From Botryllus schlosseri (Eukaryota), in NCBI GenBank assembly GCA_051294905.1, contig CM119381.1:25668001-25732000 (forward strand): a stretch of 64,000 nt of DNA. The letters are read 5' to 3'. The translations under genes were made by a program, and so were the position numbers. This document shows positions 1 through 64,000 of this stretch, one piece after another (positions within the stretch are counted from its first letter, which is position 1; the number at the start of each line of letters is the position of its first letter). The notes beneath the pieces are model-generated. The model did not search any database, had not been told where the DNA came from, and saw only the letters and a list, made by a program, of their open reading frames with translations.

Positions 1-121
1 ACTAGTGAACGATGATTATACAAGAACATAATCAGAGTCGGAAATTATTCTCGTCATCTAGTGCCGTATAAATTACTAGAGCCTAGCGTAATGATTCGAG
101 CACTCACATCTACCCCTACAT

Positions 122-245
122 CAGTGTTCGGGCGACTCGAGTCAACAATTTTTCATGACGTGACTCGAGTCACTTTGCAAAAATGACTCGACGTCTCAAA
201 ATTGATGATTGACTTGTGACTCGAAGCAAAATTTTTGAGTCAATT
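122..245 (-). repeat. Partial GACTCGAGTC-rich MITE arm (family A)
   Basis: Repeated gactcgagtc/gactcga motifs similar to the arms of the full copies at 31370 and 61699. Confidence 0.6.
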
Positions 246-277
246 TCAAGTTATCGGTGTCGACTAAGTCGCTATAC

Positions 278-356
278 CTGGAAGTACATGTTGTCGACAC
301 TCTGATACGATCTGTGTGACAAGGCGTGGAGTCATTGGAGCTTACCTTGTCGTAGA
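278..356 (-). CDS. Candidate TAB1 exon 9 (Ser/Thr-rich)
   Basis: Acceptor ataactag and donor gtatag. Open in a phase compatible with exon 8 ending at 1932 (VYDKVSSNDSTPCHTDRIRVSTTCTS). Composition resembles the TAB1 low-complexity tail, but there is no diagnostic motif. Confidence 0.3.
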
Positions 357-489
357 CTAGTTATATTCTATCTATAGCAGTGTCTTTCTGCTCAGTGGCT
401 AATTGACCGATATATTAGTTTATACATTCTTATTACTCGTCAACAATTGATAGAGGCCCAAGTTGCATCCTATTAATGTGTATGCAGAT

Positions 490-1690
490 TGTGCATTGCA
501 TCAAGTCGAAATGCAAGCAATTACCACTGGATAAATACAGTCCATCCTCAAGATTACCGGACCACGACTGACCTATCGATCTCGCTTCCCATGACATGTC
601 GCCCTATTTCTTGTCTCTTTCTTTTTCTATGCTATCTTCTTTACTTTTATTCAGTGTGCATGCCTCTTCTTTACATCGTCTAGGCCAGAGGTCTCAAACT
701 CAAATGTGCTCGCGGGCCAATTTCCCATTTTTGATTGCGCCGCGGGCCGCAGCACCAATAATAGGGGAATTCATTGTATTTCCAAGTAGGCCTTATTTGA
801 CGGGACCTTGCAGACTGACATTCCGCACGCATCGTAAAAATGTGATTTAGCATTGTGAATTCACGCTTGGCACGAAAAAATAACATTTTTAGATATTTTA
901 AAAATATTGTTGCTGTACTTGGCATAGTCTGTCATAATAATTAATTGTAGAGACCGTGTGATAGTGCAAATGTGTCATGACATCGTTATAATTTTGCAGC
1001 CAGCGGACATTTGACGTGCCGCAATTATGGGTAGAAGTTTAGAATTTTACAAAGATTGATCTGATATCAGCGCATTAGAGCAATACAGCCTAATCTGGGT
1101 CTCGGGTATACTCGTGATAACTAGGTTATTGATCAGCGTCAGATTTACCTTTGAATATTTGAACAGACTCAACACGAGTCATTTTTATCACACATTGAGT
1201 CCGAGTTTGATTAATTCTACAGAAGGTCGCGCCCAAGTTGAAATCACAATCTTCAGTACGAATCATCAACGGGTCATGTTTAACAATCGTAAACAAGTCA
1301 TGTCACGTAATAGGTAATCTTGCACTGCGTCGTAACTTTTGAAAGTAATGTAATAGTGAAATTTGATGAGTATTTTCTGGCGTCTGGAGTAGTTATAAAG
1401 AGAATTTCAAGTTATCGAATTTAAAAAAAATGGTAATTAAATATTGTCGAACACTTCGAAATCCAAAATGCCGTCGCGGGCCGCACAAAATTGTCTCGAG
1501 GGCCGCAGGCGGCCCGTGGGCCGCGTGTTTGAGACCTCTGGTCTAGGCCAAGGTGGGTGTCTGATTCCATAGACTACTCCAAGTAGCTTCCACGTCTACC
1601 TGTCTTTTCATTGTATCGCATTTTTGTGGTGTATTGAACTGATAAAAATTGCTAATAAACCAATGATGATGATGATGATGATGATGATAT
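490..1690 (+). mobile_element. 3' fragment of CR1/L2-like LINE (ORF2 end, 3'UTR, (ATG)n tail), interrupted by a MITE
   Basis: 490-685 plus 1541-1690 aligns by eye with the reverse complement of 49960-50240, e.g. ggtgggtgtctgatt..agactactccaagt and gtatcgca..ttgtggtgtattgaa. Ends in an (atg)n microsatellite at ~1663-1688. Confidence 0.75.
686..1540. mobile_element. hAT (Buster/Charlie-type) non-autonomous element
   Basis: Perfect 14-bp TIR cagaggtctcaaac/gtttgagacctctg. Perfect 8-bp TSD gtctaggc (678-685, 1541-1548). Confidence 0.92.
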
Positions 1691-1931
1691 CAATTTGTTT
1701 CAACCTACTGAAGTTTCATACCCTATCATCTATTTTGCGGATAGCTACCGAAGTGGGCTGATAGTTTAATGTATATGTTACCCATACAACGCGCCGTTGA
1801 AAGTGTAATTAAATTAATTCGATATCAAATTGACTCGCGACTCGAAGCTAGTAACTTGATCCCAACACTGCCCGACACATGACACATAATTTGAACTAAA
1901 ATGCACCACATGTTGTGGCACTCATTCCCAC

Positions 1932-4900
1932 CTTGATACCCACCTACGAAAGAAAGTTTGGGGATGGCATTGGTTCCGATGGGATGGCTGAAATTGCGAA
2001 TAATCAGCGTCATGTCGCCACGGCACGTCATGGACTTGCTCTTGAAATGGTGACGGTGCAGATGTGCGATCTTCTCGACGACGGCTTGCGCGGCACCTGA
2101 GACGTACAGACGCTTTTGCCGTGGTGTCGCAAACAACAAGAAACTACTGTGATGCATTATCGTTATGTCTCGCCATGTCAACACTAGGGTTAGTTCGGAT
2201 ATCAGTAATTTTCGCTATCCGGATAACGGATATATCCGTATATTTGGCATTTATCTAACCGGTTACCCAGATAATAACTGCTTCAAGGGGCACTGCACTC
2301 TAAAAATGTGGTCTCAAATTGAGGGGCAAAACGAAAGAGAAATCTTGGTCGCAGCCGTTTTCTTCAGAACGCCCCCGTAATGGAGCTGTAATGTATTGAA
2401 ATTTCCACAGATGCATCACGCTCCAGCAGTCACGCAGAGATCGAACTTTAGCCTATATAGTTGTCAGTCGATGTTATGAAGGAAATATGTCGTACACGCC
2501 AAGGTGGTTTAGATACCGCGTTCAACGGAAGATGTCCAGTCAGGAGATTTATGTCAAAATCGGGCTTAGTGTATTCTATTTCCTGCATAACATCGGCTGA
2601 CAACTATAAACAGTGAGACAATCTATTTCACGAGGTCTGCATGAAAAATGGATCGCAAAATCATTACACAGTGTTATTGTAGATCTATACGTGCACGCGC
2701 GGTCCGAGCGAATACGAGAAAAATCACGCAAATTTAATGTTCGCTGCTTCTGCAACGCTCTCCTTATAAAGCACACTGCATCAATTGTGGCATCCTGTAG
2801 CCGGGACCGAAGTTTTGTAACAGAGAGAGTCCGCGTGCATTAAATGCTTTTTCTGCTACGACAGAAATGGGCTGAATAATAAGCAGGAGTGGCTGATTGA
2901 TGCTGACGTGATAGCCTGCTCTAATTCCTTCTTGAGAAATTCACGTGATCAGGCACTTACCCAGCCAAAAAATAAGAGGGGGGGGGGGTGTCTTAAATAA
3001 AATGAGGGGGTTTCGATTTTTTTCAAATTAAGTATCAACGGAAATCAGTTAAGCTTGCCCGCACGAACATGTTTGCGAACATTCGATGACAATCAGTTTC
3101 ACGATGTCACTCATCAATCACGATCGCTAATCAGAATACACATAACGGCATGTTGTCTCCCAGCCACCGAGAGATAGGACCCAACGCATTCCAGGCCCGA
3201 GACGCGATGGTTACGCCAGCGATGATATCTTTCGTACCATGCCTATTATAGATGCGATTGTGTAGGCCGGCGATAATATCGTGAGCACCAAGCCAATGCA
3301 GATGCGATTGTGCAGGCCAGTGACGGTATCGTGCGCACAGGGCCTACTGCAGATGCGATTCTTCAAGCTAGCGGAACTGTAGGCTTGTTGAAGACGCGAT
3401 AAATCAGGTCAGCGACGTTAGCCGAGCGTGCGGTAATCAATGACCGAATTTCGCGATCTTCTCATCGGGAGATCGCGTCGCGTTACATTGTGCGCAGACG
3501 AATCTCGCTAATTGGCAAAACGCTTCTCGCTAATTGGCGGCGCGCAACACTGATAATACGACTTATTGAAGCTTACTGAAAAGTGAAAAACGCATTATCA
3601 ACGATCCTATTTTATCCGGTGAACATGCAGAATTACATCCGGATATCAGATAATAAAATAACGTGCGGTTAATCGGTTAACCGCTATTCGGATAATCCAA
3701 CCCCAGTCAACACCACACCAATTCCACTAATGCGGTTTTGACGGTAAAAAAATGTAATGTGCCTTACCGTTGATGGAACTTTGCACCAGTAGTTGTCTCG
3801 ACGTGAGGGATGCGATATACTCGTTCGGATCTACGCTACGATCGCACTGCTGCACGGATTTGTACAGATCGTCCGACATCAGAATTACAAACGATCCTGA
3901 ATCAAAACGCCACGTCACATGACATCTGCAACTTTGAAATCTCGGAGTTCCAGTTAGAAATTGTCCACAACATAATATTCTGCGTGCACCATATCACAAC
4001 TACTGCCCAGGCTTGTGCTACGCTGCATGAAATACAGAAATGGTCCGTCGAACTGAGAGTTTAAGGCGCGTATACTTGCTCAGTATCAGATCGTAAAGTA
4101 AGCAAAATAGAATGGAAAATATAGAGATTATAACGAGCCTAGCCTGATAGAAGACTTGGACAACTAAATAATTCTAGTCTAACTAGAGTGAAATGCCGGT
4201 AATGTAATTTTAATCTAATTAGTGAAATCTTACTTTGCTCCAATTCTAATTCTAATCTAACTTGTGAAATGTTTCTTAGCTCTAATTCCAATATAATTTC
4301 TGATTTTCCTGAAACTGCTACAGGAAAACTGTACAGTAGCCTACAGCGCGAAATGAGCCAAACTTGTTGTACATACATTTGCTATTCTCATCCCCATAAG
4401 AACGGACCATGATTTGATATCGGACCAAGTCATATGGCTGGGTCTAACAAGACAGGCATTTCATTGTAATTTCGAAGAATAGTAAAGTTATAATACTATA
4501 GTTAATTTGTCTATCAGTACTAGTACTTGAAAATGCTACCAAAAACTGTTGAAAGTTAGGAAAATTAGTGTATTATGAATGCGAAGCTATCGGTATCAAC
4601 CGAGCAGAGTTGTAAAAAGTGGGTTCCACACGACATTATCTCGGAACTGATCAGTAAACCCAATGACTTGGACTCGGACTTGACTCGGCGGTGACTTGAA
4701 AATGACTCCGAGTCAAAACTATAAAAGCGAGATTGAGACTTGCGACTCGGAACCTCGCGACTTGGTTACAACCCTGTGTAACGAAACTTGACTTAATGTC
4801 AAATTTTTCGAGAATTCGGTAAATCTAATCTGGAAAAACTTGTAGCCGTAATTATAATAATCCAAGTTGGAAAAGCTGTCAAGTTTTCCTGATGGGATTA

Positions 4901-7900
4901 TCATCATTCATGACTTGGAAAGACAATTTACATTCTAACAATTAGTCCAATCGTACCGGAGAGAATTGGGCTAGTGAATCATAAGTATTTGGTCGTATAA
5001 AGTGTCGAATGTAAAACAATATCACATAATTGTCACCTGGATAGTCATCCATGATCAACCCTTCCGTTATGGAGGGTTCCGCTATCGACGGTTCGCTGAT
5101 AGCGTTTCGTAAAAATTCGTTTTCTTTATAACCGCCTTTCACCGAATAATCTCCGATGCACCGGGCGCATTCGTTTATACCTGGTACAAAGCACGAGTTA
5201 CTCCTACAGATTCTAAAGGTCTTAACTGTAACACGCGTCTGGAGTGTCAGGGTCAAATTAGAATAAAACGATGCAGAAATTTATCGCTAGCGAAATACTT
5301 GAGTTGACTTTTGACTTGTGTGGACATAAACGGGTCTGTGATCTTTGGAATAGTGATTCAAAAGCGAGTGAAAATCTAGGGAAATTTTGCAGACCAGTGT
5401 TATTATCATTGATTGCTGTGTGCACTAGGGCTCTTCAAAATTGACTTTTTATCTCAAATCGCACTGGCTACTTGATAAAATTGTTAGGTTAGGCCTACCT
5501 ATTTTAAGCCTACACACCAAATTTGGTTCAATTCCAACCAGTAGCCGAATTGCTACAGGAGAAGTTTCTATTGATTAGATAAAAATTTTCAAATTTTCTG
5601 TTCACCCCATGAAAGTGTTAGGTTGTCTATAGAAACGATGTTCACCAAATTTGGTTCAATTCCAACCAGTAGAAGCAGAGTTATTGCCTTCGAAGATTTT
5701 GGATTTGAAAAAAATAGTATTTACGGTGGGCACCACTATAATAAATAATTAAAGAATTGGTCACCGTAAATACTATTTTATTCATAATCCAAATTTTTCG
5801 ACGGCAATAACTCCGCTTCCACTGGTTGGAATTGAACCAAATTTGGTGAACATCGTTTCTATAGACAACCTAACATTTTCATGGGGTGAACAGAAAATTT
5901 GAAAATTTTCTGTTATTTATTTTTATATAATAAATAGAAACTTTCTTCTCCTGTAGCAATGCGGCTATTGGTTGGAATTGAACCAAATTTGGTGTGTAGG
6001 CTTAAATTAGGTAACCTAACAATTTTATCAAGTAGCCGGTGTGATTGGAGAGAAAAAGTCATTTTTGAAGAGCCCTAGTGTGCACATTATACAATTGCCT
6101 TAGACAATGACGACTTATTGGGTTGCCTAGTTTCAACATCGCATTGCGGTGTGACATAGAATACAGACTCTCTACGGCACGTTGAACAACTCACCTAATT
6201 TCCCACGATTTTGCAACTTTTCAATATTAATACCCAGATTTTTTAACCTCGCCAGTTCTTGATTTTGATAAATGTTGTGATCCACGCTGAGTTGCTGAAC
6301 CTGTAGAAAGAGAACGATAGTCATACTTGAAAAATGTCATTTCCATGAATGCTGCCCAACACTGCACACTAGGGTTGTAAAAAAAAACTTTTTTTCCAAA
6401 TCTCACTCGCCTAGTTACTAAATCGTCAGGTTGTCCAAGAAAACGATGCGCACACCAAATTTGACTCAATTCCAACCAGTCAATCTTGAATTGAATTTTT
6501 TAATTTATTAATAAAAATGAAAAAAAAAATTTCTCAAATTTTTCTGTCAACCCCATGAAATTGTTGAGCTGTCTTCAAAGACGATGCAAAACAAATTTGA
6601 GTCAATTCCGACTTGTAGAAGCGGAGTTAGTCGCGTTTTTCGTTGATTATTGTCGGATTATCCTTGATCCGGGGATTATCAAGGAAAAACTCAAATAGTT
6701 CCGCTTCTACTTGTCGGAATTGACTCAAATTTGTTTTGCATCGTCTTTGAAGACAGCTCAACAATTTCATGGGGTTGACAGAAAAATTTGAGAATTTTTT
6801 ATTTTATTTTTAATAATAAATTAAAAATTTCAATTCAAGATTGCACGGCCTTTACTGGTTGGAATTGAGTCAAATTTGGTGTGCATCGTTTTCGTGAACA
6901 ACCTGACGATTTAGTCAGTAGGCGAGTGAGATTTGGAAAAAAAGTTTTTTTTGAACAACCCTACTGCACACGCAACGCTTCCGACGCTGCTTTCAACGCA
7001 AAACTTTTAGGAGATACGACATTAATACTCACTTCAAGGTAGTTTTGGGCTGCGTTGAGCTGGCAAAGTACGGCTCTACACTCCCCGACGTTTGCGACAA
7101 ACAACTTATTATTAATAACGAGCGCCACGACCGCTGTAGTCCCCCCTGAAAGAGAGCAGACAAAACTAAATTAACACAAATTATGATGTTAAAGTTTATA
7201 TTGGAGCAATGTCCATGTTTCAATAAACTATATCTTATACCGTGTGTGAGATGAAAAATGTGTCCGAGATCCAGCAACCCAACATCAAACTTTGGTCAAC
7301 AAAAATTTCTACATAAGCTGAATCTAATCAATCTTGCTGGTGGGTATTTAACTGGTCATTGTAGAGCAGGGGCGTAAGACTCATGTAAAACACGTGCCAC
7401 ATCATCATATTTGCGGCTTCAACCGGCCACAAACCTTATAGGTACAATTTAAAACAAATATGACAGTTTAGAGCAGACATGACAGTATTTGAAGACACAG
7501 AACTTCAATATATAACTGAATAATGTTTACATAAACTTGAAATAAACCACAATAATTTTAGCTGACCTTCACTGCGATGAAGAATCGTCAACAGCTGGTT
7601 GAGAATTCAAAAGGACTTCGCGTGTCAACAGTCCAGTCATCAAATTCATATAAAAGCATTTGGCAGATAGGCTGGGCAACTGGCAACATTAATCAGGGGC
7701 CATACCAGTGACAGAGAAACAATTTTTAGTCAGTCCCAAACAATGTTCCCTCTAATTTTTGACGGGTCTGCGCACACTCATCAACTCACTGCGCAGAAAA
7801 CAATGCGTAACGACTAAAAAAAAGGTCATCACTTCGGATTTTTTGTGCGCAAATTAGATTTTCTGTGCGCAGAGACCGTGAAAGCACTGCGCATTTGCGC

Positions 7901-10900
7901 ACGTACGCAGCTTAGAGGGAACACTGGTCCCAAACATGTCTCGCAGAATCGTCGTTTGCATGAAGTTGGGAGAAAGTGACAAAACGATTCTCTTTTCTTT
8001 AAAATATGTATATTCGTGGCTTTTGTGCGTTGATTTGAAACATTCAACACTATTCTATGATCAATTGGTATGAATCTTATGATTGAGTGCGTAAGTTGTG
8101 AATATCTGATATTGGGACTTAACATTTTGAGGCTGACTTCGCTCAGCTAATACTGAAATATGTTGTTCTATTCATTTTCAAACAATTGGACGTTATTTAG
8201 GGCTTTTGCAGGCCATGAGTTTAACACCCTCCCTGTTTTTATTCGTGACATCAAAACATGTTCCAACAAATTCCGCTCGAGCAGATCATCATTATTGTTA
8301 AATTGAAGACATGCACTACAAATTTACCTTTAATTTCATTGTCGAGCGCGGTGATTCTTGCATGAAGTTCAGGGCATCTTTCTTTGACTGCTTCGCGAGT
8401 TAAGCGATGCGGGATCTGAAAAAGCGTCAACATGGCAGAGGAAGTGAAGCCAACTAATCAGAGATATGTCTAGAAATACAAACACCTACTTAATTACGAA
8501 GGTTCAAGCCAATGTTATGAGTGATTGTGTTGGAATCTTCCAAGTGTTATTGAAACCGTTTCAAAGTATAAACAAACGGTAGTCGTGCCAAAAACATCAC
8601 AATCAGTGGCAGTGGACTAGCAAATCAGCACATCTTCAAATACAGATATGAACTATGAGGATGCAATGAATAAGAGATAACTAATTATAACATCTTCAGT
8701 CATGTGACATATTCATGTGCCAAAATTTCAATGATCAAATATTTACCGTACAAACGACTAAAACGTACCTGCGTCTGCATGTAAGTCTTTTTTGCCAGCG
8801 CATCATCGATTGATTCAAAAAAGCCTCTTTCGACAATGCTAAACGATTGGTACAAAACTTTTCGTATCGACGAATCAGGGGGATTGTACGACGGATTGAT
8901 TTGACCTAACAATAATTCTGCGGGCAGTCGCGAAGCCGCAAAGTGAGCTGCTTTGACGCCGTCGTGTCCGTCAAACAGCCCGTAGAGGTAACACCCATTT
9001 TCAGCTCTGCAATAAAGAACCATTGCGGTAAATCACAGATAATACCATGCATATTAGAAGCAAGCTTTCATGTGTAAAATATTAGATCATATACGAGAAG
9101 ACTATAGTTTTGTTTCATGAAAACTGAGACACATTTTCCTTGTAAATCAGAAAATCACCGTCTCCTCATTGCAATTTCATCAGGTGCTGCAGTTGGCATA
9201 CCAAGTTATGCACTCAATATAAACCAGGGGGCAGGGGGTTCTCAACCGTGGGCCGCAGTCTAACGGGGGCAACGATAAAAGGCTTCATTAATGGATTGCA
9301 ACATGTAGGCCCTACCGGTATTAATTTACAGAAACATAGAATTGTGACACAAAAACCCCCTATTTAGGCTATAGTATTGTAAAGCTAGCTAAAAGCATGT
9401 TTTTTCATCGTATAATATCGTATATCAAAGACCAAGCCTAATATAAAAGGCTCGCTAAAACAAAATCAAGCCTGAGCCCGAGGTATAATTCATTTAATCA
9501 CTCATTAACTTTTTTTCATTGATTTCGTTTCCTTCGCTGTTCTTTAAAGTTAAACAAATACATATTTATTTCACTGAAGGGACCACAGTCTTTTAGAGTC
9601 ACAGCCTGCGGGACCATGACACAGAAAAGGTTGAGAACCACCGATTCAAACCTTTTGGAAATTGTTATCGCAATATAAGCCTAATGCATCAGCCACATTG
9701 AATCATGCAGCTAGGCTATATTTGGACAGTGAAAGATATGTGGGTGTAGTCTGACTAAGTCAAAATGTGTAGGCCTAGGCCTATACAGAATACACTGATC
9801 ACAGAGCTGTACTCTTTGGCCTAAAAAGTTAAGAATTTAATCAATCAAAGTGAAGGTGTATAGATGTAGATATTAAACGAGAAATACAACTACTTATTAA
9901 CCACAAGTATGGCTTGGTGTGAATAACATATTCTACCTAATATCTTTGTAAGATTCAGTTATTTGCACCCATCCCATTGGCATCAGTCAACAACCTCAGA
10001 TCCATGAAAATCTAGTTTCAAAACCACCAAACTTCAATGTCTTGATGCAATCGAGAACAATACGCATAACCACAGAAAGAAACGTGATATCCCATAATAG
10101 TGGAGTGGAATATCGCCTACAGGAAAATCAGATGCCTTAACGAAACCTTCTTCTGTTGTCCAAACACTTGAAACATGTTCCTACGAGAAGCTCGTAATTA
10201 TGAGACAGTATGTCTGGAGATTTCACAGAACGAAATCATGCTGCAACTATAAGTGTGCGATGCTCGAGTGTATTTTTTGTTAAAAATATTTGGAAAACGA
10301 AGATGAATTAGATATACTATTCAGAGTCCAATGTTAAAAAAACACAGTATTACATCAGTTAATACTGCCAAGTATGGATTTGAATCAATCCTCGATAAGT
10401 TTGATTAATCCGGCATCACATTACGCCAAATTATAAATCCTGTTCGGGGCCCTGCGTTGATAACCACAGCCGGACAGCCCCGATGCAGACGATTGTCCAT
10501 TTCAACATGTTTACTAACTTGTTCGAGATGCCTATTTCAAGTTAACACTCCATAACATGTTATAGAATAGTGTTATAATGAAACCAGTACCTAGCCTATT
10601 TCTATAGGTAAAGGGAAATAAGGATTATAGCATTAACTGCTAACTTACTGGTACCGTATCAAATACTCCAACACAAAATGTGATAATAATGCTTTTTATT
10701 ATACACTACAACATTCATCAAATTGCAGCCTTCGACATCTATATTTGCAATGGAATCCAAATAAATCAGCATATTCAATTTCCAAGTTCATACGGCCCAT
10801 AAGCAGCCCATCAGATGTTTACTTCAAAATCAGAGCTGGGCTATGAAGATTCTTCTTCTGAACTCAATGGCAGATTGCGTTCTACAACACATTGCAGCAC

Positions 10901-13900
10901 AAAGGTACTTAGTATACCTATAAATGTATTGCTGACATACTTGGCGTCGATTGAAACAGATACGTATTCATTAATCGGGTAGTATTACTCATATTAATCC
11001 TGTAATCAAATTTCTATCAAGTACTGTGAGAGCTGTAAGAAAGGTTAACCTACTGAAATACAGCATGGTGCTAATGGTAAGGTCTACTACAATTAGTACT
11101 TTGTGCCACACCAGGAGACCGGACATCAAGATTTGAAAAGTGTATATCAGAGATTCAACGCATTCTGTACAAGAATGAATTCAATAACACAAATGCTATT
11201 TATACGAAAACCTACTAAGGCCACTATTACAGACAGTATATAAGATAAGCTACAATTAGATTACCTACTATTATCATACATATATACCCCTTTCATTGAA
11301 GAGACCACAATTATATCACAGTCCTTTCTCAAGACAACAGAATTACATTCATAAATAGAAGGCGCCATTCTAAATATGAACACCCAAATGAAGAGTCGTT
11401 ATACTATAAACCATCCACAAAAAGATTCAGACAAGGCATGTCAAAACTATTCTGGTTGCCAAAAGGCAGATTCCATATCTCATTTCACAAAGAGACACAT
11501 TTATGACGCATTACCAGTATCATAAAAGTTATCATTGTTCAAAACCAAATTTCAATTTGCGTCAAAATTCAGAAAAAACGAATAAGGATCTCTCTTTATG
11601 TTTAGACAATAATGGCTATTGTTTCACAGAACACACGCTTCAGTGATTAGTCGGACTATAAAGTGTTGAAGACACAGAGTGCTTGTGCCAATGACAACAA
11701 TGCATGACACACAGAACACAGAAATCTCCAGTTTTGATAAAGGATTACCAATTTAACGCTTCCGACAAAAACGAGAGATAAACAGATTACAAATCGATAA
11801 ACCCGACAATCAACAGTAGAATTTTAACAGTAAACCTTGAAATAGCATAAAATTATAAGGATTACCAGATGAAGCACAGCAATCTAGTACATATTGTTCC
11901 AGGTCTAATAATGCCTTGCCCGAAGCTTTTGAAATCATGAGATTATTACTATACACCCCTTATACATTATGACAGATTTAGTTAAGATAAATAAACATGT
12001 GCTAGCTGGACACGAATTGCATTTTTTATATGAATATAGAAATATGAAATTATAGAAATGCAATTCGTGTCCAGCTAGCACGTGTTTATTTATCTTTACT
12101 GAATCTGTCATAAGTATACGGGGTGTATAGTAATAAACATAATTTAGGAGGGATTTATTATTAAGTTTGAACAGTTGTGGCAACTGCTTACAAATAAAGC
12201 CTAATTATGTTTCATCAAGAAGAATTGTTGAAGTATTGTAACACAGACTATATTTTGTGTAATATAACAGGCTGACTAAGAAATAGTATTAACAATAGTC
12301 GGTCATGAATTCCATAAACTAAAAATCATTTCATTTTTTGTGGAATAACTGACAGTAAGCCATTTGTGAGTTTAAAGGCATGGCTGGAAAGGTGGAACAT
12401 GTCACAACACAGGCTCATCGGCACAGATGCAATGAGCATTTCCACCCCAAATACCTGAAACTGGCCGAGTGAATAGTTTGCGGTCATCATAGTGATGATC
12501 TTAACTTGTAAATTTCAGCTAGTTAACTAGCTAAATAATATTTACAAATCATGTAAACAGTTAAAAACATAGTACATATGAAATTAATCGTTAGAGAGAT
12601 TAGTATTGACCAACTAGAAGCAGTTTCCAATGTGAAACTAATTGCAATTTGATAGATTAACCTGAAGTCATGTTGAAACATTTGGTCATATCATCATATT
12701 TCACAATCGAAAAGTTAAATACAACTAATGTCAGTTTCATTACTTACCTACCCTGCGTAATTACCTGTTGTCATTCTCATTATTGGCAATGACTCTCACG
12801 CAATGTGAGGATTGCAATGAAGGTAAGTATTTGTCAAATGCAGAATGGATATTACTACACAGCGTTACACGCTAATGTAATATTATCAAATAAGCAGTAG
12901 ATGTAAAGGATGGGACAGTGTACACAAACAATTTACCAAAGAATATCAACTCATATTGACTGGGTATGGTGCTACATGGAGCCATTGGATCATATAGTAA
13001 CCAGGAGAGCGAATCACTTTCATGACAGCAGAAAGGTAAAGGCCGGATATTAACCGAATGGCATCGGCTGCAATTTTCAAAAAATTTTACTTCAATTTTC
13101 AAAATCGAAAAACTGTGCCTTAATGGGATTGGAGCACGGTAAACAAGGTAGCGTTCGATTCAGAATTTCAATGCGGATCCGATTGCGCCACTCAAATCAT
13201 TTCGAGCTCTGTGTCTGGCCACTTATATCGAGAGCAAGCCGAGAAAACGTTGGTTGGAAACATAAATGCTAAATTGCGGACCTTATGAACCTTGGTATAG
13301 GTATGCGACGACGATACAGTCTGGTGTGTTGTAAAGGCTCGGAATTCATCGTTCTAGAGAGCCCTGAGTCGACGGTCTACGTCTAGCAGGCGCTAATTTC
13401 TAATCAAAACAATACCGACCGTTTTAGTCAGCTCGCGGCAGGCCGCCGAGAGAGTGAGTCATGCCGAGTGATGAGCGCGCTTATGGTAACTTCTAAGGCT
13501 TATAACTCAAACTGTTGTGACCCTATATTAGTCATTTTAGTATTCGTAGACGGATATTTACAGTCCTTACCATAATGATTTACTGCAAATGCTTATCATT
13601 ACTACAACCTAAGATATATATCGATGTACGACAGCTCTTTGCATACCCAGACGCACGCTCTTGCGAAGGTATAATCGCTCAGTATTATTGTATGTATTCC
13701 GAATTATACTTTACCATTAGCCGTTATTTAGAATCATATAGGCAACAACAATTCACAGACACAATCTATGAAGGTTTATGGTTATTAGAACACGAGATAT
13801 TTCACTTTATGTGACGGGTATTCAGCCATGTGCTTGAAGCTGGTATGGTAGTCTGACGGAACTCGCTTCCCGGTTTTCAAATATAACCTTGAGCGGTATA

Positions 13901-16900
13901 GAACTAACTAGTATAGTTGCTTTAGCAAAATATAAACAGAAACTGACAATCGCTATTCATAGCAACAAACTACAGCTGGTTATGACGAATGAAACCAACT
14001 GAACGACAGTGTATATGACGGGTATGAGGAACGCGCGTGTCTGCGAAATGATGCTTCGGCGGATATTTTTGTCACGCGGCCTATCACATAGCTTTTGATC
14101 AGCTTAGATGTAACTAATATCAGATATGAAGATACATGTGGACTTGTATGGACACTAGCTATTCACATAATGAAACAACTATGCCCGAAGACGGCTAGAA
14201 CGAAACATACAGAACGTTATCTGAGAGGGGGGTCAATGACGCGCGAATTGCCGACACAGTGTATTTTGCAACATATTTATCTACGGTGTTTGATACACGA
14301 TTTTGACGTCTTCGATATAATAAATATCAAATAACAAGGTATCAATGAACTAGTACGAACAATATCTATTTACAGAAATGAACAGCAACGACCTGGCACG
14401 ATTAATATGTAATATATCGTGGTTTCAATTACGGTACTCTTCTCTCGTACCGGCATGTCGAAAAATAGACACGCCGGTGCGAAACGGTTAAGTTATGCTT
14501 TTCTATTAGTAAATGCAAATTGTTTATTCAATGTCTCTAGACGAAAGATTGCACTCACAAGATTTATCACATTAAAATTATATATTCACACGACAGTGCT
14601 CTATTACACCAAGCTAACAAATCTAGTAGTTTGATATAATTGAGGTTGCATGCAGTCCATGATACATCAAATTCCAATTTCAAACAAGAAACTGACAATT
14701 ACACTTGCAATAAACAGCAAGAAAGCCAACATTGCATGGCAGTGTGACAATGAAGTCCGACTTCTACACACACAATTGGAAGCTAACATTACCCAAAATA
14801 CATTGTGACAACGATTTGTATATATGTTTAAAGCAGACTTGAAAATTTGTCAAGAATTTCTGCTCGAAAACATCCCTATTTGTGACTCACCTACCACAGG
14901 AGCCGAGGAGACAGGGATAATAAGCGGGATGATATTTTCAAGCCACAAGAATGTCAAAAATCCCGCTCGTAGTGAAATTTGACTCGCCAGAACCTCAAAT
15001 CAAGCGCAAGTGACGCAAAACCGATAATATAAACACGATTTCCGTACTTGCAAGCTTCACGAAGCTTCAGATTCAATACCACCGTGTATATAATCAAACT
15101 GATAACAAGACAAGTCGCTAAAGAGTAGCTACACGAAGACAGGATTACGTTCGATTTGACAATTGAATTTAATACATGACCATTCTAATTACCCATCTCC
15201 TCTAGATGGCTATTGTGTACATAAAACAACCTACAATCTGTAGCCTATATCTTTTACTGTTGTGATCTGAGTTACCTTAATGGTATACGGTATGCAACAT
15301 CATTGTTCGTTATTGCAAACAAAGTAAGTGAAAGTGACACATATGCAAAGTCCACCCGTTATGATCATGGTATATATCAGTGGTTCCCAACCTTTTTCGA
15401 CCCATCGCCCCCTTTTCAAGCTCAACACCGATCATCGCCCCCCAAATTTTGGGTACCGAAAAATGGGCATGCAAACTGTAAGCAGGTTGACTAAAAAAAA
15501 AGGTCAACTTTTCGGCTCGATGTCGTCAAATTTGATACTTTTGCAACTAAATTTCTGTGGGTTGCCTAAAAAAATAAAATAAAAAGTCAGCCGTTTTGAC
15601 GCGTCATCGCCCCCTCGCTATTTTCGCCCCCCTATTGCCCCCTTCGTCATTTTCGCCCCCCTAGACCACCAAATCGCCCCCTGGGGGGCGATATCGCCCA
15701 CGTTGGGAACCACTGGTATATATCATCATACAACTCCAGTTACTGTAATCGGGTGCTATAGATTTACATCACAACTGTGTATTATTCCAAGTGTATAATT
15801 CGTAAACACTAGGATGTCAAAAATAGTGTATTAGGCGGAGAAGATGATTGTTGACTTATTGTATATCCAAAAACAACAAGAGCCTTCCTGTAAGCAGTTG
15901 AAACTTGGACACTGTAGGTCAAATGAAAGTTACATTACATAGTTAAGTATAGTGTTAGGTACAATCATAATACAATTCCAGTACTGGTATAAGGAAATTA
16001 GGCTACATAGGCCTACATGACATTTTAACATAGCGCTGGTGATATGATACACTGGTCAATATATGAGCCCGATGTATAGAAACATTATGATTGCATTGCT
16101 GAACTTCAGACACCACGTACTATGGCAGCATAGCATAGTTAACAAAATTTGGTTATAACAGTTGGCCTATCTGGTTAACACTAGGTCATGACTTCATTAC
16201 ACCAGACGCAATAAATGTTAGCTACAATACGACTAGCACTGGATGTAATGCCACAAACAAATACTGTCATGTGTCATATTAAATCAACTTATAGTATGAT
16301 AATTACTTTACTAACAAAGGCGGTATATGGAGAACGGAAAAGAAAGACCAGAGGCTGATGCTTATCCATTACAATGCATGGAATTTTATCAACTACCAGA
16401 AATCAAGAAAGACAACTTCCTCATGAAGAGTTAAACAAAAGAAACATTTTATCAGTGATATCAAAATTGAATGTTATAGTTGCTTCTGCTTAAGAATGTC
16501 TGCGGTAAAATTCCTTCCCTCCCAATGACAGCTAAGATGCTATCTACTGACAAAGCTAGCAGACCAACTTGGCCCATGCTCGAACAAAAATTGTTATACA
16601 GCAGTCGTGCGATACCACTACCTTGGCAGTAAAAAAGGTACTCAACCTTCATGCAAAGAGACCACATTCAATTTAGTATACTGAGTACATTGCAAATCTA
16701 CCAGATTCATCGGAGGAATCCAGTCAATTTCCTGCTAGGTCTGAATCATACACCAAATCTATCAATTGGGTGATAAACTGCAAGAAGCATCTTTATGCTC
16801 TCCCCTCACAAACGATCTCAGAAGGGATTGATTCAACAATTCCAAATAGTTATATCCGGGATAGGCTATTACCAAAATTACTATCATTGATTCATGTGAC

Positions 16901-17307
16901 ATGCAAGTCAGAACAACATCTTTTTGCAGAGCCGAAGCATCTTATGTTTGATATCATTTGCTGGATTTGCATGTTTTCATGGTTTTAATAACAAAAAGTA
17001 ACATGAAGGCTTGTTTGGACTTGCAAGATTTTTAATCCATAATATCACAATTCTCACAACAAAATACATAGTACAAACACAGAGTACTTGAAAGAAAACT
17101 TTACCTGAAGTTGAAGGAGTAATCTGAATATTGATGAGCTTCCATGGTCTTGCCATCGGGAAGGTACACTGCATTTGGCACAATGCCAACATCGGAATAT
17201 TTGCAGACTGGTAGATCATCTGTCCAGCTAACCCCTGACCTTTGCAAGGCCTTCCGATTAGGACTAGGAGTTGACGAGCCGCTACTCATTGGGGTTACAT
17301 TTGCCAT
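1932..17307 (-). CDS. TAB1: TAB1 (TAK1-binding protein 1, PP2C/PPM-fold), exons 1-8; C-terminus not found in window
   Basis: Exons with GT-AG ends and continuous frame: 17105-17307, 8769-9006, 8328-8415, 7033-7145, 6195-6300, 5037-5180, 3768-3896, ~1932-2096 (3' boundary of exon 8 uncertain). Peptides SWTDDLPVC, RLPAELLLGQ, FFESIDDALA, NNKLFVANVG, LSVDH, RCIGDY, IAEPSI and DMTLIIRNF match recalled vertebrate TAB1 in order. Confidence 0.93.
2185..3705. mobile_element. 1.5-kb hAT-type non-autonomous element in TAB1 intron 7
   Basis: Termini tagggttagttcggata / tattcggataatccaacccca. Perfect TSD gtcaacac (2177-2184, 3706-3713). Confidence 0.82.
3217..3365. repeat. 50-51 bp minisatellite, about 3 copies
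   Basis: agatgcgatt recurs at 3250, 3300 and 3351, with similar intervening sequence (gtgYaggcc.g.ga..atatcgtg). Confidence 0.8.
4152..4380 (+). repeat. Partial MITE (family O, cagacttggacaact terminus)
   Basis: Shares agacttggacaact, aattcta repeats and aatttctg.ttttc..gaaa.tgcta with 32724-33336 and ~38470-38723. Confidence 0.55.
4455..4776 (-). mobile_element. Partial family A MITE
   Basis: Ends in ggttacaaccctg. Interior is the reverse complement of the left half of 31370-31908. Confidence 0.75.
5426..6077. mobile_element. Foldback MITE (family C), nearly fully palindromic
   Basis: TIR tagggctcttcaaaa/ttttgaagagcccta, with inverted arms of ~300 bp. Perfect TSD gtgtgcac (5418-5425, 6078-6085). 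Confidence 0.92.
6370..6963. mobile_element. Foldback MITE (family C variant)
   Basis: Termini tagggttgt..aaaaaaaac / gttttttttgaacaacccta, with long inverted arms. Perfect TSD ctgcacac (6362-6369, 6964-6971). Confidence 0.92.
7741..7926. mobile_element. MITE family D (TIR caNtgttccctctaa)
   Basis: caatgttccctctaa/ttagagggaacactg. Perfect TSD gtcccaaa (7733-7740, 7927-7934). Related copies at 21598 and 36742. Confidence 0.9.
9225..9643. mobile_element. Degenerate Buster-type hAT MITE
   Basis: cagggggttctcaacc ... ggttgagaaccaccg. Flanks atataaac/attcaaac are only a partial TSD. Confidence 0.6.
15378..15715. mobile_element. Buster-type hAT MITE
   Basis: TIR cagtggttcccaac/gttgggaaccactg. 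Perfect TSD gtatatat (15370-15377, 15716-15723). Internal atcgcccc repeats. Confidence 0.92.
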
Positions 17308-18085
17308 TTATAACACTAAAACATATCAAATAAGCTGCCATTATTACAGTATTATCAACAAGCTTTTATATATAAGAAAAAAAAGAGCCGATAACAAGAT
17401 GCAAAAGCTGAAAATATTTAATAAGCGCAAGATATGAGCGAAAAGAAATCAGATATGGCGGTCTTGTAATATTATCTACACTACAATTATCACTAGATTT
17501 CAATCGAACTTTTTCCCAGCTCGATATAAGATCGGTCTATAGGCCTGGCCTATCACACTATACAAAGTTTGTGAGTTTGTTAAAAGACAGCAAGTGTTCC
17601 GTCAAACAGTTCACTTCTGAAACAAGCAATGAATGACTGATCAATGTGCATTACGGTGTGCATAAACATAAGCCATCCCTTCAAGAAATCTCAAGGCATG
17701 ACATATAATCAAGAGATGATACCTTATCATCAAACATCAATGACCACAAGGTCCGCAACCACAACATTGTATTATCATCTCAATGATTTCTATGTGACCT
17801 ACTGACCGTTGGCGAACAACTAATCTGATCAATCAGGTAGATAATGCTGCATAATATATGCCTATTGTCTATATATAATATATATCATATTGTTTATTCA
17901 ATAATAATACAAAATTACAGATACCGGTTTTAAAATTGGAATTACTTGAGAAAAAAGAGCAACACTAATTGTATAAAATTCTAATTCTATATATCTAATG
18001 CACTCATTGACGATTCCAAACTTTCCCAAGCACTGAAAATACAGACATATGAATAGGCAAAATGTATCAAGTATCAGCTTTACAT

Positions 18086-18706
18086 TCATATTAACGGAGA
18101 CATTATATTGCGATTGGGTAAAAAATAGTGTCTCAATTCCCGGTAGACATCACTAACTGGCCTTTCTGAGTTAATTTCATACAATTTTCCTAAAGATCTG
18201 TAGTGTTCCACCACTGGAATAGCTTCAGTTTCATAAAGTTGTAATCTTTCTTCAATTCTTTCCACCTTATCGTCATATCTACTTCCAGAATTTGATCTGG
18301 CAATTATTCTCTCACTGCAAGTACGTTTGGAGCATTGCAGATACATAACAAATTTGAGGTTCAGTTTGGCACTCAAAATCTGATCAAAGGCTGCTACATT
18401 GATGAGGTTTAATGGAAAGCCATCGATTAGAAACAATTCAGTTTTTGAGTCAGAATTATCAGTAATCCGATGTATTTCTTTGCTCAATAACTTGCAGGTT
18501 ATTTCGGCTGGAACAATAATTCCACGTCTCATAAATTCCGAAATAATGTCGTGATCTTCATTTTCAAGGTTATTCATTTCATCGCGCAATAGTCCTCCAA
18601 CAGTAATATGCGGAAAGCCAAATTCTTTCGCCAATTCCGAACACTGGGTGCCCTTTCCTGCACCTGGGTACCCCAGTACAAATACAACGTTTAAGCCAGC
18701 CATCAA
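18086..18706 (-). CDS. CMPK1: UMP-CMP kinase-like (adenylate kinase family), intronless, 206 aa
   Basis: P-loop VFVLGYPGAGKGTQC, LLRDE, G.IVP.EIT..LL, FLIDGFP and LID SRYDD..R..ER match recalled CMPK1. The canonical GFPR reads GFPL. Confidence 0.85.
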   Translation of the reverse strand: MMAGLNVVFVLGYPGAGKGTQCSELAKEFGFPHITVGGLLRDEMNNLENEDHDIISEFMRRGIIVPAEITCKLLSKEIHRITDNSDSKTELFLIDGFPLNLINVAAFDQILSAKLNLKFVMYLQCSKRTCSERIIARSNSGSRYDDKVERIEERLQLYETEAIPVVEHYRSLGKLYEINSERPVSDVYRELRHYFLPNRNIMSPLI

Positions 18707-19379
18707 ATAAATTTATTTCAGAGTCTAAAGTTTCCTTCAATTAAGATTAGGTAATTTTAGTCTTGTGGATGAAAAATTAGTCTAATTGACAGCACAGGTT
18801 GCAATTGTTTAAATCACAATTATACGTTAATAGTTCAACTGCAAACATATTTTAATATTATTATTTATATGTATCTAATATCCTAGGCCTATATAAGTAG
18901 CCTATACTTCAACACCTAACATCATAATCCCACCACTAAAATCACAGATCGACTTTTCAATGATTGAGTATAATGAGTATCCACAACAGAATATAGGTCG
19001 CAATATCACCTGCATAGGTCTATGTTATTCTATAATTGACGTATTAACTTCGCACAAAAATATATAACTTATATAAGCCGAGTTTGTATTAATGTTTCTT
19101 GACGCCAAGTATCATCATCATCATTTCATTAAAATTTTTATCAAATCAGTACATCACAAGATTGAAGTAATGGTAAGTATTCAGTATATTATCAAATCAT
19201 TTGATCTACCTACCTGACTAAATACTGGTGCCAGTAATCTAATTCTCAATTGAAACACATCATCAACTGCATTCATGATAGCCTACGCGACTCGATCAGA
19301 CCAAATCTTACTTACAAGTAGACACTCGTCATACTCATAACTAGATCATATCAATCAACAGAAACAGTACCATAGCATT

Positions 19380-19490
19380 AATATTTTGTGATACGATTGT
19401 TGATATACGATGTTCTTTTGAATTCTCTACTAGTTGCTGACGATTACCCCTGACGAGTGTCAGCCGAAAATATTCGGGTTAATTTCAATC
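19380..19490 (+). repeat. Family B repeat (hammerhead-bearing, Penelope pLTR-like)
   Basis: Shares tgttcttt..aattctctactagttgctgacga...gggtt.atttcaat with copies at ~31245, 41190, 50700, 51765, 59779 and 60085. Confidence 0.85.
19436..19480 (+). ncRNA. Minimal type I hammerhead ribozyme (intact copy) in Penelope-like repeat family B
   Basis: Stem I accc(19446-49)/gggt(19476-79), core CTGACGA 19450-56, G..C pair 19457/19465, GAAA 19466-69, palindromic AATATT stem III, UUC triplet with cleavage after 19475. Upstream gctgac is complementary to loop II gtcagc. Confidence 0.7.
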
Positions 19491-20604
19491 ACTATCACAC
19501 ACACACACAATCACTATTTGTATACACAAGGGAATGCTAAGTTTTTATATATCTTCCATAAAGCCTATAGTATTTACGTAGTTTGTCAGTAGGCTACGTT
19601 ATTGTTCAATTTGCGTTACCTTAAATCAAAAGGCGGTTGCTATCAAGTAACAAGATTCGTGAAACAAATGTGAGCTCAACGTAATATTTGCAGGTATTGA
19701 CCAGCATTGCAAAGAAATCTATGGGAGCAATTTTTTCATTTAGTTGACAGTCACAACCTGCACGGTGGTCATGGTGCATAAGGCAGATACTTCACAAATG
19801 TTGGAAGGTCAATCAGTAACTCTCGGTTTACGGCCTCAAACTATATAAAGCGCTAAATTGCAGGAATGTTGTCATTGAGACAGTTTTCTGTGATTTAATT
19901 ATCAAATAAAATTTGAATGTAGAACACACAATATACGATATAATAGTTTTAGCATATCCACACTGCAATAACATAACATAACATGGTTGGGATCTGAACA
20001 AGTCACACACAATGTACAATGCGATAAGACACAATGCAATGTCAATGCATCGATGCAATAAACATCAATGTTTTTGGCGACACTGCTCACTCAGGTCATG
20101 GTACTCTATTCCAAATTTATTGACAATGGACTGATGATTTTAAGAAAACAACGTGCTCAAATTTACATTGCAACACAACTTCCTTCCCTTGTGCATACAT
20201 ATGCTTAACCGACTTGGGACTTGACCAACTGTGATTTAACAGGTATGGGTAATTTATCACTCATTTCAAACACGAGCTGCATCAGTCCTCTACAAATAAA
20301 CAGCACACTCGTGAAATTTGGCAAACTGAAGTTATATGCATACTGCCCAATTAACTACACGTCTGCACACGACACAACAACTAACTTTGCTGAATAATTT
20401 CGGCTCGGCCTCTCCGAATGGCGAGAGAACTCACTTTCGGATACAATTTTGCGGGCCAGTAGCTATGGAATTTCGCGAGAATCGATCGCCATCTCGCGGT
20501 ATAGTAAGAACCCAAACATGTAATGACAATCACTGGACTGTTCTTTTATTATAGCTCAGTGGGCTATGTATAACCGCAAATTTCGACCACGATTAGTGAA
20601 TTTA

Positions 20605-20785
20605 GGGATGACTGGCCAAGTGGCCATGCTCTCATATCACAGTCGTGTGAAGCTGTAAATAACTACGTTCATATCCCCCAGACAGACAGACGGATTCCAA
20701 CTTCTAAGCACTCAAGGTTACGCACTGGTATTGGAAATGTAAGGGCATTATGGCCTTCAAATCATTGGTTTTTATTATTATTTTT
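20605..20785 (+). mobile_element. Possible tRNA-derived SINE
   Basis: A-box-like TGGCCAAGTGG (20613-20623), imperfect B-box gttcatatccc (20667-20677), and a 3' (tta)n/T-rich tail. Single copy, no TSD seen. Confidence 0.3.
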
Positions 20786-21597
20786 AATTCATTGAGGCAG
20801 AAAAACAGGAAAAGCTAATCTCCCCGTTACTAGGGGTATTGTTCCTCGTTCTTTATCGACCTCAATCAGCTGTGAAGTGTGAATTACTTTTTTACCAACA
20901 CTCTGACGTCACGAACTCACTAGCTCGAGACGTGTTGCTTCGGATCTCGTGTTGGACTTATGTGTTTTGGTTTGTCATTTATTAGAGTTTCAGGTTTCAC
21001 GTATATCAATCGCGTATTAGATGAAAAAGTCGCCCAAAACCGCGAGACAGGCGGGGCGAGTTCAAGGATAAGGATCCCCGCCCGATTATAGTTTCAAGCG
21101 ATTGAGAAACTACAGATAAAACACTATTCCGCGAGAAGGTAACACCAGTGAAAATGGCGTATACCGTAACAAGGGTTGTTGAAGTCTCATCTTCAAAGTT
21201 GAGAAATGAATACGTATTCTGGATGACGAGTCTTCTCATACTTGAGAATATAGTTAGACTCAACACTCAATTCTGTAAATTAGGCGTATTAATTTTCAGG
21301 AGGCGTAGGCCTACCTTTGAGTAAGAAATCGAGTATTACGGTACCGTAAATTATAACGTTCAAGTTGAGTAAACCTGCTACAAAACATTTCACTTGATGG
21401 TAATATATGAAGGTCTACGAAAAATGTTGCTGGCCTCTGGCTACGCTAATGCGTCAGAACTGATATTTCAGTCATCAACATACCAAATTTCACGGCCAGG
21501 CTAATCAAACTTTTTGTAGGTCTTGCTATAGTTCACAATAACTTACGTGGGCAATGTATTTCTTGATGATATGACTAATTTCAAGTTACCTCACGGG

Positions 21598-22329
21598 CAA
21601 TGTTCCCTCTAATTTTTGCCGAATCTGCGCACACTCACCAACTCACTGCGCATACCCTTGGACAACAGTGCGTAACGACTCTGAGCGCAGAGACCATGTT
21701 AGCACTGCGCACGTGCGCAGTAGGGGCTGTTCAAAAATAACTTTTTGTTCTGGATTCCAGTCGGTCAGTCATTAAATTGTCAGGTTACCCTACAAAACGC
21801 TGCACACCAAATTTGGTTCAATTCTAACAAGTATAGGGCTCCGCAGATCCAATTAAAATTTTTAATTTGAACAGGAAAATTGGAAAATAAAATTTTCAAA
21901 TTTTTCTGTCAACCCCATGAAATTGTTGAGCTGTCTTCAGAGACTATGCAAAACAAATTTGACTCAATTCCAACTAGTAGAAGTGGAGTTATTGGAGTTT
22001 TTCGTTGATAATCCTCGGATTATTCACCAATCAAGGATAATCCGAGAAATATCAACGAAAAACTCCAATAACTCCGCTTCTACTAGTTGGAATTGAGTCA
22101 AATTTATTTTGCATAGTCTCTGAAGACAGCTCAACAATTTCATTGGGTTGACAGAAAAATTTGAAAAATTTAATTGAATCTGCGGAGCCCTATACTTGTT
22201 AGAATTGAACCAACTTTGGTGTGCAGTGTTTTTTAGGGTAACCTGACAATTTAATGACTGACCGACTGGAATCCAGAACAAAAAGTTATTTTTGAACAGC
22301 CCTACCTGCGCAGCTTAGAGGAAACATTG
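21598..22329. mobile_element. Family D MITE carrying a nested family C foldback (21721-22304)
   Basis: Outer TIR caatgttccctctaa/ttagaggaaacattg with TSD ctcacggg/ctcgcggg. Inner tagggg ctgttcaaaaataac/gttatttttgaacagcccta with near-duplicated gtgcgcag/ctgcgcag. Confidence 0.88.
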
Positions 22330-22634
22330 CTCGCGGGCCATTAAAAACCTCGTGGGCCATGGGTTGGCCACCCTGATCTAAATGATCTGTAGGCCTACAT
22401 ATAAATTGGGCACATACAGACTCGTAATAAGGTTTAGAAAGCATTGAGATAGCTCATGCTTTCTGCTATTCTGTCACTGTGTTAATCACTGAGAAAAATA
22501 CCGTAACCCGTCTTAATATATTATTGCTACCGGTATGTTATTGGATTGGGAAAGTTTCATGTTTTACAGAAGATCAATTCATTATATTTTCTATACACTT
22601 ACAGTCTGTAATATTCCATAACCATAAGTCCACA

Positions 22635-23678
22635 ATGGAAGAGAAAGCGCAGGAGGTTGGTGTGCTTGATGACGACCAAATCAGTATCGCGTCCGGCGGC
22701 GTGTTCAGCGATGTCGCGAGCGTCATAACCGAATCATCCGCCCCCACAAATCCAAAGCTGGACGAAATGTCTCAAAGAGCCGCCGTTCTCCTATCGAAAA
22801 TCGGAAACAAGCAAAGGCGAGGAGAAGCCTTCCAAAAATTCAAGCAAGCGCAACGGAAAGAGAAGGTCAAACAACGGAAGAAACGGCAACAAGAGAGAAA
22901 AGAATTAGGCGAAGATGCCCCGCCGAAAATGCTCCCGAAAACCATCGAAAACATGAGAGTCAAAGATGAAACCATGGTGACGCCGTTGGATCAGGAAGTC
23001 CTATTCGATGAATCAGTGGATGAAATGGCTTCCTATTTCAATCGCGATAAAACCCCGAAGGTGCTAATCACGACTTCGGACAGACCGAGGTATCGCGTCA
23101 TGAAGTTTATCAAGGAGGTGCAAGATTTTATCCCGAATTCGCACATTTTTTACCGCAAAGCTTTACCTTTGAAGAAGATCATTCCTCAATGCATCGAGAA
23201 GGAATACACCGATCTCATTGTTGTAAACGAAGATCGTAAACAGCCCAATGGACTTGTGTTGTGTCATCTTCCTGACGGTCCTACTGTTCATTTCAAGGTT
23301 TCCAACGTTAAACTCAGAACTGAAATTCGCCGTAGTGATAAGCCTTCGTCCCATAAGCCCGAAGTAATTCTCAATAATTTCAGCACGCGTTTAGGTCACC
23401 GTGTCGGCAGAATGTTCGCCGCTCTGTTCCCTCACGATCCAGAGTTTAAAGGTCGGCGCGTGGTGACGTTCCACAATCAACGCGACTACATTTTCGTGAG
23501 GCAACATCGGTACGTGTTTCGGAACGAGAAACGCGTCGGATTGCAGGAGCTGGGTCCGCGGTTTACGTTGAAATTGAGGTCGTTGCAGCATGGGACGTTC
23601 GACTCCAAGTTTGGGGAGTACGAATGGATTCATAAAAGGCACGAGATGGATTCCAGTCGGAGGAAATTTCATTTGTGA
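22635..23678 (+). CDS. RPF1: Ribosome production factor 1 (Brix domain), intronless CDS, 347 aa
   Basis: [71 protein letters not shown] and RRKFHL. Acceptor cttacag at 22604 precedes ATG 22635. Confidence 0.97.
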
Positions 23679-24752
23679 TGCGGGGAGGATTTCAGGCCCC
23701 AGTTGCTGTTTCGGATACCCCTTGAATTGGTTTGTCTGTATTTTGTTATGAAAACTTCAATCGTGGTGCTTTGTCGATCTCCACACTTGGCATTATAGTA
23801 AGCTGACTGAGCGTGAATACATGACTTCGTTTGTTCGTACATGTGTGCTGGCTGGCTGTCTGCTCGGTTTCGCTGCTATGACCTGGAACTATTTCCTTTG
23901 AGATGTGTGTGACGGAGTAGTATTTGTTTCGAACTGTGTGCTGGCATGATATGACATCTATAATCCTCATATTCTTGACTGTAATTTCTCATTGATAGGG
24001 CTTGAAACGGTGATTCAAGCACTGAAATCTGAATCGTGTATTAATTCTAATAATTCAGGTCGGGTAGTGAGATATGATATTTTCAAGTCCTGAAATTGAA
24101 CACTAAGAGTAAATTTACCGATGAGAATTCTAGTTTCGATACCATTTTCCTCTGTGGCAGCCTTAAAACCTCGATTAGTCCTATCGCAGCATACGGAACA
24201 TGTAGCCTATAGTACAAAGTTACGTACATCTACCTGAGTGGAAATGAGATATCTGTGAGGTTGTGATCAAAATTAATATGAAATTATCATTAATGTGATG
24301 TAGAACTGGTACATTCTTTGTGGTTACATGAAAGGTAGCCTACATATTTTGACTTTCCACATCATACTGTTATAATGGCTTAGTGACTTACACTTGGCTA
24401 GAAGCCCAATACTATATTGAGAATCGAATCACTGAGGTAGCCTACTCAGACCAGCCCTACTCATTGAGTGATGCGGTTGTAAGCGTCCTGCGTCCATTTG
24501 CCTTGATCATGTGTAATTTGAAGTTTTGTGTGATATATCCTTGCCAAAGACCTGTCTAGTTGATATTGGTGCATGTTAAGACGTGATGAAATGATATACC
24601 ATTTTGAATGTGTTATCTAAACCAATTTTATACTTGTACAAGATTTCTCGAACCAATTTGAAAATTTTCACATCCGAACTGGCTATAACTGCTGCTGAAA
24701 TTTTTCCAGGATGTTATAATAATGTCTGCTAGCAGCTAGCTTATGATAAGCC

Positions 24753-25349
24753 ATGTCTGAATGGCAATCAATAGTGGCTACCGGGGTGACGCAGAATTCA
24801 TATGGCTCGTTCAGACGCTCCGGCCGCAAGCCAGCTCAAGCCATGGCGCAGCATTTTGTGGATTCAGCTGATACTCTGCAGGGGATTTCGTTGAAGTATA
24901 ACGTTAACATGGAAGATCTGCGGAGGATCAATAAACTGCATTACACGGATTCGATACAGTCGCGCCAGTTTTTAAACATTCCGATCTTGAAAGACTCGGA
25001 CATGGCCAAAACTATACCTGCACCATCGAATAAGCCTGATAAAATACCCGACAGAAATTGTAACGGAGCTGTACATGGGACAGATAAGAAAGTTGAGAAG
25101 AGTTCAGGTGCAGGCCGAGAATCAGAATCTACCGTCCATGATTTCTTACGAAAACTCGATATGCAAATAAGCTCGACAAAACAGATAGCATCGACGATGC
25201 TGTCTGAGAATGATTACAAACTTCCGAATAGCGGTCAGGCCTCTACGGCCCGATACATGGAGAAAGGGGAGTTTGAGGATTCCGTCCGCACCGCGTTTTC
25301 AAACTCTAATTCTTATCATAATTCTACTGATGAACATTTTAAACTTTGA
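24753..25349 (+). CDS. LysM domain-containing protein (LYSMD1/2-like), intronless CDS, 198 aa
   Basis: LysM motif HFVDSADTLQGISLKYNVNMEDLRRINKL...LNIP, an N-terminal SYGS and a downstream DFLRKLD.QI segment, as recalled for LYSMD1/2. Confidence 0.85.
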   Translation: MSEWQSIVATGVTQNSYGSFRRSGRKPAQAMAQHFVDSADTLQGISLKYNVNMEDLRRINKLHYTDSIQSRQFLNIPILKDSDMAKTIPAPSNKPDKIPDRNCNGAVHGTDKKVEKSSGAGRESESTVHDFLRKLDMQISSTKQIASTMLSENDYKLPNSGQASTARYMEKGEFEDSVRTAFSNSNSYHNSTDEHFKL

Positions 25350-26556
25350 CCAAACGGGTCTGTAATGAAACTGTGATCTTACTCTGTAGTGAATTTTATG
25401 CATTTCGCCCATCCTTATTGGCTTCTATGATATGATGTAGCAGCCTTCAGCGATTTTCTGCCTGTTAGGGAATGGTTTATTAGCGTATACCCTTTTTGAT
25501 CATGCTTATTTATTCTTCAATTGATTAATTCAATTGGCTAGTGGGGCATTCTTCTTAATACGCAGCTCAGAGGTACTGTTAGTTACTTGGCCATACAATC
25601 CTGATATGCCGTTAAAAAGATATCACCGCAAAATTTCATATCCAGCTCAACGATGGTCATCCTACATAGTATGACAATTTTAGCATATTTATATAATCAT
25701 GCTCTACTACCTAAAATCTGTTTGCACATTTGAGCTGCACGGTACTGATGTAATCATACACAACAGGCTAATCTAGAACTAACATTTAGTTTAGGTATCA
25801 TGAATGTTTGTTAGCTAATGTCTAAAGGGCCTAATCCAAGGGTGTGTGCTTTGCTAGAAGTTATCAGTTTTAATATTGTCTCGTTTGGATCACTGAGCAC
25901 TTCACCGAATTTATAGTTGCTTTGTGAACTTACTTTATTAATGCTTCATATTTTGCCAACACCGGAACTTGTTCATTCCGAACATTGGTCTTATATAGCA
26001 GTAAGATTTCAGACCATCCTCACTCTTACACGGATGCCAATTATTGCTGACATTATTAACCCACTGTCCATAGGCAAGTTCCAGCAGTGTTTGCACGAGT
26101 AATTCAATGTGAAGCGACTTGAAGTAAATCATACTCTTCCTCCTATTTAGAAATTTTAGTCATCCTCAAGTTTTGACATCGTAATTCGGCTATACGGCTG
26201 ATGTTGCACATGGGACATATCAATAACATTCATGAATACTATATTCCTCTTAATCTTTTAGTCATTATCTCAGGCTTCCTGATTTTATATCTATTCTAGC
26301 TACCAGCCCATTTCTTGCGAGCAGGATTCTGAAAGTCAAATATTGTATAATGATATGTGAAGCCATTTTTGAGGCTATGTCAAATGCTCACTTTTGAGCA
26401 CTTGATCGTTGTAGATATATTTTGAGACTCCTGTCAATTGCACCGCTAAAATGGATACCAAGCTCGAAAAGAGTTTTTTCAATGGTGATTTGATATTAAT
26501 TCATGTATAAAATGTTTTGACAATTTGAAAATGAGTAGAAATTTGTGTACGTTACA

Positions 26557-26965
26557 TCGGGTTACCATAATTCCTTATTTTGAGATCCATAAAAGAGACA
26601 TTTTTAAATTACAAAAGTTATGCTAGGGTTAAAAATTTTACGGGAAATTGTTTTGTGTTGACTAAAAAAAGGCCATTTTTTCAACTAGACTTATTAAAGG
26701 CCCGCTCTACCGTAAACTGATTTATTGTCAACCTTTTTATTAGTCAACCTTGCCATCGCTGTCGTCAAGATCCAGATTTCCCGTCATTCATGGCGTTTTT
26801 TCGTTGTCCCTGTATAATCACTGGGCTGTCAGCTATAAAGGCAGCTATAAAGGAGGTCGATTTGCCGAAAAGGAGGACACTTGGGCCGTTGGGCGTTCTC
26901 AGAGGACATTTCCGATTTCTTGAAAAAGAAGGCCAAATCCTAAATAAGGACGTATGGAAACCCTA
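26557..26965. mobile_element. hAT-type MITE
   Basis: Termini tcgggttaccata/tatggaaacccta. TSD acgttaca/acggtaca (1 mismatch). Confidence 0.7.
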
Positions 26966-27727
26966 ACGGTACACCGTGGCTCCATCTCCTGTAAATTCTA
27001 AGTTCCAATCCAATACATTATGACGATGTTCTTAAGAATTAGTGTTTGGAACACTCTCTCTGTATTCCGACTTCATTTTCGAACTTCCCTGATTTAGTGT
27101 GTTGAACTGTCTTCTGTACATTTGAATTTTTCTGATTACTATTTGTAGGTAGGTAACTAGCTGTCAACCATTGTAGTCTGTACTTGGTGAAACTCATAGT
27201 TAATGTGAAACTCGTTTTGTCACGTGAATTGTTTTGTTTATCGTGGGACTTTACTCGGCTGGTGTAATATGTTGTGTGCCATTGTCGATTTGGTTACACT
27301 GTGTGCTGTGACGTGGCAAGTGTTCAGTAATCATACGCGCATATATCTTCGCAGCACCCACTTTTCTTTTATAATGCCGCATTTTCATAGTAATGATGTC
27401 CGATGAAAGTGAAACGATTTTCGTGCACGTGTCAAAGTAATGCATGTCAACACTACGTTATTATTACAGTACACTGTAACTGTGAGTATATTTTCACCAG
27501 GTATATCCTCATATGTATATTAGAGATATATAGACTATGGTTTAGTTTGTAGTTTCCGTTGCACACGCTGAACGAGATGTGGAAATGAGTTTGTGATCCA
27601 TTTCCTACTCCAGGAAAAGCTCACACGATTCTCTGGCCGTATTTTGACTCAAGTCTTTCTGCATCAAATTTATGTGGTTCATGCTTTTGCTGTTTAACTG
27701 TAAATTGGACTGCGGAAGAAAGTAGGA

Positions 27728-30700
27728 ATGTCTGCTGCAAGATTGGAAAATCTTTCAATGAAGTCGCCCGCTCAAATTCAAATTGTGCGGACTGCCATAC
27801 CGTGTCCAGATGTGCCTAGAGAAGTTGGTGATGGAATGGAGATGGAAGATACGGGCTTCGTTAAGCATTCGGTCGGTAACCCCGCCTCGCCGCCGCGTAT
27901 CGTAGAATCGAGAGCTTCTAGCGGTTATTCCACTCCTGTGGTGCTGATATCCAATCAGAAACCAGTGCAAATGCCGCTGAGTCAAAGGTCAGACGATGCG
28001 TTGTCGCTGAGGGATTCGATACCAAGCCCCACCCCTTCCGACCCGCTTTTTATGAGGAACGACAAGTTTTTGGTCGAGGAAAAAGCGGCGCTCAAGGATC
28101 ATTTGCGGATACAAGTGCAGGTACTGTTGTTTGAATTGCCGACTTGAAGGTGCCAGAATGTTATGTTTTCAAAATTATAAATCAAACGGATTATCTGATT
28201 GCTTTTCAAGCGGCTTAGGTACATCTTAAACCAGAGGTTCCAAGCCTTAACACTGTGGTCCGCGTTCAAAACCTTGAAAAATCATTACCCCAACATTGTT
28301 TCGGCTTTTATTGACTCACGAGTCTCAGAACTGTTGAACATAAAACACGTTGTGGCTTGCACACGCCATTGTCACGTAGATATGTAGAGCCAAGCTCATG
28401 GTCATTTTCGTCATACTTCCTTCTTCTAGCAGGGGTAGCCTTTGTGCGAGTTGTATCATATTCAGGGCAATTTTTTTTTGACATGTCTAAAAAAGTCAAA
28501 ATTGTAAACGAGTTGACTTTTTTTACAACCTACATTTCGTTTGTATCGTAGATTTTGCACGGTCGGGGAACTTATCTTTTGACATTTTACAGCTTGTTGC
28601 CTACTTTATAGGCCTATCATTGTAGACGGCCCATTGCCATTGTCTGCTCATTGTGAATCATAAACATTCAAATAAAACAAATAGGTTGACATGGTGTTAT
28701 CGTTATGCTCAACGTACCGCAATATCCTAACTGAAGCAAGACTGCGTGGGCATTGCATGGTTCTTACATCAAGAAGCGCGTTATGAAAAATTGAGATGTA
28801 GACACCATTGTCAGAATGAAGCAACACGGTTTGTCACCGGCAGCGTACGCACAACTTCAGTGTTTTCAGCCAACAACTGCTGCTGTTAAATGTTCTTTCT
28901 CCATTCTTGGCAAGCTTCTTAGTAAGGACAGACACTTCCTACCCGAGAATGTATGAAAGTTTCTTTCGTTGTACTACAACAGACTTTGATTATTTCTACC
29001 ATAGAGGTGATGTAACTACTGGAATTCTTCATAGGGCCAGATTTGTTAAAATCAACTTTTTTCATGAATCAATTTGTCAGTTATTGGGTCATAAAAGTTT
29101 TTTCAGGCCGAACTACTTCGGAAGGACCAAGAGTTTATACCAGAAATTATGATAAGTAGTACAATTCTAACATGTAGGAAAACACCTAATTTGCATTTTG
29201 CATACTTTAGGTCAAAATAGCCCTAATCATAGTATTCAAAGTAAAAAAGGAAAGAAATCTTGGGATATAAAAGCTGACTTAGCAGTCCTATTTTTAATAA
29301 ATTTAAATCTAATATATGTATTTTGTAAAGTGGAGTGCGCTTGAAGATGATAATTTTTTTTCATGACCCACAGGTTCGTAAACCCTCGTCTCGAACCATG
29401 CATTTTCTTATTCTGCTTGACTACAATCAGCCGATCCTCGACTATCTCTCATGAGAAACGGCAGACACCTTTTCAGTAGCCTAACATGTCAATACAGATG
29501 GTCGGTAACTCCAAATCTCGAGAATTTTCCCGTTTAGTTTCCATTCAGGGATACCGTATGTCCTTAACGGCGCCATTGATACAATTTAGTAAATTGGCTG
29601 TCCGACGTTTAGTTGCCTTGCGAGCTTGATGTTTTTTCTGAGGGATATTCATTTCGCCACCATGATTACGCCACTAACTGGGGTAGTGCCGAGATTCGCA
29701 TGTTTCATGATGAATATGCTTCAAGGTTGTTATTTTATGGTAACGTGTCGTATTGTCAGGTCAATCAAGAATTGAAACGCCTTCTCGTCGCTTCAATAGG
29801 CGAGGATATGGGTTATCACTACGAACGTCTCGCAACGGAAAAGGCTCAAATAGAAATCGAGAATGAGGATTTGAAGAAAAAGTTGATGACGCAGGTAGAC
29901 TTTGCTTTGTCGTGTTAGTTTCCCACATAATGATTATTGATTAACCACATCAATGTACAGAAATATCACTATCAGACTGTGAACATGACATTGTACAGAA
30001 GGCCCGTTTATTCTTGAAAGTTTAATATTTGCATTTTTTTAGTCCTAAAATACGATCATAGTCTGTGCTTACCCTATGGGTCGTTGTTCTTCGATATGGC
30101 TTATCACTGGGCTAACGATCGGTTCTGTTATTTTCATCTGCTCGAGACACAATGTTCGATGCAATATGTAAGACACAATGCGATATAGTGAACTCGGGGC
30201 AGGATGTCGAAATCGAAACAACAAAGGTTGTATATCAATCGATCAACATCCGCCTCGGCCTACTGGTTGAATAGAGCTTGATACAATGATGCAAACAAAA
30301 CTATATTTTTAGTTGGTGAATTAACTCTTAGCGGTAAAGAGCTTATAATGTCAGTACTGGTACTCAAACTCGTGTTAAATCATGTATCACCGTTCAAGAA
30401 TCGTCAGAATCAATACTCCAATCAGATACAAGCACTCTGATCATTGTGTATATCCGGGTTACTTCCAATATGAATATGCTATACAATTATGCTGGCATCT
30501 CCCGTATTTCTCACAGGAAGAAGAGACTGAACGTCTTAACATCTCTTGCGACGTTTGGAGAAGCAAATTCCTGGCCGGCCGCGTTCAATGCGACGAGCTC
30601 CAAGAAAGCGTAATCGCGGCGCAGCGCAGGCAGCGCGAAATGGAAACGGCCGTGCGGGCGTTGATCCGAGAACACCGGACGCGAACGGAACATCTCGACG

Positions 30701-32560
30701 AGATTCGCGATACCTTGAGCCATCTGCGCGACGCTCTGCAATGGGGAAAAGGTGCGATGTTGTTTGGGCGTGACGGCCTGTTCGCAATTGTGCAACATTA
30801 GACAATGAGCTTGGCATTTTTTAATACCGATTCGTGCGTCCTATTTGTGGTGAATCACGGGCAAGAGGAAATGCGGTCACAGCGCGCCTTTTGTCTAATT
30901 GCAATGACTATACATCAAGTACAGCGCTGGTGTTTCTGATACGCTGTACTCCCGGTTCTATCGAAGTACGGTATGACAGATGATTTATGGAAAAAATGTA
31001 ATTTTACAAATCCCGATTCTGTAAACTTGACACACTACTTGAGTGATTCCTAAGCTTTACTAACCTGACGAACCCTTACGAGGCCGTTCACACTTTCATT
31101 TGTAGAACTTCTTGTAGGTACAGAACTTCAATATACAATTGTATGGTATATCATATTGAAATGAACCCAAATATTTGTGTGCCTTGTAGTCTACGTTGTA
31201 TCAACATACGCCAACAAAGTCTATGCCAACAGAATGAGTTCTAAAAATAGTACATTAAGCTTAACCGATCTCTTCTCGTTATATTTGGTGATACAGTTGT
31301 TGACATACAATGTTCTTTCCGATTCTCTACTAGTTGTTGACGACTGGGCCTTGAGTGTCAGCCCAAAATCAGTGTTGTAACCAAGTCACGAGGCTCCGAG
31401 TCGCAAGTCAATCTCACTTTTATAGTTTTGACTTGAGTCACGTCGAGTCATTTTCAATTGACCACCGAGTCAAGTCCAAGTCGGCGAGCAGAGGGTCGAG
31501 TCCGAGTCATGGTATTATGACTCGAGTACGAGTCCCAAGTCATTGTGTTGACTGATCAGTTTCCAATTAAAGTCTGGAAAGCCCACTTTTTATAACTCTG
31601 TTTGGTGATATCGAATGGTTCGCATTCATAACATACCAATTTTCCTCACTTTTGGCAGTTTATGATCGCATTTTCAAGTACCAGTACCAATAGAAGAAAT
31701 TCCAACAGTGTGGTTACTTGAATATTCGAAATTACAATGAAATGTCGGTTTTGGCCGTCTGAGTCTCGTGTCATATGACTTGTCGAGTCATGCGCAATGA
31801 CTCGAGTCCAAGTCGAGTCAATACACAGATTGACTCGAGTTGAGTCATTTCCGTATTTTCAGAATGACTCGAGCGATCAGAAAATTGACTCGAGTCATTA
31901 CAACCCTGCCAAAAATATTCGGGTTCATGTAAATATGAATATATTATTCAATAATATGTTCTTATAGAAGCCTGGTTCGCAAAATTAACTGTGCATCAAC
32001 GGTGTTAGAAGAACAATACCATCATGAAACAACACAAAAAGAAGATAATTAATATTTACCGCAAATCGGTGTGACCTTCTGTATGACTCAGGTGTTTGTT
32101 TGGACCTCCAGCTTCCGAGTATGTACAACTGCAGTAATGATAAATTTATTTTGCAGGAAGCGGCCAAGTTGCGAAGCAAGACGAACCGAACGGCCCCGTC
32201 GATGAACAGTGTTTGAAATTGTCTCACACGATATCGTCTCGGTTATTAGGCTCGTTCCCGCCGGCCCAGTCGAAAAGTGCAGGCTACAAAAAGTACTTGC
32301 AATCTTGGAACAAAATCGCAGGGGAAATGTCAAGCTCCGGCGAGCCGGAGTACGAGGTTAAAGCTACGATGGCTGAAAAATATGTGACTCAACTTTTACA
32401 AGAAACCTATTCTGTTGCTGTGGGTACTGCGGTCGAGCTGAGGCTACAGGATAGAAGACAGTCTGGTACTGTGGCGGGACGCTTCCACGTTAACGCGAGG
32501 CACGATAATTTGACGCTGGCGTGTTGCGGTAGATGTACAGGAGATATCCATGTCGTATAA
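27728..32560 (+). CDS. BLZF1: Golgin-45 (basic leucine zipper nuclear factor 1), 4 coding exons
   Basis: Exons 27728-28120, 29760-29894, 30517-30751, 32157-32560. GDGME, QVNQELKRLLVASIGEDMGYHYERLATEK, CDVWRSKFLAGRV, LQWG and C-terminal GRFH..CCGRCTGDIHVV match recalled golgin-45. Confidence 0.93.
28463..29225 (+). mobile_element. Non-autonomous hAT derivative with decayed transposase C-terminal (dimerisation-like) coding remnant
   Basis: Termini cagggcaattttt/aaaatagcccta, TSD atcatatt/atcatagt. 28801-28988 reads DTIVRMKQHGLSPAAYAQLQCFQPTTAAVKCSFSILGKLLSKDRHFLPENV*KFLSLYYN. Second copy at 63637-64000. Confidence 0.75.
31245..31960 (+). repeat. Family B copy with degenerate hammerhead, split by a family A MITE
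   Basis: Family B sequence stops at gtcagcccaaaat (31369) and resumes as ccaaaaatattcgggtt (31909). Confidence 0.85.
31370..31908 (+). mobile_element. Full-length family A hAT MITE (TIR caGKgttgtaa, GACTCGAGTC-rich arms)
   Basis: cagtgttgtaa/ttacaaccctg. TSD cccaaaat/ccaaaaat (1 mismatch). Confidence 0.88.
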
Positions 32561-32723
32561 ATGATACTGTGCCCTTTTTGATGTCTAAATTTAAACCATG
32601 ACCAAAGAAGTGCGATTGTTTAGGTGCTGTTTGGTGCGTGATATGACGTTCCTGTTATTTATTGTTATTTCTTAGCGTGGAAGTGTGTGAGACCAATATA
32701 TTGACCACGACATCACTTGTGAC

Positions 32724-33336
32724 CAGACTTGGACAACTGTATAATTCTAATTGTCTAATTAGAGCAGGGGTTTCAAGCCTTTTTTAGACATGCCCCCCCT
32801 TTATGATAGTGAAAAATTTCGCGCCCCCCTTTACCGTCATATCACAAAATCCGACCGAGATTCCAGCAACCTCAACGGATTGTTTGATGGCAAGGAAGGT
32901 TATGACTGTTGATGAGAGAATTAAAAAATATGAAATTCGGTCTATATATAGAGAAACACGCGTGAATTGGAGGTAAATCGCGCAGAGTGGACCGCTTCTC
33001 CGCTTTCACGCCCCTCCAAGGGCGCAAAATGCATGTAATCTGATTATAGTCTAAAATGTGAAATGTTTTTTATGCTCTAACCTAAATTCTAATGAAATTT
33101 CTGGTTTTTCTGTAAATGCTACCGGAGAACTGTGTAGTACGAAACTAGCCAAGCTTGCTATAAAGACATTTTCTATTCTCATACCTATGGGAAAGAACTA
33201 TGAATTGAAATTAGCACAATGTCCTAGTTTTCCCGAATTCAGTAATTCTAATTCTAAAGTAGTTTGGAAAAAGCCTGCATCGCAATAATTCTAATATAAT
33301 TTTGAATAGCTGAAAATTACCTAGTTTCCAAGTCTG
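32724..33336. mobile_element. Family O MITE with a nested truncated family H element (~32765-33025)
   Basis: TIR cagacttggacaact/tagtttccaagtctg, flanks cttgtgac/cttctgtc (6 of 8). The inner part is similar to 40250-40561. Confidence 0.7.
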
Positions 33337-34782
33337 CTTCTGTCCACTCTGGATGGTGCTAGTGACAATGTAACACATATATAAGCTACTTAACAATGGC
33401 CATGATTCTTACTATTTATGCCTAGTTTTCTGTACATAGATACATATTATATAGACCTTACCGGTTGTGAAGCGCCGTACATTTCGAATTTGAAACGACT
33501 GCTGTGTGAATTTCTGTGCAATAAATCGAGTACACATTTTCGGATGACTTGGCTATCTTCGAATTGTTATGCAACTTGGAGCCACTGTGCGAGAATCGCG
33601 GCGTTGTGGTCGTCACACTGATTTGAAGAGAATTGATAGGTACGGAACTTGAAAATACAATTGGATAAAGTAGACTCGAATGTTTACGGCTGGCAATCGT
33701 CAGCAACTACTATATAGGCTTACCATATTTTGGAAATCTAAAAAGAGGACACTTTTCCAGAAATTTGAGACTTGCAAAACCGGAGAAGAATTCTCAAAAA
33801 CCGGTGAATTTTTCCCACTTTGTGATCGGTTGACTAAAAAAAAGGTCAAAAATACCGCTTTTCTTCCCGCATTGCTAGGTGGATGACTAAAAAAAAAGGT
33901 CATCTTTCCGCCCAGAGCTAAAATAACCGTTTTTCCCTCCGAAATACCCGCCGGAGCGTCAAAAGGAAAATACTAGTTCGCGGCACTCTAGTACCCTGAG
34001 TGGCGAGTAGGCTAGTTTGGTGATGAGCTATGTTGCATTGTAGCGCTGCTACACAAATACGTGAGGGGACTGCGGGCAACGAGCCCAGCCGATGTCGTCT
34101 TCGTAACCCCTTCCATAGTGTTGTAGTTTTACCCTAGGCTCCTCCTCGCCATCCGTCTGCGTAATCAGCGTCTGGAGTGGAAAGAGGCCGCGCTAAAGTT
34201 GGCATGTCAGGAAGTATAGGTCTGGTGTAAAATGGCCATGGAATGCTCGAGCAGTCCAATCGTCTCACCGGTTGAGAATCACTGTACTAGATAATTCAAA
34301 CGAATTTCGTACCCTTGCTTTTCGTCACGCCACGTACGTCGGAGCGTTGTTTTGAGCTTTGCTAACACACCGCTTGTATATCGCGTGCAAGGGCAGCCCA
34401 GCACAACTTCCCACGCAGGCTTTATCGACGATCATCAAGAGATTTAGCATCATATCTCGACTACGAGATCACTATCTGCTTGTGGCATAATATTCCCTCA
34501 AGATGAAAATAATGCTAATCCTCTAACAAGGCCTTAAAGGTCAACTGCATCTTCATAGACAACTTTGCGGAATCATGTTCAGTATTTGTTTTCATACCAA
34601 AATTACCGCCTTTCCGTGTTTCCACTCCATCGGAAATTGCCGTAATTTTGACTCAAAGTCCCAATATTGGTATGTTTACAGAAAAAGCAGAATGTGCATT
34701 GTGACGTCAAGTACATGACACATCTTCTCGCCACCGATCCCAGCGGCTGTTAGTGTTCTCGCAGTTTTTATTCTAGTCAGTT

Positions 34783-35313
34783 ATGGCCGAAGTTTCCATT
34801 GTAACGGATTCGCCATAATTGATATTGAAACTGAGTCCGAGTACTCGGATGTCGAATGTAAGTATCATTTTTGCACTTACTTACACAATTAACGTTCAAA
34901 TGCGGATACTGGATGGATATTGCCAGCTTATGTCATCTATAAGGGAAAGTTTATGCTGTAAGGAGGTTCCGAGAGTTACTGACAGAATAAAAGAAATTGT
35001 ATCACAGGATTCAATTCAGTGTGTCTGGACGTTGACGTATTGGAGATATAATAACATCAAGTTCGATGCAGGAGCGAAACGGGGCTCTGTTTCGGTTGCC
35101 AAGTACTTTTCTCGCACTATTACACTTATTTTTGCTTTTCAGGAAGCTGAGACATACTGTCTACAGAAATTTTGTTCGCTGGGTATGGGGATTCTGTGGC
35201 AAAAACTAGTGGACAATCCTGCCTGACTGCCTCCATGCGTTGCTACTGCTGTCCGAACAACATTTACGTCAAGTTCTTACAAAGGATCCCAGTTCAGTAA
35301 TGCCACATTGTGA
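34783..35313 (+). pseudogene. Decayed KolX / P2X7 C-terminal ballast-like gene of the Kolobok element
   Basis: GYCQLMSSIRESLCCKEVP, then after the acceptor at 35142 RKLRHTVYRNFVRWVWGFCGKN*(TAG 35207-09)..ILP..PCVATAVRTTF...YKG. Contains frameshifts and a stop. Confidence 0.72.
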
Positions 35314-35349
35314 ATGAACAGTTTTATTCCAAATAATAAACGCATATAA

Positions 35350-35660
35350 CTAATCGACCAAAATAATGGCTGTGTCAGGCAGAGAAGCATATCGGGATTT
35401 GTGTCGGGCAATAGCTTCCTCTCTGCTAAAGTTGATTATGCTGCTAGTCAGAGGTGGAACCGTCTCAGCGGAATCGCTCGACTCAACAGTTTCTGGTCCA
35501 GTTCTGATGAGTGCTTGCACTTCTTCGACAAGGTCATTGCAGTAATCTAGAACAGGCATAGATGTGACGAAATTTTTTGACGCAGTCAAATCAACGGCAG
35601 TTACCAAATGTTGAATTTTCAAGTATCTTGTGGACAGTAAATTCCCTGTTTTTGTAAATA
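35350..35660 (-). pseudogene. Out-of-frame C-terminal remnant of the Kolobok transposase (DDE core deleted)
   Basis: TKTG.L..RY.K...DYCNDLVEEV...PPLTS...REEAIARHKSRY resembles recalled C-termini of this transposase group. Confidence 0.55.
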
Positions 35661-36468
35661 ACTGTCTCCGACCTGACATCCAAAGCTTTTCAACTCAACT
35701 GAGGTGCCAACATCTTGAGAGGTGCGTATATGAGATTTACAATATTGTATCATCGATAATACTATACTCTTACTTTTGCTTCTAACATGACATGCAGACT
35801 TCCGTACTTGAACAGCTTTATCAGCATACGATTTGGGGCTTGGAAACAGATGTTCCTCATTCTGTGATCCACCTTCTGCTCCTTCTACATCATTTGTTTT
35901 TGAAGATGTGGCCTAAAGCGTTACAGTATTAGGATTGCTAGGGGCCCTAGGGCAAATTCTAGTTACACTCAAATTGTGAGAAAGTTGTACAATTGACTTA
36001 ATATTAACCGCTGACTCAACCGAAAGATCGGTTGCTTGTACTCTTGTAGCACTAATTGACACAATACATTTCCCTTACCTGATTTCGGACACTTTGTAGC
36101 TTCAGAAGAGCATTCCGTTGACATTTTCTTTTCACAATTTTACTGGCGCCTGAAAATAACGTGGGAACGGCAGTACGCCTGAGAGTTACCTGTGCTCGAT
36201 AGCCTAATTGCTTGTGTATCTCAGTTACTTCATTGAAACATGATGGTAAAAAGTGATCTGAGCATAAAAAAAACAGTTTGCCTTTCGTTGTATGGAAGTC
36301 CGCACGTTTGGTCTTCACGGCGTTCGCCCAGGCGTAATACCTTGTCCGATCGGTGTTTGGGTTTGGACAGCGATGAAAAGACACTTTGGGTACCGAATAT
36401 TGCGTATTCGAACAACCATACGCGACACAAGATGTACCTCCGTGCCTCATCTTCTTCATACCTTCCAT
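35619..36468 (-). CDS. THAP-domain ORF, predicted spliced 207-aa truncated transposase
   Basis: C2CH THAP signature CVAYGC...W...LCSDHF...AVPTLF. Predicted exons 36079-36468, 35774-35912 and 35619-35713 with GT-AG ends. The stop arises near the deletion junction. Confidence 0.7.
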
Positions 36469-36741
36469 AATCGCACTCAAATCCAGTATCAGTATCAAAA
36501 TCAATCCTAACAGGAATAACTTTCTGTTTACCAGGACTTTTGCCGTGTCAGTTACATGACGTCATTTCATAGCTGAATGATTTCATATCCGTTTTTCGGC
36601 TTTTCGATTTATAATTTAAATTACTTGAAAACTATAAGGTATTTTCAATTTTCATTATTTTATTCATATTCCTAACCACATAATGTACGAAATAAGGCAA
36701 AGTCATTTTGAAGATGCAGTTGACCTTTAAGAACGACTCAG

Positions 36742-37357
36742 CAATGTTCCCTCTAATTTTTGACGAGTCTGCGCACACCCACCTACTCACCGCGCAGACC
36801 CTTGGACAACAGTGCGCAAGCGCAACTATAGAGACTGTAGGCGCCACAAGACAATGCCCAACTGATTCAAGTCTATTACTGATTGTGACGCAATCCACAC
36901 TCTCTCTGAATGGCGTCACAATCAGTACGAGACGTGAATCAGTTAGGCATTGTTCTGATTGTTTTGAAACAATGTCCATTGCACACTTTCAAAGCGAATT
37001 TAGGTAAGTTTCAGCGGTCTGACCGGATTATAATTTATATTTTTTGAATCAGTACGACAGTAGCTTTCGAATAAGACAAGTTTTAATTAAATTTAGTGGT
37101 CGGGTCGCCTTCAATAGGATTATCGTTCTAATAGCAAATGCGGTAGAAATATGAGAGTTGCATCTCAACACCCGGTGTCGCTATACGCAACTACGTTATC
37201 ACTGAAGAGGTCTACTGCTTCCCGGCTAGTTTGTAAAGGCTATGGCGCAACGACTAAAAAAAGGTCATCACTTCAGATTTTTTGTGCGCAACTTGGATTT
37301 TCTGTGCGCAGTGACCTTGACAGCAATGCGCACGTGCGCAGCTTAGAGGGAACATTG
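36742..37357. mobile_element. Family D MITE with ~410-bp unclassified insert (~36830-37240)
   Basis: TIR caatgttccctctaa/ttagagggaacattg, TSD cgactcag/cgactcgg. The family D interior is interrupted at gcgcaa. Confidence 0.82.
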
Positions 37358-38148
37358 CGACTCGGCATTCAAAACCACAAGCTACCACGTAATACGACAA
37401 CAACTAGAACGCCAAACAGACACCTGCACCAACCCCTTCAAAACACAGACACACCGATTTCAAAAAAGTGATTCAATTCTCATGTCAAAACATCACGAAC
37501 GGCAAAATACATTTACATAAACATCGAATGTTAATAGCATCAGTACGGCTTAATTACCAAGCCGACGACGAAGCAGTTCGAAAACTCGTCAGCAGCTTCC
37601 GAGATTCGTCTATTTCTACGTCCTGACCTTATCATCCCAAAATGGCGTATAAATAACTAGGGCTGCGCACAATGATTGAGTACTCGAATCTGAATCGAGT
37701 ATCAGAGATATTATTTTACAGTAATGAAATTATGCTTCCCGCTAAAAATTTTATGTATCAGCAAAAAGATAGTATTTTCCACCTTAGCCTAAAACCACAG
37801 TCGTATCGCAGCATACGAAACATATAAGCACCGCACTTTAGTGGAAACGACACATCTCCGAAGCTAAGTGCGTTGCATTAGGTACGGTAGAAAAAATACC
37901 AATTTATCCTTGTAATGCATCTTCAAGGCAGCATTAAGGTACACATTCAAGCTTTTTACACCTTTCGAACACATACGACGCTGCAATGAGTGATAATCAA
38001 CTCAGAACCAAATCGATTCAGTTCAGCCCTATAAATAACCGATATAAGCGCTTTCGACATCAACTGTTCATACTCCCTAATCGGATGCCGCAAAAATTCC
38101 ACAATTGGAACAACATTTCTTTGGCATCCAAACGATCGCGTTATCGCA

Positions 38149-41100
38149 TTACGAAGCCGAAGGAGGGGGCGGGGGCGGCGCGGGGGGCATTCCGTACCCC
38201 ATCCCCATGCCGTAACCCATATTCCCGTAACCCATGTTCCACTGTTGTTGCTGGTCGCCGCCAGACTGGTCGTTGGTCTTGCTGTCGTCGCTACCGGGAG
38301 GTGGAGGTGGCACAGGTACGGGTCCCGGGGGCATCGGCGGTTGGCCCATTCCGGCCATGTTACCGCCCCACATGCCCCAGCCCATGTTGCCGTAGCCCAT
38401 CATGTTCTGAGCTGTAGACAGAAAGGCAATATTAAGTACAGTAACAACCCCTAAAGCAATGGTCGAAAAGTCTTCGACAACTAGATAATTCTAAGTAGAG
38501 AAAAATGCTGGTAATCGAATTCTATTCATTTGAGAAACGTGTTTTATCTCTAATTTGAACTCTAAACCTAATTTCTGGTTTTGATTTGATAAGAACACAA
38601 CACTTGTCTATTTTCTTTTGAATTTAAATCAAGTTTTTGCAAATTCAGTAATTCCAATCTAAATTTGAAAAACTAGCTATAAATCTAATTTGGAAATGCT
38701 GAATATTTTAGTTGTACAACTTGCTAGACCGTTCAGCATTAAAAAAAGGTTTCCCTTTGCCCGAAAGAATTTGACCCGGTTGTTCACAATCCACAAATTC
38801 CGGAACCAGCACACAACGAACCCGCATAATTCATATTCTGACTGCCGTCGCTTCCGTCCGTGGCGCCACCCCATTGCTGTCCCTGCCAGCCTGATTGTCC
38901 CGACTCGTCCGGCCCGCTACCAGGTGGAGGAGGCGGCTGCGATGACCCGCCCGGTGGTGGCGGAGGAGGGTTCATCATGCCCATACCCCCGTTAGGGTCC
39001 TGCCATCCCATACTGTTGTCGTAGCCCTGCTGTCCCATCCACATGTTACCTGGTGGTAAAATGTAATCTTGGTGTCGTGGTCTGATACTTGATTGGTGAC
39101 ATGCTAAGTAATACATTCATTTTCGAATTTATTATAACAGTGTTGATGCATCGTGTTGATGACAATATGATGACATTTCTACTGCCGAAATCCTTGTTCA
39201 ACCCCACCAGGTGTGTAAGAAAAGGCGTATTCGCGCACCTTGCATGCCTCCCATGTTGCCTTGCATGGCTCCCATGTTGTTGCCGCCCATCGAGTTGTAG
39301 TCTTGCTGATAGCCCTGTTGCTGATAGTCGTTGGAGCCAGAGTTATTGCTGTATCCTCCGCTGTTATTGCCCCCTCTGTAGTTGCCCCGGCCGCCACCTC
39401 CTCGTCCGCCACCGCGGTTCCACGAACCCCTGTTTCCACCCATGTTACTTTGCCTGAATTCAGAGAATAAAGCTTGCACTGCTGCGCTCTACTTGCCGAC
39501 TCTGACCGACATTTCATTATAATTTTGAAGAATAGTAAAGTAACCACATTATTGAGATTTCGTCTATTGGTACTGGTACTTGAAAATGCAACCAGAAACT
39601 GCCAAAAGTGAGGAAAATTAGCATATTATATGCAAATCATTCGATATCACCAACCAACCAGAGCTATAAAAAGTGGGTTTACAATACTTTTAACTGAAAA
39701 TTTAGTAGTCAACACCATACTCGGACTCGACCCTCTGCTCGATGACGTGACTCGGTATGAGTCAAAAATGACTCGAGTCAAAACTATAAAGTGAAATTGA
39801 CTTGTGACTTGGTAACAACCCTGAGTCCAGAAGTCGGTTTACCATCTCAAGTCTTGATTAATCGCGAGGCAAATTGCGGCTTTAGCGGATTCAATTATTT
39901 TAAATCAGAATCATTCGAAATACTATGTCAATAGGCTTGTTCTACATACCTTTTTTAAATTTTACTGTCTACTCGATAAAACTGTACGGATGCCAAGAAA
40001 ACGATGTTTTACAAATTTGGCGCAATTACTACAAAAAGTTATTTGCGTTGGGAAATTCTATCATTATCGATTTGGAATAAATTCATTTTCATTAATATCA
40101 AACAAATCCAAGATTGTCTCATCTCATCTCTCTCTCTCTCTCTCCCTAATGTCCCAAGTCCAAATCCAGCTTCAAAATTGTCAGTAATCCACATATGACC
40201 TGAATCTTCAAATCCACATTTTGGAAGCAAAATCCGTGATAGTCTACAGCAGTGGTTATCAAACTTTTTTTAGACACGCCCCCCTTTTTGATAATGAAAA
40301 ATTTCGCGCCCCCCCCCCCCCTATCGTCATATCACAAAATCCAACTGGGATGCTAGCAACCCTAACAAATTGTTTGGTAATATGGTCGGTTATGAATGTT
40401 GATGAGTCATGAGAGAATAAAAAATACGAAATTGGGTCTATATAGAGAGAAACACGCGTGTATTGGAGGTAAATCGGGCGGAGCGCGAAAATTTTTTTCA
40501 GGTGACCGGTTCTTCGCGCCCCCTTCAAATGTTTCACGCCCCCCCAGGTTGAGAACCCCTGGTCTACAGGATTTACTGGACACATGACGAGTTTGGACTC
40601 AATTTTCAAAGTGGAAGGTTGAGAGTAGCATCTTGGCATACACTTAAATCAAAAACATCAGAACCGGCAAAATAGAACTTCATAACAATATAAACACCAC
40701 AGATCACTCACCCGCCATATCCCTGACTCTGGTTCTGCGTGCCGACCCCCATGAGCGGGGGAGGTTTCTGGGATCCGCCACCCTGACCGGACGACGTCCA
40801 GGGGTTGGGGCCTTGCGGACCGCCGCCCCCGCCCGCCTTCACGCTCGGCGGAGGGCCCTGACCCAGCTCGGCCATTAGAGAAAGGTACTGAAGGGAAAAT
40901 CGAAAGGTTAGCATTAAGCTTGAATGTCACTAAGAAATCGGGTCACTCAGTTTGATTTAGCACGATTATTCATGCAACCAAGTTGACAATATAAAGATTT
41001 TTGTGGAAATATAACTTCAATGAAGACCTGAACGTATTTCAAAGCACGAAAATACCATTATCTATTAATATTCGGTATTTGGAGGCTCCTAATCCTTATC

Positions 41101-44100
41101 CGACCAAACCTAATCCCAGCACATATATACAAATGGCCTAATTCCCCAAGTGCCATACATAATAATTCCTATTCAGTGCAATTGAATAGCATATTCATAT
41201 TGAAATGAACCCGAAAGTTTTCGGCTGACACTCGTCAGCAACTAGTAGAGAATTGGAAAGAACATTGTATCACAAAACATGACGTCACCACAGCATGAAA
41301 TTTCGTACAAGAGAACGTTCAATGCACTATTTTTAGATATTCAGTACAACATCCTGTTTCGAATACATTAAGCAAAATCGATGCATTGCTTTCATAATAA
41401 CAACAGTTATCACATTTCTAATGCCATATTCATCAAGTGCCGAACTCGCAAAGTATTGTATATCCCAATTCATGCTTGGATTCGGTATTCATTTTCGAAT
41501 TTATCAATATGATATCAATCAATCAATGCATCACTTTCATTATAATAGTAGAAATAGTTATCACTAGGGCATCGCTAGGGCAAGTTTTAGCAATTCTTTT
41601 TTACAGCCTCCTAAATACTCGGAAGTTATGTAGAATGCAGTTTTAATCTGTTTGAAGGAATATTGTGGCGCGACTTTTTGCAACTTTTGTCCATTTTTTT
41701 CATGCAACTTTTTCAATTTTTCATGAAAGTTTGTTCGATTTTTCATGCGATCGACTATTTACTGGAAATATTTGGCAGTATATGTAAATAGATCGCTTGA
41801 TTATGTCACTGTTTTTTTTTAGTCAACCGACCAAAATGTGGTCTTCTAGTGAAACTTTTGCAAATCAAACTTTTCTACTGCAAAACTTGTCCTGGTTATC
41901 ACAATTCTAATGTCTCATTCAACACAAAAACCAACTCACCTCGCTGTCCATCTTAGCTTTATCCGCGTGAGACATCTGCTGGTTTGCGTTTTCCTGCTGT
42001 TGCAGCCCCACGCTGGGCGCCGGCGTCATGCAATCCTGCGCGATGTGACCGCGACCCCCGCATTTCGTGCACACCGTCGTGTTAGTGATGTTCTGATTCT
42101 CCGGCCGCAACCATTCTCTCTCCCTGTCAACGAGCGCAAAGCGATCAGTTTCCATCCCCAACACAGAAAGATACAATCAAACACAAACCGTGGCATTTGG
42201 TCGTCTCTGAGAGTCCCGTTCAACCGCGCCAATTCCATGAGCTGGTTCTTCCGCAAGTCGTTTTGCCCTTCTGGTTGTTCAATTCCCTGTCATAACCATA
42301 TCAAATTTAACAAACCGGGCCATCGCGCATCGGGGGGGGGGGGTTGAAGTTTCCAAATTTACCAAATTAGCATTTTAATAAAGTAATAAAGAAATTAAAT
42401 ACAATCAAGTACAAGTGAAAATTCTAATGTAGGATATATAAGCCGGTATAAGCTTCACTTTTGCATGATACAAACACTGCATTTCACATACAAAGGAATA
42501 CGTAAAACTCAGCAGGAGATGGCACACCGCTTTGAGCTGCAAACTGGGTATTATGGCTCCTGCAAACAATCACAACACAAAGCTACAGAGAGAAAACAGG
42601 GGCAATAGCCAGATGAGCTCAACAAGGAATTCAAAGCACATGATGTTATTTTAAATACTCAACACCTCCAAGGCGAACTTGTCTATGATGGCTATTTACT
42701 CTGCAAATGACAAATTAAGACTTAACATTGAGGGTGCACACAATATTTAGCCATCACCTGTTTGATAATCCTGTTGATTTCGGCAGTCGCTTTCTGTACG
42801 TCTTCTATTTTCGTGCCCGTTATCAGAGCATGTAACGGCTCGTCTTCCCCGGGAAGAGGCATTCCGTCCTTCCTGCCGATCTTCCCTTCCTTCACCGATC
42901 CTTTCCCTCTGATCATGATCTTGCAGTTACTCTGAAAATTCAATATTATTAGTGTTTTTTTTTAAAAAGGAACTACCTTCCCGGTCGTGCGATCAAAGAA
43001 AGCAACTCAAATCAAAAATTACCTCTTTCTCAATTTTCTTCAACGTGTTTCCTCTCGGACCGATGAGAAGACCGACGAAATTGATGCTGGGGTTCAAGTC
43101 GGCCGGTATGTTGATCTGCTCGCTGATTCTTTGAATCGGAGGCCTACGAAATAAATCGAAAACGTTCACACACATCACAGATAATTCACCGTACACTTGT
43201 ATAAAATTCGCTGCTGAAAACGAACTGCATACCGCTATTGGTGGATACTGACCGCTCAGACAGAATTGGGTATAAAACTCAAAAATCAATAATTAGATTG
43301 GAGCCTACATGGTGTGAGCTCAGTATTGGGCCCATCGACCAAAACTTGTTCATCCAGTTTGTCTTACCACAGTTAATTTGTAAAATTACATATATGTAGG
43401 ATAGATATATGCGTTTATAATACATATTTATCAAACACAATCTTACTTATTGCAAGTACGGTATATTTATTTCTGACACATTATCATTATCAGATTTTGT
43501 GACCAGGTGACGACATGTAGCGAATCAAAGGTTGTACCGCTGGCCATCATTTCACAGAAAAGTTCCTCTTATTTTGTAAAACGAACTTCAGCATGCCGTT
43601 CTTAGTAGCAGTGCTTCGAAACGGACTAGTGACGTGGACAATTTCAATTTTATAAAATGGCGGTAATTAATATTTACTTGTAGTCCATGGGAGGCTTGTA
43701 GTTTTCGTTGATGCGGATCATGTCCTGGATCAGTTTGTGTCGATCTTCCTCGTATTTCTTCCTGGTGCGATATTCGCGCGTGTTCAGTCTCTTGCCGTCA
43801 TTGTTATAAATCGGCTCGGGAGACGGCGACCTAAAATGACAGCGGGAAAGAACGGATGAATAAGGTAGACATCACCATAGCTATATATCTACCGGTAAAT
43901 GTAGACTACAGACATTGAATACACAGTGTCTACAATTCGGCATCAACAGCCAAAGATTCTATTTCAGCCGTTAGTTTCATCACCAATGGGAGTAAACAAA
44001 TCGTTTAACGGTAGGGCTGGGCATTAAGAACGAGTAATCGAGCAGTGCCAGTCAGGCTGTTCAGTAGTGATCAACCTGCGGAATTGCCAATCATTACTTT

Positions 44101-46156
44101 GAAGTCAAGCTGACACTAACTTTATAAGTAGTCACTCTTATTCAGCTATTCGAATATTTACTTGTCGGATTTTTTCCGAGCGCATACAGAGTAATGCACG
44201 AAAAATCGACTCAAGTTCAATACTCAACCCGAGAATCGAATCACGCAGGTACTCGATTTTGCCCAGCCCTATTTTAGTCGTAAATAAAGACCTAGTCGGC
44301 TAGTTATCACAAGAAAAACATCATGCTCAGATAACTAAAAAAGTAACGAGGTTTTGTCGAATTCAGCCTTTGATCTGAAACAGGGCCCAACGATAAATTG
44401 AAAACAAAACTGGTTGTATTCATCAATCGCGTTATTGCTGCTAAGAGCGGCACACAGCAGTTGCACTTCTGTGTCCGACGTAGTTTTGAAGATTACGCTT
44501 TGGGCTAAAAACGAAAGGCTGTTTGATTAATGAACGTTAAGGTTGTCATCGACCCATAGCAGAAGGCTTTTGCGACCTGCTCTGTGATAAATATCAAGAT
44601 TATGTCACGCGTTTGGCTAAAAATGTAAAGCTGCTCGATGAGAGTTAAATTTGCCATGAAACAGCAGAATGCTTTTGCAACCTGCTCACAGCTGTGATAA
44701 ATGTCAAGATTATGTTATTATCGTTGAGCTTGATCGAACACCAGCATTGTATGACTCGGAATCTCGTCGCCAATGCCATCTCGTAGCCGTAAAAAAGAAG
44801 AAAACGTTAGATCTAGGTAATAGCAAAATCCCAAAGGCTGTCAGCGCTTTGGTGTTACCAAACCTGTCCTCTGGATTTGCCGGAATGCCCAAGTCCCCAC
44901 TTTTCAACTTTCTCGTCAAATCTTCGATCTGTAGCTGTACTGTTAATTTGATGGGTTACGGAAACCAATCATAAAAGAGAAAAAAAGTTGCGTTTGTAAC
45001 ATGAAAAGAACAGTTTCGTTGCAATTACCTAAAAAGATAAACGTTACAAGCTAATTCATCAATACTTACCATTAATTAATCGACACAAAAAGGGGTTAGA
45101 AATGCAATAATTGGTAAACATTACTACATCTAACCCAATATGGAATCGGTGTCTCGTGCACACCAAAGATTCTACTGACTGCACACAGGTGACGCCGAGA
45201 ACCGCCTTGGCACACCAAAGATATTGCGCTAAGCGTACCGGGATTCCAACCTGGCATCTAACGAACATTTCAAAACCATAAGATTCAAATTACCTATATA
45301 GGCTTTTTGCTGTTCTGGAGTGAGGTTGGCTGGCATCGAGGAAGGGATACCGGGTATATCTGTCTTGGTTTCCGGATTGCCCCATCGGCTTCTTTTCTTT
45401 CGTGGTCTCCCGCGTTCATCCTGGGTATTATTATTAGGCTGTGGCGGTGGCTGCACTTGAGGTGGTGGAGCAGAATCTGAAACAAATACAAATATTGGAA
45501 TCAAGGCTTCAAGATTACAAGACGCGATGTGAAGTAATTGTAGGATTACACTTCAATAGCTTATTGATTTGAAAAAATATGGAATTGTGCCTTTTCCTTA
45601 ATAACACACTTGGGAAGATTCCCACGCAACCAGGCTAATTTAGTGGTGTGACGAGACGAGTAAGGATATAAAGTCGTTGTATTTAACATCAGGATCACTG
45701 ATCACATACGGTACCCTTGGATTTCATCCAGTTTTCACTGACGTAAAAGTTATATCAGAATTGTCAAAGACGTATTACTTGTACAAACTACTGGATTTTC
45801 AAAATGCAAAACTATTGAACAACAACTACTCAAAACTCGCAACTAGAACTAACGACCTTTAACGACCCGCTAAAAGATTGTATTTTAATAACAAATTTAT
45901 AATAATTGCACTTACAGTTGTTAAATTTCTTCGCTTGCAAGCTGGCAGCGGCAGCTTGAGCCGCCCTCAATGCCTCGGCCGCATTCCCACTGATCGTGGG
46001 AGCCTTGGCAGGAGGAGGTATAGGAGGTTTTAGCAGCGACGGTTGATTAGGCGGAGGTACGGATGAAAACGATCTCTTCGCGCCGATCGCGGGATTCCGC
46101 GGCCCAAGGGGAATCGCATTAGCCCCGGTAAATCCTGAACCACTACCTCTCGGCAT
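38149..46156 (-). CDS. SF1: Splicing factor 1 / branchpoint-binding protein, 12 coding exons
   Basis: Exons 45916-46156, 45294-45476, 44864-44939, 43678-43830, 43023-43143, 42758-42931, 42189-42286, 41940-42123, 40712-40887, 39239-39453, 38822-39049, 38149-38411. Motifs: ULM RKKRSRW, RSPSPEP, KH NFVGLLIGPRG, QUA2 NDLRKNQLMELARLNGTLR, knuckle CTKCGGRGHIAQDC, G/P/N/M-rich tail. Confidence 0.96.
39500..39823 (-). mobile_element. Partial family A MITE in SF1 intron 9
   Basis: Ends ggtaacaaccctg. Interior is the reverse complement of the 31370 left half. Confidence 0.75.
40250..40561. mobile_element. Buster-type hAT MITE (family H)
   Basis: cagtggttatcaaac/ggttgagaacccctg. Perfect TSD gtctacag (40242-49, 40562-69). 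Confidence 0.9.
41180..41345 (-). repeat. Family B copy with 13-nt deletion removing hammerhead stem I
   Basis: Reverse complement reads tagttgCTGACGAgtgtcagccGAAAactttcgggtt. The segment ttacccctgacga present in intact copies is missing. Confidence 0.85.
44012..44271. mobile_element. MITE with tagggctgggca termini
   Basis: tagggctgggca/tgcccagcccta with tactcga repeats, no clear TSD. Related partial ends at ~37659 and ~56629. Confidence 0.65.
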
Positions 46157-46494
46157 AGTCTCGTATAATATGTATTTCAATCGTATTGATACCGCAATGT
46201 AAAACAGTCCACCTTATTTATTCTATATGCAGTAACAGTCGATATGTAAAAGCGAGCTTTGACGCGAACAGTACGAAAGCAAACGTGGAGGAAAAAATCA
46301 CGTCACGTGACTTGAGATATCTCAAACCTCCACCCGAAAATCCCAGCCATCGCCTGATTTCGTTACAAATAACAAATATATCTCAACAATAAGGAAAATT
46401 GCTACAAATATTCCACGGCTTTTATACGGTGATTAAAAGCAAAATTTTGGCGAGTTGAAAGGTCTTGAAAGGCCTGCGCTTCAAATATACATAT

Positions 46495-46700
46495 CAGATA
46501 TCAGTCACCCGCCTGGCCTAAGCGATTTAAAAAAGGAGGCATACACACTGAATTAAAGGTAAAAGAAGATAATATAAGGTCAAGGTGAGTATCTGTGAAA
46601 GACACTCCAAGACATTTCGGCACCTTCCTATCTTTACATTATGTCGCAATCTTGTGTTGCTTAAATAAAACGACAATGATGACAGCGATGATGAATGATA
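46495..46700. mobile_element. LINE 3'UTR fragment with 5' inversion
   Basis: ~46500-46580 is the reverse complement and ~46585-46690 the forward copy of adjacent parts of the LINE 3'UTR seen at 620-685/1541-1690 and 49960-50130. Degenerate atgatga tail. Confidence 0.65.
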
Positions 46701-46930
46701 CGGACAGGAAAGAGAGAGAGATGTTGCTTTCATTGAAATGATTCCTATATTAGTAACTACGCCAGTAATCTCATATACTTTGGATAACGCGGTATAGTTG
46801 TAAAACAGTACATATATACCATGATTGAATGGGCTACTTACATTTCGTTGATACGGTGGATTTCAATAGAGCGCGCCACCATGCGAATATTCGGTTACTC
46901 CGAGCACCGGCATCGCCGGATTACGTTCGG

Positions 46931-46940
46931 TCCTTTTGTG
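46931..46940 (+). promoter_or_regulatory. Possible 5'TOP/TCT-type start of RPL29
   Basis: tccttttgtg pyrimidine run 35 nt upstream of the RPL29 ATG, as is typical for ribosomal protein genes. Confidence 0.4.
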
Positions 46941-46965
46941 CATACGGATCGCCGAGTCAGGAAGC

Positions 46966-47148
46966 ATGGCCAAGTCGAAGAATCATACCAACCATAATCA
47001 ATCTCGAAAATGGCATAAGAACGGTATCAAACGACCGAAGAATCAGAGATATCCGTCTTTAAAGGGAGTGTGCCCGAAATTCCTTAAAAACATGCGTTTT
47101 GCCAAGAAGCACAACAAGCCAGGAGTCAAGGCTGCCCCGAAAAAGTAA
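46966..47148 (+). CDS. RPL29: 60S ribosomal protein L29 (eL29), 60 aa, intronless CDS
   Basis: [24 protein letters not shown]...[26 protein letters not shown] at 47243-47248. Confidence 0.97.
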
Positions 47149-47890
47149 ATGGCGAAGTTTCAGACCGAGCATGCTTCAAAGACGATTCCTTCGAACAGGA
47201 TAGAATAGTCTGAAGAGCGATTCTTGCTGTACTCTACGTCCTAATAAATGAAACGGATTTCATAAGCTTGTGGTTTGCGCCTTTGCTGGGAATTTAGGGA
47301 TTTTTAGTTATGGCCGCTGTGAGCAGTTTGAATAGGTCGTTTTGTATAGCCAAGTGATAGCACTATTCATACATTTAAGCGCCTCCCATGCTTGTTACCT
47401 CTGGGCTGGCTATGACAGTAACCTGTTCAAGAAGATGGACATGCTACTATCACCCAAAATTCCATGTGAGATATTTACCGTACCGGTATAGTATTTTTAT
47501 AGTGACGATTGAAAAGTACCATTAAACTCGATCGAGTCCCAGGATAGTTCTTATTTAAAAAGACACATTGAACGAAGCCATTCCGTTCTTAAGAATGACA
47601 GGGATGAGATTTTCTCCAACGATACTTAGAGTCCTTGAATTAATTCTTGTAACTTGAAACTGATGTATGCCGCTCTGTATGCTACGTGGCAAATTGGGCT
47701 GTGAGCCTGCGACGAAATCTGTAACGCCTTGTAAATCTCACTTGAGTAGTATATCAGCCACTTCTTTTTCACGTAACACCAAGTCAATATATAACAACAT
47801 AATTTTCAAATCCGCAGTAAATATTGTAAATTGGAAAAAACTCTGATATATTGTACTTGCATAAATGATATATTGAACTTGCATAAAATG

Positions 47891-50800
47891 TTAAATGTGA
47901 GGTAAGGACAAAATTAAAGTCTTTTTCCGTCGATTGAACTTTGCGGCTGACGAGTCTTCACTGATCATCTCTGTAAGTTGTAATGATAAATAATATTTTT
48001 CCGCTACCAGCAACTCCACGGAATTCTGAAAGTAAATTTGATGTTCCTGCACTTATATTTCGCTGTGATATCAAGCTACTAAATGTGCTAAATCAGAATT
48101 TGTCCTTAATATAAAGCGGTCTGGGGTGTCTCTATTCAGTCAACATTGACATTATAGCTAACCATTTTACTTGACTAGCATCAATCTTGGCAACTACTCA
48201 AGTAGAAGAATGAATTTGTTCTCAGAGGGGTCGAAATAGATACCGATAGCCTATCTTGCTACTGAAGTAGAATATTAAAACAGCACCTGAGCAGGTCAAG
48301 ATAGTAGCCCACAAACGACATTGATGTAACCATAGAAATTCGACTGTGGGGTGCAGTCATGGACAGATAAACGAAGTTACAATATTGGACACAGCGATGT
48401 CACACGGAAATAGGCTTCACTTCAACAATAGAATGGCACTTGCGAACTGCGAAATTTTCTAGAGGAAAATTTGAATATGATTCGAACCTTTGTGATATTC
48501 AAATCACACTGCGAGACACTATCAACATCGGGAAGCATAATTTTCAAAATATAATGTGGGTTTCCGTCTTTGTTCAATTCCTCGAGCAAATACTCCGGTT
48601 TTGGAAGATGCGTTGCATCGTTTTCTGAAACAAAATGAGCCAGCACTTTACAAAATGCCGAATGCTGATTCTTCAATACTCAATAATTACACTGCCGTTA
48701 CCATTATGAAGGGCCTGCCTGGATGTCTGATAATTTCATAACTGGTCGCTAGAAGCCAGCTGACAATTTAGCATGGTGACAAAATGAGTACAATATTTCG
48801 AGGGAGCCAGGTAGGGTAGTAACGACTCGACTCGCGATTCTGTGGTGACTCCATTTGACTCGAGTCATTTTTTAATATTTGGAAAATTACTTGACTTGAA
48901 CACCAAAATGAACTGAACACAATTACTTGGACTCGAGTCTCAACACTGTGAATCGAGCTCAACCTTTGAACCCTGACTTGACTCGGTAGTTAATTGAAAA
49001 TGGCCCAACTTTACTATAAATGTAGAATTGACTTGTGAGTCTTGGTTGCATTCCTGAAGCCGAAGAACATGAATTAGTTCCGATTTAAACTTGAAATGGA
49101 AGAATGAATTTCGGGTAATTCCAGGCCAAATCAACCGAGGCAGATCACCACATGTTTCAAAATAAACATCAAATGCAATTCCCAAGCAACATAGATCAAT
49201 TTCAAACTGAACAAAAGTTATTTCGCGGAAATACATTCAGCAGTTTGGGATTGATGGGGATTTGAAAAAGTGCACTTTTTGTGCTCAGTCAACTGTTAAG
49301 AGGTATCATTTTTTAGATCATAAACTTTAGAATTTTACTGTAAATTAGTCTTTCTCTGTGGCTTTAAATGGAGTACATTTTCAGAAAGTACATAGCCTAA
49401 CCCTCTTTTGTCTTATTTTCAGCGCTCACCACAGGACACGAGAGTTGACCATTTTTAGGTAGATTTTCAGGCAACAAATATAGCAGATGGCAATATGAGG
49501 CGCAATAGTTAAGACTGGGCTGAAGTGATGACCGTGATTTAGTCATCAACTACCGTTATTTCACACAACTACTGAACAACAGGGTCTGCGCTAGATAGAG
49601 GTTAAGAAACACTCATTTATTTGTACCTGTTTCGTCACTATCACTTTCTCCAATTTCCTGTATTAAATTATTCTTTTCAACTTTTGTCTTTTTGCCACCC
49701 AGCACGTTTTCGATTGTGATGTCTCTTTCAAATTGGCGGACTCCATCGCTCGCCTTCTCCTCATTCGACATCATTGACATTCTTTTTATAAGTTCTGCCG
49801 GCGAGTTTACTGTAGCGCCAGTCGCCATTTTTTCAATATCATCATCCTTAGACAGTTGAGACCTTGTCATGAATAAAGTGCGTGCGTCTGCAGGTACGTC
49901 GCCTCGGTAAATTTCTTTGTACTTCTTATATTGACGATGAAGCTTCGTCTAGATAATATTCATTTCAATTAATTGCTAAAATTTCAATACACCACAAGAC
50001 TGCGATACAACAAAAGATAGGAAGGTTTCGAAACGACTTGGAGTAGTCTTTGAAATCAGACACCCACCTGTCCTAGGTGATGCAAAAAAGGAGGCATGCG
50101 CACTGAATAAAAGGTAGAAGAAGATAATATAAAAGTACAGGTGACAAAAAAAGGTGGCATGTGTCTGAAAGATCGATATGTCATGTCGTGGTCTGGTAAA
50201 TTAGAGGATTGACTAGTATTCATTCAGTAGAAATTGTTTGTATTTTGACTTGAATGTGGACATGCTCGATGACTGTCGGATAGCCGGCGAGATACTGTTT
50301 TACAAATCAGGTCCAGCATATTTGATAGAGGGATCATCTTTTTTGTCCACCGTATGGTGGTTGGACGACGTGGACGCGCGTGTGTTGTACTTATGCACTT
50401 TTGATGCCGAGGTAAAGAAGTTATTGCAGTTATCGGGGCAGTGGCCGCAGTGGAAATGATACATAAACTTGGCAATTTCTAGTTTCCGCATATCTTTTAT
50501 GTTTAGGACACCGAATCTTTCGAGCAGTGATTTGCTGGACACACATCCTGGTCCCTTCGGGGCCCTGGCTATGATACGGAGGATATCCTGAGATTGACGG
50601 GTTCATTGAACGGCCCTAACCGGAAACAGTCTGTGATGAAATGTGTGTGCCTAGAAGTCAACATTTATCAAAATTTGCTAACAGGAGTTTGTGTACCTTT
50701 TAAAAACAGTACATTGAGCTTAAGTGATCTTTTCGCCCCAATTATCCGAAATTTCATGCCATTAACGTCCTATTTTGTGATGCGATTGTTGGTATACAAT

Positions 50801-53340
50801 GTTCTTTCCAATTCTCTACTAGTTGCTGACGATTGCCCCTGACGAGTGTCAGCCAAAATGTTTCGGTATATTTCAATATGAATATACTATCCAACTGCAT
50901 ATTGAAATGATTTTTCAGCTAGAACAGAGTTTTCTCAAGTGAGTTAACTACTTGTAACCAGACGCTGTTAGTAATGAAGTATTCTACTTCTTCCAAGAAC
51001 TCAAGATCGGTTAAACCTTAACACACTTACTCGTGTGTTATATGCAATTTTGAAAGAGCCCACCTAACAGCTGCTAACGTATGCAATCTACTTTTTGCCA
51101 AAATACTTTTCAAATATTCATTTTCTACTTGTAATTGGGTACAAATGTACAGCGTTACTTCAACTTCAATAGTAACTCAGACTACTTACACCACCTCTGC
51201 TTGCAAACAATGGAGTATGTTTTTTCAGCACATTTACTTCATCATATTCCCAGGTATAAGTGATCTTAGTTAATACTTCCCATAGTCCTACGAGTGAGAT
51301 AGTCAGATCCTACTATATACAGTAATATAAAAGAAAAGTGGGTAAATATGACTAGTTCTCAAGTGACATATCACAGTAATGCAACATAGGCCCAACTTAC
51401 AGATGGTTTCTATGTAAAATTACAAATGGATATTGACCATGACCATGCAGTGGAGACGCTATCCCATGTTATTTTTATAATTATCATTATACCCACAATC
51501 TTTTCATACATGCACTTTACAGCAAATATACACTGCACGTAATAAGCTTGATCATAAATTTATGCAGAATGAGATCAAACAATTACTTTGAGTTTGTCCT
51601 CAGTGAGATTTACGACCAATTCATAGAGTCGATCGCGATTCACATCTGTGTCCGTGCATTCTTCATAAATTTTGTCATTCATTGCCACTGGCACGACTAT
51701 TTCTATTATACCTGTAAATAGAGAAGTAAGTTTTCATGAATGAAGTAGAAATGGGAAAAATAATGAGTGTCAGCCGAAAATATTTGGGTTTATTTCAATA
51801 TGAATATACGGTATGCAATTATATACCACCAGGGGCGTAGCCAGCCGAGATAAAAAGGGGGTAGAACTGAATAAAGGGGGCAGAATGATCCTCTATGTGT
51901 CATACCTTTAGCGATAGCGACTTCTGTATTCCGTAAGCTTTTGAAAGCGTAACTAATTGGCGGATCTAATCACTGAAAGCGAGTTAGCAATCAACAACTT
52001 GCACGGGGATCATGTTACGATGCGCACGCGCTCATCCTGTGACAGTGCAGGAGATCTTATTTGCATTCAAATAAGTAATCGACCTTGAAACAATACAAGA
52101 ACAACATTTCACGACGAACAATCTATACAGCGCAGAATCTGTTATATCTTCATGAATTTTGACATGATTCAATTCACGTGTAAGAGGAACGTCTTCTCGG
52201 CGTTTTAATTTCATTCATTTCGAACATGGCGCATATACTAGTTGTACCGGCGTGTGAATAATGACTTATTCGGAAAGCGAGGGAATCGCAAACAAGTTTC
52301 GGCGCGGCTATTGAAGGCTGAATGCGTCCTGGTGGGATACCGATCACGAAAGGCATAATCTAGTATGACGTATAGATGGTCATTGAGGTCAAGACAATGC
52401 ACAACAATGGCGTCAAAAATAAAATGCGAATCGAATGTATTGTGTCTTCACGCTGTTTTGGGAAACAGGCTTGAGTTCGGCAAAGCACGAATCAGATGCG
52501 ATTGCTTCAAAACATGATTTCATTCACTTATAAGTTGTTATTTTCATGTTATTAATGTTCGTTATCGTTTACAATGAACTGTTGATGAGAAAACAACGCG
52601 TGAGCGACGCGACAAATGTTATTATTGCTCGACGACTGCATTCAGAATAAAGGGATTAAGCTGATCGCTTACCCTCGCCGAGAGAAAAATTTAACAATGC
52701 CCCTTTCACGCTTGCATAGACGCGCTTCCGTAGACGAGATATCGGCGAGAAAAAGGCATGTAATCAGCGTCGGCGATCGGCGTCGCGCGAGGCAAATTGA
52801 AATTAGGCGATATCGTGAAGAAATGTTATTATAGCAATAGCGTTGACTTGGGATTTTCGGGATAGAATCGAGCCTGGAAGGGGGTAGAACGTTCTTCAAT
52901 TCTACCCCCCTGTCTACGCCCCTGTATACCACCAAGAGTATCTTCAGACTATGAATATGTTTTAATATCGGAAATTACCCTTTGTTGTTCTTTTTGACTT
53001 CTCGCCTGCAAACATTTTTATTGGGTCTTCGTCATTGTCCGGGTAAGGCATTCTCTTCCAAGCGCAGATATTAATAAAGACGTAACCAGAATCTTCATTC
53101 TACAAGTATAAGCCAAGCATGTTGTAACGCAGATTGAAGTTCCACTGTGCTGTCCTTGATATGACTTACCAGAGTTTTCGTATAAATGCACACTCTAGGC
53201 TCGGGCGGGGAGTTGAAAGCCTTATGCTCTTCCATTTGTTTTTCAATGAAATTTTTGTAAGCATCGGGGTCGGATTTGGCGAGATCATCCAGCCGATTCC
53301 ATATATATTCGGCTTGTTCTTTGAATTCCTTCGGTTCCAT
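47891..53340 (-). CDS. PIH1D2: PIH1 domain-containing protein 2, 6 coding exons
   Basis: Exons 53170-53340, 52979-53099, 51587-51711, 49627-49948, 48488-48624, 47891-48025. WNRLDDLAKSDPDAYKNFI, PEPRVC, FINIC.W, LPDVDSVSQCDL and AKF.RRKKTLILSLP match recalled PIH1D2. Confidence 0.88.
48813..49056 (-). mobile_element. Internally deleted family A MITE
   Basis: tagggtagtaacgactcg ... gacttgtgagtcttggttgcattcctg, with gactcgagtc motifs. Confidence 0.6.
49960..50545 (-). mobile_element. 5'-truncated CR1/L2-group LINE with ORF2 C-terminal remnant (50213-50542)
   Basis: LNIKDMRKLEIAKFMY...HKYNTR...SIKYAGPDL*NSISPAIR..SSMSTFKSKYKQFLL fits the C-terminus of this LINE group. In-frame TAA where Trp is expected. 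3'UTR shared with 490-1690. Confidence 0.8.
50700..50910 (+). repeat. Family B copy, hammerhead G12 lost
   Basis: gctgacgattgcccCTGACGAgtgtcagcc then aaaatgtttcggtat instead of GAAAatattcgggt. Confidence 0.85.
51765..51810 (+). repeat. 5'-truncated family B copy
   Basis: gagtgtcagccgaaaatatttgggtttatttcaatatgaatat; the CTGA core is absent. Confidence 0.8.
51830..52924. mobile_element. 1.1-kb non-autonomous hAT-type element in PIH1D2 intron 2
   Basis: TIR caggggcgtag/ctacgcccctg. Perfect TSD tataccac (51822-29, 52925-32). Confidence 0.9.
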
Positions 53341-53964
53341 GTTGTCAGATTATGGCTAATCTCAAATTATTCGCAATCTCGTGACTAGAAAATCTAAAAT
53401 AGATATTCAATACCGTATATAGAACTGGTTACCGATTTGCTATTGCTTTTTGAGAGCAGCGTCGGTTCGCTATGGCGCCAGAACTCTAGAAAGTAGTGGT
53501 TCACATGGTCGGAGATGTTGGGATTAGTTTCAAATCATGGCGGGAGATATAGGATTGATAGTACTCTGAAATCGGAACAATTACCGTATAAATATTTAAT
53601 TATCTTGGTTTGTACGAAATATTCCAGTATATGCCAATAATTCCGCTAGAATCCTAATTCCAGCTCAAGAAGGTCGTCTGTTAAGATATGTCGGCCATTG
53701 TTCGTAACAATCCCATGTTTCCTTTCGTCGATGACAGACACAAGACTCTCAAGTGTGTAAATATTGTTGGAATAAATATTGGAAGTTGGCTGATTTGCGA
53801 AGTTTCGTAACAGCGGGCCGTTCACGCCAAAGAAATCTGCACCGATGAAAGACATGAACGCGTCTCTAAACGGAGTTTGCCAGAGGTTAAAAAACGCCAT
53901 GAAATGCGCCAACTCTGACGGCCCAGAAACGACGTACATTCGACTGCTGTCATTCAGGAAACAG

Positions 53965-54510
53965 ATGCAAAGCCTGCAGGCCAAAATTATCTACTCCACG
54001 AGATATGCTGATGAATATTATGAATACAGGTAATAAGCCTAACCAATGGTCAGATTCAGCCGGTTCTATAGAACCGCCCATGGAATTTTATGAGATCAGC
54101 TGGTTACTGTCAATGATATTTGGTAATAAAACCGGAGTCTTACTTCTATGACCAATGACCATGTCCTCTAATAGTCATTATAACTGAGGATGCAACTAAT
54201 CTGCCAAACCTGCTCATTCAAAATGTATTGTGACTTTTAATCTTGTAACTTTGTTTCTTCTTACCATACAGGCACGCATTTCTACCCATTGAATTGTCGA
54301 AAATGATCCCTAAACACCACCTGCTTTCGGAATCGGAATGGCGCAATTTGGGGATACAACAGTCTATCGGTTGGGAGCATTACATGACTCACAATCCAGG
54401 TAAGCGTTCGTATTTCAGTAATAAACGTGTTGGAGATACTATAAATCGGAATCCGTGTTTTTGCAGAGCCACACATACTACTTTTTCGGAGACCAGTTCA
54501 TAGAAGTTGA
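53965..54510 (+). CDS. CKS1: Cyclin-dependent kinase regulatory subunit (CKS1/CKS2 family), 3 exons, 78 aa
   Basis: Exons 53965-54029, 54272-54399, 54467-54510. [51 protein letters not shown]. Confidence 0.93.
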
Positions 54511-55650
54511 AATTTCTAACACTTGGTGTGAAGATATCAAACATGCACTTATCATTTGGGATTTCTTCCATGAAATCGTTATTATCGTTCTTGAAAAACT
54601 GCACCATGAGGTGTAGCACGCTTACAATACCGCAAACATCCAATTCCAATAGCCTGGCATCTTTGAGAAATATTATCCAGGTTTGGTGATAGTTATATCA
54701 TACATATGTGATTCATTAAAATATCACAGGAGTGCAAAACTAGATATTCTGCCATTGGTGAATGTCAATGATGATTTTTAATAGTAATGAGATGAAACAG
54801 ATTTTGCAAATTGCATATATATATATAATATAAACAGATAGCCTATATATATCTTCTGCCATTTCGCATTAATTTTGCCGGTTCTTTGGTGATGAAGTTT
54901 TTTGTTTCTTGAGTGTTCTACAGAGATTTTTCATTAAATATACATATATTTCTATGCCGTATATATAATCGTGTTCCATTTATGACGTGGATTGAAAATA
55001 GGCAAATATATCTTTCATAATAGGATTTATTTACACTTCAAATGTGCACCAAACAAATGCGATAAAAATAATCACCAAAACTGTTCTAAGCAGTAGTCCA
55101 ACACCTCTCGCGCAACGTGAACGATTGAATAAACTGAAATCATACCCAAAAGTGTTAAATGTTAGGAATGCAATCACAATTTACAATTACAACTACATCA
55201 CACAGATGCGGTGTTGAATCAATCATAGATTCCCAGAGCTTGGAGATGAAACTATTGCAAGCATGTTCTTTAGCAAAATAATGCCTGAGCTTGACTTGGA
55301 AAGCACTGTGGATATGTTTAAATTTACGTTGGGGAAAAGTACGTCAGAGGGAAACAGTGTGCAGTTACAACAACATATTTAGCGCTGTAGTTGGTTTACA
55401 ATTATTGCGGAATGAGTATAACAGCATACAACTGATTGCATATAACTGATTTTGAATTATTTGGTTAATTCAGGCCGGACTGTGATATATTACTTCAATT
55501 CTACAATGCGCGGTCGTGGGTACCCGAAAATACCAAGTGACAACTCTGACGCACGATAAACAAATGGCAAGATACCGATTGAATCAAACATATTTACACT
55601 ATGCATCTCAAAGATCGGTCGTAGCAATTTTCTAGCAGCAGCAACTTTCT

Positions 55651-58600
55651 TCACTGAGATGGATTTTTAGCCAAGAAGTGACAGAAGTCGATTGAAGTCA
55701 CGATTCCATAAATGTGAGCATCATTCCCTTCGCCTGTAAACGTGGTTTACATATGAAATTTCGCAGTGTGAAATGAAGTAGATGGGCTGCCATAACGATA
55801 TGCATTTAATTAAATGTAGTGTATTCTTATTGGTGCAACATTTTATACCTATTAGTGACAGGTCACAATGAAATTGCTACTTGCCACTGAGAGGCATTTT
55901 ATAAACACGAATTGTCATCCGATACTTACAGCCACCACTGGGACCCTTTAAACCTCGATTTCCCGCACCTAAGCATCCAAAACTTGTAGCCCAAGGCATT
56001 TTTGTGATATATTTTAAAATAATTCTGGTCAAGAAACACAAAAATAGTATTTTTTATACAGTGTACTCTCGACTCAAAGCCTAATAATTGACTCAGAACT
56101 GAACCATTCAAGTACTCAATTTGCTCAGACCAAATTATGACCACTCCTTTACCATCATTCTTTTTCGCAGTACGTGAGATGTGATCCTTAACCGCACAGG
56201 AATATTCCATAATCAATTGTCACATCACTTCAGAGATCGAGTAAAAGTTCACAGTTTCTATTACAGGACTAGCCTACACAGCAAACGTGTTTTCACTAAA
56301 TAAACAGTAGCCCACGATCTAAAAACTTACCGGAACCATCCCCATTCACTCTGAGAGCCTTCGTGTCACTGTTAACATCAGCGATGTCGCCTGAAAATCA
56401 CCAGGTTTCAGATATGCCGCAGCCAAATTACGAAAAACCTCATCTTACATTGCAGTATGTTGTGGGTGACGATAGCAAAATGATCGCTTGCCAGCATCCT
56501 CGATAATTTCTTCAAACTGTCGTTGACTCCGATCTAGATGAAGGAGATCATAAGGCTTGCCAAGCTATCTTCCGCGACAGATTTAATGTTACGAAATTCT
56601 TTTTACAATTAAAATGATAATGCAAATTAGGGTTGGGCACAATGATTTGAGTACTCTGATTAGAGTATTATTTCTAATGATTCGAGTAGAGTAGTGGAAG
56701 ATCATTTTTTCCAGTACTCAAATTATACGCTCCATGGCACTAAGACTTAATTCATCAACAAGAATTACAGTTTGGATACTATTTTCTGCTGTGGTAGGCT
56801 GTAAAACGCAATTGGTCATATCCAGAGGTGGTCGAAGTAGTCAAGAAAGCTACTCAAGTAGAAGTAGAAGTAGCAAAAAAATAATCTACTCAAGTAAGAG
56901 TAGAAGTACTTCTTCCATAAGCAACCTAAAACTACTTGAAGTAGAAGTAGAATTGACTGACTTTAAAAGTACTCAAGTAAGTAAGTAGTTGTGAAAAAGA
57001 TCCTGATTCGTTTACACGGATTGTAAAAAGGAGCTTGATTCATATTGATGCATACCGACAGGTTTCCAGTTTTCCATAGCATTTGCATTGATCCACATCA
57101 TGATAGTACTGATATGGAAATGCAATACTAATCCTCTGTTTTCTCGAATAGCACGTTTTAGAAAATAGCATGGTACGGCGCCATCCCCCATATTATAAGG
57201 CCCGTAGTTTAGTCGAAGAGCAGCTCTAAAACTAAAATAAAGTCATATTCCACGTTTCCAGATTAGAACACGCCATGGACACGCTAGATTACGATATGAC
57301 AAGTAAATGCTAGATTGCGAAACATCAGTTTCAAACGTTATGATGAGCCATATATACTGTGATGAATTATTTCATATTGGCGAAGGGTGACAATGTGGTG
57401 TAAACTGAACCACGCCAACCCGTGACCTAAATTATATTCACCGACACTTTCGTGAAATCATACCGGCCACTTCGTATCCTCTGCGCGCGAAGCGCGACGA
57501 CAATTCTTGGCTTTACTCAACTTTTGTGAAAATTAAATGTTGATACTCCGTGAAAACAGCCCGAAATTTCTCAGGCTATCTTCTTGATGGGAAGATTGAA
57601 CTACTTCTACTTGACAAACTGAAAATAGCGAAAAGTAAGTAAGTAGATTACAAAATATTACGAAGTAGAAGTAGTGAAAATCAGATCTACTTGAGTAAGT
57701 ACCAGAAGTAGAGGAAAACTACTTGAGTACTTCGAAAAAGTAGAAGTAGGCCTACTTCGTTACTGACCACCTCTGGTCATATCACATAATACGAATCATT
57801 TAGAATTGACAATATCTTCTATGTGGTAACTGTTGATACTTTTGTAACGTCATAAATGAGTGACAGTGGTTATCTTGACTCGAAACCCAATACTCATTAC
57901 AGAATCAGATTACTCAGGTACTAGAATTTGCCCAGACCTAGTGCAAATATACATAACTGATTGAATACCCTTTTGAATCCTCTGTATAAGGTCTTCTCCA
58001 CCGAATCAGACATATCGATTTTGCCGGACGACAAGTTCCCCATCATGTTACCCATAGTAACTGTCCCCACGATTTTTCTGTAATTAACAATAAGTAAAAA
58101 CAACCGTTTTACAGAACAATCGAGTAGCGCCTACCCTTTTTCCGTAACAACAGGTAGCTGATCGAATCCTTGTTTCTCCATGATGTCCAACGTGGCCCTG
58201 CACTTTGTTGAGGGTAAGACTGATACGGGCGGTTTAAGGTTCAGGCTCGAAACAGGGAGATCCCACCACCTAAACACATGCGACAAACATGTTTGTAATC
58301 AAATCACAAGTCAATCTAATTTTACTTGAAAATGCGACCAAAAACCGCTAAAAGTGAGGAAAATTAGTATATTAGATATGCGAACCATTCGATATCACCA
58401 ATAAGAGTTATAAAAGTGGGTTTAACAAGACTTTAACTGGAAACCGAGCAGTCAACACAATGATTTGAACTCGGACTCAAGTCATAATACCATGACTCGG
58501 ACTGGAGACTCTGCTCAATGACTTGGATTCGGACTTGACTCGAGTCTAAACTATAAAAATGAGATTGACTTGTGACCCGGAGCCTTGTGACTTGGTAAAA

Positions 58601-61600
58601 ACAGATAAAAGACAAGTTTCTGGGAGTATTTTTCAATTATTGGTCCTGATGTACGAGACTTGAATAAGTCATATAGAATATATCGAGTCATTTTCCAGTT
58701 TTAACAAAATGAAGCGAGTCAAGTCGAGTCAACAAAAGATTGTGACTTGAGTCATTACAACCCTGGTAACAAAATCCCACATTAAACTTAGATATATCAA
58801 TCCTGAATGGTTAGTAATGATTGGTGCAGCAAGTACTTGTAATCTAGAAAACTTACCATTTCTTGTCCTTGTCATTTTCTGGCAAGAAGTTTCTCTCTAT
58901 CATCCAGTCTTCCTTCAGGAATTTAGTCCTAGCAAATATCAATAGATTTAATATCTGCATTTTTAAATTTAAACCGGGGGCCGATATCACGACGAATTAT
59001 CGAACACACGATTTTCGTAATGGTAATATCGTGTCATCATTTAGCAAGGCAAGATTACAAGGTTATTACTTATTACAATTCGTCACAATGTTACTACAAT
59101 CATGCATGATGAATTAAAATTAAATGTCACATATATATGATTCGATTTCTGTAAGCTATTTGTGGTAGTTATTGCAAGATCAAACGGATCACATCTATAA
59201 TTACAATGCAAGATTGGAATGCAATGCAAGATTGCGATACAATTAGTATCCGTCCATGCATATATTTTTGCAGGCGGAGTACTTACATGTATTCATTCTT
59301 TTCTAAAACAGAGCACAGTCATTCTAATATCAAAGAATCTTGATATATAACAGCAACTCCTAAAAAATCAGTATTCCTACTAATTCTAATATCCATTTCC
59401 GATGTTTACTGTCACAGAAACGGTATCTTACATGTAGTTTCTTACAGAATCCGGCAGAATAACAACGCATTTTTGTCCTGCTTTCAATTGTTTGCAAGCT
59501 TGGACGGCGACATGGGCATTTGCTCCACTACTTCCTCCTAGAAAAAGAGTGAAATCTCAATACCGATGATTTGATCAGCAAGAATGTCACAATTGTAATG
59601 GTTGTCACTCATAACTTACCGCACAAGAACCCTTCTTCTCTGATGAGACGACGCGCCATGATAAAGGATTCTTTATCAACAGTTTTGTACCATTGGTCCA
59701 CAACAGATCTGGACAAAAGCTGGTTTTGAGAAAAGTATTTGTAACATTGTGGATGGTATTGAGCAGAATATCATCATCACATTGAAATAAACCCGAACAT
59801 TTCTGGCTAACACTCGTTAAGGTTAGGAATTGGTACGGGATTCAAAAGAACTTTGCATACTAAGAGTCTTATCGCCATCATCATAATATATCACAATGAT
59901 ACATCATAATAATATATATATTCTGAAGCACCACGTCCTATTTAGTGCATTTTGGCTGAGCAGAGTTTATGAGGTCACCACGAATTGCATGACACGGAAA
60001 CACATTTCTTTTGCTAAAGAGACAACAGTCTGGTACTTCACCTCGATTATTTAAAATTTCATACCAGTGATGATGATTTGGTGATTGTTGATAATCAATG
60101 TTCTTTCCAATTTTCTACTAGTTGCCGACGATTACCCCTGACGAGTGTCAGCCGAAAATATTCGGGTTTATTTCAATATGAATATGTTATTCAGTTGTAT
60201 ATCGAAGTTACACATAGGTGATCAAAAAGCTGTTGGGAAGTAGCCTATTTCGATAGACGAAAAACCAATTTTGGACAAGGAAAAGATAAAATTATAAGGC
60301 AACATGGTGCAGCACAGCTAAAACGGCAGGCTAATCACTTGACATAGAGGAATATTGTGTTACCGGTCAAGTACAGTGGGTATGAAGTCGTATCCTGTTC
60401 CTTCAACTTCATAAAACTTGATATCGCTTTTATTCATTTCCTCTGGTTGAGCCAGAATTGAGCCATACGGATCAACACCAACAACCTGGTAATTGAAGAA
60501 CAATCAAGTTATCGGTGACCATTTTCCAATCCAAGTCATACTTTGCAATTTGGACACTTCTCTTTGATTTTACGGCCAATTCCACACACTGTTCCACCGG
60601 TACCAGCTCCCACAACAACCATATCGAGGTCACCTAAATTTCAGAACATTGCATCAGCAACATCAGAATATTGATGCGGTCAGTTTTTAGCTACATCTGA
60701 GACAGCGCTATGCTTTTGATTATCAAAATAAAATTATACCTCCGCACTGTGCTATGATTTCTTCAGCGGTAGTGTCGTAATGCGCAACTGGATTTCCTGC
60801 ATTGGTGTACTGCGAATGCGGTAGAATGTTAATAAGCTGTATAAAACGTACTGCAAACATGGGAAAATCATGCTGCGAAAATTATAAGCTGAAATACTCG
60901 GACGCGGTTCAAGTAGTCTCTGATAAGTAGGACTAGCAATTTCGCACTGGACTCAAAACCGAAGTTTTGTAAAATCCTCTAATACAGTGGTTCTCAACCT
61001 TTTTCACCCCGCGGACCGGTAGAATTTCAAAAAATGTCTGGCGGACCGGTGAACTTTCAAAATTGAAATGAATCCAAAATGTGGAGTATGCAACCGTTTT
61101 TTGTCATTATATGGTGCTAGAGAGTGACATTTTATGGTAGTGAGTCTGCCGAGTCGAGGTAGAATTGCCTTGTCCAGATAAACGTGATACCGCCGAGAAT
61201 CGTTCACAGTCTTTCGCGCCGAAGGACGTGGGTTTAACCGACCACGCCAACTCGAATAATATTCTTCCTTTTGACAATATCAAGACAAGAAGCGTTTCGG
61301 AGTCGAATCAAGCACTTTGTCGTGCTACCTTGCTCATTGCCCACTACCACCAGATGCTGGCTACTCGGGCAGCTACAAATGCAATGCGTACCGCAATAAA
61401 ATACCTTACAGCAGCTATACCGGCCATGCGCAAATCCGGGCCGAAAAAGCACTTCGTCAGCCCACCCCCAAAAACGTTGGTCTTGGGCCCCCACAAGGCG
61501 ATAAGCAAAACTTCCGGGGGCTTCGCCCCCAGACCCCACAGTTGGGTGGTTAGGTTTACACCTGTACTAGTGAGCACATTCATTCTACTCAATGTAAGCA

Positions 61601-63538
61601 GAGAGTTTATGTAGCTTAATCGCACCAATAGCGAAAAATTTTGATCATTCATGATTTAAGAGGCTTTCTCGATGCCGAAATTTTGGCACACCTTTCGGAG
61701 GGTTGTAACCAAGTCACAAGGCTTCGAGTCACAAGTCAATCGCACTTTTATAGTTTTGATTCGAGTCAAATCTATTGTCATTTTCAATTCACCACCGAGT
61801 CAAAGTCAGCGAGCAGAGGGTCAAGTCTGAGTCATGGTATTATGACTCGAGTCCGAGTCCAAGTCACTTTGTTGACTGTTCATTTTCCAGTTAAAGTCTT
61901 GTTAAACCCAATTTTTAGAACTATGTTTGATGATATCGAATGGTTCGCATTAATAATATCCTAATTTTCCTCACTTTCAGCAGTTTTTGGTCGCATTTTC
62001 AAGTACGAGTACTAATAGACGAGACCTCAATATTGTGGTTGCTTTAATATTTTTCGAAATTACAATGAAATGTCGGTCCTGGCCGTCTAGGTCTCGAGTC
62101 ATATGACTTGGTTCGAATCATGCGCATTGACTCGTGTTCAAGTCGAGTCAATACACAGATTGACTCGAGTCGAATCGAGTCGAGTCGTTTCCGTATTTTG
62201 AAAAAATAACTCGATTCAAGTCGAATCATTCGAATATCGCGACTCGAGTCGAGTCATGACTCGAGTCATTACAACCCAGCCTTTCGGAGTCCCATGTTAG
62301 CGTAAACTTCATAATGTGTTGGTACGCCGTGGCGCGGTAATGGCTGACGCCGAAATGCCTATTTCTATAAATCATGCGTATTTCTCGGAGAAGGGAACCT
62401 AATATGCAAGACATTCAGTGACACTAAATCGCGCAAAGAGCGGAAAAGAAGTTGAAAAATGTTGAAAAAAAGTTTTTTTTAAAATACGCTATGATTTATG
62501 TTCATTTGCAAAATAATTTTGGGCCTTTTTCAAGCTCGGCCCCTCTCCAATTGGGCGGTTTGGAGTGCCTAAGTTACGGCCCTGCACAAAATGAATGACT
62601 TGAAAACGAATGATCGCGCAGACTGCTTTGTTTAGCGATGAGCTCGTGTCTGTTCAGTACTTATCGCCTTCAACATTACATCTTGCAATTAAGGTATAAA
62701 ATTGTAATATACCTGGCGGACCGGCAGGAATGTCGTCGCGGACCGGCACCGGTCCGGCGGTTGAGAACCACTGCTCTAATACGTAGTTTCGGGGAATTTG
62801 ATCTGTTATTAGCTTCATGCTTTATTATGCAAATAAATGCCCGTACAAATCAGCAATTTCAAAACTGTATCATGTGATAGTTGGATAGATAATTTGGCTT
62901 TGAAAACTGATTAAGTATGAGTTTTTAAGTAGTAATGTAAAAACTGAACTCCCTAGTAAGTGCCAAAATTTTATTCAGCAATCATATGAAAAGACTACTT
63001 AACAAACTCCATGACCGACCACCTCTTGACTAATACATTATATATATTTCTATGCATATCTACGTGAAAATTTGAGAGTGCTGACCTACAACAAACACCA
63101 ACCTGGTCCAGAATGACGGCATTCTTTATTTCTTTTTGCAACTTTTGCGCAACTCTTATATGGGATTCTGGCATTTCGAAGGAAGCAGAGGTAGGTGTTC
63201 GGACAATCTCCGCGCCAAGACCCATCAGCACATTCACCTGTGATTATGTTATGCAGCACTGTGAAATATGTCATTCAATGTCCTTGCATTTTAATATAAG
63301 GCAAATAAATTGTTCTCAATAGGGAGAGTCTTCCACACTATAAATTGAAAATTGTTTCACAATTCAGTGATCCTGGCTATAATTCCAGATATTGCAATAG
63401 TTGAAAGAGCAATATGCTATATTCCAAACTAGAATCACGAATCCAAATTTCAAGTTACCTTTTCCGAACTCATCTTTTCTGGCAAAACAATCACGCAGCG
63501 GTATCCTTTAACAGCGGCAGCAAGTGCAAGCCCGATTC
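55651..63538 (-). CDS. CBS: Cystathionine beta-synthase, 3' 13 coding exons (5' exons beyond window)
   Basis: Exons 63459-63538, 63103-63237, 60740-60809, 60542-60633, 60364-60485, 59620-59708, 59432-59537, 58857-58928, 58135-58269, 57969-58077, 56449-56533, 56331-56390, 55651-55733. Motifs [60 protein letters not shown], followed by the CBS domains. Confidence 0.95.
56823..57775. mobile_element. MITE with (aagtag)n subterminal arrays
   Basis: TIR cagaggtggtc/gaccacctctg. Perfect TSD gtcatatc (56815-22, 57776-83). A related right end lies at ~50940-51200. Confidence 0.9.
58300..58765. mobile_element. Rearranged family A MITE (left arm inverted, right arm forward)
   Basis: 58300-58600 matches the reverse complement of the family A left half. 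58640-58765 matches the forward right arm, ending ttacaaccctg. Confidence 0.65.
59779..59860 (-). repeat. Family B copy, hammerhead core mutated (CTGACGA to TTAACGA)
   Basis: Reverse complement reads cctaaccTTAACGAgtgttagccaGAAAtgtTCgggtttatttcaat. Confidence 0.75.
60124..60168 (+). ncRNA. Minimal type I hammerhead ribozyme (second intact core), antisense in a CBS intron
   Basis: accc 60134-37, CTGACGA 60138-44, GAAA 60154-57, AATATT, C17 at 60163, gggt 60164-67. The upstream pseudoknot strand is gccgac (one mismatch). Confidence 0.68.
60985..62773. mobile_element. 1.8-kb Buster-type hAT element with nested family A MITE
   Basis: TIR cagtggttctcaacc/ggttgagaaccactg. Perfect TSD ctctaata (60977-84, 62774-81). 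Confidence 0.9.
61699..62279 (+). mobile_element. Full-length family A MITE (nested)
   Basis: agggttgtaacc/ttacaacccag, flanked by direct repeat cctttcgg (61691-98, 62280-87). Colinear with 31370-31908. Confidence 0.88.
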
Positions 63539-63636
63539 CTGCAAAGGTTGTGATGCGGGATTTAAATGCCAAATTGCTTCGAATTTTGATGCACAGGCTA
63601 ATATATGATATTTCTACCATGGTTACAGGTTATCAG

Positions 63637-64000
63637 TAGGGCGATTTTTTTACATATCACAAAAGTCAAAATTTTTACAAAATTGTAGCGTTAGGGACAA
63701 TTTTAATACCTGAGTCAAAAATTTTTTGCAACCTGCATTTCGCTTGCATCGTACATGTTTGCACTGTCAGTGACAGTTTACATCTTGTAGCCTACTTTAT
63801 AGACCCACCGTTGTAGACGGCCTATTGTCTGCTGATTGTGAATCATGAACGGTCAAATGAAACAAATAGTTTGACACGGTGTTTTGCTCAATTTACCGCA
63901 ATATCCTAACTGAAGCAAGACTGTGCGGGCATTGGATCTTATATAAAGAAGCGCATCATGGAAACTTGTGATGTAGACAACATGTCAGAATGAAGCAACA
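63637..64000 (+). mobile_element. Second copy of the hAT derivative at 28463, running off the window end
   Basis: Starts tagggcgattttt. 63780-64000 aligns with 28590-28825, e.g. ccgcaatatcctaactgaagcaagactg and tgtcagaatgaagcaaca. Confidence 0.8.

What the first reader, a model, noticed from the sequence alone, without database searches (positions are those of the whole stretch)
19436..19480. Abundant repeat family encoding a minimal hammerhead ribozyme with a pseudoknot/anti-core switch
Seen: accc-CTGACGA-G-tgtcagc-C-GAAA-atat-TC-gggt. This has all conserved hammerhead core nucleotides, a 4-bp stem I, a 1-bp stem II and a palindromic AATATT stem III. Upstream GCTGAC (19436-41) is perfectly complementary to loop II GTCAGC. 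The core CTGAC can itself pair with the same GTCAG, so the upstream strand would both form a pseudoknot and free the core. Seven copies occur in 64 kb, sharing 3' ends with variable 5' truncation. Known: short-stem-III hammerheads that cleave as dimers through palindromic helix III are associated with Penelope-like retroelements, and loop II pseudoknots boost activity. Inference: a high-copy Penelope-derived or retrozyme-like family. No RT or GIY-YIG ORF is seen in the window.
Basis: partly seen in the sequence, partly recalled or inferred. Interest (0 to 1): 0.8.

Follow-up and report, generated by a model that had tools for sequence, protein, structure and literature searches.

The report
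Penelope retrotransposon hammerhead with pseudoknot helix
The motif is the self-cutting "hammerhead" RNA carried by a young, very abundant Penelope-like jumping gene (here a dead tail fragment); the pairing is known, but this ribozyme builds its second helix from a strand lying upstream, and distant relatives keep that arrangement through matching mutations.

Summary
It lies in a 5'-truncated, ORF-less fragment (19381-19489, 96% identical to the active unit) of a Penelope-like element (PLE).

Elsewhere in this genome the full element is a 2692-bp tandem unit with an 848-aa ORF (RT, DKG and YVDD motifs, GIY-YIG-like C-terminus). More than 100 copies have an identical endonuclease region. Insertions show the PLE signature: 10-13 bp target duplications, head-to-head truncated arms, and two 3' ends about 35 nt apart.

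The hammerhead has every core nucleotide, a 4-bp helix I, a palindromic helix III and no helix II hairpin. Helix II is formed by the upstream GCUGAC pairing with GUCAGC. In 23 distinct sequences from PLEs of 31-64% protein identity this helix is 96% paired, and 5 of 6 pairs change on both sides. C3-G8 and the palindrome also covary.

The proposed "anti-core switch" is not conserved. No Rfam hammerhead model detects the motif. RNA-seq gave no evidence of cleavage.

A hammerhead with helix II replaced by a pseudoknot is already known (PDB 8YDC), so this is a new variant. Earlier follow-ups of this scan reached the same reading on other DNA of this genome.

The parts
19381..19489 (+). 5'-truncated, ORF-less 3' fragment of the Penelope-like element (pseudo-LTR part). 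It may continue in degenerate form to about 19525, after a (CA)n-containing insertion at about 19490-19518.
   Evidence: blastn to the full unit (L063:3651-6410) matches unit positions 2598-2706 at 96.3% identity. Sequence read.
19436..19441 (+). PKa, GCUGAC: the 5' strand of the pseudoknot that replaces helix II.
   Evidence: Exact complement of 19459-19464. Covaries with PKb in relatives.
19442..19445 (+). Linker GAUU joining the distal end of the pseudoknot to helix I. Its first G is nearly invariant and could pair with U19458 (G.U here, G:A in most relatives).
   Evidence: Alignment columns 12 and 31 of A6. A G:A cap of the pseudoknot helix is described for PDB 8YDC (PMC11300833).
19446..19449 (+). 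Helix I, 5' strand (ACCC).
   Evidence: Pairs with 19476-19479. All four helix I pairs change on both sides in relatives.
19450..19456 (+). Hammerhead core C3-U4-G5-A6-C7-G8-A9 (CUGACGA).
   Evidence: C3-G8 covaries to U3-A8 in relatives (CG 17, UA 4, UG 1).
19457..19458 (+). G10.1, which pairs with C19465 (11.1), plus a single connector nucleotide U.
   Evidence: G-C in 18 of 21 scorable distinct sequences, G-U in one.
19459..19464 (+). PKb, GUCAGC: the 3' strand of the pseudoknot helix II. In this family it is also complementary to core positions 3-7.
19465..19468 (+). C11.1 and core G12-A13-A14.
   Evidence: Invariant GAA in all relatives.
19469..19474 (+). AAUAUU: A15.1..U16.1, the palindromic helix III. 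It can only form between two ribozyme copies.
   Evidence: Relatives carry other palindromes: AAGCUU, AACGUU, AGUACU, AGGCCU, AAAAUUUU, AAUAUAUU and AAAAGCUUUU.
19475..19479 (+). C17, with predicted cleavage after 19475, followed by the helix I 3' strand GGGU.
   Evidence: Position follows from the hammerhead numbering. Cleavage was not shown.
60083..60209 (+). Second well-preserved copy of the PLE tail. Its hammerhead at 60119-60175 has one pseudoknot mismatch (GCCGAC). It is paired head-to-head with a degenerate inverted arm at 59766-59832 (-).
50744..50906 (+). Decayed copy with G12 lost.
41179..41336 (-). Decayed copy with a 13-nt deletion between the two CUGACGA direct repeats. The deletion removes helix I 5' and leaves a plain hairpin.
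31098..31369 (.). Head-to-head inverted pair of decayed arms: 31098-31176 (-) and 31173-31369 (+).
31908..31952 (+). Short decayed fragment of the PLE tail.
51765..51809 (+). Fragment 5'-truncated inside the hammerhead.
33666..33709 (-). Decayed copy with an internal deletion in the hammerhead.
7497..7630 (-). Old, 77%-identical remnant.

Best explanation
Window 19436-19479 is the hammerhead ribozyme motif of the pseudo-LTR of a young, very abundant Penelope-like retrotransposon. The window copy is a dead, 5'-truncated tail fragment whose motif happens to be intact.

In the full element (a 2692-bp unit, often in tandem) the motif sits 106 nt after the stop codon of one unit. Its predicted cleavage site is 14 nt before the ATG of the next.

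The ribozyme is a type I hammerhead with a normal core and a 4-bp helix I. Helix III is a 6-nt palindrome that can form only between two copies, so the active form should be a dimer. Helix II is not a hairpin. G10.1 pairs with C11.1, and the six nucleotides between them pair with a strand 8 nt upstream of the core.

That upstream strand joins helix I through a 4-nt linker, so helices I and II are covalently tied at their distal ends.

Inferred function: cutting multimeric or read-through transcripts just upstream of the ORF, probably helped by the element's own protein. Reverse transcription starts about 33 and about 68 nt downstream of the cleavage site, so templates are uncleaved at that copy.

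Shown: the element's identity and anatomy, and the conserved covarying structure. Inferred: self-cleavage, dimerisation and biological role.
For: Element identity:
- At least 1481 candidate copies of the 127-bp tail in the genome.
- 2692-bp tandem units carrying an 859-codon open frame, 848 aa counted from the ATG, with an RVT_1 match.
- DKG and YVDD motifs and a VVYEYRC..GYVGRT GIY-YIG-like C-terminus.
- More than 100 copies with a 100% identical 187-aa endonuclease region.
- Target duplications of 10-13 bp and head-to-head arms.
- Bimodal 3' ends about 35 nt apart. This matches the 'tail' and two RT start sites of PLEs (PMC11167929; PMC8557442).

Structure:
- In 11 PLEs of 40-64% protein identity, the best complement of PKb always lies 7-9 nt upstream of the core, with 5-6 of 5-6 pairs.
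- On an ungapped MAFFT alignment not fitted to any structure, the pseudoknot helix is 100% paired. Five of its 6 pairs change on both sides. With the 3' partners slid by 1-3 columns, only 26-38% of cells pair.
- In 23 distinct sequences the pseudoknot is 96.4% paired with up to 4 pair types per position. C3-G8, helix I and the helix III palindrome also covary. No shuffle out of 500 reaches the observed score.

Precedent: a crystal structure shows a pseudoknot taking the place of helix II, with the same local order CUGAUGA-G-A-CUGGA-C-GAAA, and that ribozyme is fast (PMC11300833).
Against: No cleavage evidence. In bulk and single-cell RNA-seq no molecules begin or end at the site. Reads cover only the tail fragment, on both strands, and 96% run on into unrelated flanks. 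They therefore come from dispersed dead copies, and the 5' part of the ORF is uncovered.

All insertions extend past the cleavage site, so cleavage there is not needed for retrotransposition. Frangieh et al. found the same for an Anolis PLE.

Published PLE hammerheads cleave poorly in vitro (PMC4209133).

No Rfam hammerhead model matches.

The larger alignment was fitted to the pseudoknot by the covariance model. The relatives come from metagenomes of unknown hosts.
Confidence: 0.8

Rival explanations
1. The conserved pseudoknotted motif is real, but its selected function is not self-cleavage. It could be a binding or positioning element for the PLE protein, a promoter or 5'-UTR element, or a translation-initiation structure just upstream of the ATG. 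On this view the hammerhead core is kept for folding rather than catalysis.
For: No read ends at the cleavage site. Insertions always include the uncleaved site plus 33-76 nt beyond it. Published work found that cleavage is dispensable for insertion in vitro and that the ribozyme depends on protein (PMC11167929). The motif lies 2-100 nt upstream of the ATG in all relatives.
Against: Every catalytic nucleotide is invariant (U4, G5, A6, A9, G12, A13, A14). The C3-G8 tertiary pair covaries as CG, UA and UG. H17 is never G. That pattern is expected for catalysis rather than for a generic binding site.
Confidence: 0.12
2. One reading: the motif is a regulated riboswitch-like hammerhead. The core is normally locked by the CUGAC/GUCAG hairpin and is released when the upstream strand invades.
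For: In this family, and in L064, L065 and L067, all 5 anti-core pairs are possible. The non-pseudoknot minimum free energy fold uses that hairpin.
Against: The anti-core pairing is not conserved: 2-3 of 5 pairs in L066, L069, L070, L071, L072, L073 and L078. The upstream helix is always conserved and is more stable (-9.6 against -5.4 kcal/mol). The resemblance between PKa and the core probably reflects shared CUGAC sequence or a 13-nt duplication. Deletion variants at 41201-41244 and 33666-33709 fit that origin.
Confidence: 0.06
3. It is a MITE or foldback DNA transposon, or a chance hairpin, that merely resembles a hammerhead.
For: Many copies occur as inverted pairs 250-3000 bp long. The window holds only short non-coding copies.
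Against: The arms are 5'-truncated copies of an RT/GIY-YIG element. The two ends are asymmetric and target duplications vary from 10 to 13 bp. Covariation across elements rules out chance.
Confidence: 0.02

Closest known systems
Pseudoknot-containing (PK) hammerhead ribozyme. Crystal structure PDB 8YDC (Zhan et al. 2024, PMC11300833). That paper credits its bioinformatic discovery to Weinberg et al. 2015.
   Same: Helix II is replaced by a roughly 6-bp pseudoknot between the stretch separating A9/G10.1 from C11.1/G12 and a strand 5' of helix I. The connectivity is the same: PK 5' strand, linker, helix I 5', core, PK 3' strand, GAAA, helix III, cleavage site, helix I 3'. The local order is the same, CUGAUGA-G-A-CUGGA-C-GAAA against CUGACGA-G-U-GUCAGC-C-GAAA. 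A G opposite the nucleotide after G10.1 could cap the helix in both.
   Different: In 8YDC the 5' strand sits in the loop of a 5-bp hairpin (helix IV), and an A-rich linker docks in that hairpin's minor groove. Here there is no conserved helix IV, and the linker is only 1-5 nt. 8YDC has a long helix III and acts as a monomer. Here helix III is a 6-10 nt palindrome that needs a second copy. The setting here is a eukaryotic retrotransposon.
Minimal hammerheads of Penelope-like elements (Cervera and de la Pena 2014, PMC4209133; Lunse, Weinberg and Breaker 2017, not readable here)
   Same: Location in the pseudo-LTR of a PLE. Type I topology. A 4-5 bp helix I. G10.1-C11.1. A minimal palindromic helix III implying dimers. 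The U3-A8 core variant. Thousands of dispersed truncated copies, some as close inverted pairs.
   Different: The published motifs have a large helix II hairpin (6-8 bp) with an unpaired nucleotide between A9 and 10.1. Here helix II has a single intramolecular hairpin-type pair, and the rest comes from upstream. RNAmotif descriptors and Rfam models built on a helix II hairpin would miss it.
Non-circular permuted hammerheads, types SGC, CSG and GCS (Eckert et al. 2023, PMC10085705)
   Same: The hammerhead core is kept while the helices become pseudoknotted. One strand of helix I is joined directly to one strand of helix II by a short linker, which may hold the two helices together.
   Different: Those are rearrangements of three intact blocks, and they come from metatranscriptomes or bacteria. 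Here the block order is the ordinary type I (C-G-S). Only the 5' strand of helix II has moved away from the CUGANGA box.
Poseidon PLE of Anolis carolinensis (Frangieh et al. 2024, PMC11167929)
   Same: Tandem units. A hammerhead at the pLTR-ORF junction. Two internal reverse-transcription start sites a few tens of nt apart inside the start of the ORF (the 'tail'). Both target strands are used, which fits head-to-head insertions. No RNA-seq read ends at the cleavage site.
   Different: The Anolis hammerhead has an ordinary stem-loop II and overlaps the start codon. Here the cleavage site lies 14 nt upstream of the ATG and helix II is a pseudoknot.

Membership tests
Hammerhead ribozyme | Conserved core: C3 U4 G5 A6 N7 G8 A9, G12 A13 A14, A15.1-U16.1, and H17 that is not G | tested here: met
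   CUGACGA ... GAAA ... U-C at 19450-19475. The core is invariant or covarying (C3-G8 to U3-A8) in 23 related sequences.
Hammerhead ribozyme | Three helices I, II and III around the core | tested here: inconclusive
   Helix I is present (4 bp, covaries). Helix II is present only as G10.1-C11.1 plus a 6-bp pseudoknot (covaries). Helix III is possible only between two copies (palindrome).
Hammerhead ribozyme | Match to curated covariance models (Rfam Hammerhead_1, _3, _II, HH9, HH10) | tested here: not met
   No hammerhead hit at gathering score in the window. None at E<=10 on 19300-19600. None at E<=1 on 12 related loci.
Hammerhead ribozyme | Site-specific self-cleavage 3' of position 17 | tested here: inconclusive
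   RNA-seq shows no excess of read ends at the site, but full-length element RNA is not covered at all. A biochemical assay is not possible with these tools.
PLE minimal hammerhead (Cervera and de la Pena 2014) | Lies in the pseudo-LTR of a Penelope-like element | tested here: met
   The motif recurs every 2692 bp between ORF copies in L063.
PLE minimal hammerhead (Cervera and de la Pena 2014) | Minimal, palindromic helix III; helix I of 4-5 bp; G10.1-C11.1 | tested here: met
   AAUAUU, ACCC/GGGU and G19457-C19465. The palindrome covaries in relatives.
PLE minimal hammerhead (Cervera and de la Pena 2014) | Large helix II hairpin (6-8 bp) with a bulged nucleotide between A9 and 10.1 | tested here: not met
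   Only 8 nt separate A9 from G12, and they cannot form a hairpin. Their partner is upstream.
PK hammerhead (PDB 8YDC type) | Helix II replaced by a roughly 6-bp pseudoknot with a strand 5' of helix I | tested here: met
   GCUGAC/GUCAGC. The helix is 96-100% paired, with double-sided changes at 5 of 6 pairs.
PK hammerhead (PDB 8YDC type) | The 5' pseudoknot strand lies in the loop of a hairpin (helix IV), with an A-rich linker docking in its minor groove | tested here: not met
   No conserved pairing flanks PKa in the relatives. The linker is 1-5 nt and not A-rich.
Penelope-like element (EN+) | [quoted passage not shown] | tested here: met
   RVT_1 match at 7.8e-09. KPDKGSGVV, YVDD and VVYEYRC..GYVGRT are present. 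Relatives carry Pfam RVT_1, DUF8422 and HTH_animal, and some carry PF01541 GIY-YIG. The ORF is not in the window itself.
Penelope-like element (EN+) | Tandem or partial-tandem copies (pLTR), an inverted 5'-truncated copy, an optional 30-40 bp tail, and target duplications | tested here: met
   Tandem units spaced 2692 bp. A 1392-bp perfect inverted arm pair. 3' ends at +33..46 and +64..76. Target duplications of 10-13 bp read by eye in L005, L007, L009, L010, L012 and L027.
Metazoan non-LTR retrozyme | Short (about 170-400 nt) non-coding units in tandem, each with a hammerhead, giving circular RNAs | tested here: not met
   Copies are dispersed, 5'-truncated pieces of the coding element. Tandem Repeats Finder found no short-period array in L063. 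Back-splice-like joints were not seen at the cleavage site.

The most novel reading that the evidence does not exclude
A whole clade of canonical (C-terminal endonuclease) Penelope-like elements, spread through marine animals, uses a hammerhead topology not yet described for retrotransposons. Helix II is a hairpin-less pseudoknot whose 5' strand is tied directly to helix I. This would replace the loop-loop tertiary contact by a covalent tether and be combined with obligate dimerisation through helix III. If so, descriptor-based and Rfam-based censuses miss a large class of eukaryotic hammerheads. PLEs reported to have 'only a hammerhead core' (as noted for some Naiads in PMC8557442) might carry the same solution. 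Because the crystallised PK hammerhead is unusually fast, these PLE ribozymes might also be far more active than the sluggish PLE hammerheads tested so far.
Probability: 0.4. Interest if true: 0.65.

Novelty: new variant of a known kind. Interest (0 to 1): 0.5.

Why it matters
The link between Penelope-like elements and hammerheads, and the existence of hammerheads whose helix II is a pseudoknot, are both published. Neither is news.

What the comparison adds is that the two meet in nature. A widespread PLE clade keeps, through many compensatory substitutions, a hammerhead whose helix II strand has moved upstream of helix I and needs no supporting hairpin.

This has three consequences:
- It gives a natural, high-copy and evolutionarily tested minimal version of the PK hammerhead.
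- It explains why standard models (Rfam, helix II hairpin descriptors) report nothing here.
- It suggests re-examining PLEs said to lack canonical hammerheads.

For the window itself the finding is ordinary repeat annotation. All copies are dead tail fragments.

Tried and rejected
- Rfam found no hammerhead family: gathering score on the whole window, E<=10 around the motif, and E<=1 on 12 related loci. The weak snoRNA hits are chance.
- The MITE/foldback reading, suggested by inverted pairs, was rejected once the arms proved to be truncated RT/GIY-YIG elements with asymmetric ends.
- The retrozyme reading was rejected because there are no short tandem units.
- Using the first CUGACGA (19437-19443) as the core was rejected. 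Helix I and helix II cannot then be drawn. It is simply PKa plus the linker.
- The Hydra-clade assignment was considered because the element is shorter than 3 kb. It is not supported, because the ORF has DKG rather than DKT. I did not determine the clade.
- RNA-seq gave no support for cleavage and no evidence for full-length transcripts. Reads come from dispersed fragments, so the data are uninformative, not negative.
- The covariance-model search of the genome returned only this family among the 150 scored hits.
- Lunse et al. 2017 and Weinberg et al. 2015 could not be opened. I therefore cannot exclude that this exact variant is drawn there.
- Supplements of Craig et al. 2021 are not held.
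- One phrase search failed on syntax.
- Complex prediction and structure prediction were not used because they were not relevant.

Full report
**1. The observation.**

- All hammerhead core positions are present.
- ACCC/GGGU gives a 4-bp helix I.
- Only G19457-C19465 can close a 'helix II'.
- AAUAUU is a palindrome.
- GCUGAC is the exact complement of GUCAGC.

The motif is far from chance. The 30-mer and its parts recur 3-7 times in the window against 0 expected.

No Rfam family, hammerhead or other, reaches threshold in the window. No hammerhead model scores even at E<=10 on 19300-19600.

**2. What the repeat is.**

The shared sequence in the window is only 45-185 bp long. In the whole genome (495 Mb) the 127-bp tail has at least 1481 candidate copies.

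Aligning 41 copies with their flanks showed three things:
- A constant 3' end (...AAGAAGCUCUUC).
- Variable 5' ends.
- Very often a second, inverted copy placed head-to-head, whose own 3' end lies about 35 nt earlier (...ACUAUUUAA).

Target duplications of 10-13 bp flank the pair. I read these by eye in L005, L007, L009, L010, L012 and L027. A script places the 3' ends in two clusters, +33..46 and +64..76 nt after the predicted cleavage site.

Longer copies led to the coding element:
- A 1392-bp perfect inverted pair has an ORF with a YVDD reverse-transcriptase motif and a VVYEYRC..GYVGRT GIY-YIG-like C-terminus.
- A tandem array of 2692-bp units carries an intact 848-aa ORF with RVT_1 and the KPDKG motif typical of Penelope-like elements.
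- More than 100 copies have a 100% identical 187-aa endonuclease region, so the family is young and probably active.

Tandem units, an inverted truncated partner, a 30-40 bp optional 'tail' and two internal reverse-transcription start sites are the published signature of PLEs (PMC8557442; PMC11167929).

The window itself holds no ORF piece. Its copy at 19381-19489 is 96% identical to unit positions 2598-2706.

**3. Where the motif sits in the element.**

In the tandem array the motif starts 106 nt after a stop codon. The predicted cleavage site is 14 nt upstream of the next ATG. Insertions therefore carry the uncleaved site plus the first 33-76 nt of the next unit.

**4. Is helix II really made with the upstream strand?**

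The ORF has hundreds of relatives at 40-64% identity, mostly on roughly 2.7-3 kb marine-metagenome contigs. I fetched ten of them, and then 25 more loci by protein pattern.

In every one a hammerhead core lies shortly upstream of the ATG. The layout is the same throughout: a 5-6 nt box, 7-9 nt (linker plus helix I), YUGANRA, G, N, a 5-6 nt box, C, GAAA, a palindrome, H, helix I 3'.

The two boxes are always complementary, but their sequences differ:

| Source | Upstream box / downstream box |
|---|---|
| Own family | GCUGAC / GUCAGC |
| L064, L067 | UCUGAC / GUCAGA |
| L065 | ACUAAC / GUUAGU |
| L066 | UCUAGC / GCUAGA |
| L068 | UCCAGC / GCUGGA |
| L069 | UCAAGG / CCUUGA |
| L070 | CGUGC / GCACG |
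| L071 | CUGGA / UCCAG |
| L072 | UCCCAU / AUGGGA |
| L073 | CCCAGU / GCUGGG |

An element with only 31% protein identity has UCCUAU/AUAGGA (L096).

Two alignments give the counts:
- On an ungapped MAFFT alignment of six sequences, fitted to no structure, the helix is 100% paired and 5 of 6 pairs change on both sides. When the 3' partners are slid by 1-3 columns, only 26-38% of cells pair.
- On 23 distinct sequences aligned by a covariance model, the helix is 96.4% paired with up to four pair types per position. This alignment is fitted to the helix, so it leans towards it.

In that second alignment other features also covary:
- The C3-G8 tertiary pair (CG 17, UA 4, UG 1).
- Helix I.
- The helix III palindrome: AAUAUU, AAGCUU, AACGUU, AGUACU, AGGCCU, AAAAUUUU and others.

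No shuffle out of 500 reaches the observed covariation score.

The G following the upstream box is nearly invariant. It faces the A or U that follows G10.1.

I conclude that the pseudoknot is a selected structure and that it is the helix II of this ribozyme.

**5. The 'anti-core switch'.**

In this family CUGAC (core positions 3-7) can pair with GUCAG. This gives 5 bp at -5.4 kcal/mol, against -9.6 kcal/mol for the upstream helix as a duplex.

Across lineages this alternative is not kept. Only 2-3 of the 5 pairs are possible in L066, L069, L070, L071, L072, L073 and L078, close to the chance value of about 1.9.

It may slow folding in this family, but it is not a conserved device.

The upstream box plus linker reads CUGACGA, the same as the core. 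Window copies at 41201-41244 and 33666-33709 have lost the 13 nt between these two direct repeats.

**6. RNA evidence.**

One bulk and one single-cell RNA-seq run of the same species label, plus two sets of contigs, were laid on L063:5700-7000.
- Depth is confined to 6228-6410, the part present in thousands of dead fragments.
- Depth is equal on both strands.
- 96% of the bulk reads continue into unrelated sequence.
- The 5' part of the ORF has no reads.
- No position shows an excess of molecule ends.

This neither supports nor refutes cleavage. The same negative result was reported for the Anolis element.

**7. Comparison with what is known.**

*(a) PLE minimal hammerheads (PMC4209133).* They share the location, helix I, G10.1-C11.1, the palindromic helix III, the U3-A8 variant and the dispersed or inverted copies. 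They differ in having a 6-8 bp helix II hairpin.

[quoted passage not shown] The crystallised RNA contains CUGAUGA-G-A-CUGGA-C-GAAA, and the complementary strand lies 5' of helix I. That is the same connectivity and local order as here. In that RNA, however, the 5' strand is the loop of a 5-bp hairpin (helix IV) with an A-rich docking linker, and helix III is long. Here no helix IV is conserved, the linker is 1-5 nt, and helix III needs a partner molecule.

*(c) Permuted hammerheads (PMC10085705).* These also have pseudoknotted cores, but by reordering whole blocks. Here the block order is plain type I.

I found no paper in the searchable library that describes a pseudoknot helix II in PLE hammerheads. 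The two most relevant papers, Lunse 2017 and Weinberg 2015, could not be opened.

**8. Mechanism proposed.**

*Shown:*
- The element is a PLE.
- The motif is its pLTR hammerhead.
- Helix I, the pseudoknot helix II, the C3-G8 pair and the palindrome are under selection.

*Inferred:*
- The upstream strand supplies positions 10.2-10.7.
- Its 3' end is tied by the short linker to the distal end of helix I, so helices I and II are held side by side without a loop-loop contact.
- G10.1 is joined to the far end of the 3' strand by one nucleotide. That nucleotide must cross the deep groove of a 6-7 bp helix, which is geometrically allowed in H-type pseudoknots (established knowledge, from memory).
- Two copies pair through the palindrome to complete helix III. 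Cleavage after C17 would then free the downstream ORF RNA from an upstream unit or host read-through.
- The published PLE work suggests that the element's protein assists folding.

The window copy is a solitary dead fragment and is not expected to do anything.

**9. Verdict.**

The variant is real and conserved, is probably undescribed for PLEs, and lies within two known kinds. Earlier follow-ups of this scan on other parts of the same genome reached the same reading, and I tested it independently here.

Noticed in passing
L066:543-588, L066:3342-3386, L068:2956-3001, L078:152-198 (related PLEs, not the window): Right after the hammerhead cleavage site and before the ATG, three related PLEs carry a match to the histone mRNA 3' stem-loop (Rfam RF00032). 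L066 scores 36.7 bits, above the gathering score of 34. It has a 6-bp stem, a UUUC loop and a following ACCCA, then a purine-rich AAAAGAG stretch like a histone downstream element. This could be a borrowed 3'-end processing signal for a non-polyadenylated retroelement RNA. The window's own family lacks it.
   Followed up: no
L063:6389-6395 with 6431-6437 (own family, outside the window); same place in L064-L067 and L069: A 7-bp stem, CUGUACC/GGUACAG, brackets the region where reverse transcription starts (the 'tail' end ...CUCUUC lies in its loop). It lies inside the first 27 codons of the ORF. It changes to UUGUACC/GGUACAA in L066 and L067, which is a compensatory pair. This resembles the AC-rich stem-loop at the RT start site of the Anolis PLE.
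   Followed up: partly
L064, L069, L072, L089, L094 (related PLEs): Core variant U3...A8 (UUGAUAA, UUGAAAA) in place of C3...G8, with a U3.G8 intermediate (UUGAAGA) in the L089 family. This is the same covariation reported for Cercyon PLEs of Schistosoma.
   Followed up: partly
window 19490-19518: A (CA)n-containing stretch (CACUAUCACACACACACAAU) interrupts the PLE tail right after ...UUUCAAU. Degenerate PLE sequence seems to resume at about 19519.
   Followed up: no
L022:1962-2077 and L023:1762-1870 (own genome): The same 115-bp PLE tail with hammerhead sits inside a different repeat. That repeat has its own shared flanks on both sides (upstream ...GAGCGGAUGAGUCAUGGGCGAGCUUUUCACC..., downstream ...CUCUCUGCGGGCCG...). 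Short GCGGGCCG-containing repeats also abut PLE insertions in L002, L005 and L024.
   Followed up: no
G000:C18:588405-642041: Five hammerhead hits at an exact spacing of 13,395 bp. This suggests a PLE fragment fixed inside a long tandem repeat.
   Followed up: no
window 41201-41244 (-) and 33666-33709 (-): Two independent decayed copies lack the 13 nt between the direct repeats CUGACGA...CUGACGA. Only a plain 6-bp hairpin remains (G-CUGAC-GAGU-GUCAG-C). This is either recurrent slippage or an older subfamily that predates the duplication.
   Followed up: partly
L063:6228-6410 (RNA-seq): The PLE tail is read at 100-600x in RNA runs on both strands, almost always joined to unrelated sequence. 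The thousands of dead fragments are transcribed as parts of host transcripts, while the ORF itself is silent in the sampled reads.
   Followed up: partly
L073:311-384 (-): A tRNA gene (56.5 bits) lies about 1 kb upstream of a related PLE on a metagenome contig.
   Followed up: no

What the first reader, a model, noticed from the sequence alone, without database searches (positions are those of the whole stretch)
34538..35313. Kolobok-type transposon carrying a P2X7-ballast-like (KolX) gene
Seen: TTAA-flanked 18-bp TIRs starting AGG, and a plus-strand remnant with C-x-x-C...LCC and RKLRHTVYRNFVRWVWG...ILP..CV..AVR..F. Known, from recall: the P2X7 cytoplasmic ballast has KLRHCAYRCYATWRFG...ILPSCCRWRIRKEF, and Kolobok elements have TTAA TSDs and an oppositely oriented accessory protein reported to resemble that domain. 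Inference: an invertebrate-chordate element from the pool that may have donated the ballast to vertebrate P2X7. This copy is a pseudogene (TAG at 35207, frameshifts).
Basis: partly seen in the sequence, partly recalled or inferred. Interest (0 to 1): 0.7.

Follow-up and report, generated by a model that had tools for sequence, protein, structure and literature searches.

The report
Dead Kolobok transposon with KolX remnant
This is a 2.2-kb, internally deleted and immobile-by-itself copy of a Kolobok "jumping gene" that still carries a broken copy of the transposon's second gene (KolX), the gene family already published as the likely source of the tail domain of the vertebrate P2X7 receptor; it is a correct but ordinary example of a known kind.

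Summary
A TTAA-flanked element with perfect 18-bp inverted ends (AGGTCAACTGCATCTTCA) exists, but it runs from 34538 to 36726 (2189 bp); 35313 is only the stop codon of the plus-strand gene. That gene (34783-35313) is a decayed KolX / P2X7-ballast-like gene. A KolX ORF from an unrelated Kolobok-like locus, which passes Pfam P2RX7_C, hits the window in three collinear pieces in three frames (summed E 2.3e-8). A ~90% identical sibling copy keeps the C-terminal half intact and also passes Pfam P2RX7_C (E 1.3e-6). The TAG at 35207 is private to this copy.

The minus strand holds an intact THAP domain and the transposase tail; the DDE core is deleted. Kolobok rather than piggyBac is supported by:
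- AG...CT termini;
- the THAP domain;
- nearest THAP relatives that carry the Kolobok core motifs;
- a last-catalytic-E block in the sibling copy;
- the same convergent two-gene layout in the unrelated locus.

The family is high-copy and transcribed in this genome. The KolX-P2X7 link and its evolutionary reading were published by Kojima and Bao in 2022. First readers of this scan also noted other Kolobok/KolX copies elsewhere in this genome. Verdict: new member of a known kind, low interest.

The parts
34534..34537 (.). Left TTAA (presumed target-site duplication)
   Evidence: No empty site was seen, so duplication is inferred from the identical TTAA at 36727-36730.
34538..34555 (+). Left 18-bp terminal inverted repeat AGGTCAACTGCATCTTCA (5'-AG terminus)
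   Evidence: I13, 100% complementary; 2 matches vs 0.01 expected.
34702..34721 (+). Left subterminal box containing TGACGTCA, 164 nt from the end and 61 nt upstream of the KolX ATG
   Evidence: (I2, 20 nt, 85% complementary to 36545-36564). A promoter or binding-site role is inferred only.
34783..35313 (+). KolX (P2X7-ballast-like, Pfam P2RX7_C) pseudogene: ATG 34783, stop TGA 35311-35313, and at least four frame changes plus TAG 35207-35209
34921..34986 (+). KolX zinc-binding part CQLMSSIRESLCCKEVPRVTDR (frame 1); KCGY just upstream lies in another frame
   Evidence: tblastn HSP 1 to L004 KolX residues 18-39, 41% identity; motif found once in the window vs 0.085 expected.
34995..35048 (+). 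KolX part NCITGFNSVCLDVDVLEI (second frame)
   Evidence: tblastn HSP 2 to L004 KolX residues 44-64, 57% identity; matches the CIT...F...CL...VL columns of published Fig. S6.
35141..35206 (+). KolX part RKLRHTVYRNFVRWVWGFCGKN (third frame), ended by the private TAG at 35207-35209
   Evidence: P2RX7_C is the only Pfam hit for this 22-aa piece, E 0.11. It is 68% identical to the intact sibling ORF. Other copies read C at 35207: X1 depth 2575 of 2588, RNA reads 26 of 26.
35226..35233 (+). 8-bp insertion ACTGCCTC (frameshift) relative to sibling copy L001
   Evidence: DNA alignment; coordinates.
35227..35310 (+). KolX C-terminal end LPPCVATAVRTTFTSSSYKGSQFSNATL
   Evidence: 82% identical to the L001 ORF; compare CVVTAVR in Kolobok-1_XT 2p.
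35314..35349 (.). 36-bp spacer between the two convergent genes, with AATAAA on both strands (35335 on +, 35323 on -)
35350..35656 (-). Transposase C-terminal tail (…YKNREFTVHKILENSTF / DYCNDLVEEV…ILVD, stop 35350-35352), with a 58-nt intron at 35547-35604
   Evidence: The intron is spliced in 50 RNA reads. The tail is 83% identical to P0151/L001. The penultimate exon of L001 matches the transposase tail of L004, E 4e-7.
35656..35657 (-). Internal deletion junction: expressed relatives continue upstream with different sequence (…RRSTVVKYRK)
   Evidence: 52 RNA reads with loose ends at 35656; L001 diverges at the same point; no DDE-core similarity anywhere in the window.
35619..36468 (-). THAP-only ORF left by the deletion: exon 1 36468-36079 (THAP domain), intron 36078-35913, exon 2 35912-35619; 227 codons by my count
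   Evidence: Pfam THAP E 1.6e-13; the intron joint is seen in contigs of runs X5 and X14; ORF check. This is the subject of the scan's separate note s1-291593.
36545..36564 (-). Right subterminal box containing TGACGTCA, 162 nt from the end and 76 nt upstream of the THAP ATG
36709..36726 (-). Right 18-bp terminal inverted repeat (…CT-3' terminus)
36727..36730 (.). Right TTAA

Best explanation
Window 34538-36726 is a non-autonomous, internally deleted copy of a two-gene Kolobok DNA transposon of the KolX-bearing (Kol0) lineage. The ancestral element had two genes transcribed inward from the ends. On one strand was a THAP-DDE transposase. On the other was KolX, a zinc-binding protein with the fold known as the P2X7 cytoplasmic ballast. 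In this copy the whole catalytic core was lost between the linker after the THAP domain and the C-terminal tail (junction at 35656/35657). KolX has decayed to a pseudogene, with one private stop, an 8-bp insertion and further frame changes. The copy keeps perfect 18-bp ends and TTAA flanks, so it could move only if a transposase from an autonomous family member cut at those ends and pasted it into another TTAA. Shown: the anatomy, the homologies, the high copy number and the transcription of the family. Inferred: mobilisation in trans, TTAA as a duplication, and any role for the subterminal TGACGTCA boxes. The biochemical role of KolX in transposition is unknown, here and in the literature.
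For: Ends and target: perfect 18-bp TIRs, TTAA on both sides, termini 5'-AG...CT-3'. This fits the published Kolobok definition of TTAA plus RR/YY termini, as opposed to piggyBac, and the AGG-starting ends of Xenopus Kolobok and T2-MITEs.

KolX:
- Sibling copy L001 is ~90% identical in DNA. Its intact 92-aa ORF passes Pfam P2RX7_C (E 1.3e-6, 28.9 bits vs cutoff 23.5), and its only PDB hits are P2X7.
- That ORF maps to window 35048-35310 with E 1.6e-21.
- An independent KolX ORF in L004 passes P2RX7_C (E 8.2e-9) and hits the window in three collinear pieces, summed E 2.3e-8.
- Six of the seven conserved cysteine positions are still readable.

Transposase type:
- The THAP domain scores E 1.6e-13.
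- The best THAP relatives in 1.8 billion proteins include P0018 and P0149, which carry the Kolobok core strings DSPGHSAKY / TDRH / DVWH, as in Kolobok_1_XT and _BF in published Data S5.
- P0004, 46% identical to the window THAP, is 61% identical to P0018.
- L001 residues 1-35 match the last-catalytic-E block of P0149 (51%, E 3e-11).
- L004 shows the same convergent layout of THAP + Kolobok core on one strand and KolX on the other.

Family: word depth is 340-38,000 inside the element against 13 in the unique flank, and RNA reads include spliced introns.
Against: This copy has no DDE core, so the superfamily assignment rests on relatives: one 905-bp sibling contig, library proteins at 33-46% identity in the THAP domain, and one unrelated locus. 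No full-length autonomous copy of this family was recovered. No empty site was seen, so the TTAA duplication is inferred. The N-terminal frame changes of KolX are inferred from frames only, because L001 does not reach that part. The window pieces alone give no significant Pfam or PDB hit. THAP domains also head P-element transposases.
Confidence: 0.88

Rival explanations
1. A piggyBac-superfamily element (also TTAA-specific) carrying a KolX-like accessory gene, as published for a few piggyBac families.
For: TTAA flanks. [quoted passage not shown]
Against: The termini are AGG...CCT; the published contrast is that Kolobok, unlike piggyBac, has RR/YY ends. The piggyBac-borne proteins lack most of the seven cysteines, whereas this remnant keeps CGxC, CC, CIT and PxC. 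The partner gene starts with THAP. Its relatives and the sibling copy carry Kolobok core and last-E blocks.
Confidence: 0.04
2. A P-superfamily element (THAP-headed transposase) that happens to sit between TTAA sites, with an unrelated captured ballast-domain gene.
For: A THAP N-terminus is shared with P-element/THAP9 transposases (established knowledge). Other notes of this scan report P elements in this genome (unverified).
Against: By established knowledge, P elements make 7-8 bp duplications, not TTAA. The nearest THAP relatives with a core carry Kolobok strings that match published Kolobok alignments. KolX is the published hallmark of the Kol0 Kolobok lineage. The same gene pair recurs in L004.
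Confidence: 0.04
3. Not one mobile unit: a decayed host ballast-domain (nanor/ZCD-like) gene and a host THAP gene lying by chance between two copies of a small inverted repeat.
For: Ballast-like (ZCD) genes exist as host genes in many animals (Rump et al. 2020). The outer ~200 bp at each end are far more abundant than the interior, as expected if MITEs were involved.
Against: The whole interior, not only the ends, is repeated 26- to 1000-fold relative to the flank. A separate contig (L001) carries the same tail-to-tail junction of the two genes at ~90% identity. The unique flank depth resumes exactly outside the TTAAs. The two ends share symmetric subterminal boxes placed in front of each gene.
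Confidence: 0.03

Closest known systems
Kol0 lineage of the Kolobok superfamily (type: Kolobok-1_XT; also Kolobok-1_BF, -1_SKow, -1_NV, -1_CTe), Kojima & Bao 2022 (PMC9587614)
   Same: TTAA target, purine-purine termini, and two genes: a transposase plus KolX with the ballast fold. The KolX motifs line up column by column with published Fig. S6: CxCGxC, ExxCCxE, CIT, CL...VL, R..xYRxF..W, (I/V)xPxCxxxA(V/I)RxxF, YxGF.
   Different: This copy has lost the DDE core and its KolX is broken. The first of the seven conserved cysteines reads F. At 2.2 kb it is much shorter than the 7-14 kb full-length Xenopus elements. The held literature does not describe the family from this organism; another note of this scan calls it a sea squirt, which I did not verify.
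Xenopus XKol transposons and T2-MITEs (Hikosaka & Konishi 2018, PMC6004289)
   Same: TTAA target, ends beginning AGG (T2-MITE motif AGGRR; XKol ends such as AGGACATGTCAACCCC), a THAP domain with C2CH and an AVPT(I/L)F box, and a few long copies alongside very many short derivatives sharing the ends.
   Different: The end is AGGTC, so it does not fit AGGRR strictly. No H2CH or DDE domain remains in this copy.
P2X7 cytoplasmic ballast / zebrafish Nanor (Pfam P2RX7_C, PF20478; PDB 6u9v)
   Same: Same domain family by profile. The sibling ORF aligns to rat P2X7 539-594, including LRH.AYR..W, ILP.C.R..F and Y.GF.
   Different: It is a free-standing transposon gene of about 170 codons, not a receptor tail, and here it is a pseudogene. 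Whether this lineage is close to the donor of the P2X7 tail was not tested.
piggyBac families with a KolX-like second protein (piggyBac-2_GrCh, piggyBac-14_PI; Data S6 of PMC9587614)
   Same: TTAA target and an accessory protein resembling the KolX C-terminal half.
   Different: Those proteins lack most of the conserved cysteines, and their elements encode piggyBac transposases. Here the cysteine-rich half is present and the partner gene is THAP/Kolobok-type.

Membership tests
Kolobok superfamily | [quoted passage not shown] | tested here: met
   TTAA directly abuts both ends. Duplication as such is inferred, because no empty site was found in the reads.
Kolobok superfamily | Termini 5'-RR ... 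YY-3' (distinguishes it from piggyBac; PMC9587614) | tested here: met
   5'-AG(G)...(C)CT-3'; definition; Xenopus Kolobok ends all begin AG.
Kolobok superfamily | DDD/E transposase with the Kolobok signature (first-D block DSPG-HSAKY, TDRH, C/DxxH = DVWH, zinc finger, last-E block) | tested here: inconclusive
   Absent from this copy (deleted). Indirect support: sibling L001 keeps a last-E block matching P0149 (E 3e-11). THAP relatives P0018 and P0149 carry the core strings, which match published Data S5. No full-length family member was obtained.
Kolobok superfamily | N-terminal THAP DNA-binding domain (C2CH, P/W/F, AVPTIF box), usual in Kolobok transposases (PMC6004289) | tested here: met
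   Pfam THAP E 1.6e-13; C-x4-C...C-x2-H, FHRCP, W and AVPTLF are readable. Not exclusive to Kolobok, since P elements have it too.
Kol0 lineage of Kolobok | Second gene KolX with the cytoplasmic-ballast fold (Pfam P2RX7_C) | tested here: met
   Present as a pseudogene. Three collinear tblastn hits from a P2RX7_C-positive ORF, E 2.3e-8. The sibling copy's intact half passes the Pfam threshold.
Kol0 lineage of Kolobok | Seven conserved zinc-binding cysteines in KolX | tested here: inconclusive
   Six positions are readable as C (C-G-x-C, CC, CIT, P-x-C), and the first reads F in TFKCGYC. The gene is broken, so function is excluded anyway.
piggyBac superfamily | piggyBac-type DDD transposase and its typical termini | tested here: not met
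   The ends are AGG/CCT. The only transposase remnants are THAP and a tail shared with Kolobok-type relatives.
Autonomous transposon | Complete transposase ORF between the TIRs | tested here: not met
   Only THAP, linker and C-terminal tail remain, with the junction at 35656/35657.

The most novel reading that the evidence does not exclude
The family is a still-transcribed Kol0 Kolobok lineage in what another note of this scan calls a sea squirt, a member of the sister group of vertebrates. If so, its KolX (with the LRH..YR.F..W and ILP.C...VR..F strings shared with P2X7) could be the closest living transposon relative of the gene captured to make the P2X7 ballast and nanor. That would make the published capture hypothesis testable by phylogeny. 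A smaller point is that the symmetric TGACGTCA boxes in front of both inward-facing genes may be the element's own promoters or THAP-binding sites.
Probability: 0.1. Interest if true: 0.45.

Novelty: new member of a known kind. Interest (0 to 1): 0.2.

Why it matters
It matters little on its own. The link between Kolobok KolX and the P2X7 ballast, and the claim that P2X7 arose by capturing a KolX gene, were published in 2022. This copy is a dead deletion derivative. It does add a well-documented, abundant and transcribed KolX-bearing Kolobok family in this genome, with clear ends, convergent gene layout and subterminal boxes. That is useful for repeat annotation and as one more taxon for a KolX/P2X7/nanor tree. 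It also shows that ballast-like hits in this genome are transposon genes, not host receptor relatives.

Tried and rejected
Window pieces on their own:
- Pfam on the KolX pieces gave no hit, except P2RX7_C at E 0.11 for the 22-aa piece.
- phmmer against PDB gave nothing.
- The search for homologous proteins with the 135-aa ORF gave nothing, and nothing with the L001 KolX piece. With the length filter these blanks say little.

Searches for more copies:
- The JGI metagenome scan by protein and by a 33-nt DNA pattern found nothing.
- The look-up of encoding contigs found P0018 and P0149 not on record.
- P0004, P0002 and P0097 lie on short contigs without neighbours.

Structure:
- AlphaFold2 of the 92-aa L001 half-domain without an alignment gave pLDDT 48.8, so I ran no fold search on it.
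I did not resend it.

Other:
- No clear TIRs could be found for the old element in L004.
- The last exon of the window transposase tail has no detectable similarity to L004.
- The motif-regex test is supportive but partly post hoc. My CIT pattern missed the site because of a spacing I set too tightly.

- No search or fold used a joined (spliced) THAP model or an X-joined KolX read-through. Only stop-free pieces by reference were used.
- Published KolX and P2X7 sequences from the paper's supplement were read but not typed into tools, so no tree with P2X7 C-termini was built.

Full report
**1. What is in the sequence.** The 22-mer TTAAAGGTCAACTGCATCTTCA occurs exactly twice in the 64-kb window, at 34534-34555 (+) and 36709-36730 (-), against 0.01 expected. 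The repeat finder reports the same pair as 23 nt, 100% complementary (I13). The element is therefore 34538-36726, 2189 bp. It has 18-bp perfect terminal inverted repeats, termini 5'-AG...CT-3', and TTAA on both sides.

Beyond the TIRs, the two ends share only one more block, ATGACGTCAnGTAnnTGACAC. It lies 164 and 162 nt from the ends, and 61 and 76 nt upstream of the two start codons. The two genes converge. Their stop codons (35311-35313 on +, 35350-35352 on -) are 36 bp apart, and the spacer holds AATAAA on each strand.

**2. The plus-strand gene is a broken KolX.** Three-frame translation shows these pieces in order:
- MAEVSIVTDSP*, then AIIDIETESEYSDVE in another frame
- TFKCGY
- GYCQLMSSIRESLCCKEVPRVTDRIKE
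- NCITGFNSVCLDVDVLEI
- ...RKLRHTVYRNFVRWVWGFCGKN, followed by TAG (35207-35209), then WTILP
- LPPCVATAVRTTFTSSSYKGSQFSNATL*

Taken alone, these pieces are too short for database significance. The only Pfam hit is P2RX7_C at E 0.11 for the 22-aa RKLRH piece. Two relatives settle the matter.

(a) L001 is a 905-bp ENA contig found through the transposase tail. It is about 90% identical in DNA to window 35036-35656. Its KolX C-terminal half is an intact 92-codon frame.
- That frame passes Pfam P2RX7_C (E 1.3e-6, 28.9 bits, cutoff 23.5, profile 142-191 of 192).
- Its only PDB hits are P2X7 chains 6u9v and 8tr5, residues 539-594.
- It maps back to window 35048-35310 with E 1.6e-21, at 68-82% protein identity.

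(b) L004 comes from a 520-kb ENA contig of another organism, reached through a THAP hit. Its minus-strand ORF 15591-15968 passes P2RX7_C (E 8.2e-9, 36.1 bits). tblastn of that ORF against the whole window gives three collinear plus-strand hits in three different frames: 34921-34986, 34995-35048 and 35144-35293. The summed E is 2.3e-8, and the next best hit anywhere has E 0.71.

The cysteine-rich half and the C-terminal half are therefore both KolX, and the frame changes are real. The strings line up with the published KolX/P2X7 alignment (Fig. S6 of PMC9587614). For example, CVATAVR compares with CVVTAVR of Kolobok-1_XT 2p. Six of the seven conserved cysteine positions are readable. Motif patterns drawn from the conserved columns each occur once in the window, all here, against 0-0.085 expected (partly post hoc).

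**3. State of this copy.**
- Against L001, the window has TAG where L001 has CAA, and an 8-bp insertion ACTGCCTC at 35226-35233.
- Reads and contigs of other copies show C at 35207 (CAG). In X1 the depth is 2575 of 2588; in X23, 26 of 26 RNA reads. The stop is therefore private to this copy.
- RNA-read loose ends at 34820 show that relatives read ...GAT TTG CCA AGT GAT ATT... where the window has two extra bases. That explains the early stop after MAEVSIVTDSP (my reading).
- The other frame changes (about 34905-34915, about 34980, about 35048) are inferred from the frames only.

**4. The minus strand.** ORF 36504-36052 is an intact THAP domain (Pfam E 1.6e-13), with C-x4-C, FHRCP, W, C-x2-H and AVPTLF. 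Downstream lie a GT-AG intron (36078-35913) and a linker exon. At 35656/35657 there is a junction to the transposase tail (YKNREFTVHKILENSTF / DYCNDLVEEV...ILVD*), which has its own 58-nt intron at 35547-35604.

The reads support this layout:
- The 58-nt intron is spliced in 50 reads.
- The 166-nt intron joint appears in contigs of X5 and X14.
- 52 reads run on at 35656 into different sequence, which translates as ...RRSTVVKYRK in frame with the tail.

L001 diverges from the window at the same place. No similarity to a DDE core exists anywhere in the window. This copy is therefore an internal-deletion derivative. The deletion leaves an open THAP-only frame of 227 codons by my count. That frame is the subject of another note of this scan (s1-291593), and I did not pursue it.

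**5. Kolobok or piggyBac?** Published definitions give Kolobok TTAA duplications and, unlike piggyBac, 5'-RR/YY-3' termini. The Kol0 lineage (Kolobok-1_XT) encodes a transposase and KolX. Kolobok transposases usually have DDE, THAP and H2CH motifs. Xenopus Kolobok ends and T2-MITEs begin AG/AGGRR at TTAA sites. A few piggyBac families carry a KolX-like protein that lacks most of the cysteines.

In this element the ends are AGG/CCT, the partner gene is THAP-headed, and the cysteine-rich half is present. A full HMMER scan of 1.84 billion representatives with the THAP ORF found no close relative; the best were 43-46% identical. The hits do include P0018 and P0149, which combine this kind of THAP with DSPGHSAKY / SNE..S.AMEKEGL / TDRH / DVWH. 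Those are the blocks of Kolobok_1_XT1p, _BF1p and _2_DR in published Data S5. Further comparisons:
- The window THAP against P0018 gives E 2e-20.
- P0004, 46% identical to the window, is 61% identical to P0018.
- The first 35 codons of L001 (…NTAGSESFNALLNHFCPK…) match the C-terminal last-E block of P0149 at 51% identity, E 3e-11.
- L004 carries THAP (10001-10390), a Kolobok core (10922-11871) and a tail ORF (15118-15390) on one strand. The tail's YPKYKKGQHIVRKVLKNQTF matches the L001 tail (E 4e-7). KolX lies on the other strand, converging.

The caveat is that I never obtained a full-length member of this very family.

**6. The family in the genome.** Contig word depth in the DNA run X1 varies as follows:

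| Region | Depth |
|---|---|
| Unique left flank | 13 |
| Subterminal ~200 bp at each end | 19,000-38,000 |
| KolX | 2,900-4,700 |
| Transposase tail | 7,500-14,700 |
| 35724-36346 | 340-790 |

Depth is not a copy number. The pattern is nevertheless that of a DNA-transposon family with very many short derivatives sharing the ends and tens of copies of this particular deletion form. Holders come from nine studies of one organism label. First readers of this scan also noted three other Kolobok/KolX copies on other pieces of this genome. I could not see those.

**7. Mechanism.** Shown: the structure, the homology, the decay, the abundance and the transcription of relatives. Inferred: the copy is inert by itself and could be cut at its 18-bp ends and reinserted at TTAA only by a transposase supplied by an autonomous relative. 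The TGACGTCA boxes may serve as inward promoters or protein-binding sites. What KolX does for the transposon is unknown.

**8. Novelty.** In the held literature, only Kojima & Bao 2022 links the P2X7 ballast with transposons. That paper already states that KolX has the ballast fold and that P2X7 and Nanor derive from KolX. Rump et al. 2020 had shown ballast-like domains across Metazoa. None of the four papers in the library that hold both 'Kolobok' and 'tunicate' is about Kolobok in tunicates, judging by their titles. This is a new member of a known kind, and a dead copy at that.

**9. Unexplained.** Eleven RNA reads join 34857 to 35143 (GT..AG on the plus strand). That join skips the whole cysteine-rich half. 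In the frame set by the ATG it runs straight into TGA (my reading). It is likely a non-productive or cryptic splice, but I could not test that. Abundant expressed relatives also diverge at 36359, in the middle of the THAP domain, and continue as ...PIAGEDYEDC. This points to further chimeric derivatives.

Noticed in passing
window 35619-36468 (-): The internal deletion leaves an open, spliced THAP-only frame of 227 codons by my count (the scan's note s1-291593 says 207). Its 166-nt intron joint (35913-36078) appears in contigs of two runs, but raw RNA reads of X23 give no cover between 35724 and 36079.
   Followed up: partly
window 34857 / 35143 (+): Eleven RNA reads splice GT(34858)..AG(35142), skipping the whole cysteine-rich half of KolX. 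In the ATG frame the join gives an immediate TGA, so it looks non-productive.
   Followed up: partly
window 36359 (-): 53 RNA reads and very high DNA depth (about 8,000-12,000 over 36347-36524) belong to relatives that share the first half of the THAP exon. They then continue with unrelated sequence (translated ...PIAGEDYEDC). This is an abundant, expressed chimeric derivative.
   Followed up: no
window 36742-36816 and 36851-36953: Twelve bases right of the element begins a ~75-bp repeat with extreme depth (about 112,000 vs 13 in unique flank). It is followed by a 47-nt-armed palindrome (87% complementary).
   Followed up: no
window 31300-31950 and 39500-41275: Several blocks of 25-100 nt at 79-95% complementarity lie 7.8-9.9 kb apart. 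They look like two copies of another repeat in inverted orientation, bracketing the region that contains the Kolobok copy.
   Followed up: no
window 18086-18706 (-), 22479-23678 (+), 24753-25349 (+): Long uninterrupted ORFs with Pfam adenylate kinase (E 1e-33), Brix domain (E 6e-33) and LysM (E 2e-7).
   Followed up: no
L004 10001-15968: An old, TIR-less Kolobok-like element in a 520-kb ENA contig of another organism. It has THAP, a Kolobok core and a tail on one strand and a P2RX7_C-positive KolX ORF on the other, amid reverse-transcriptase genes.
   Followed up: partly
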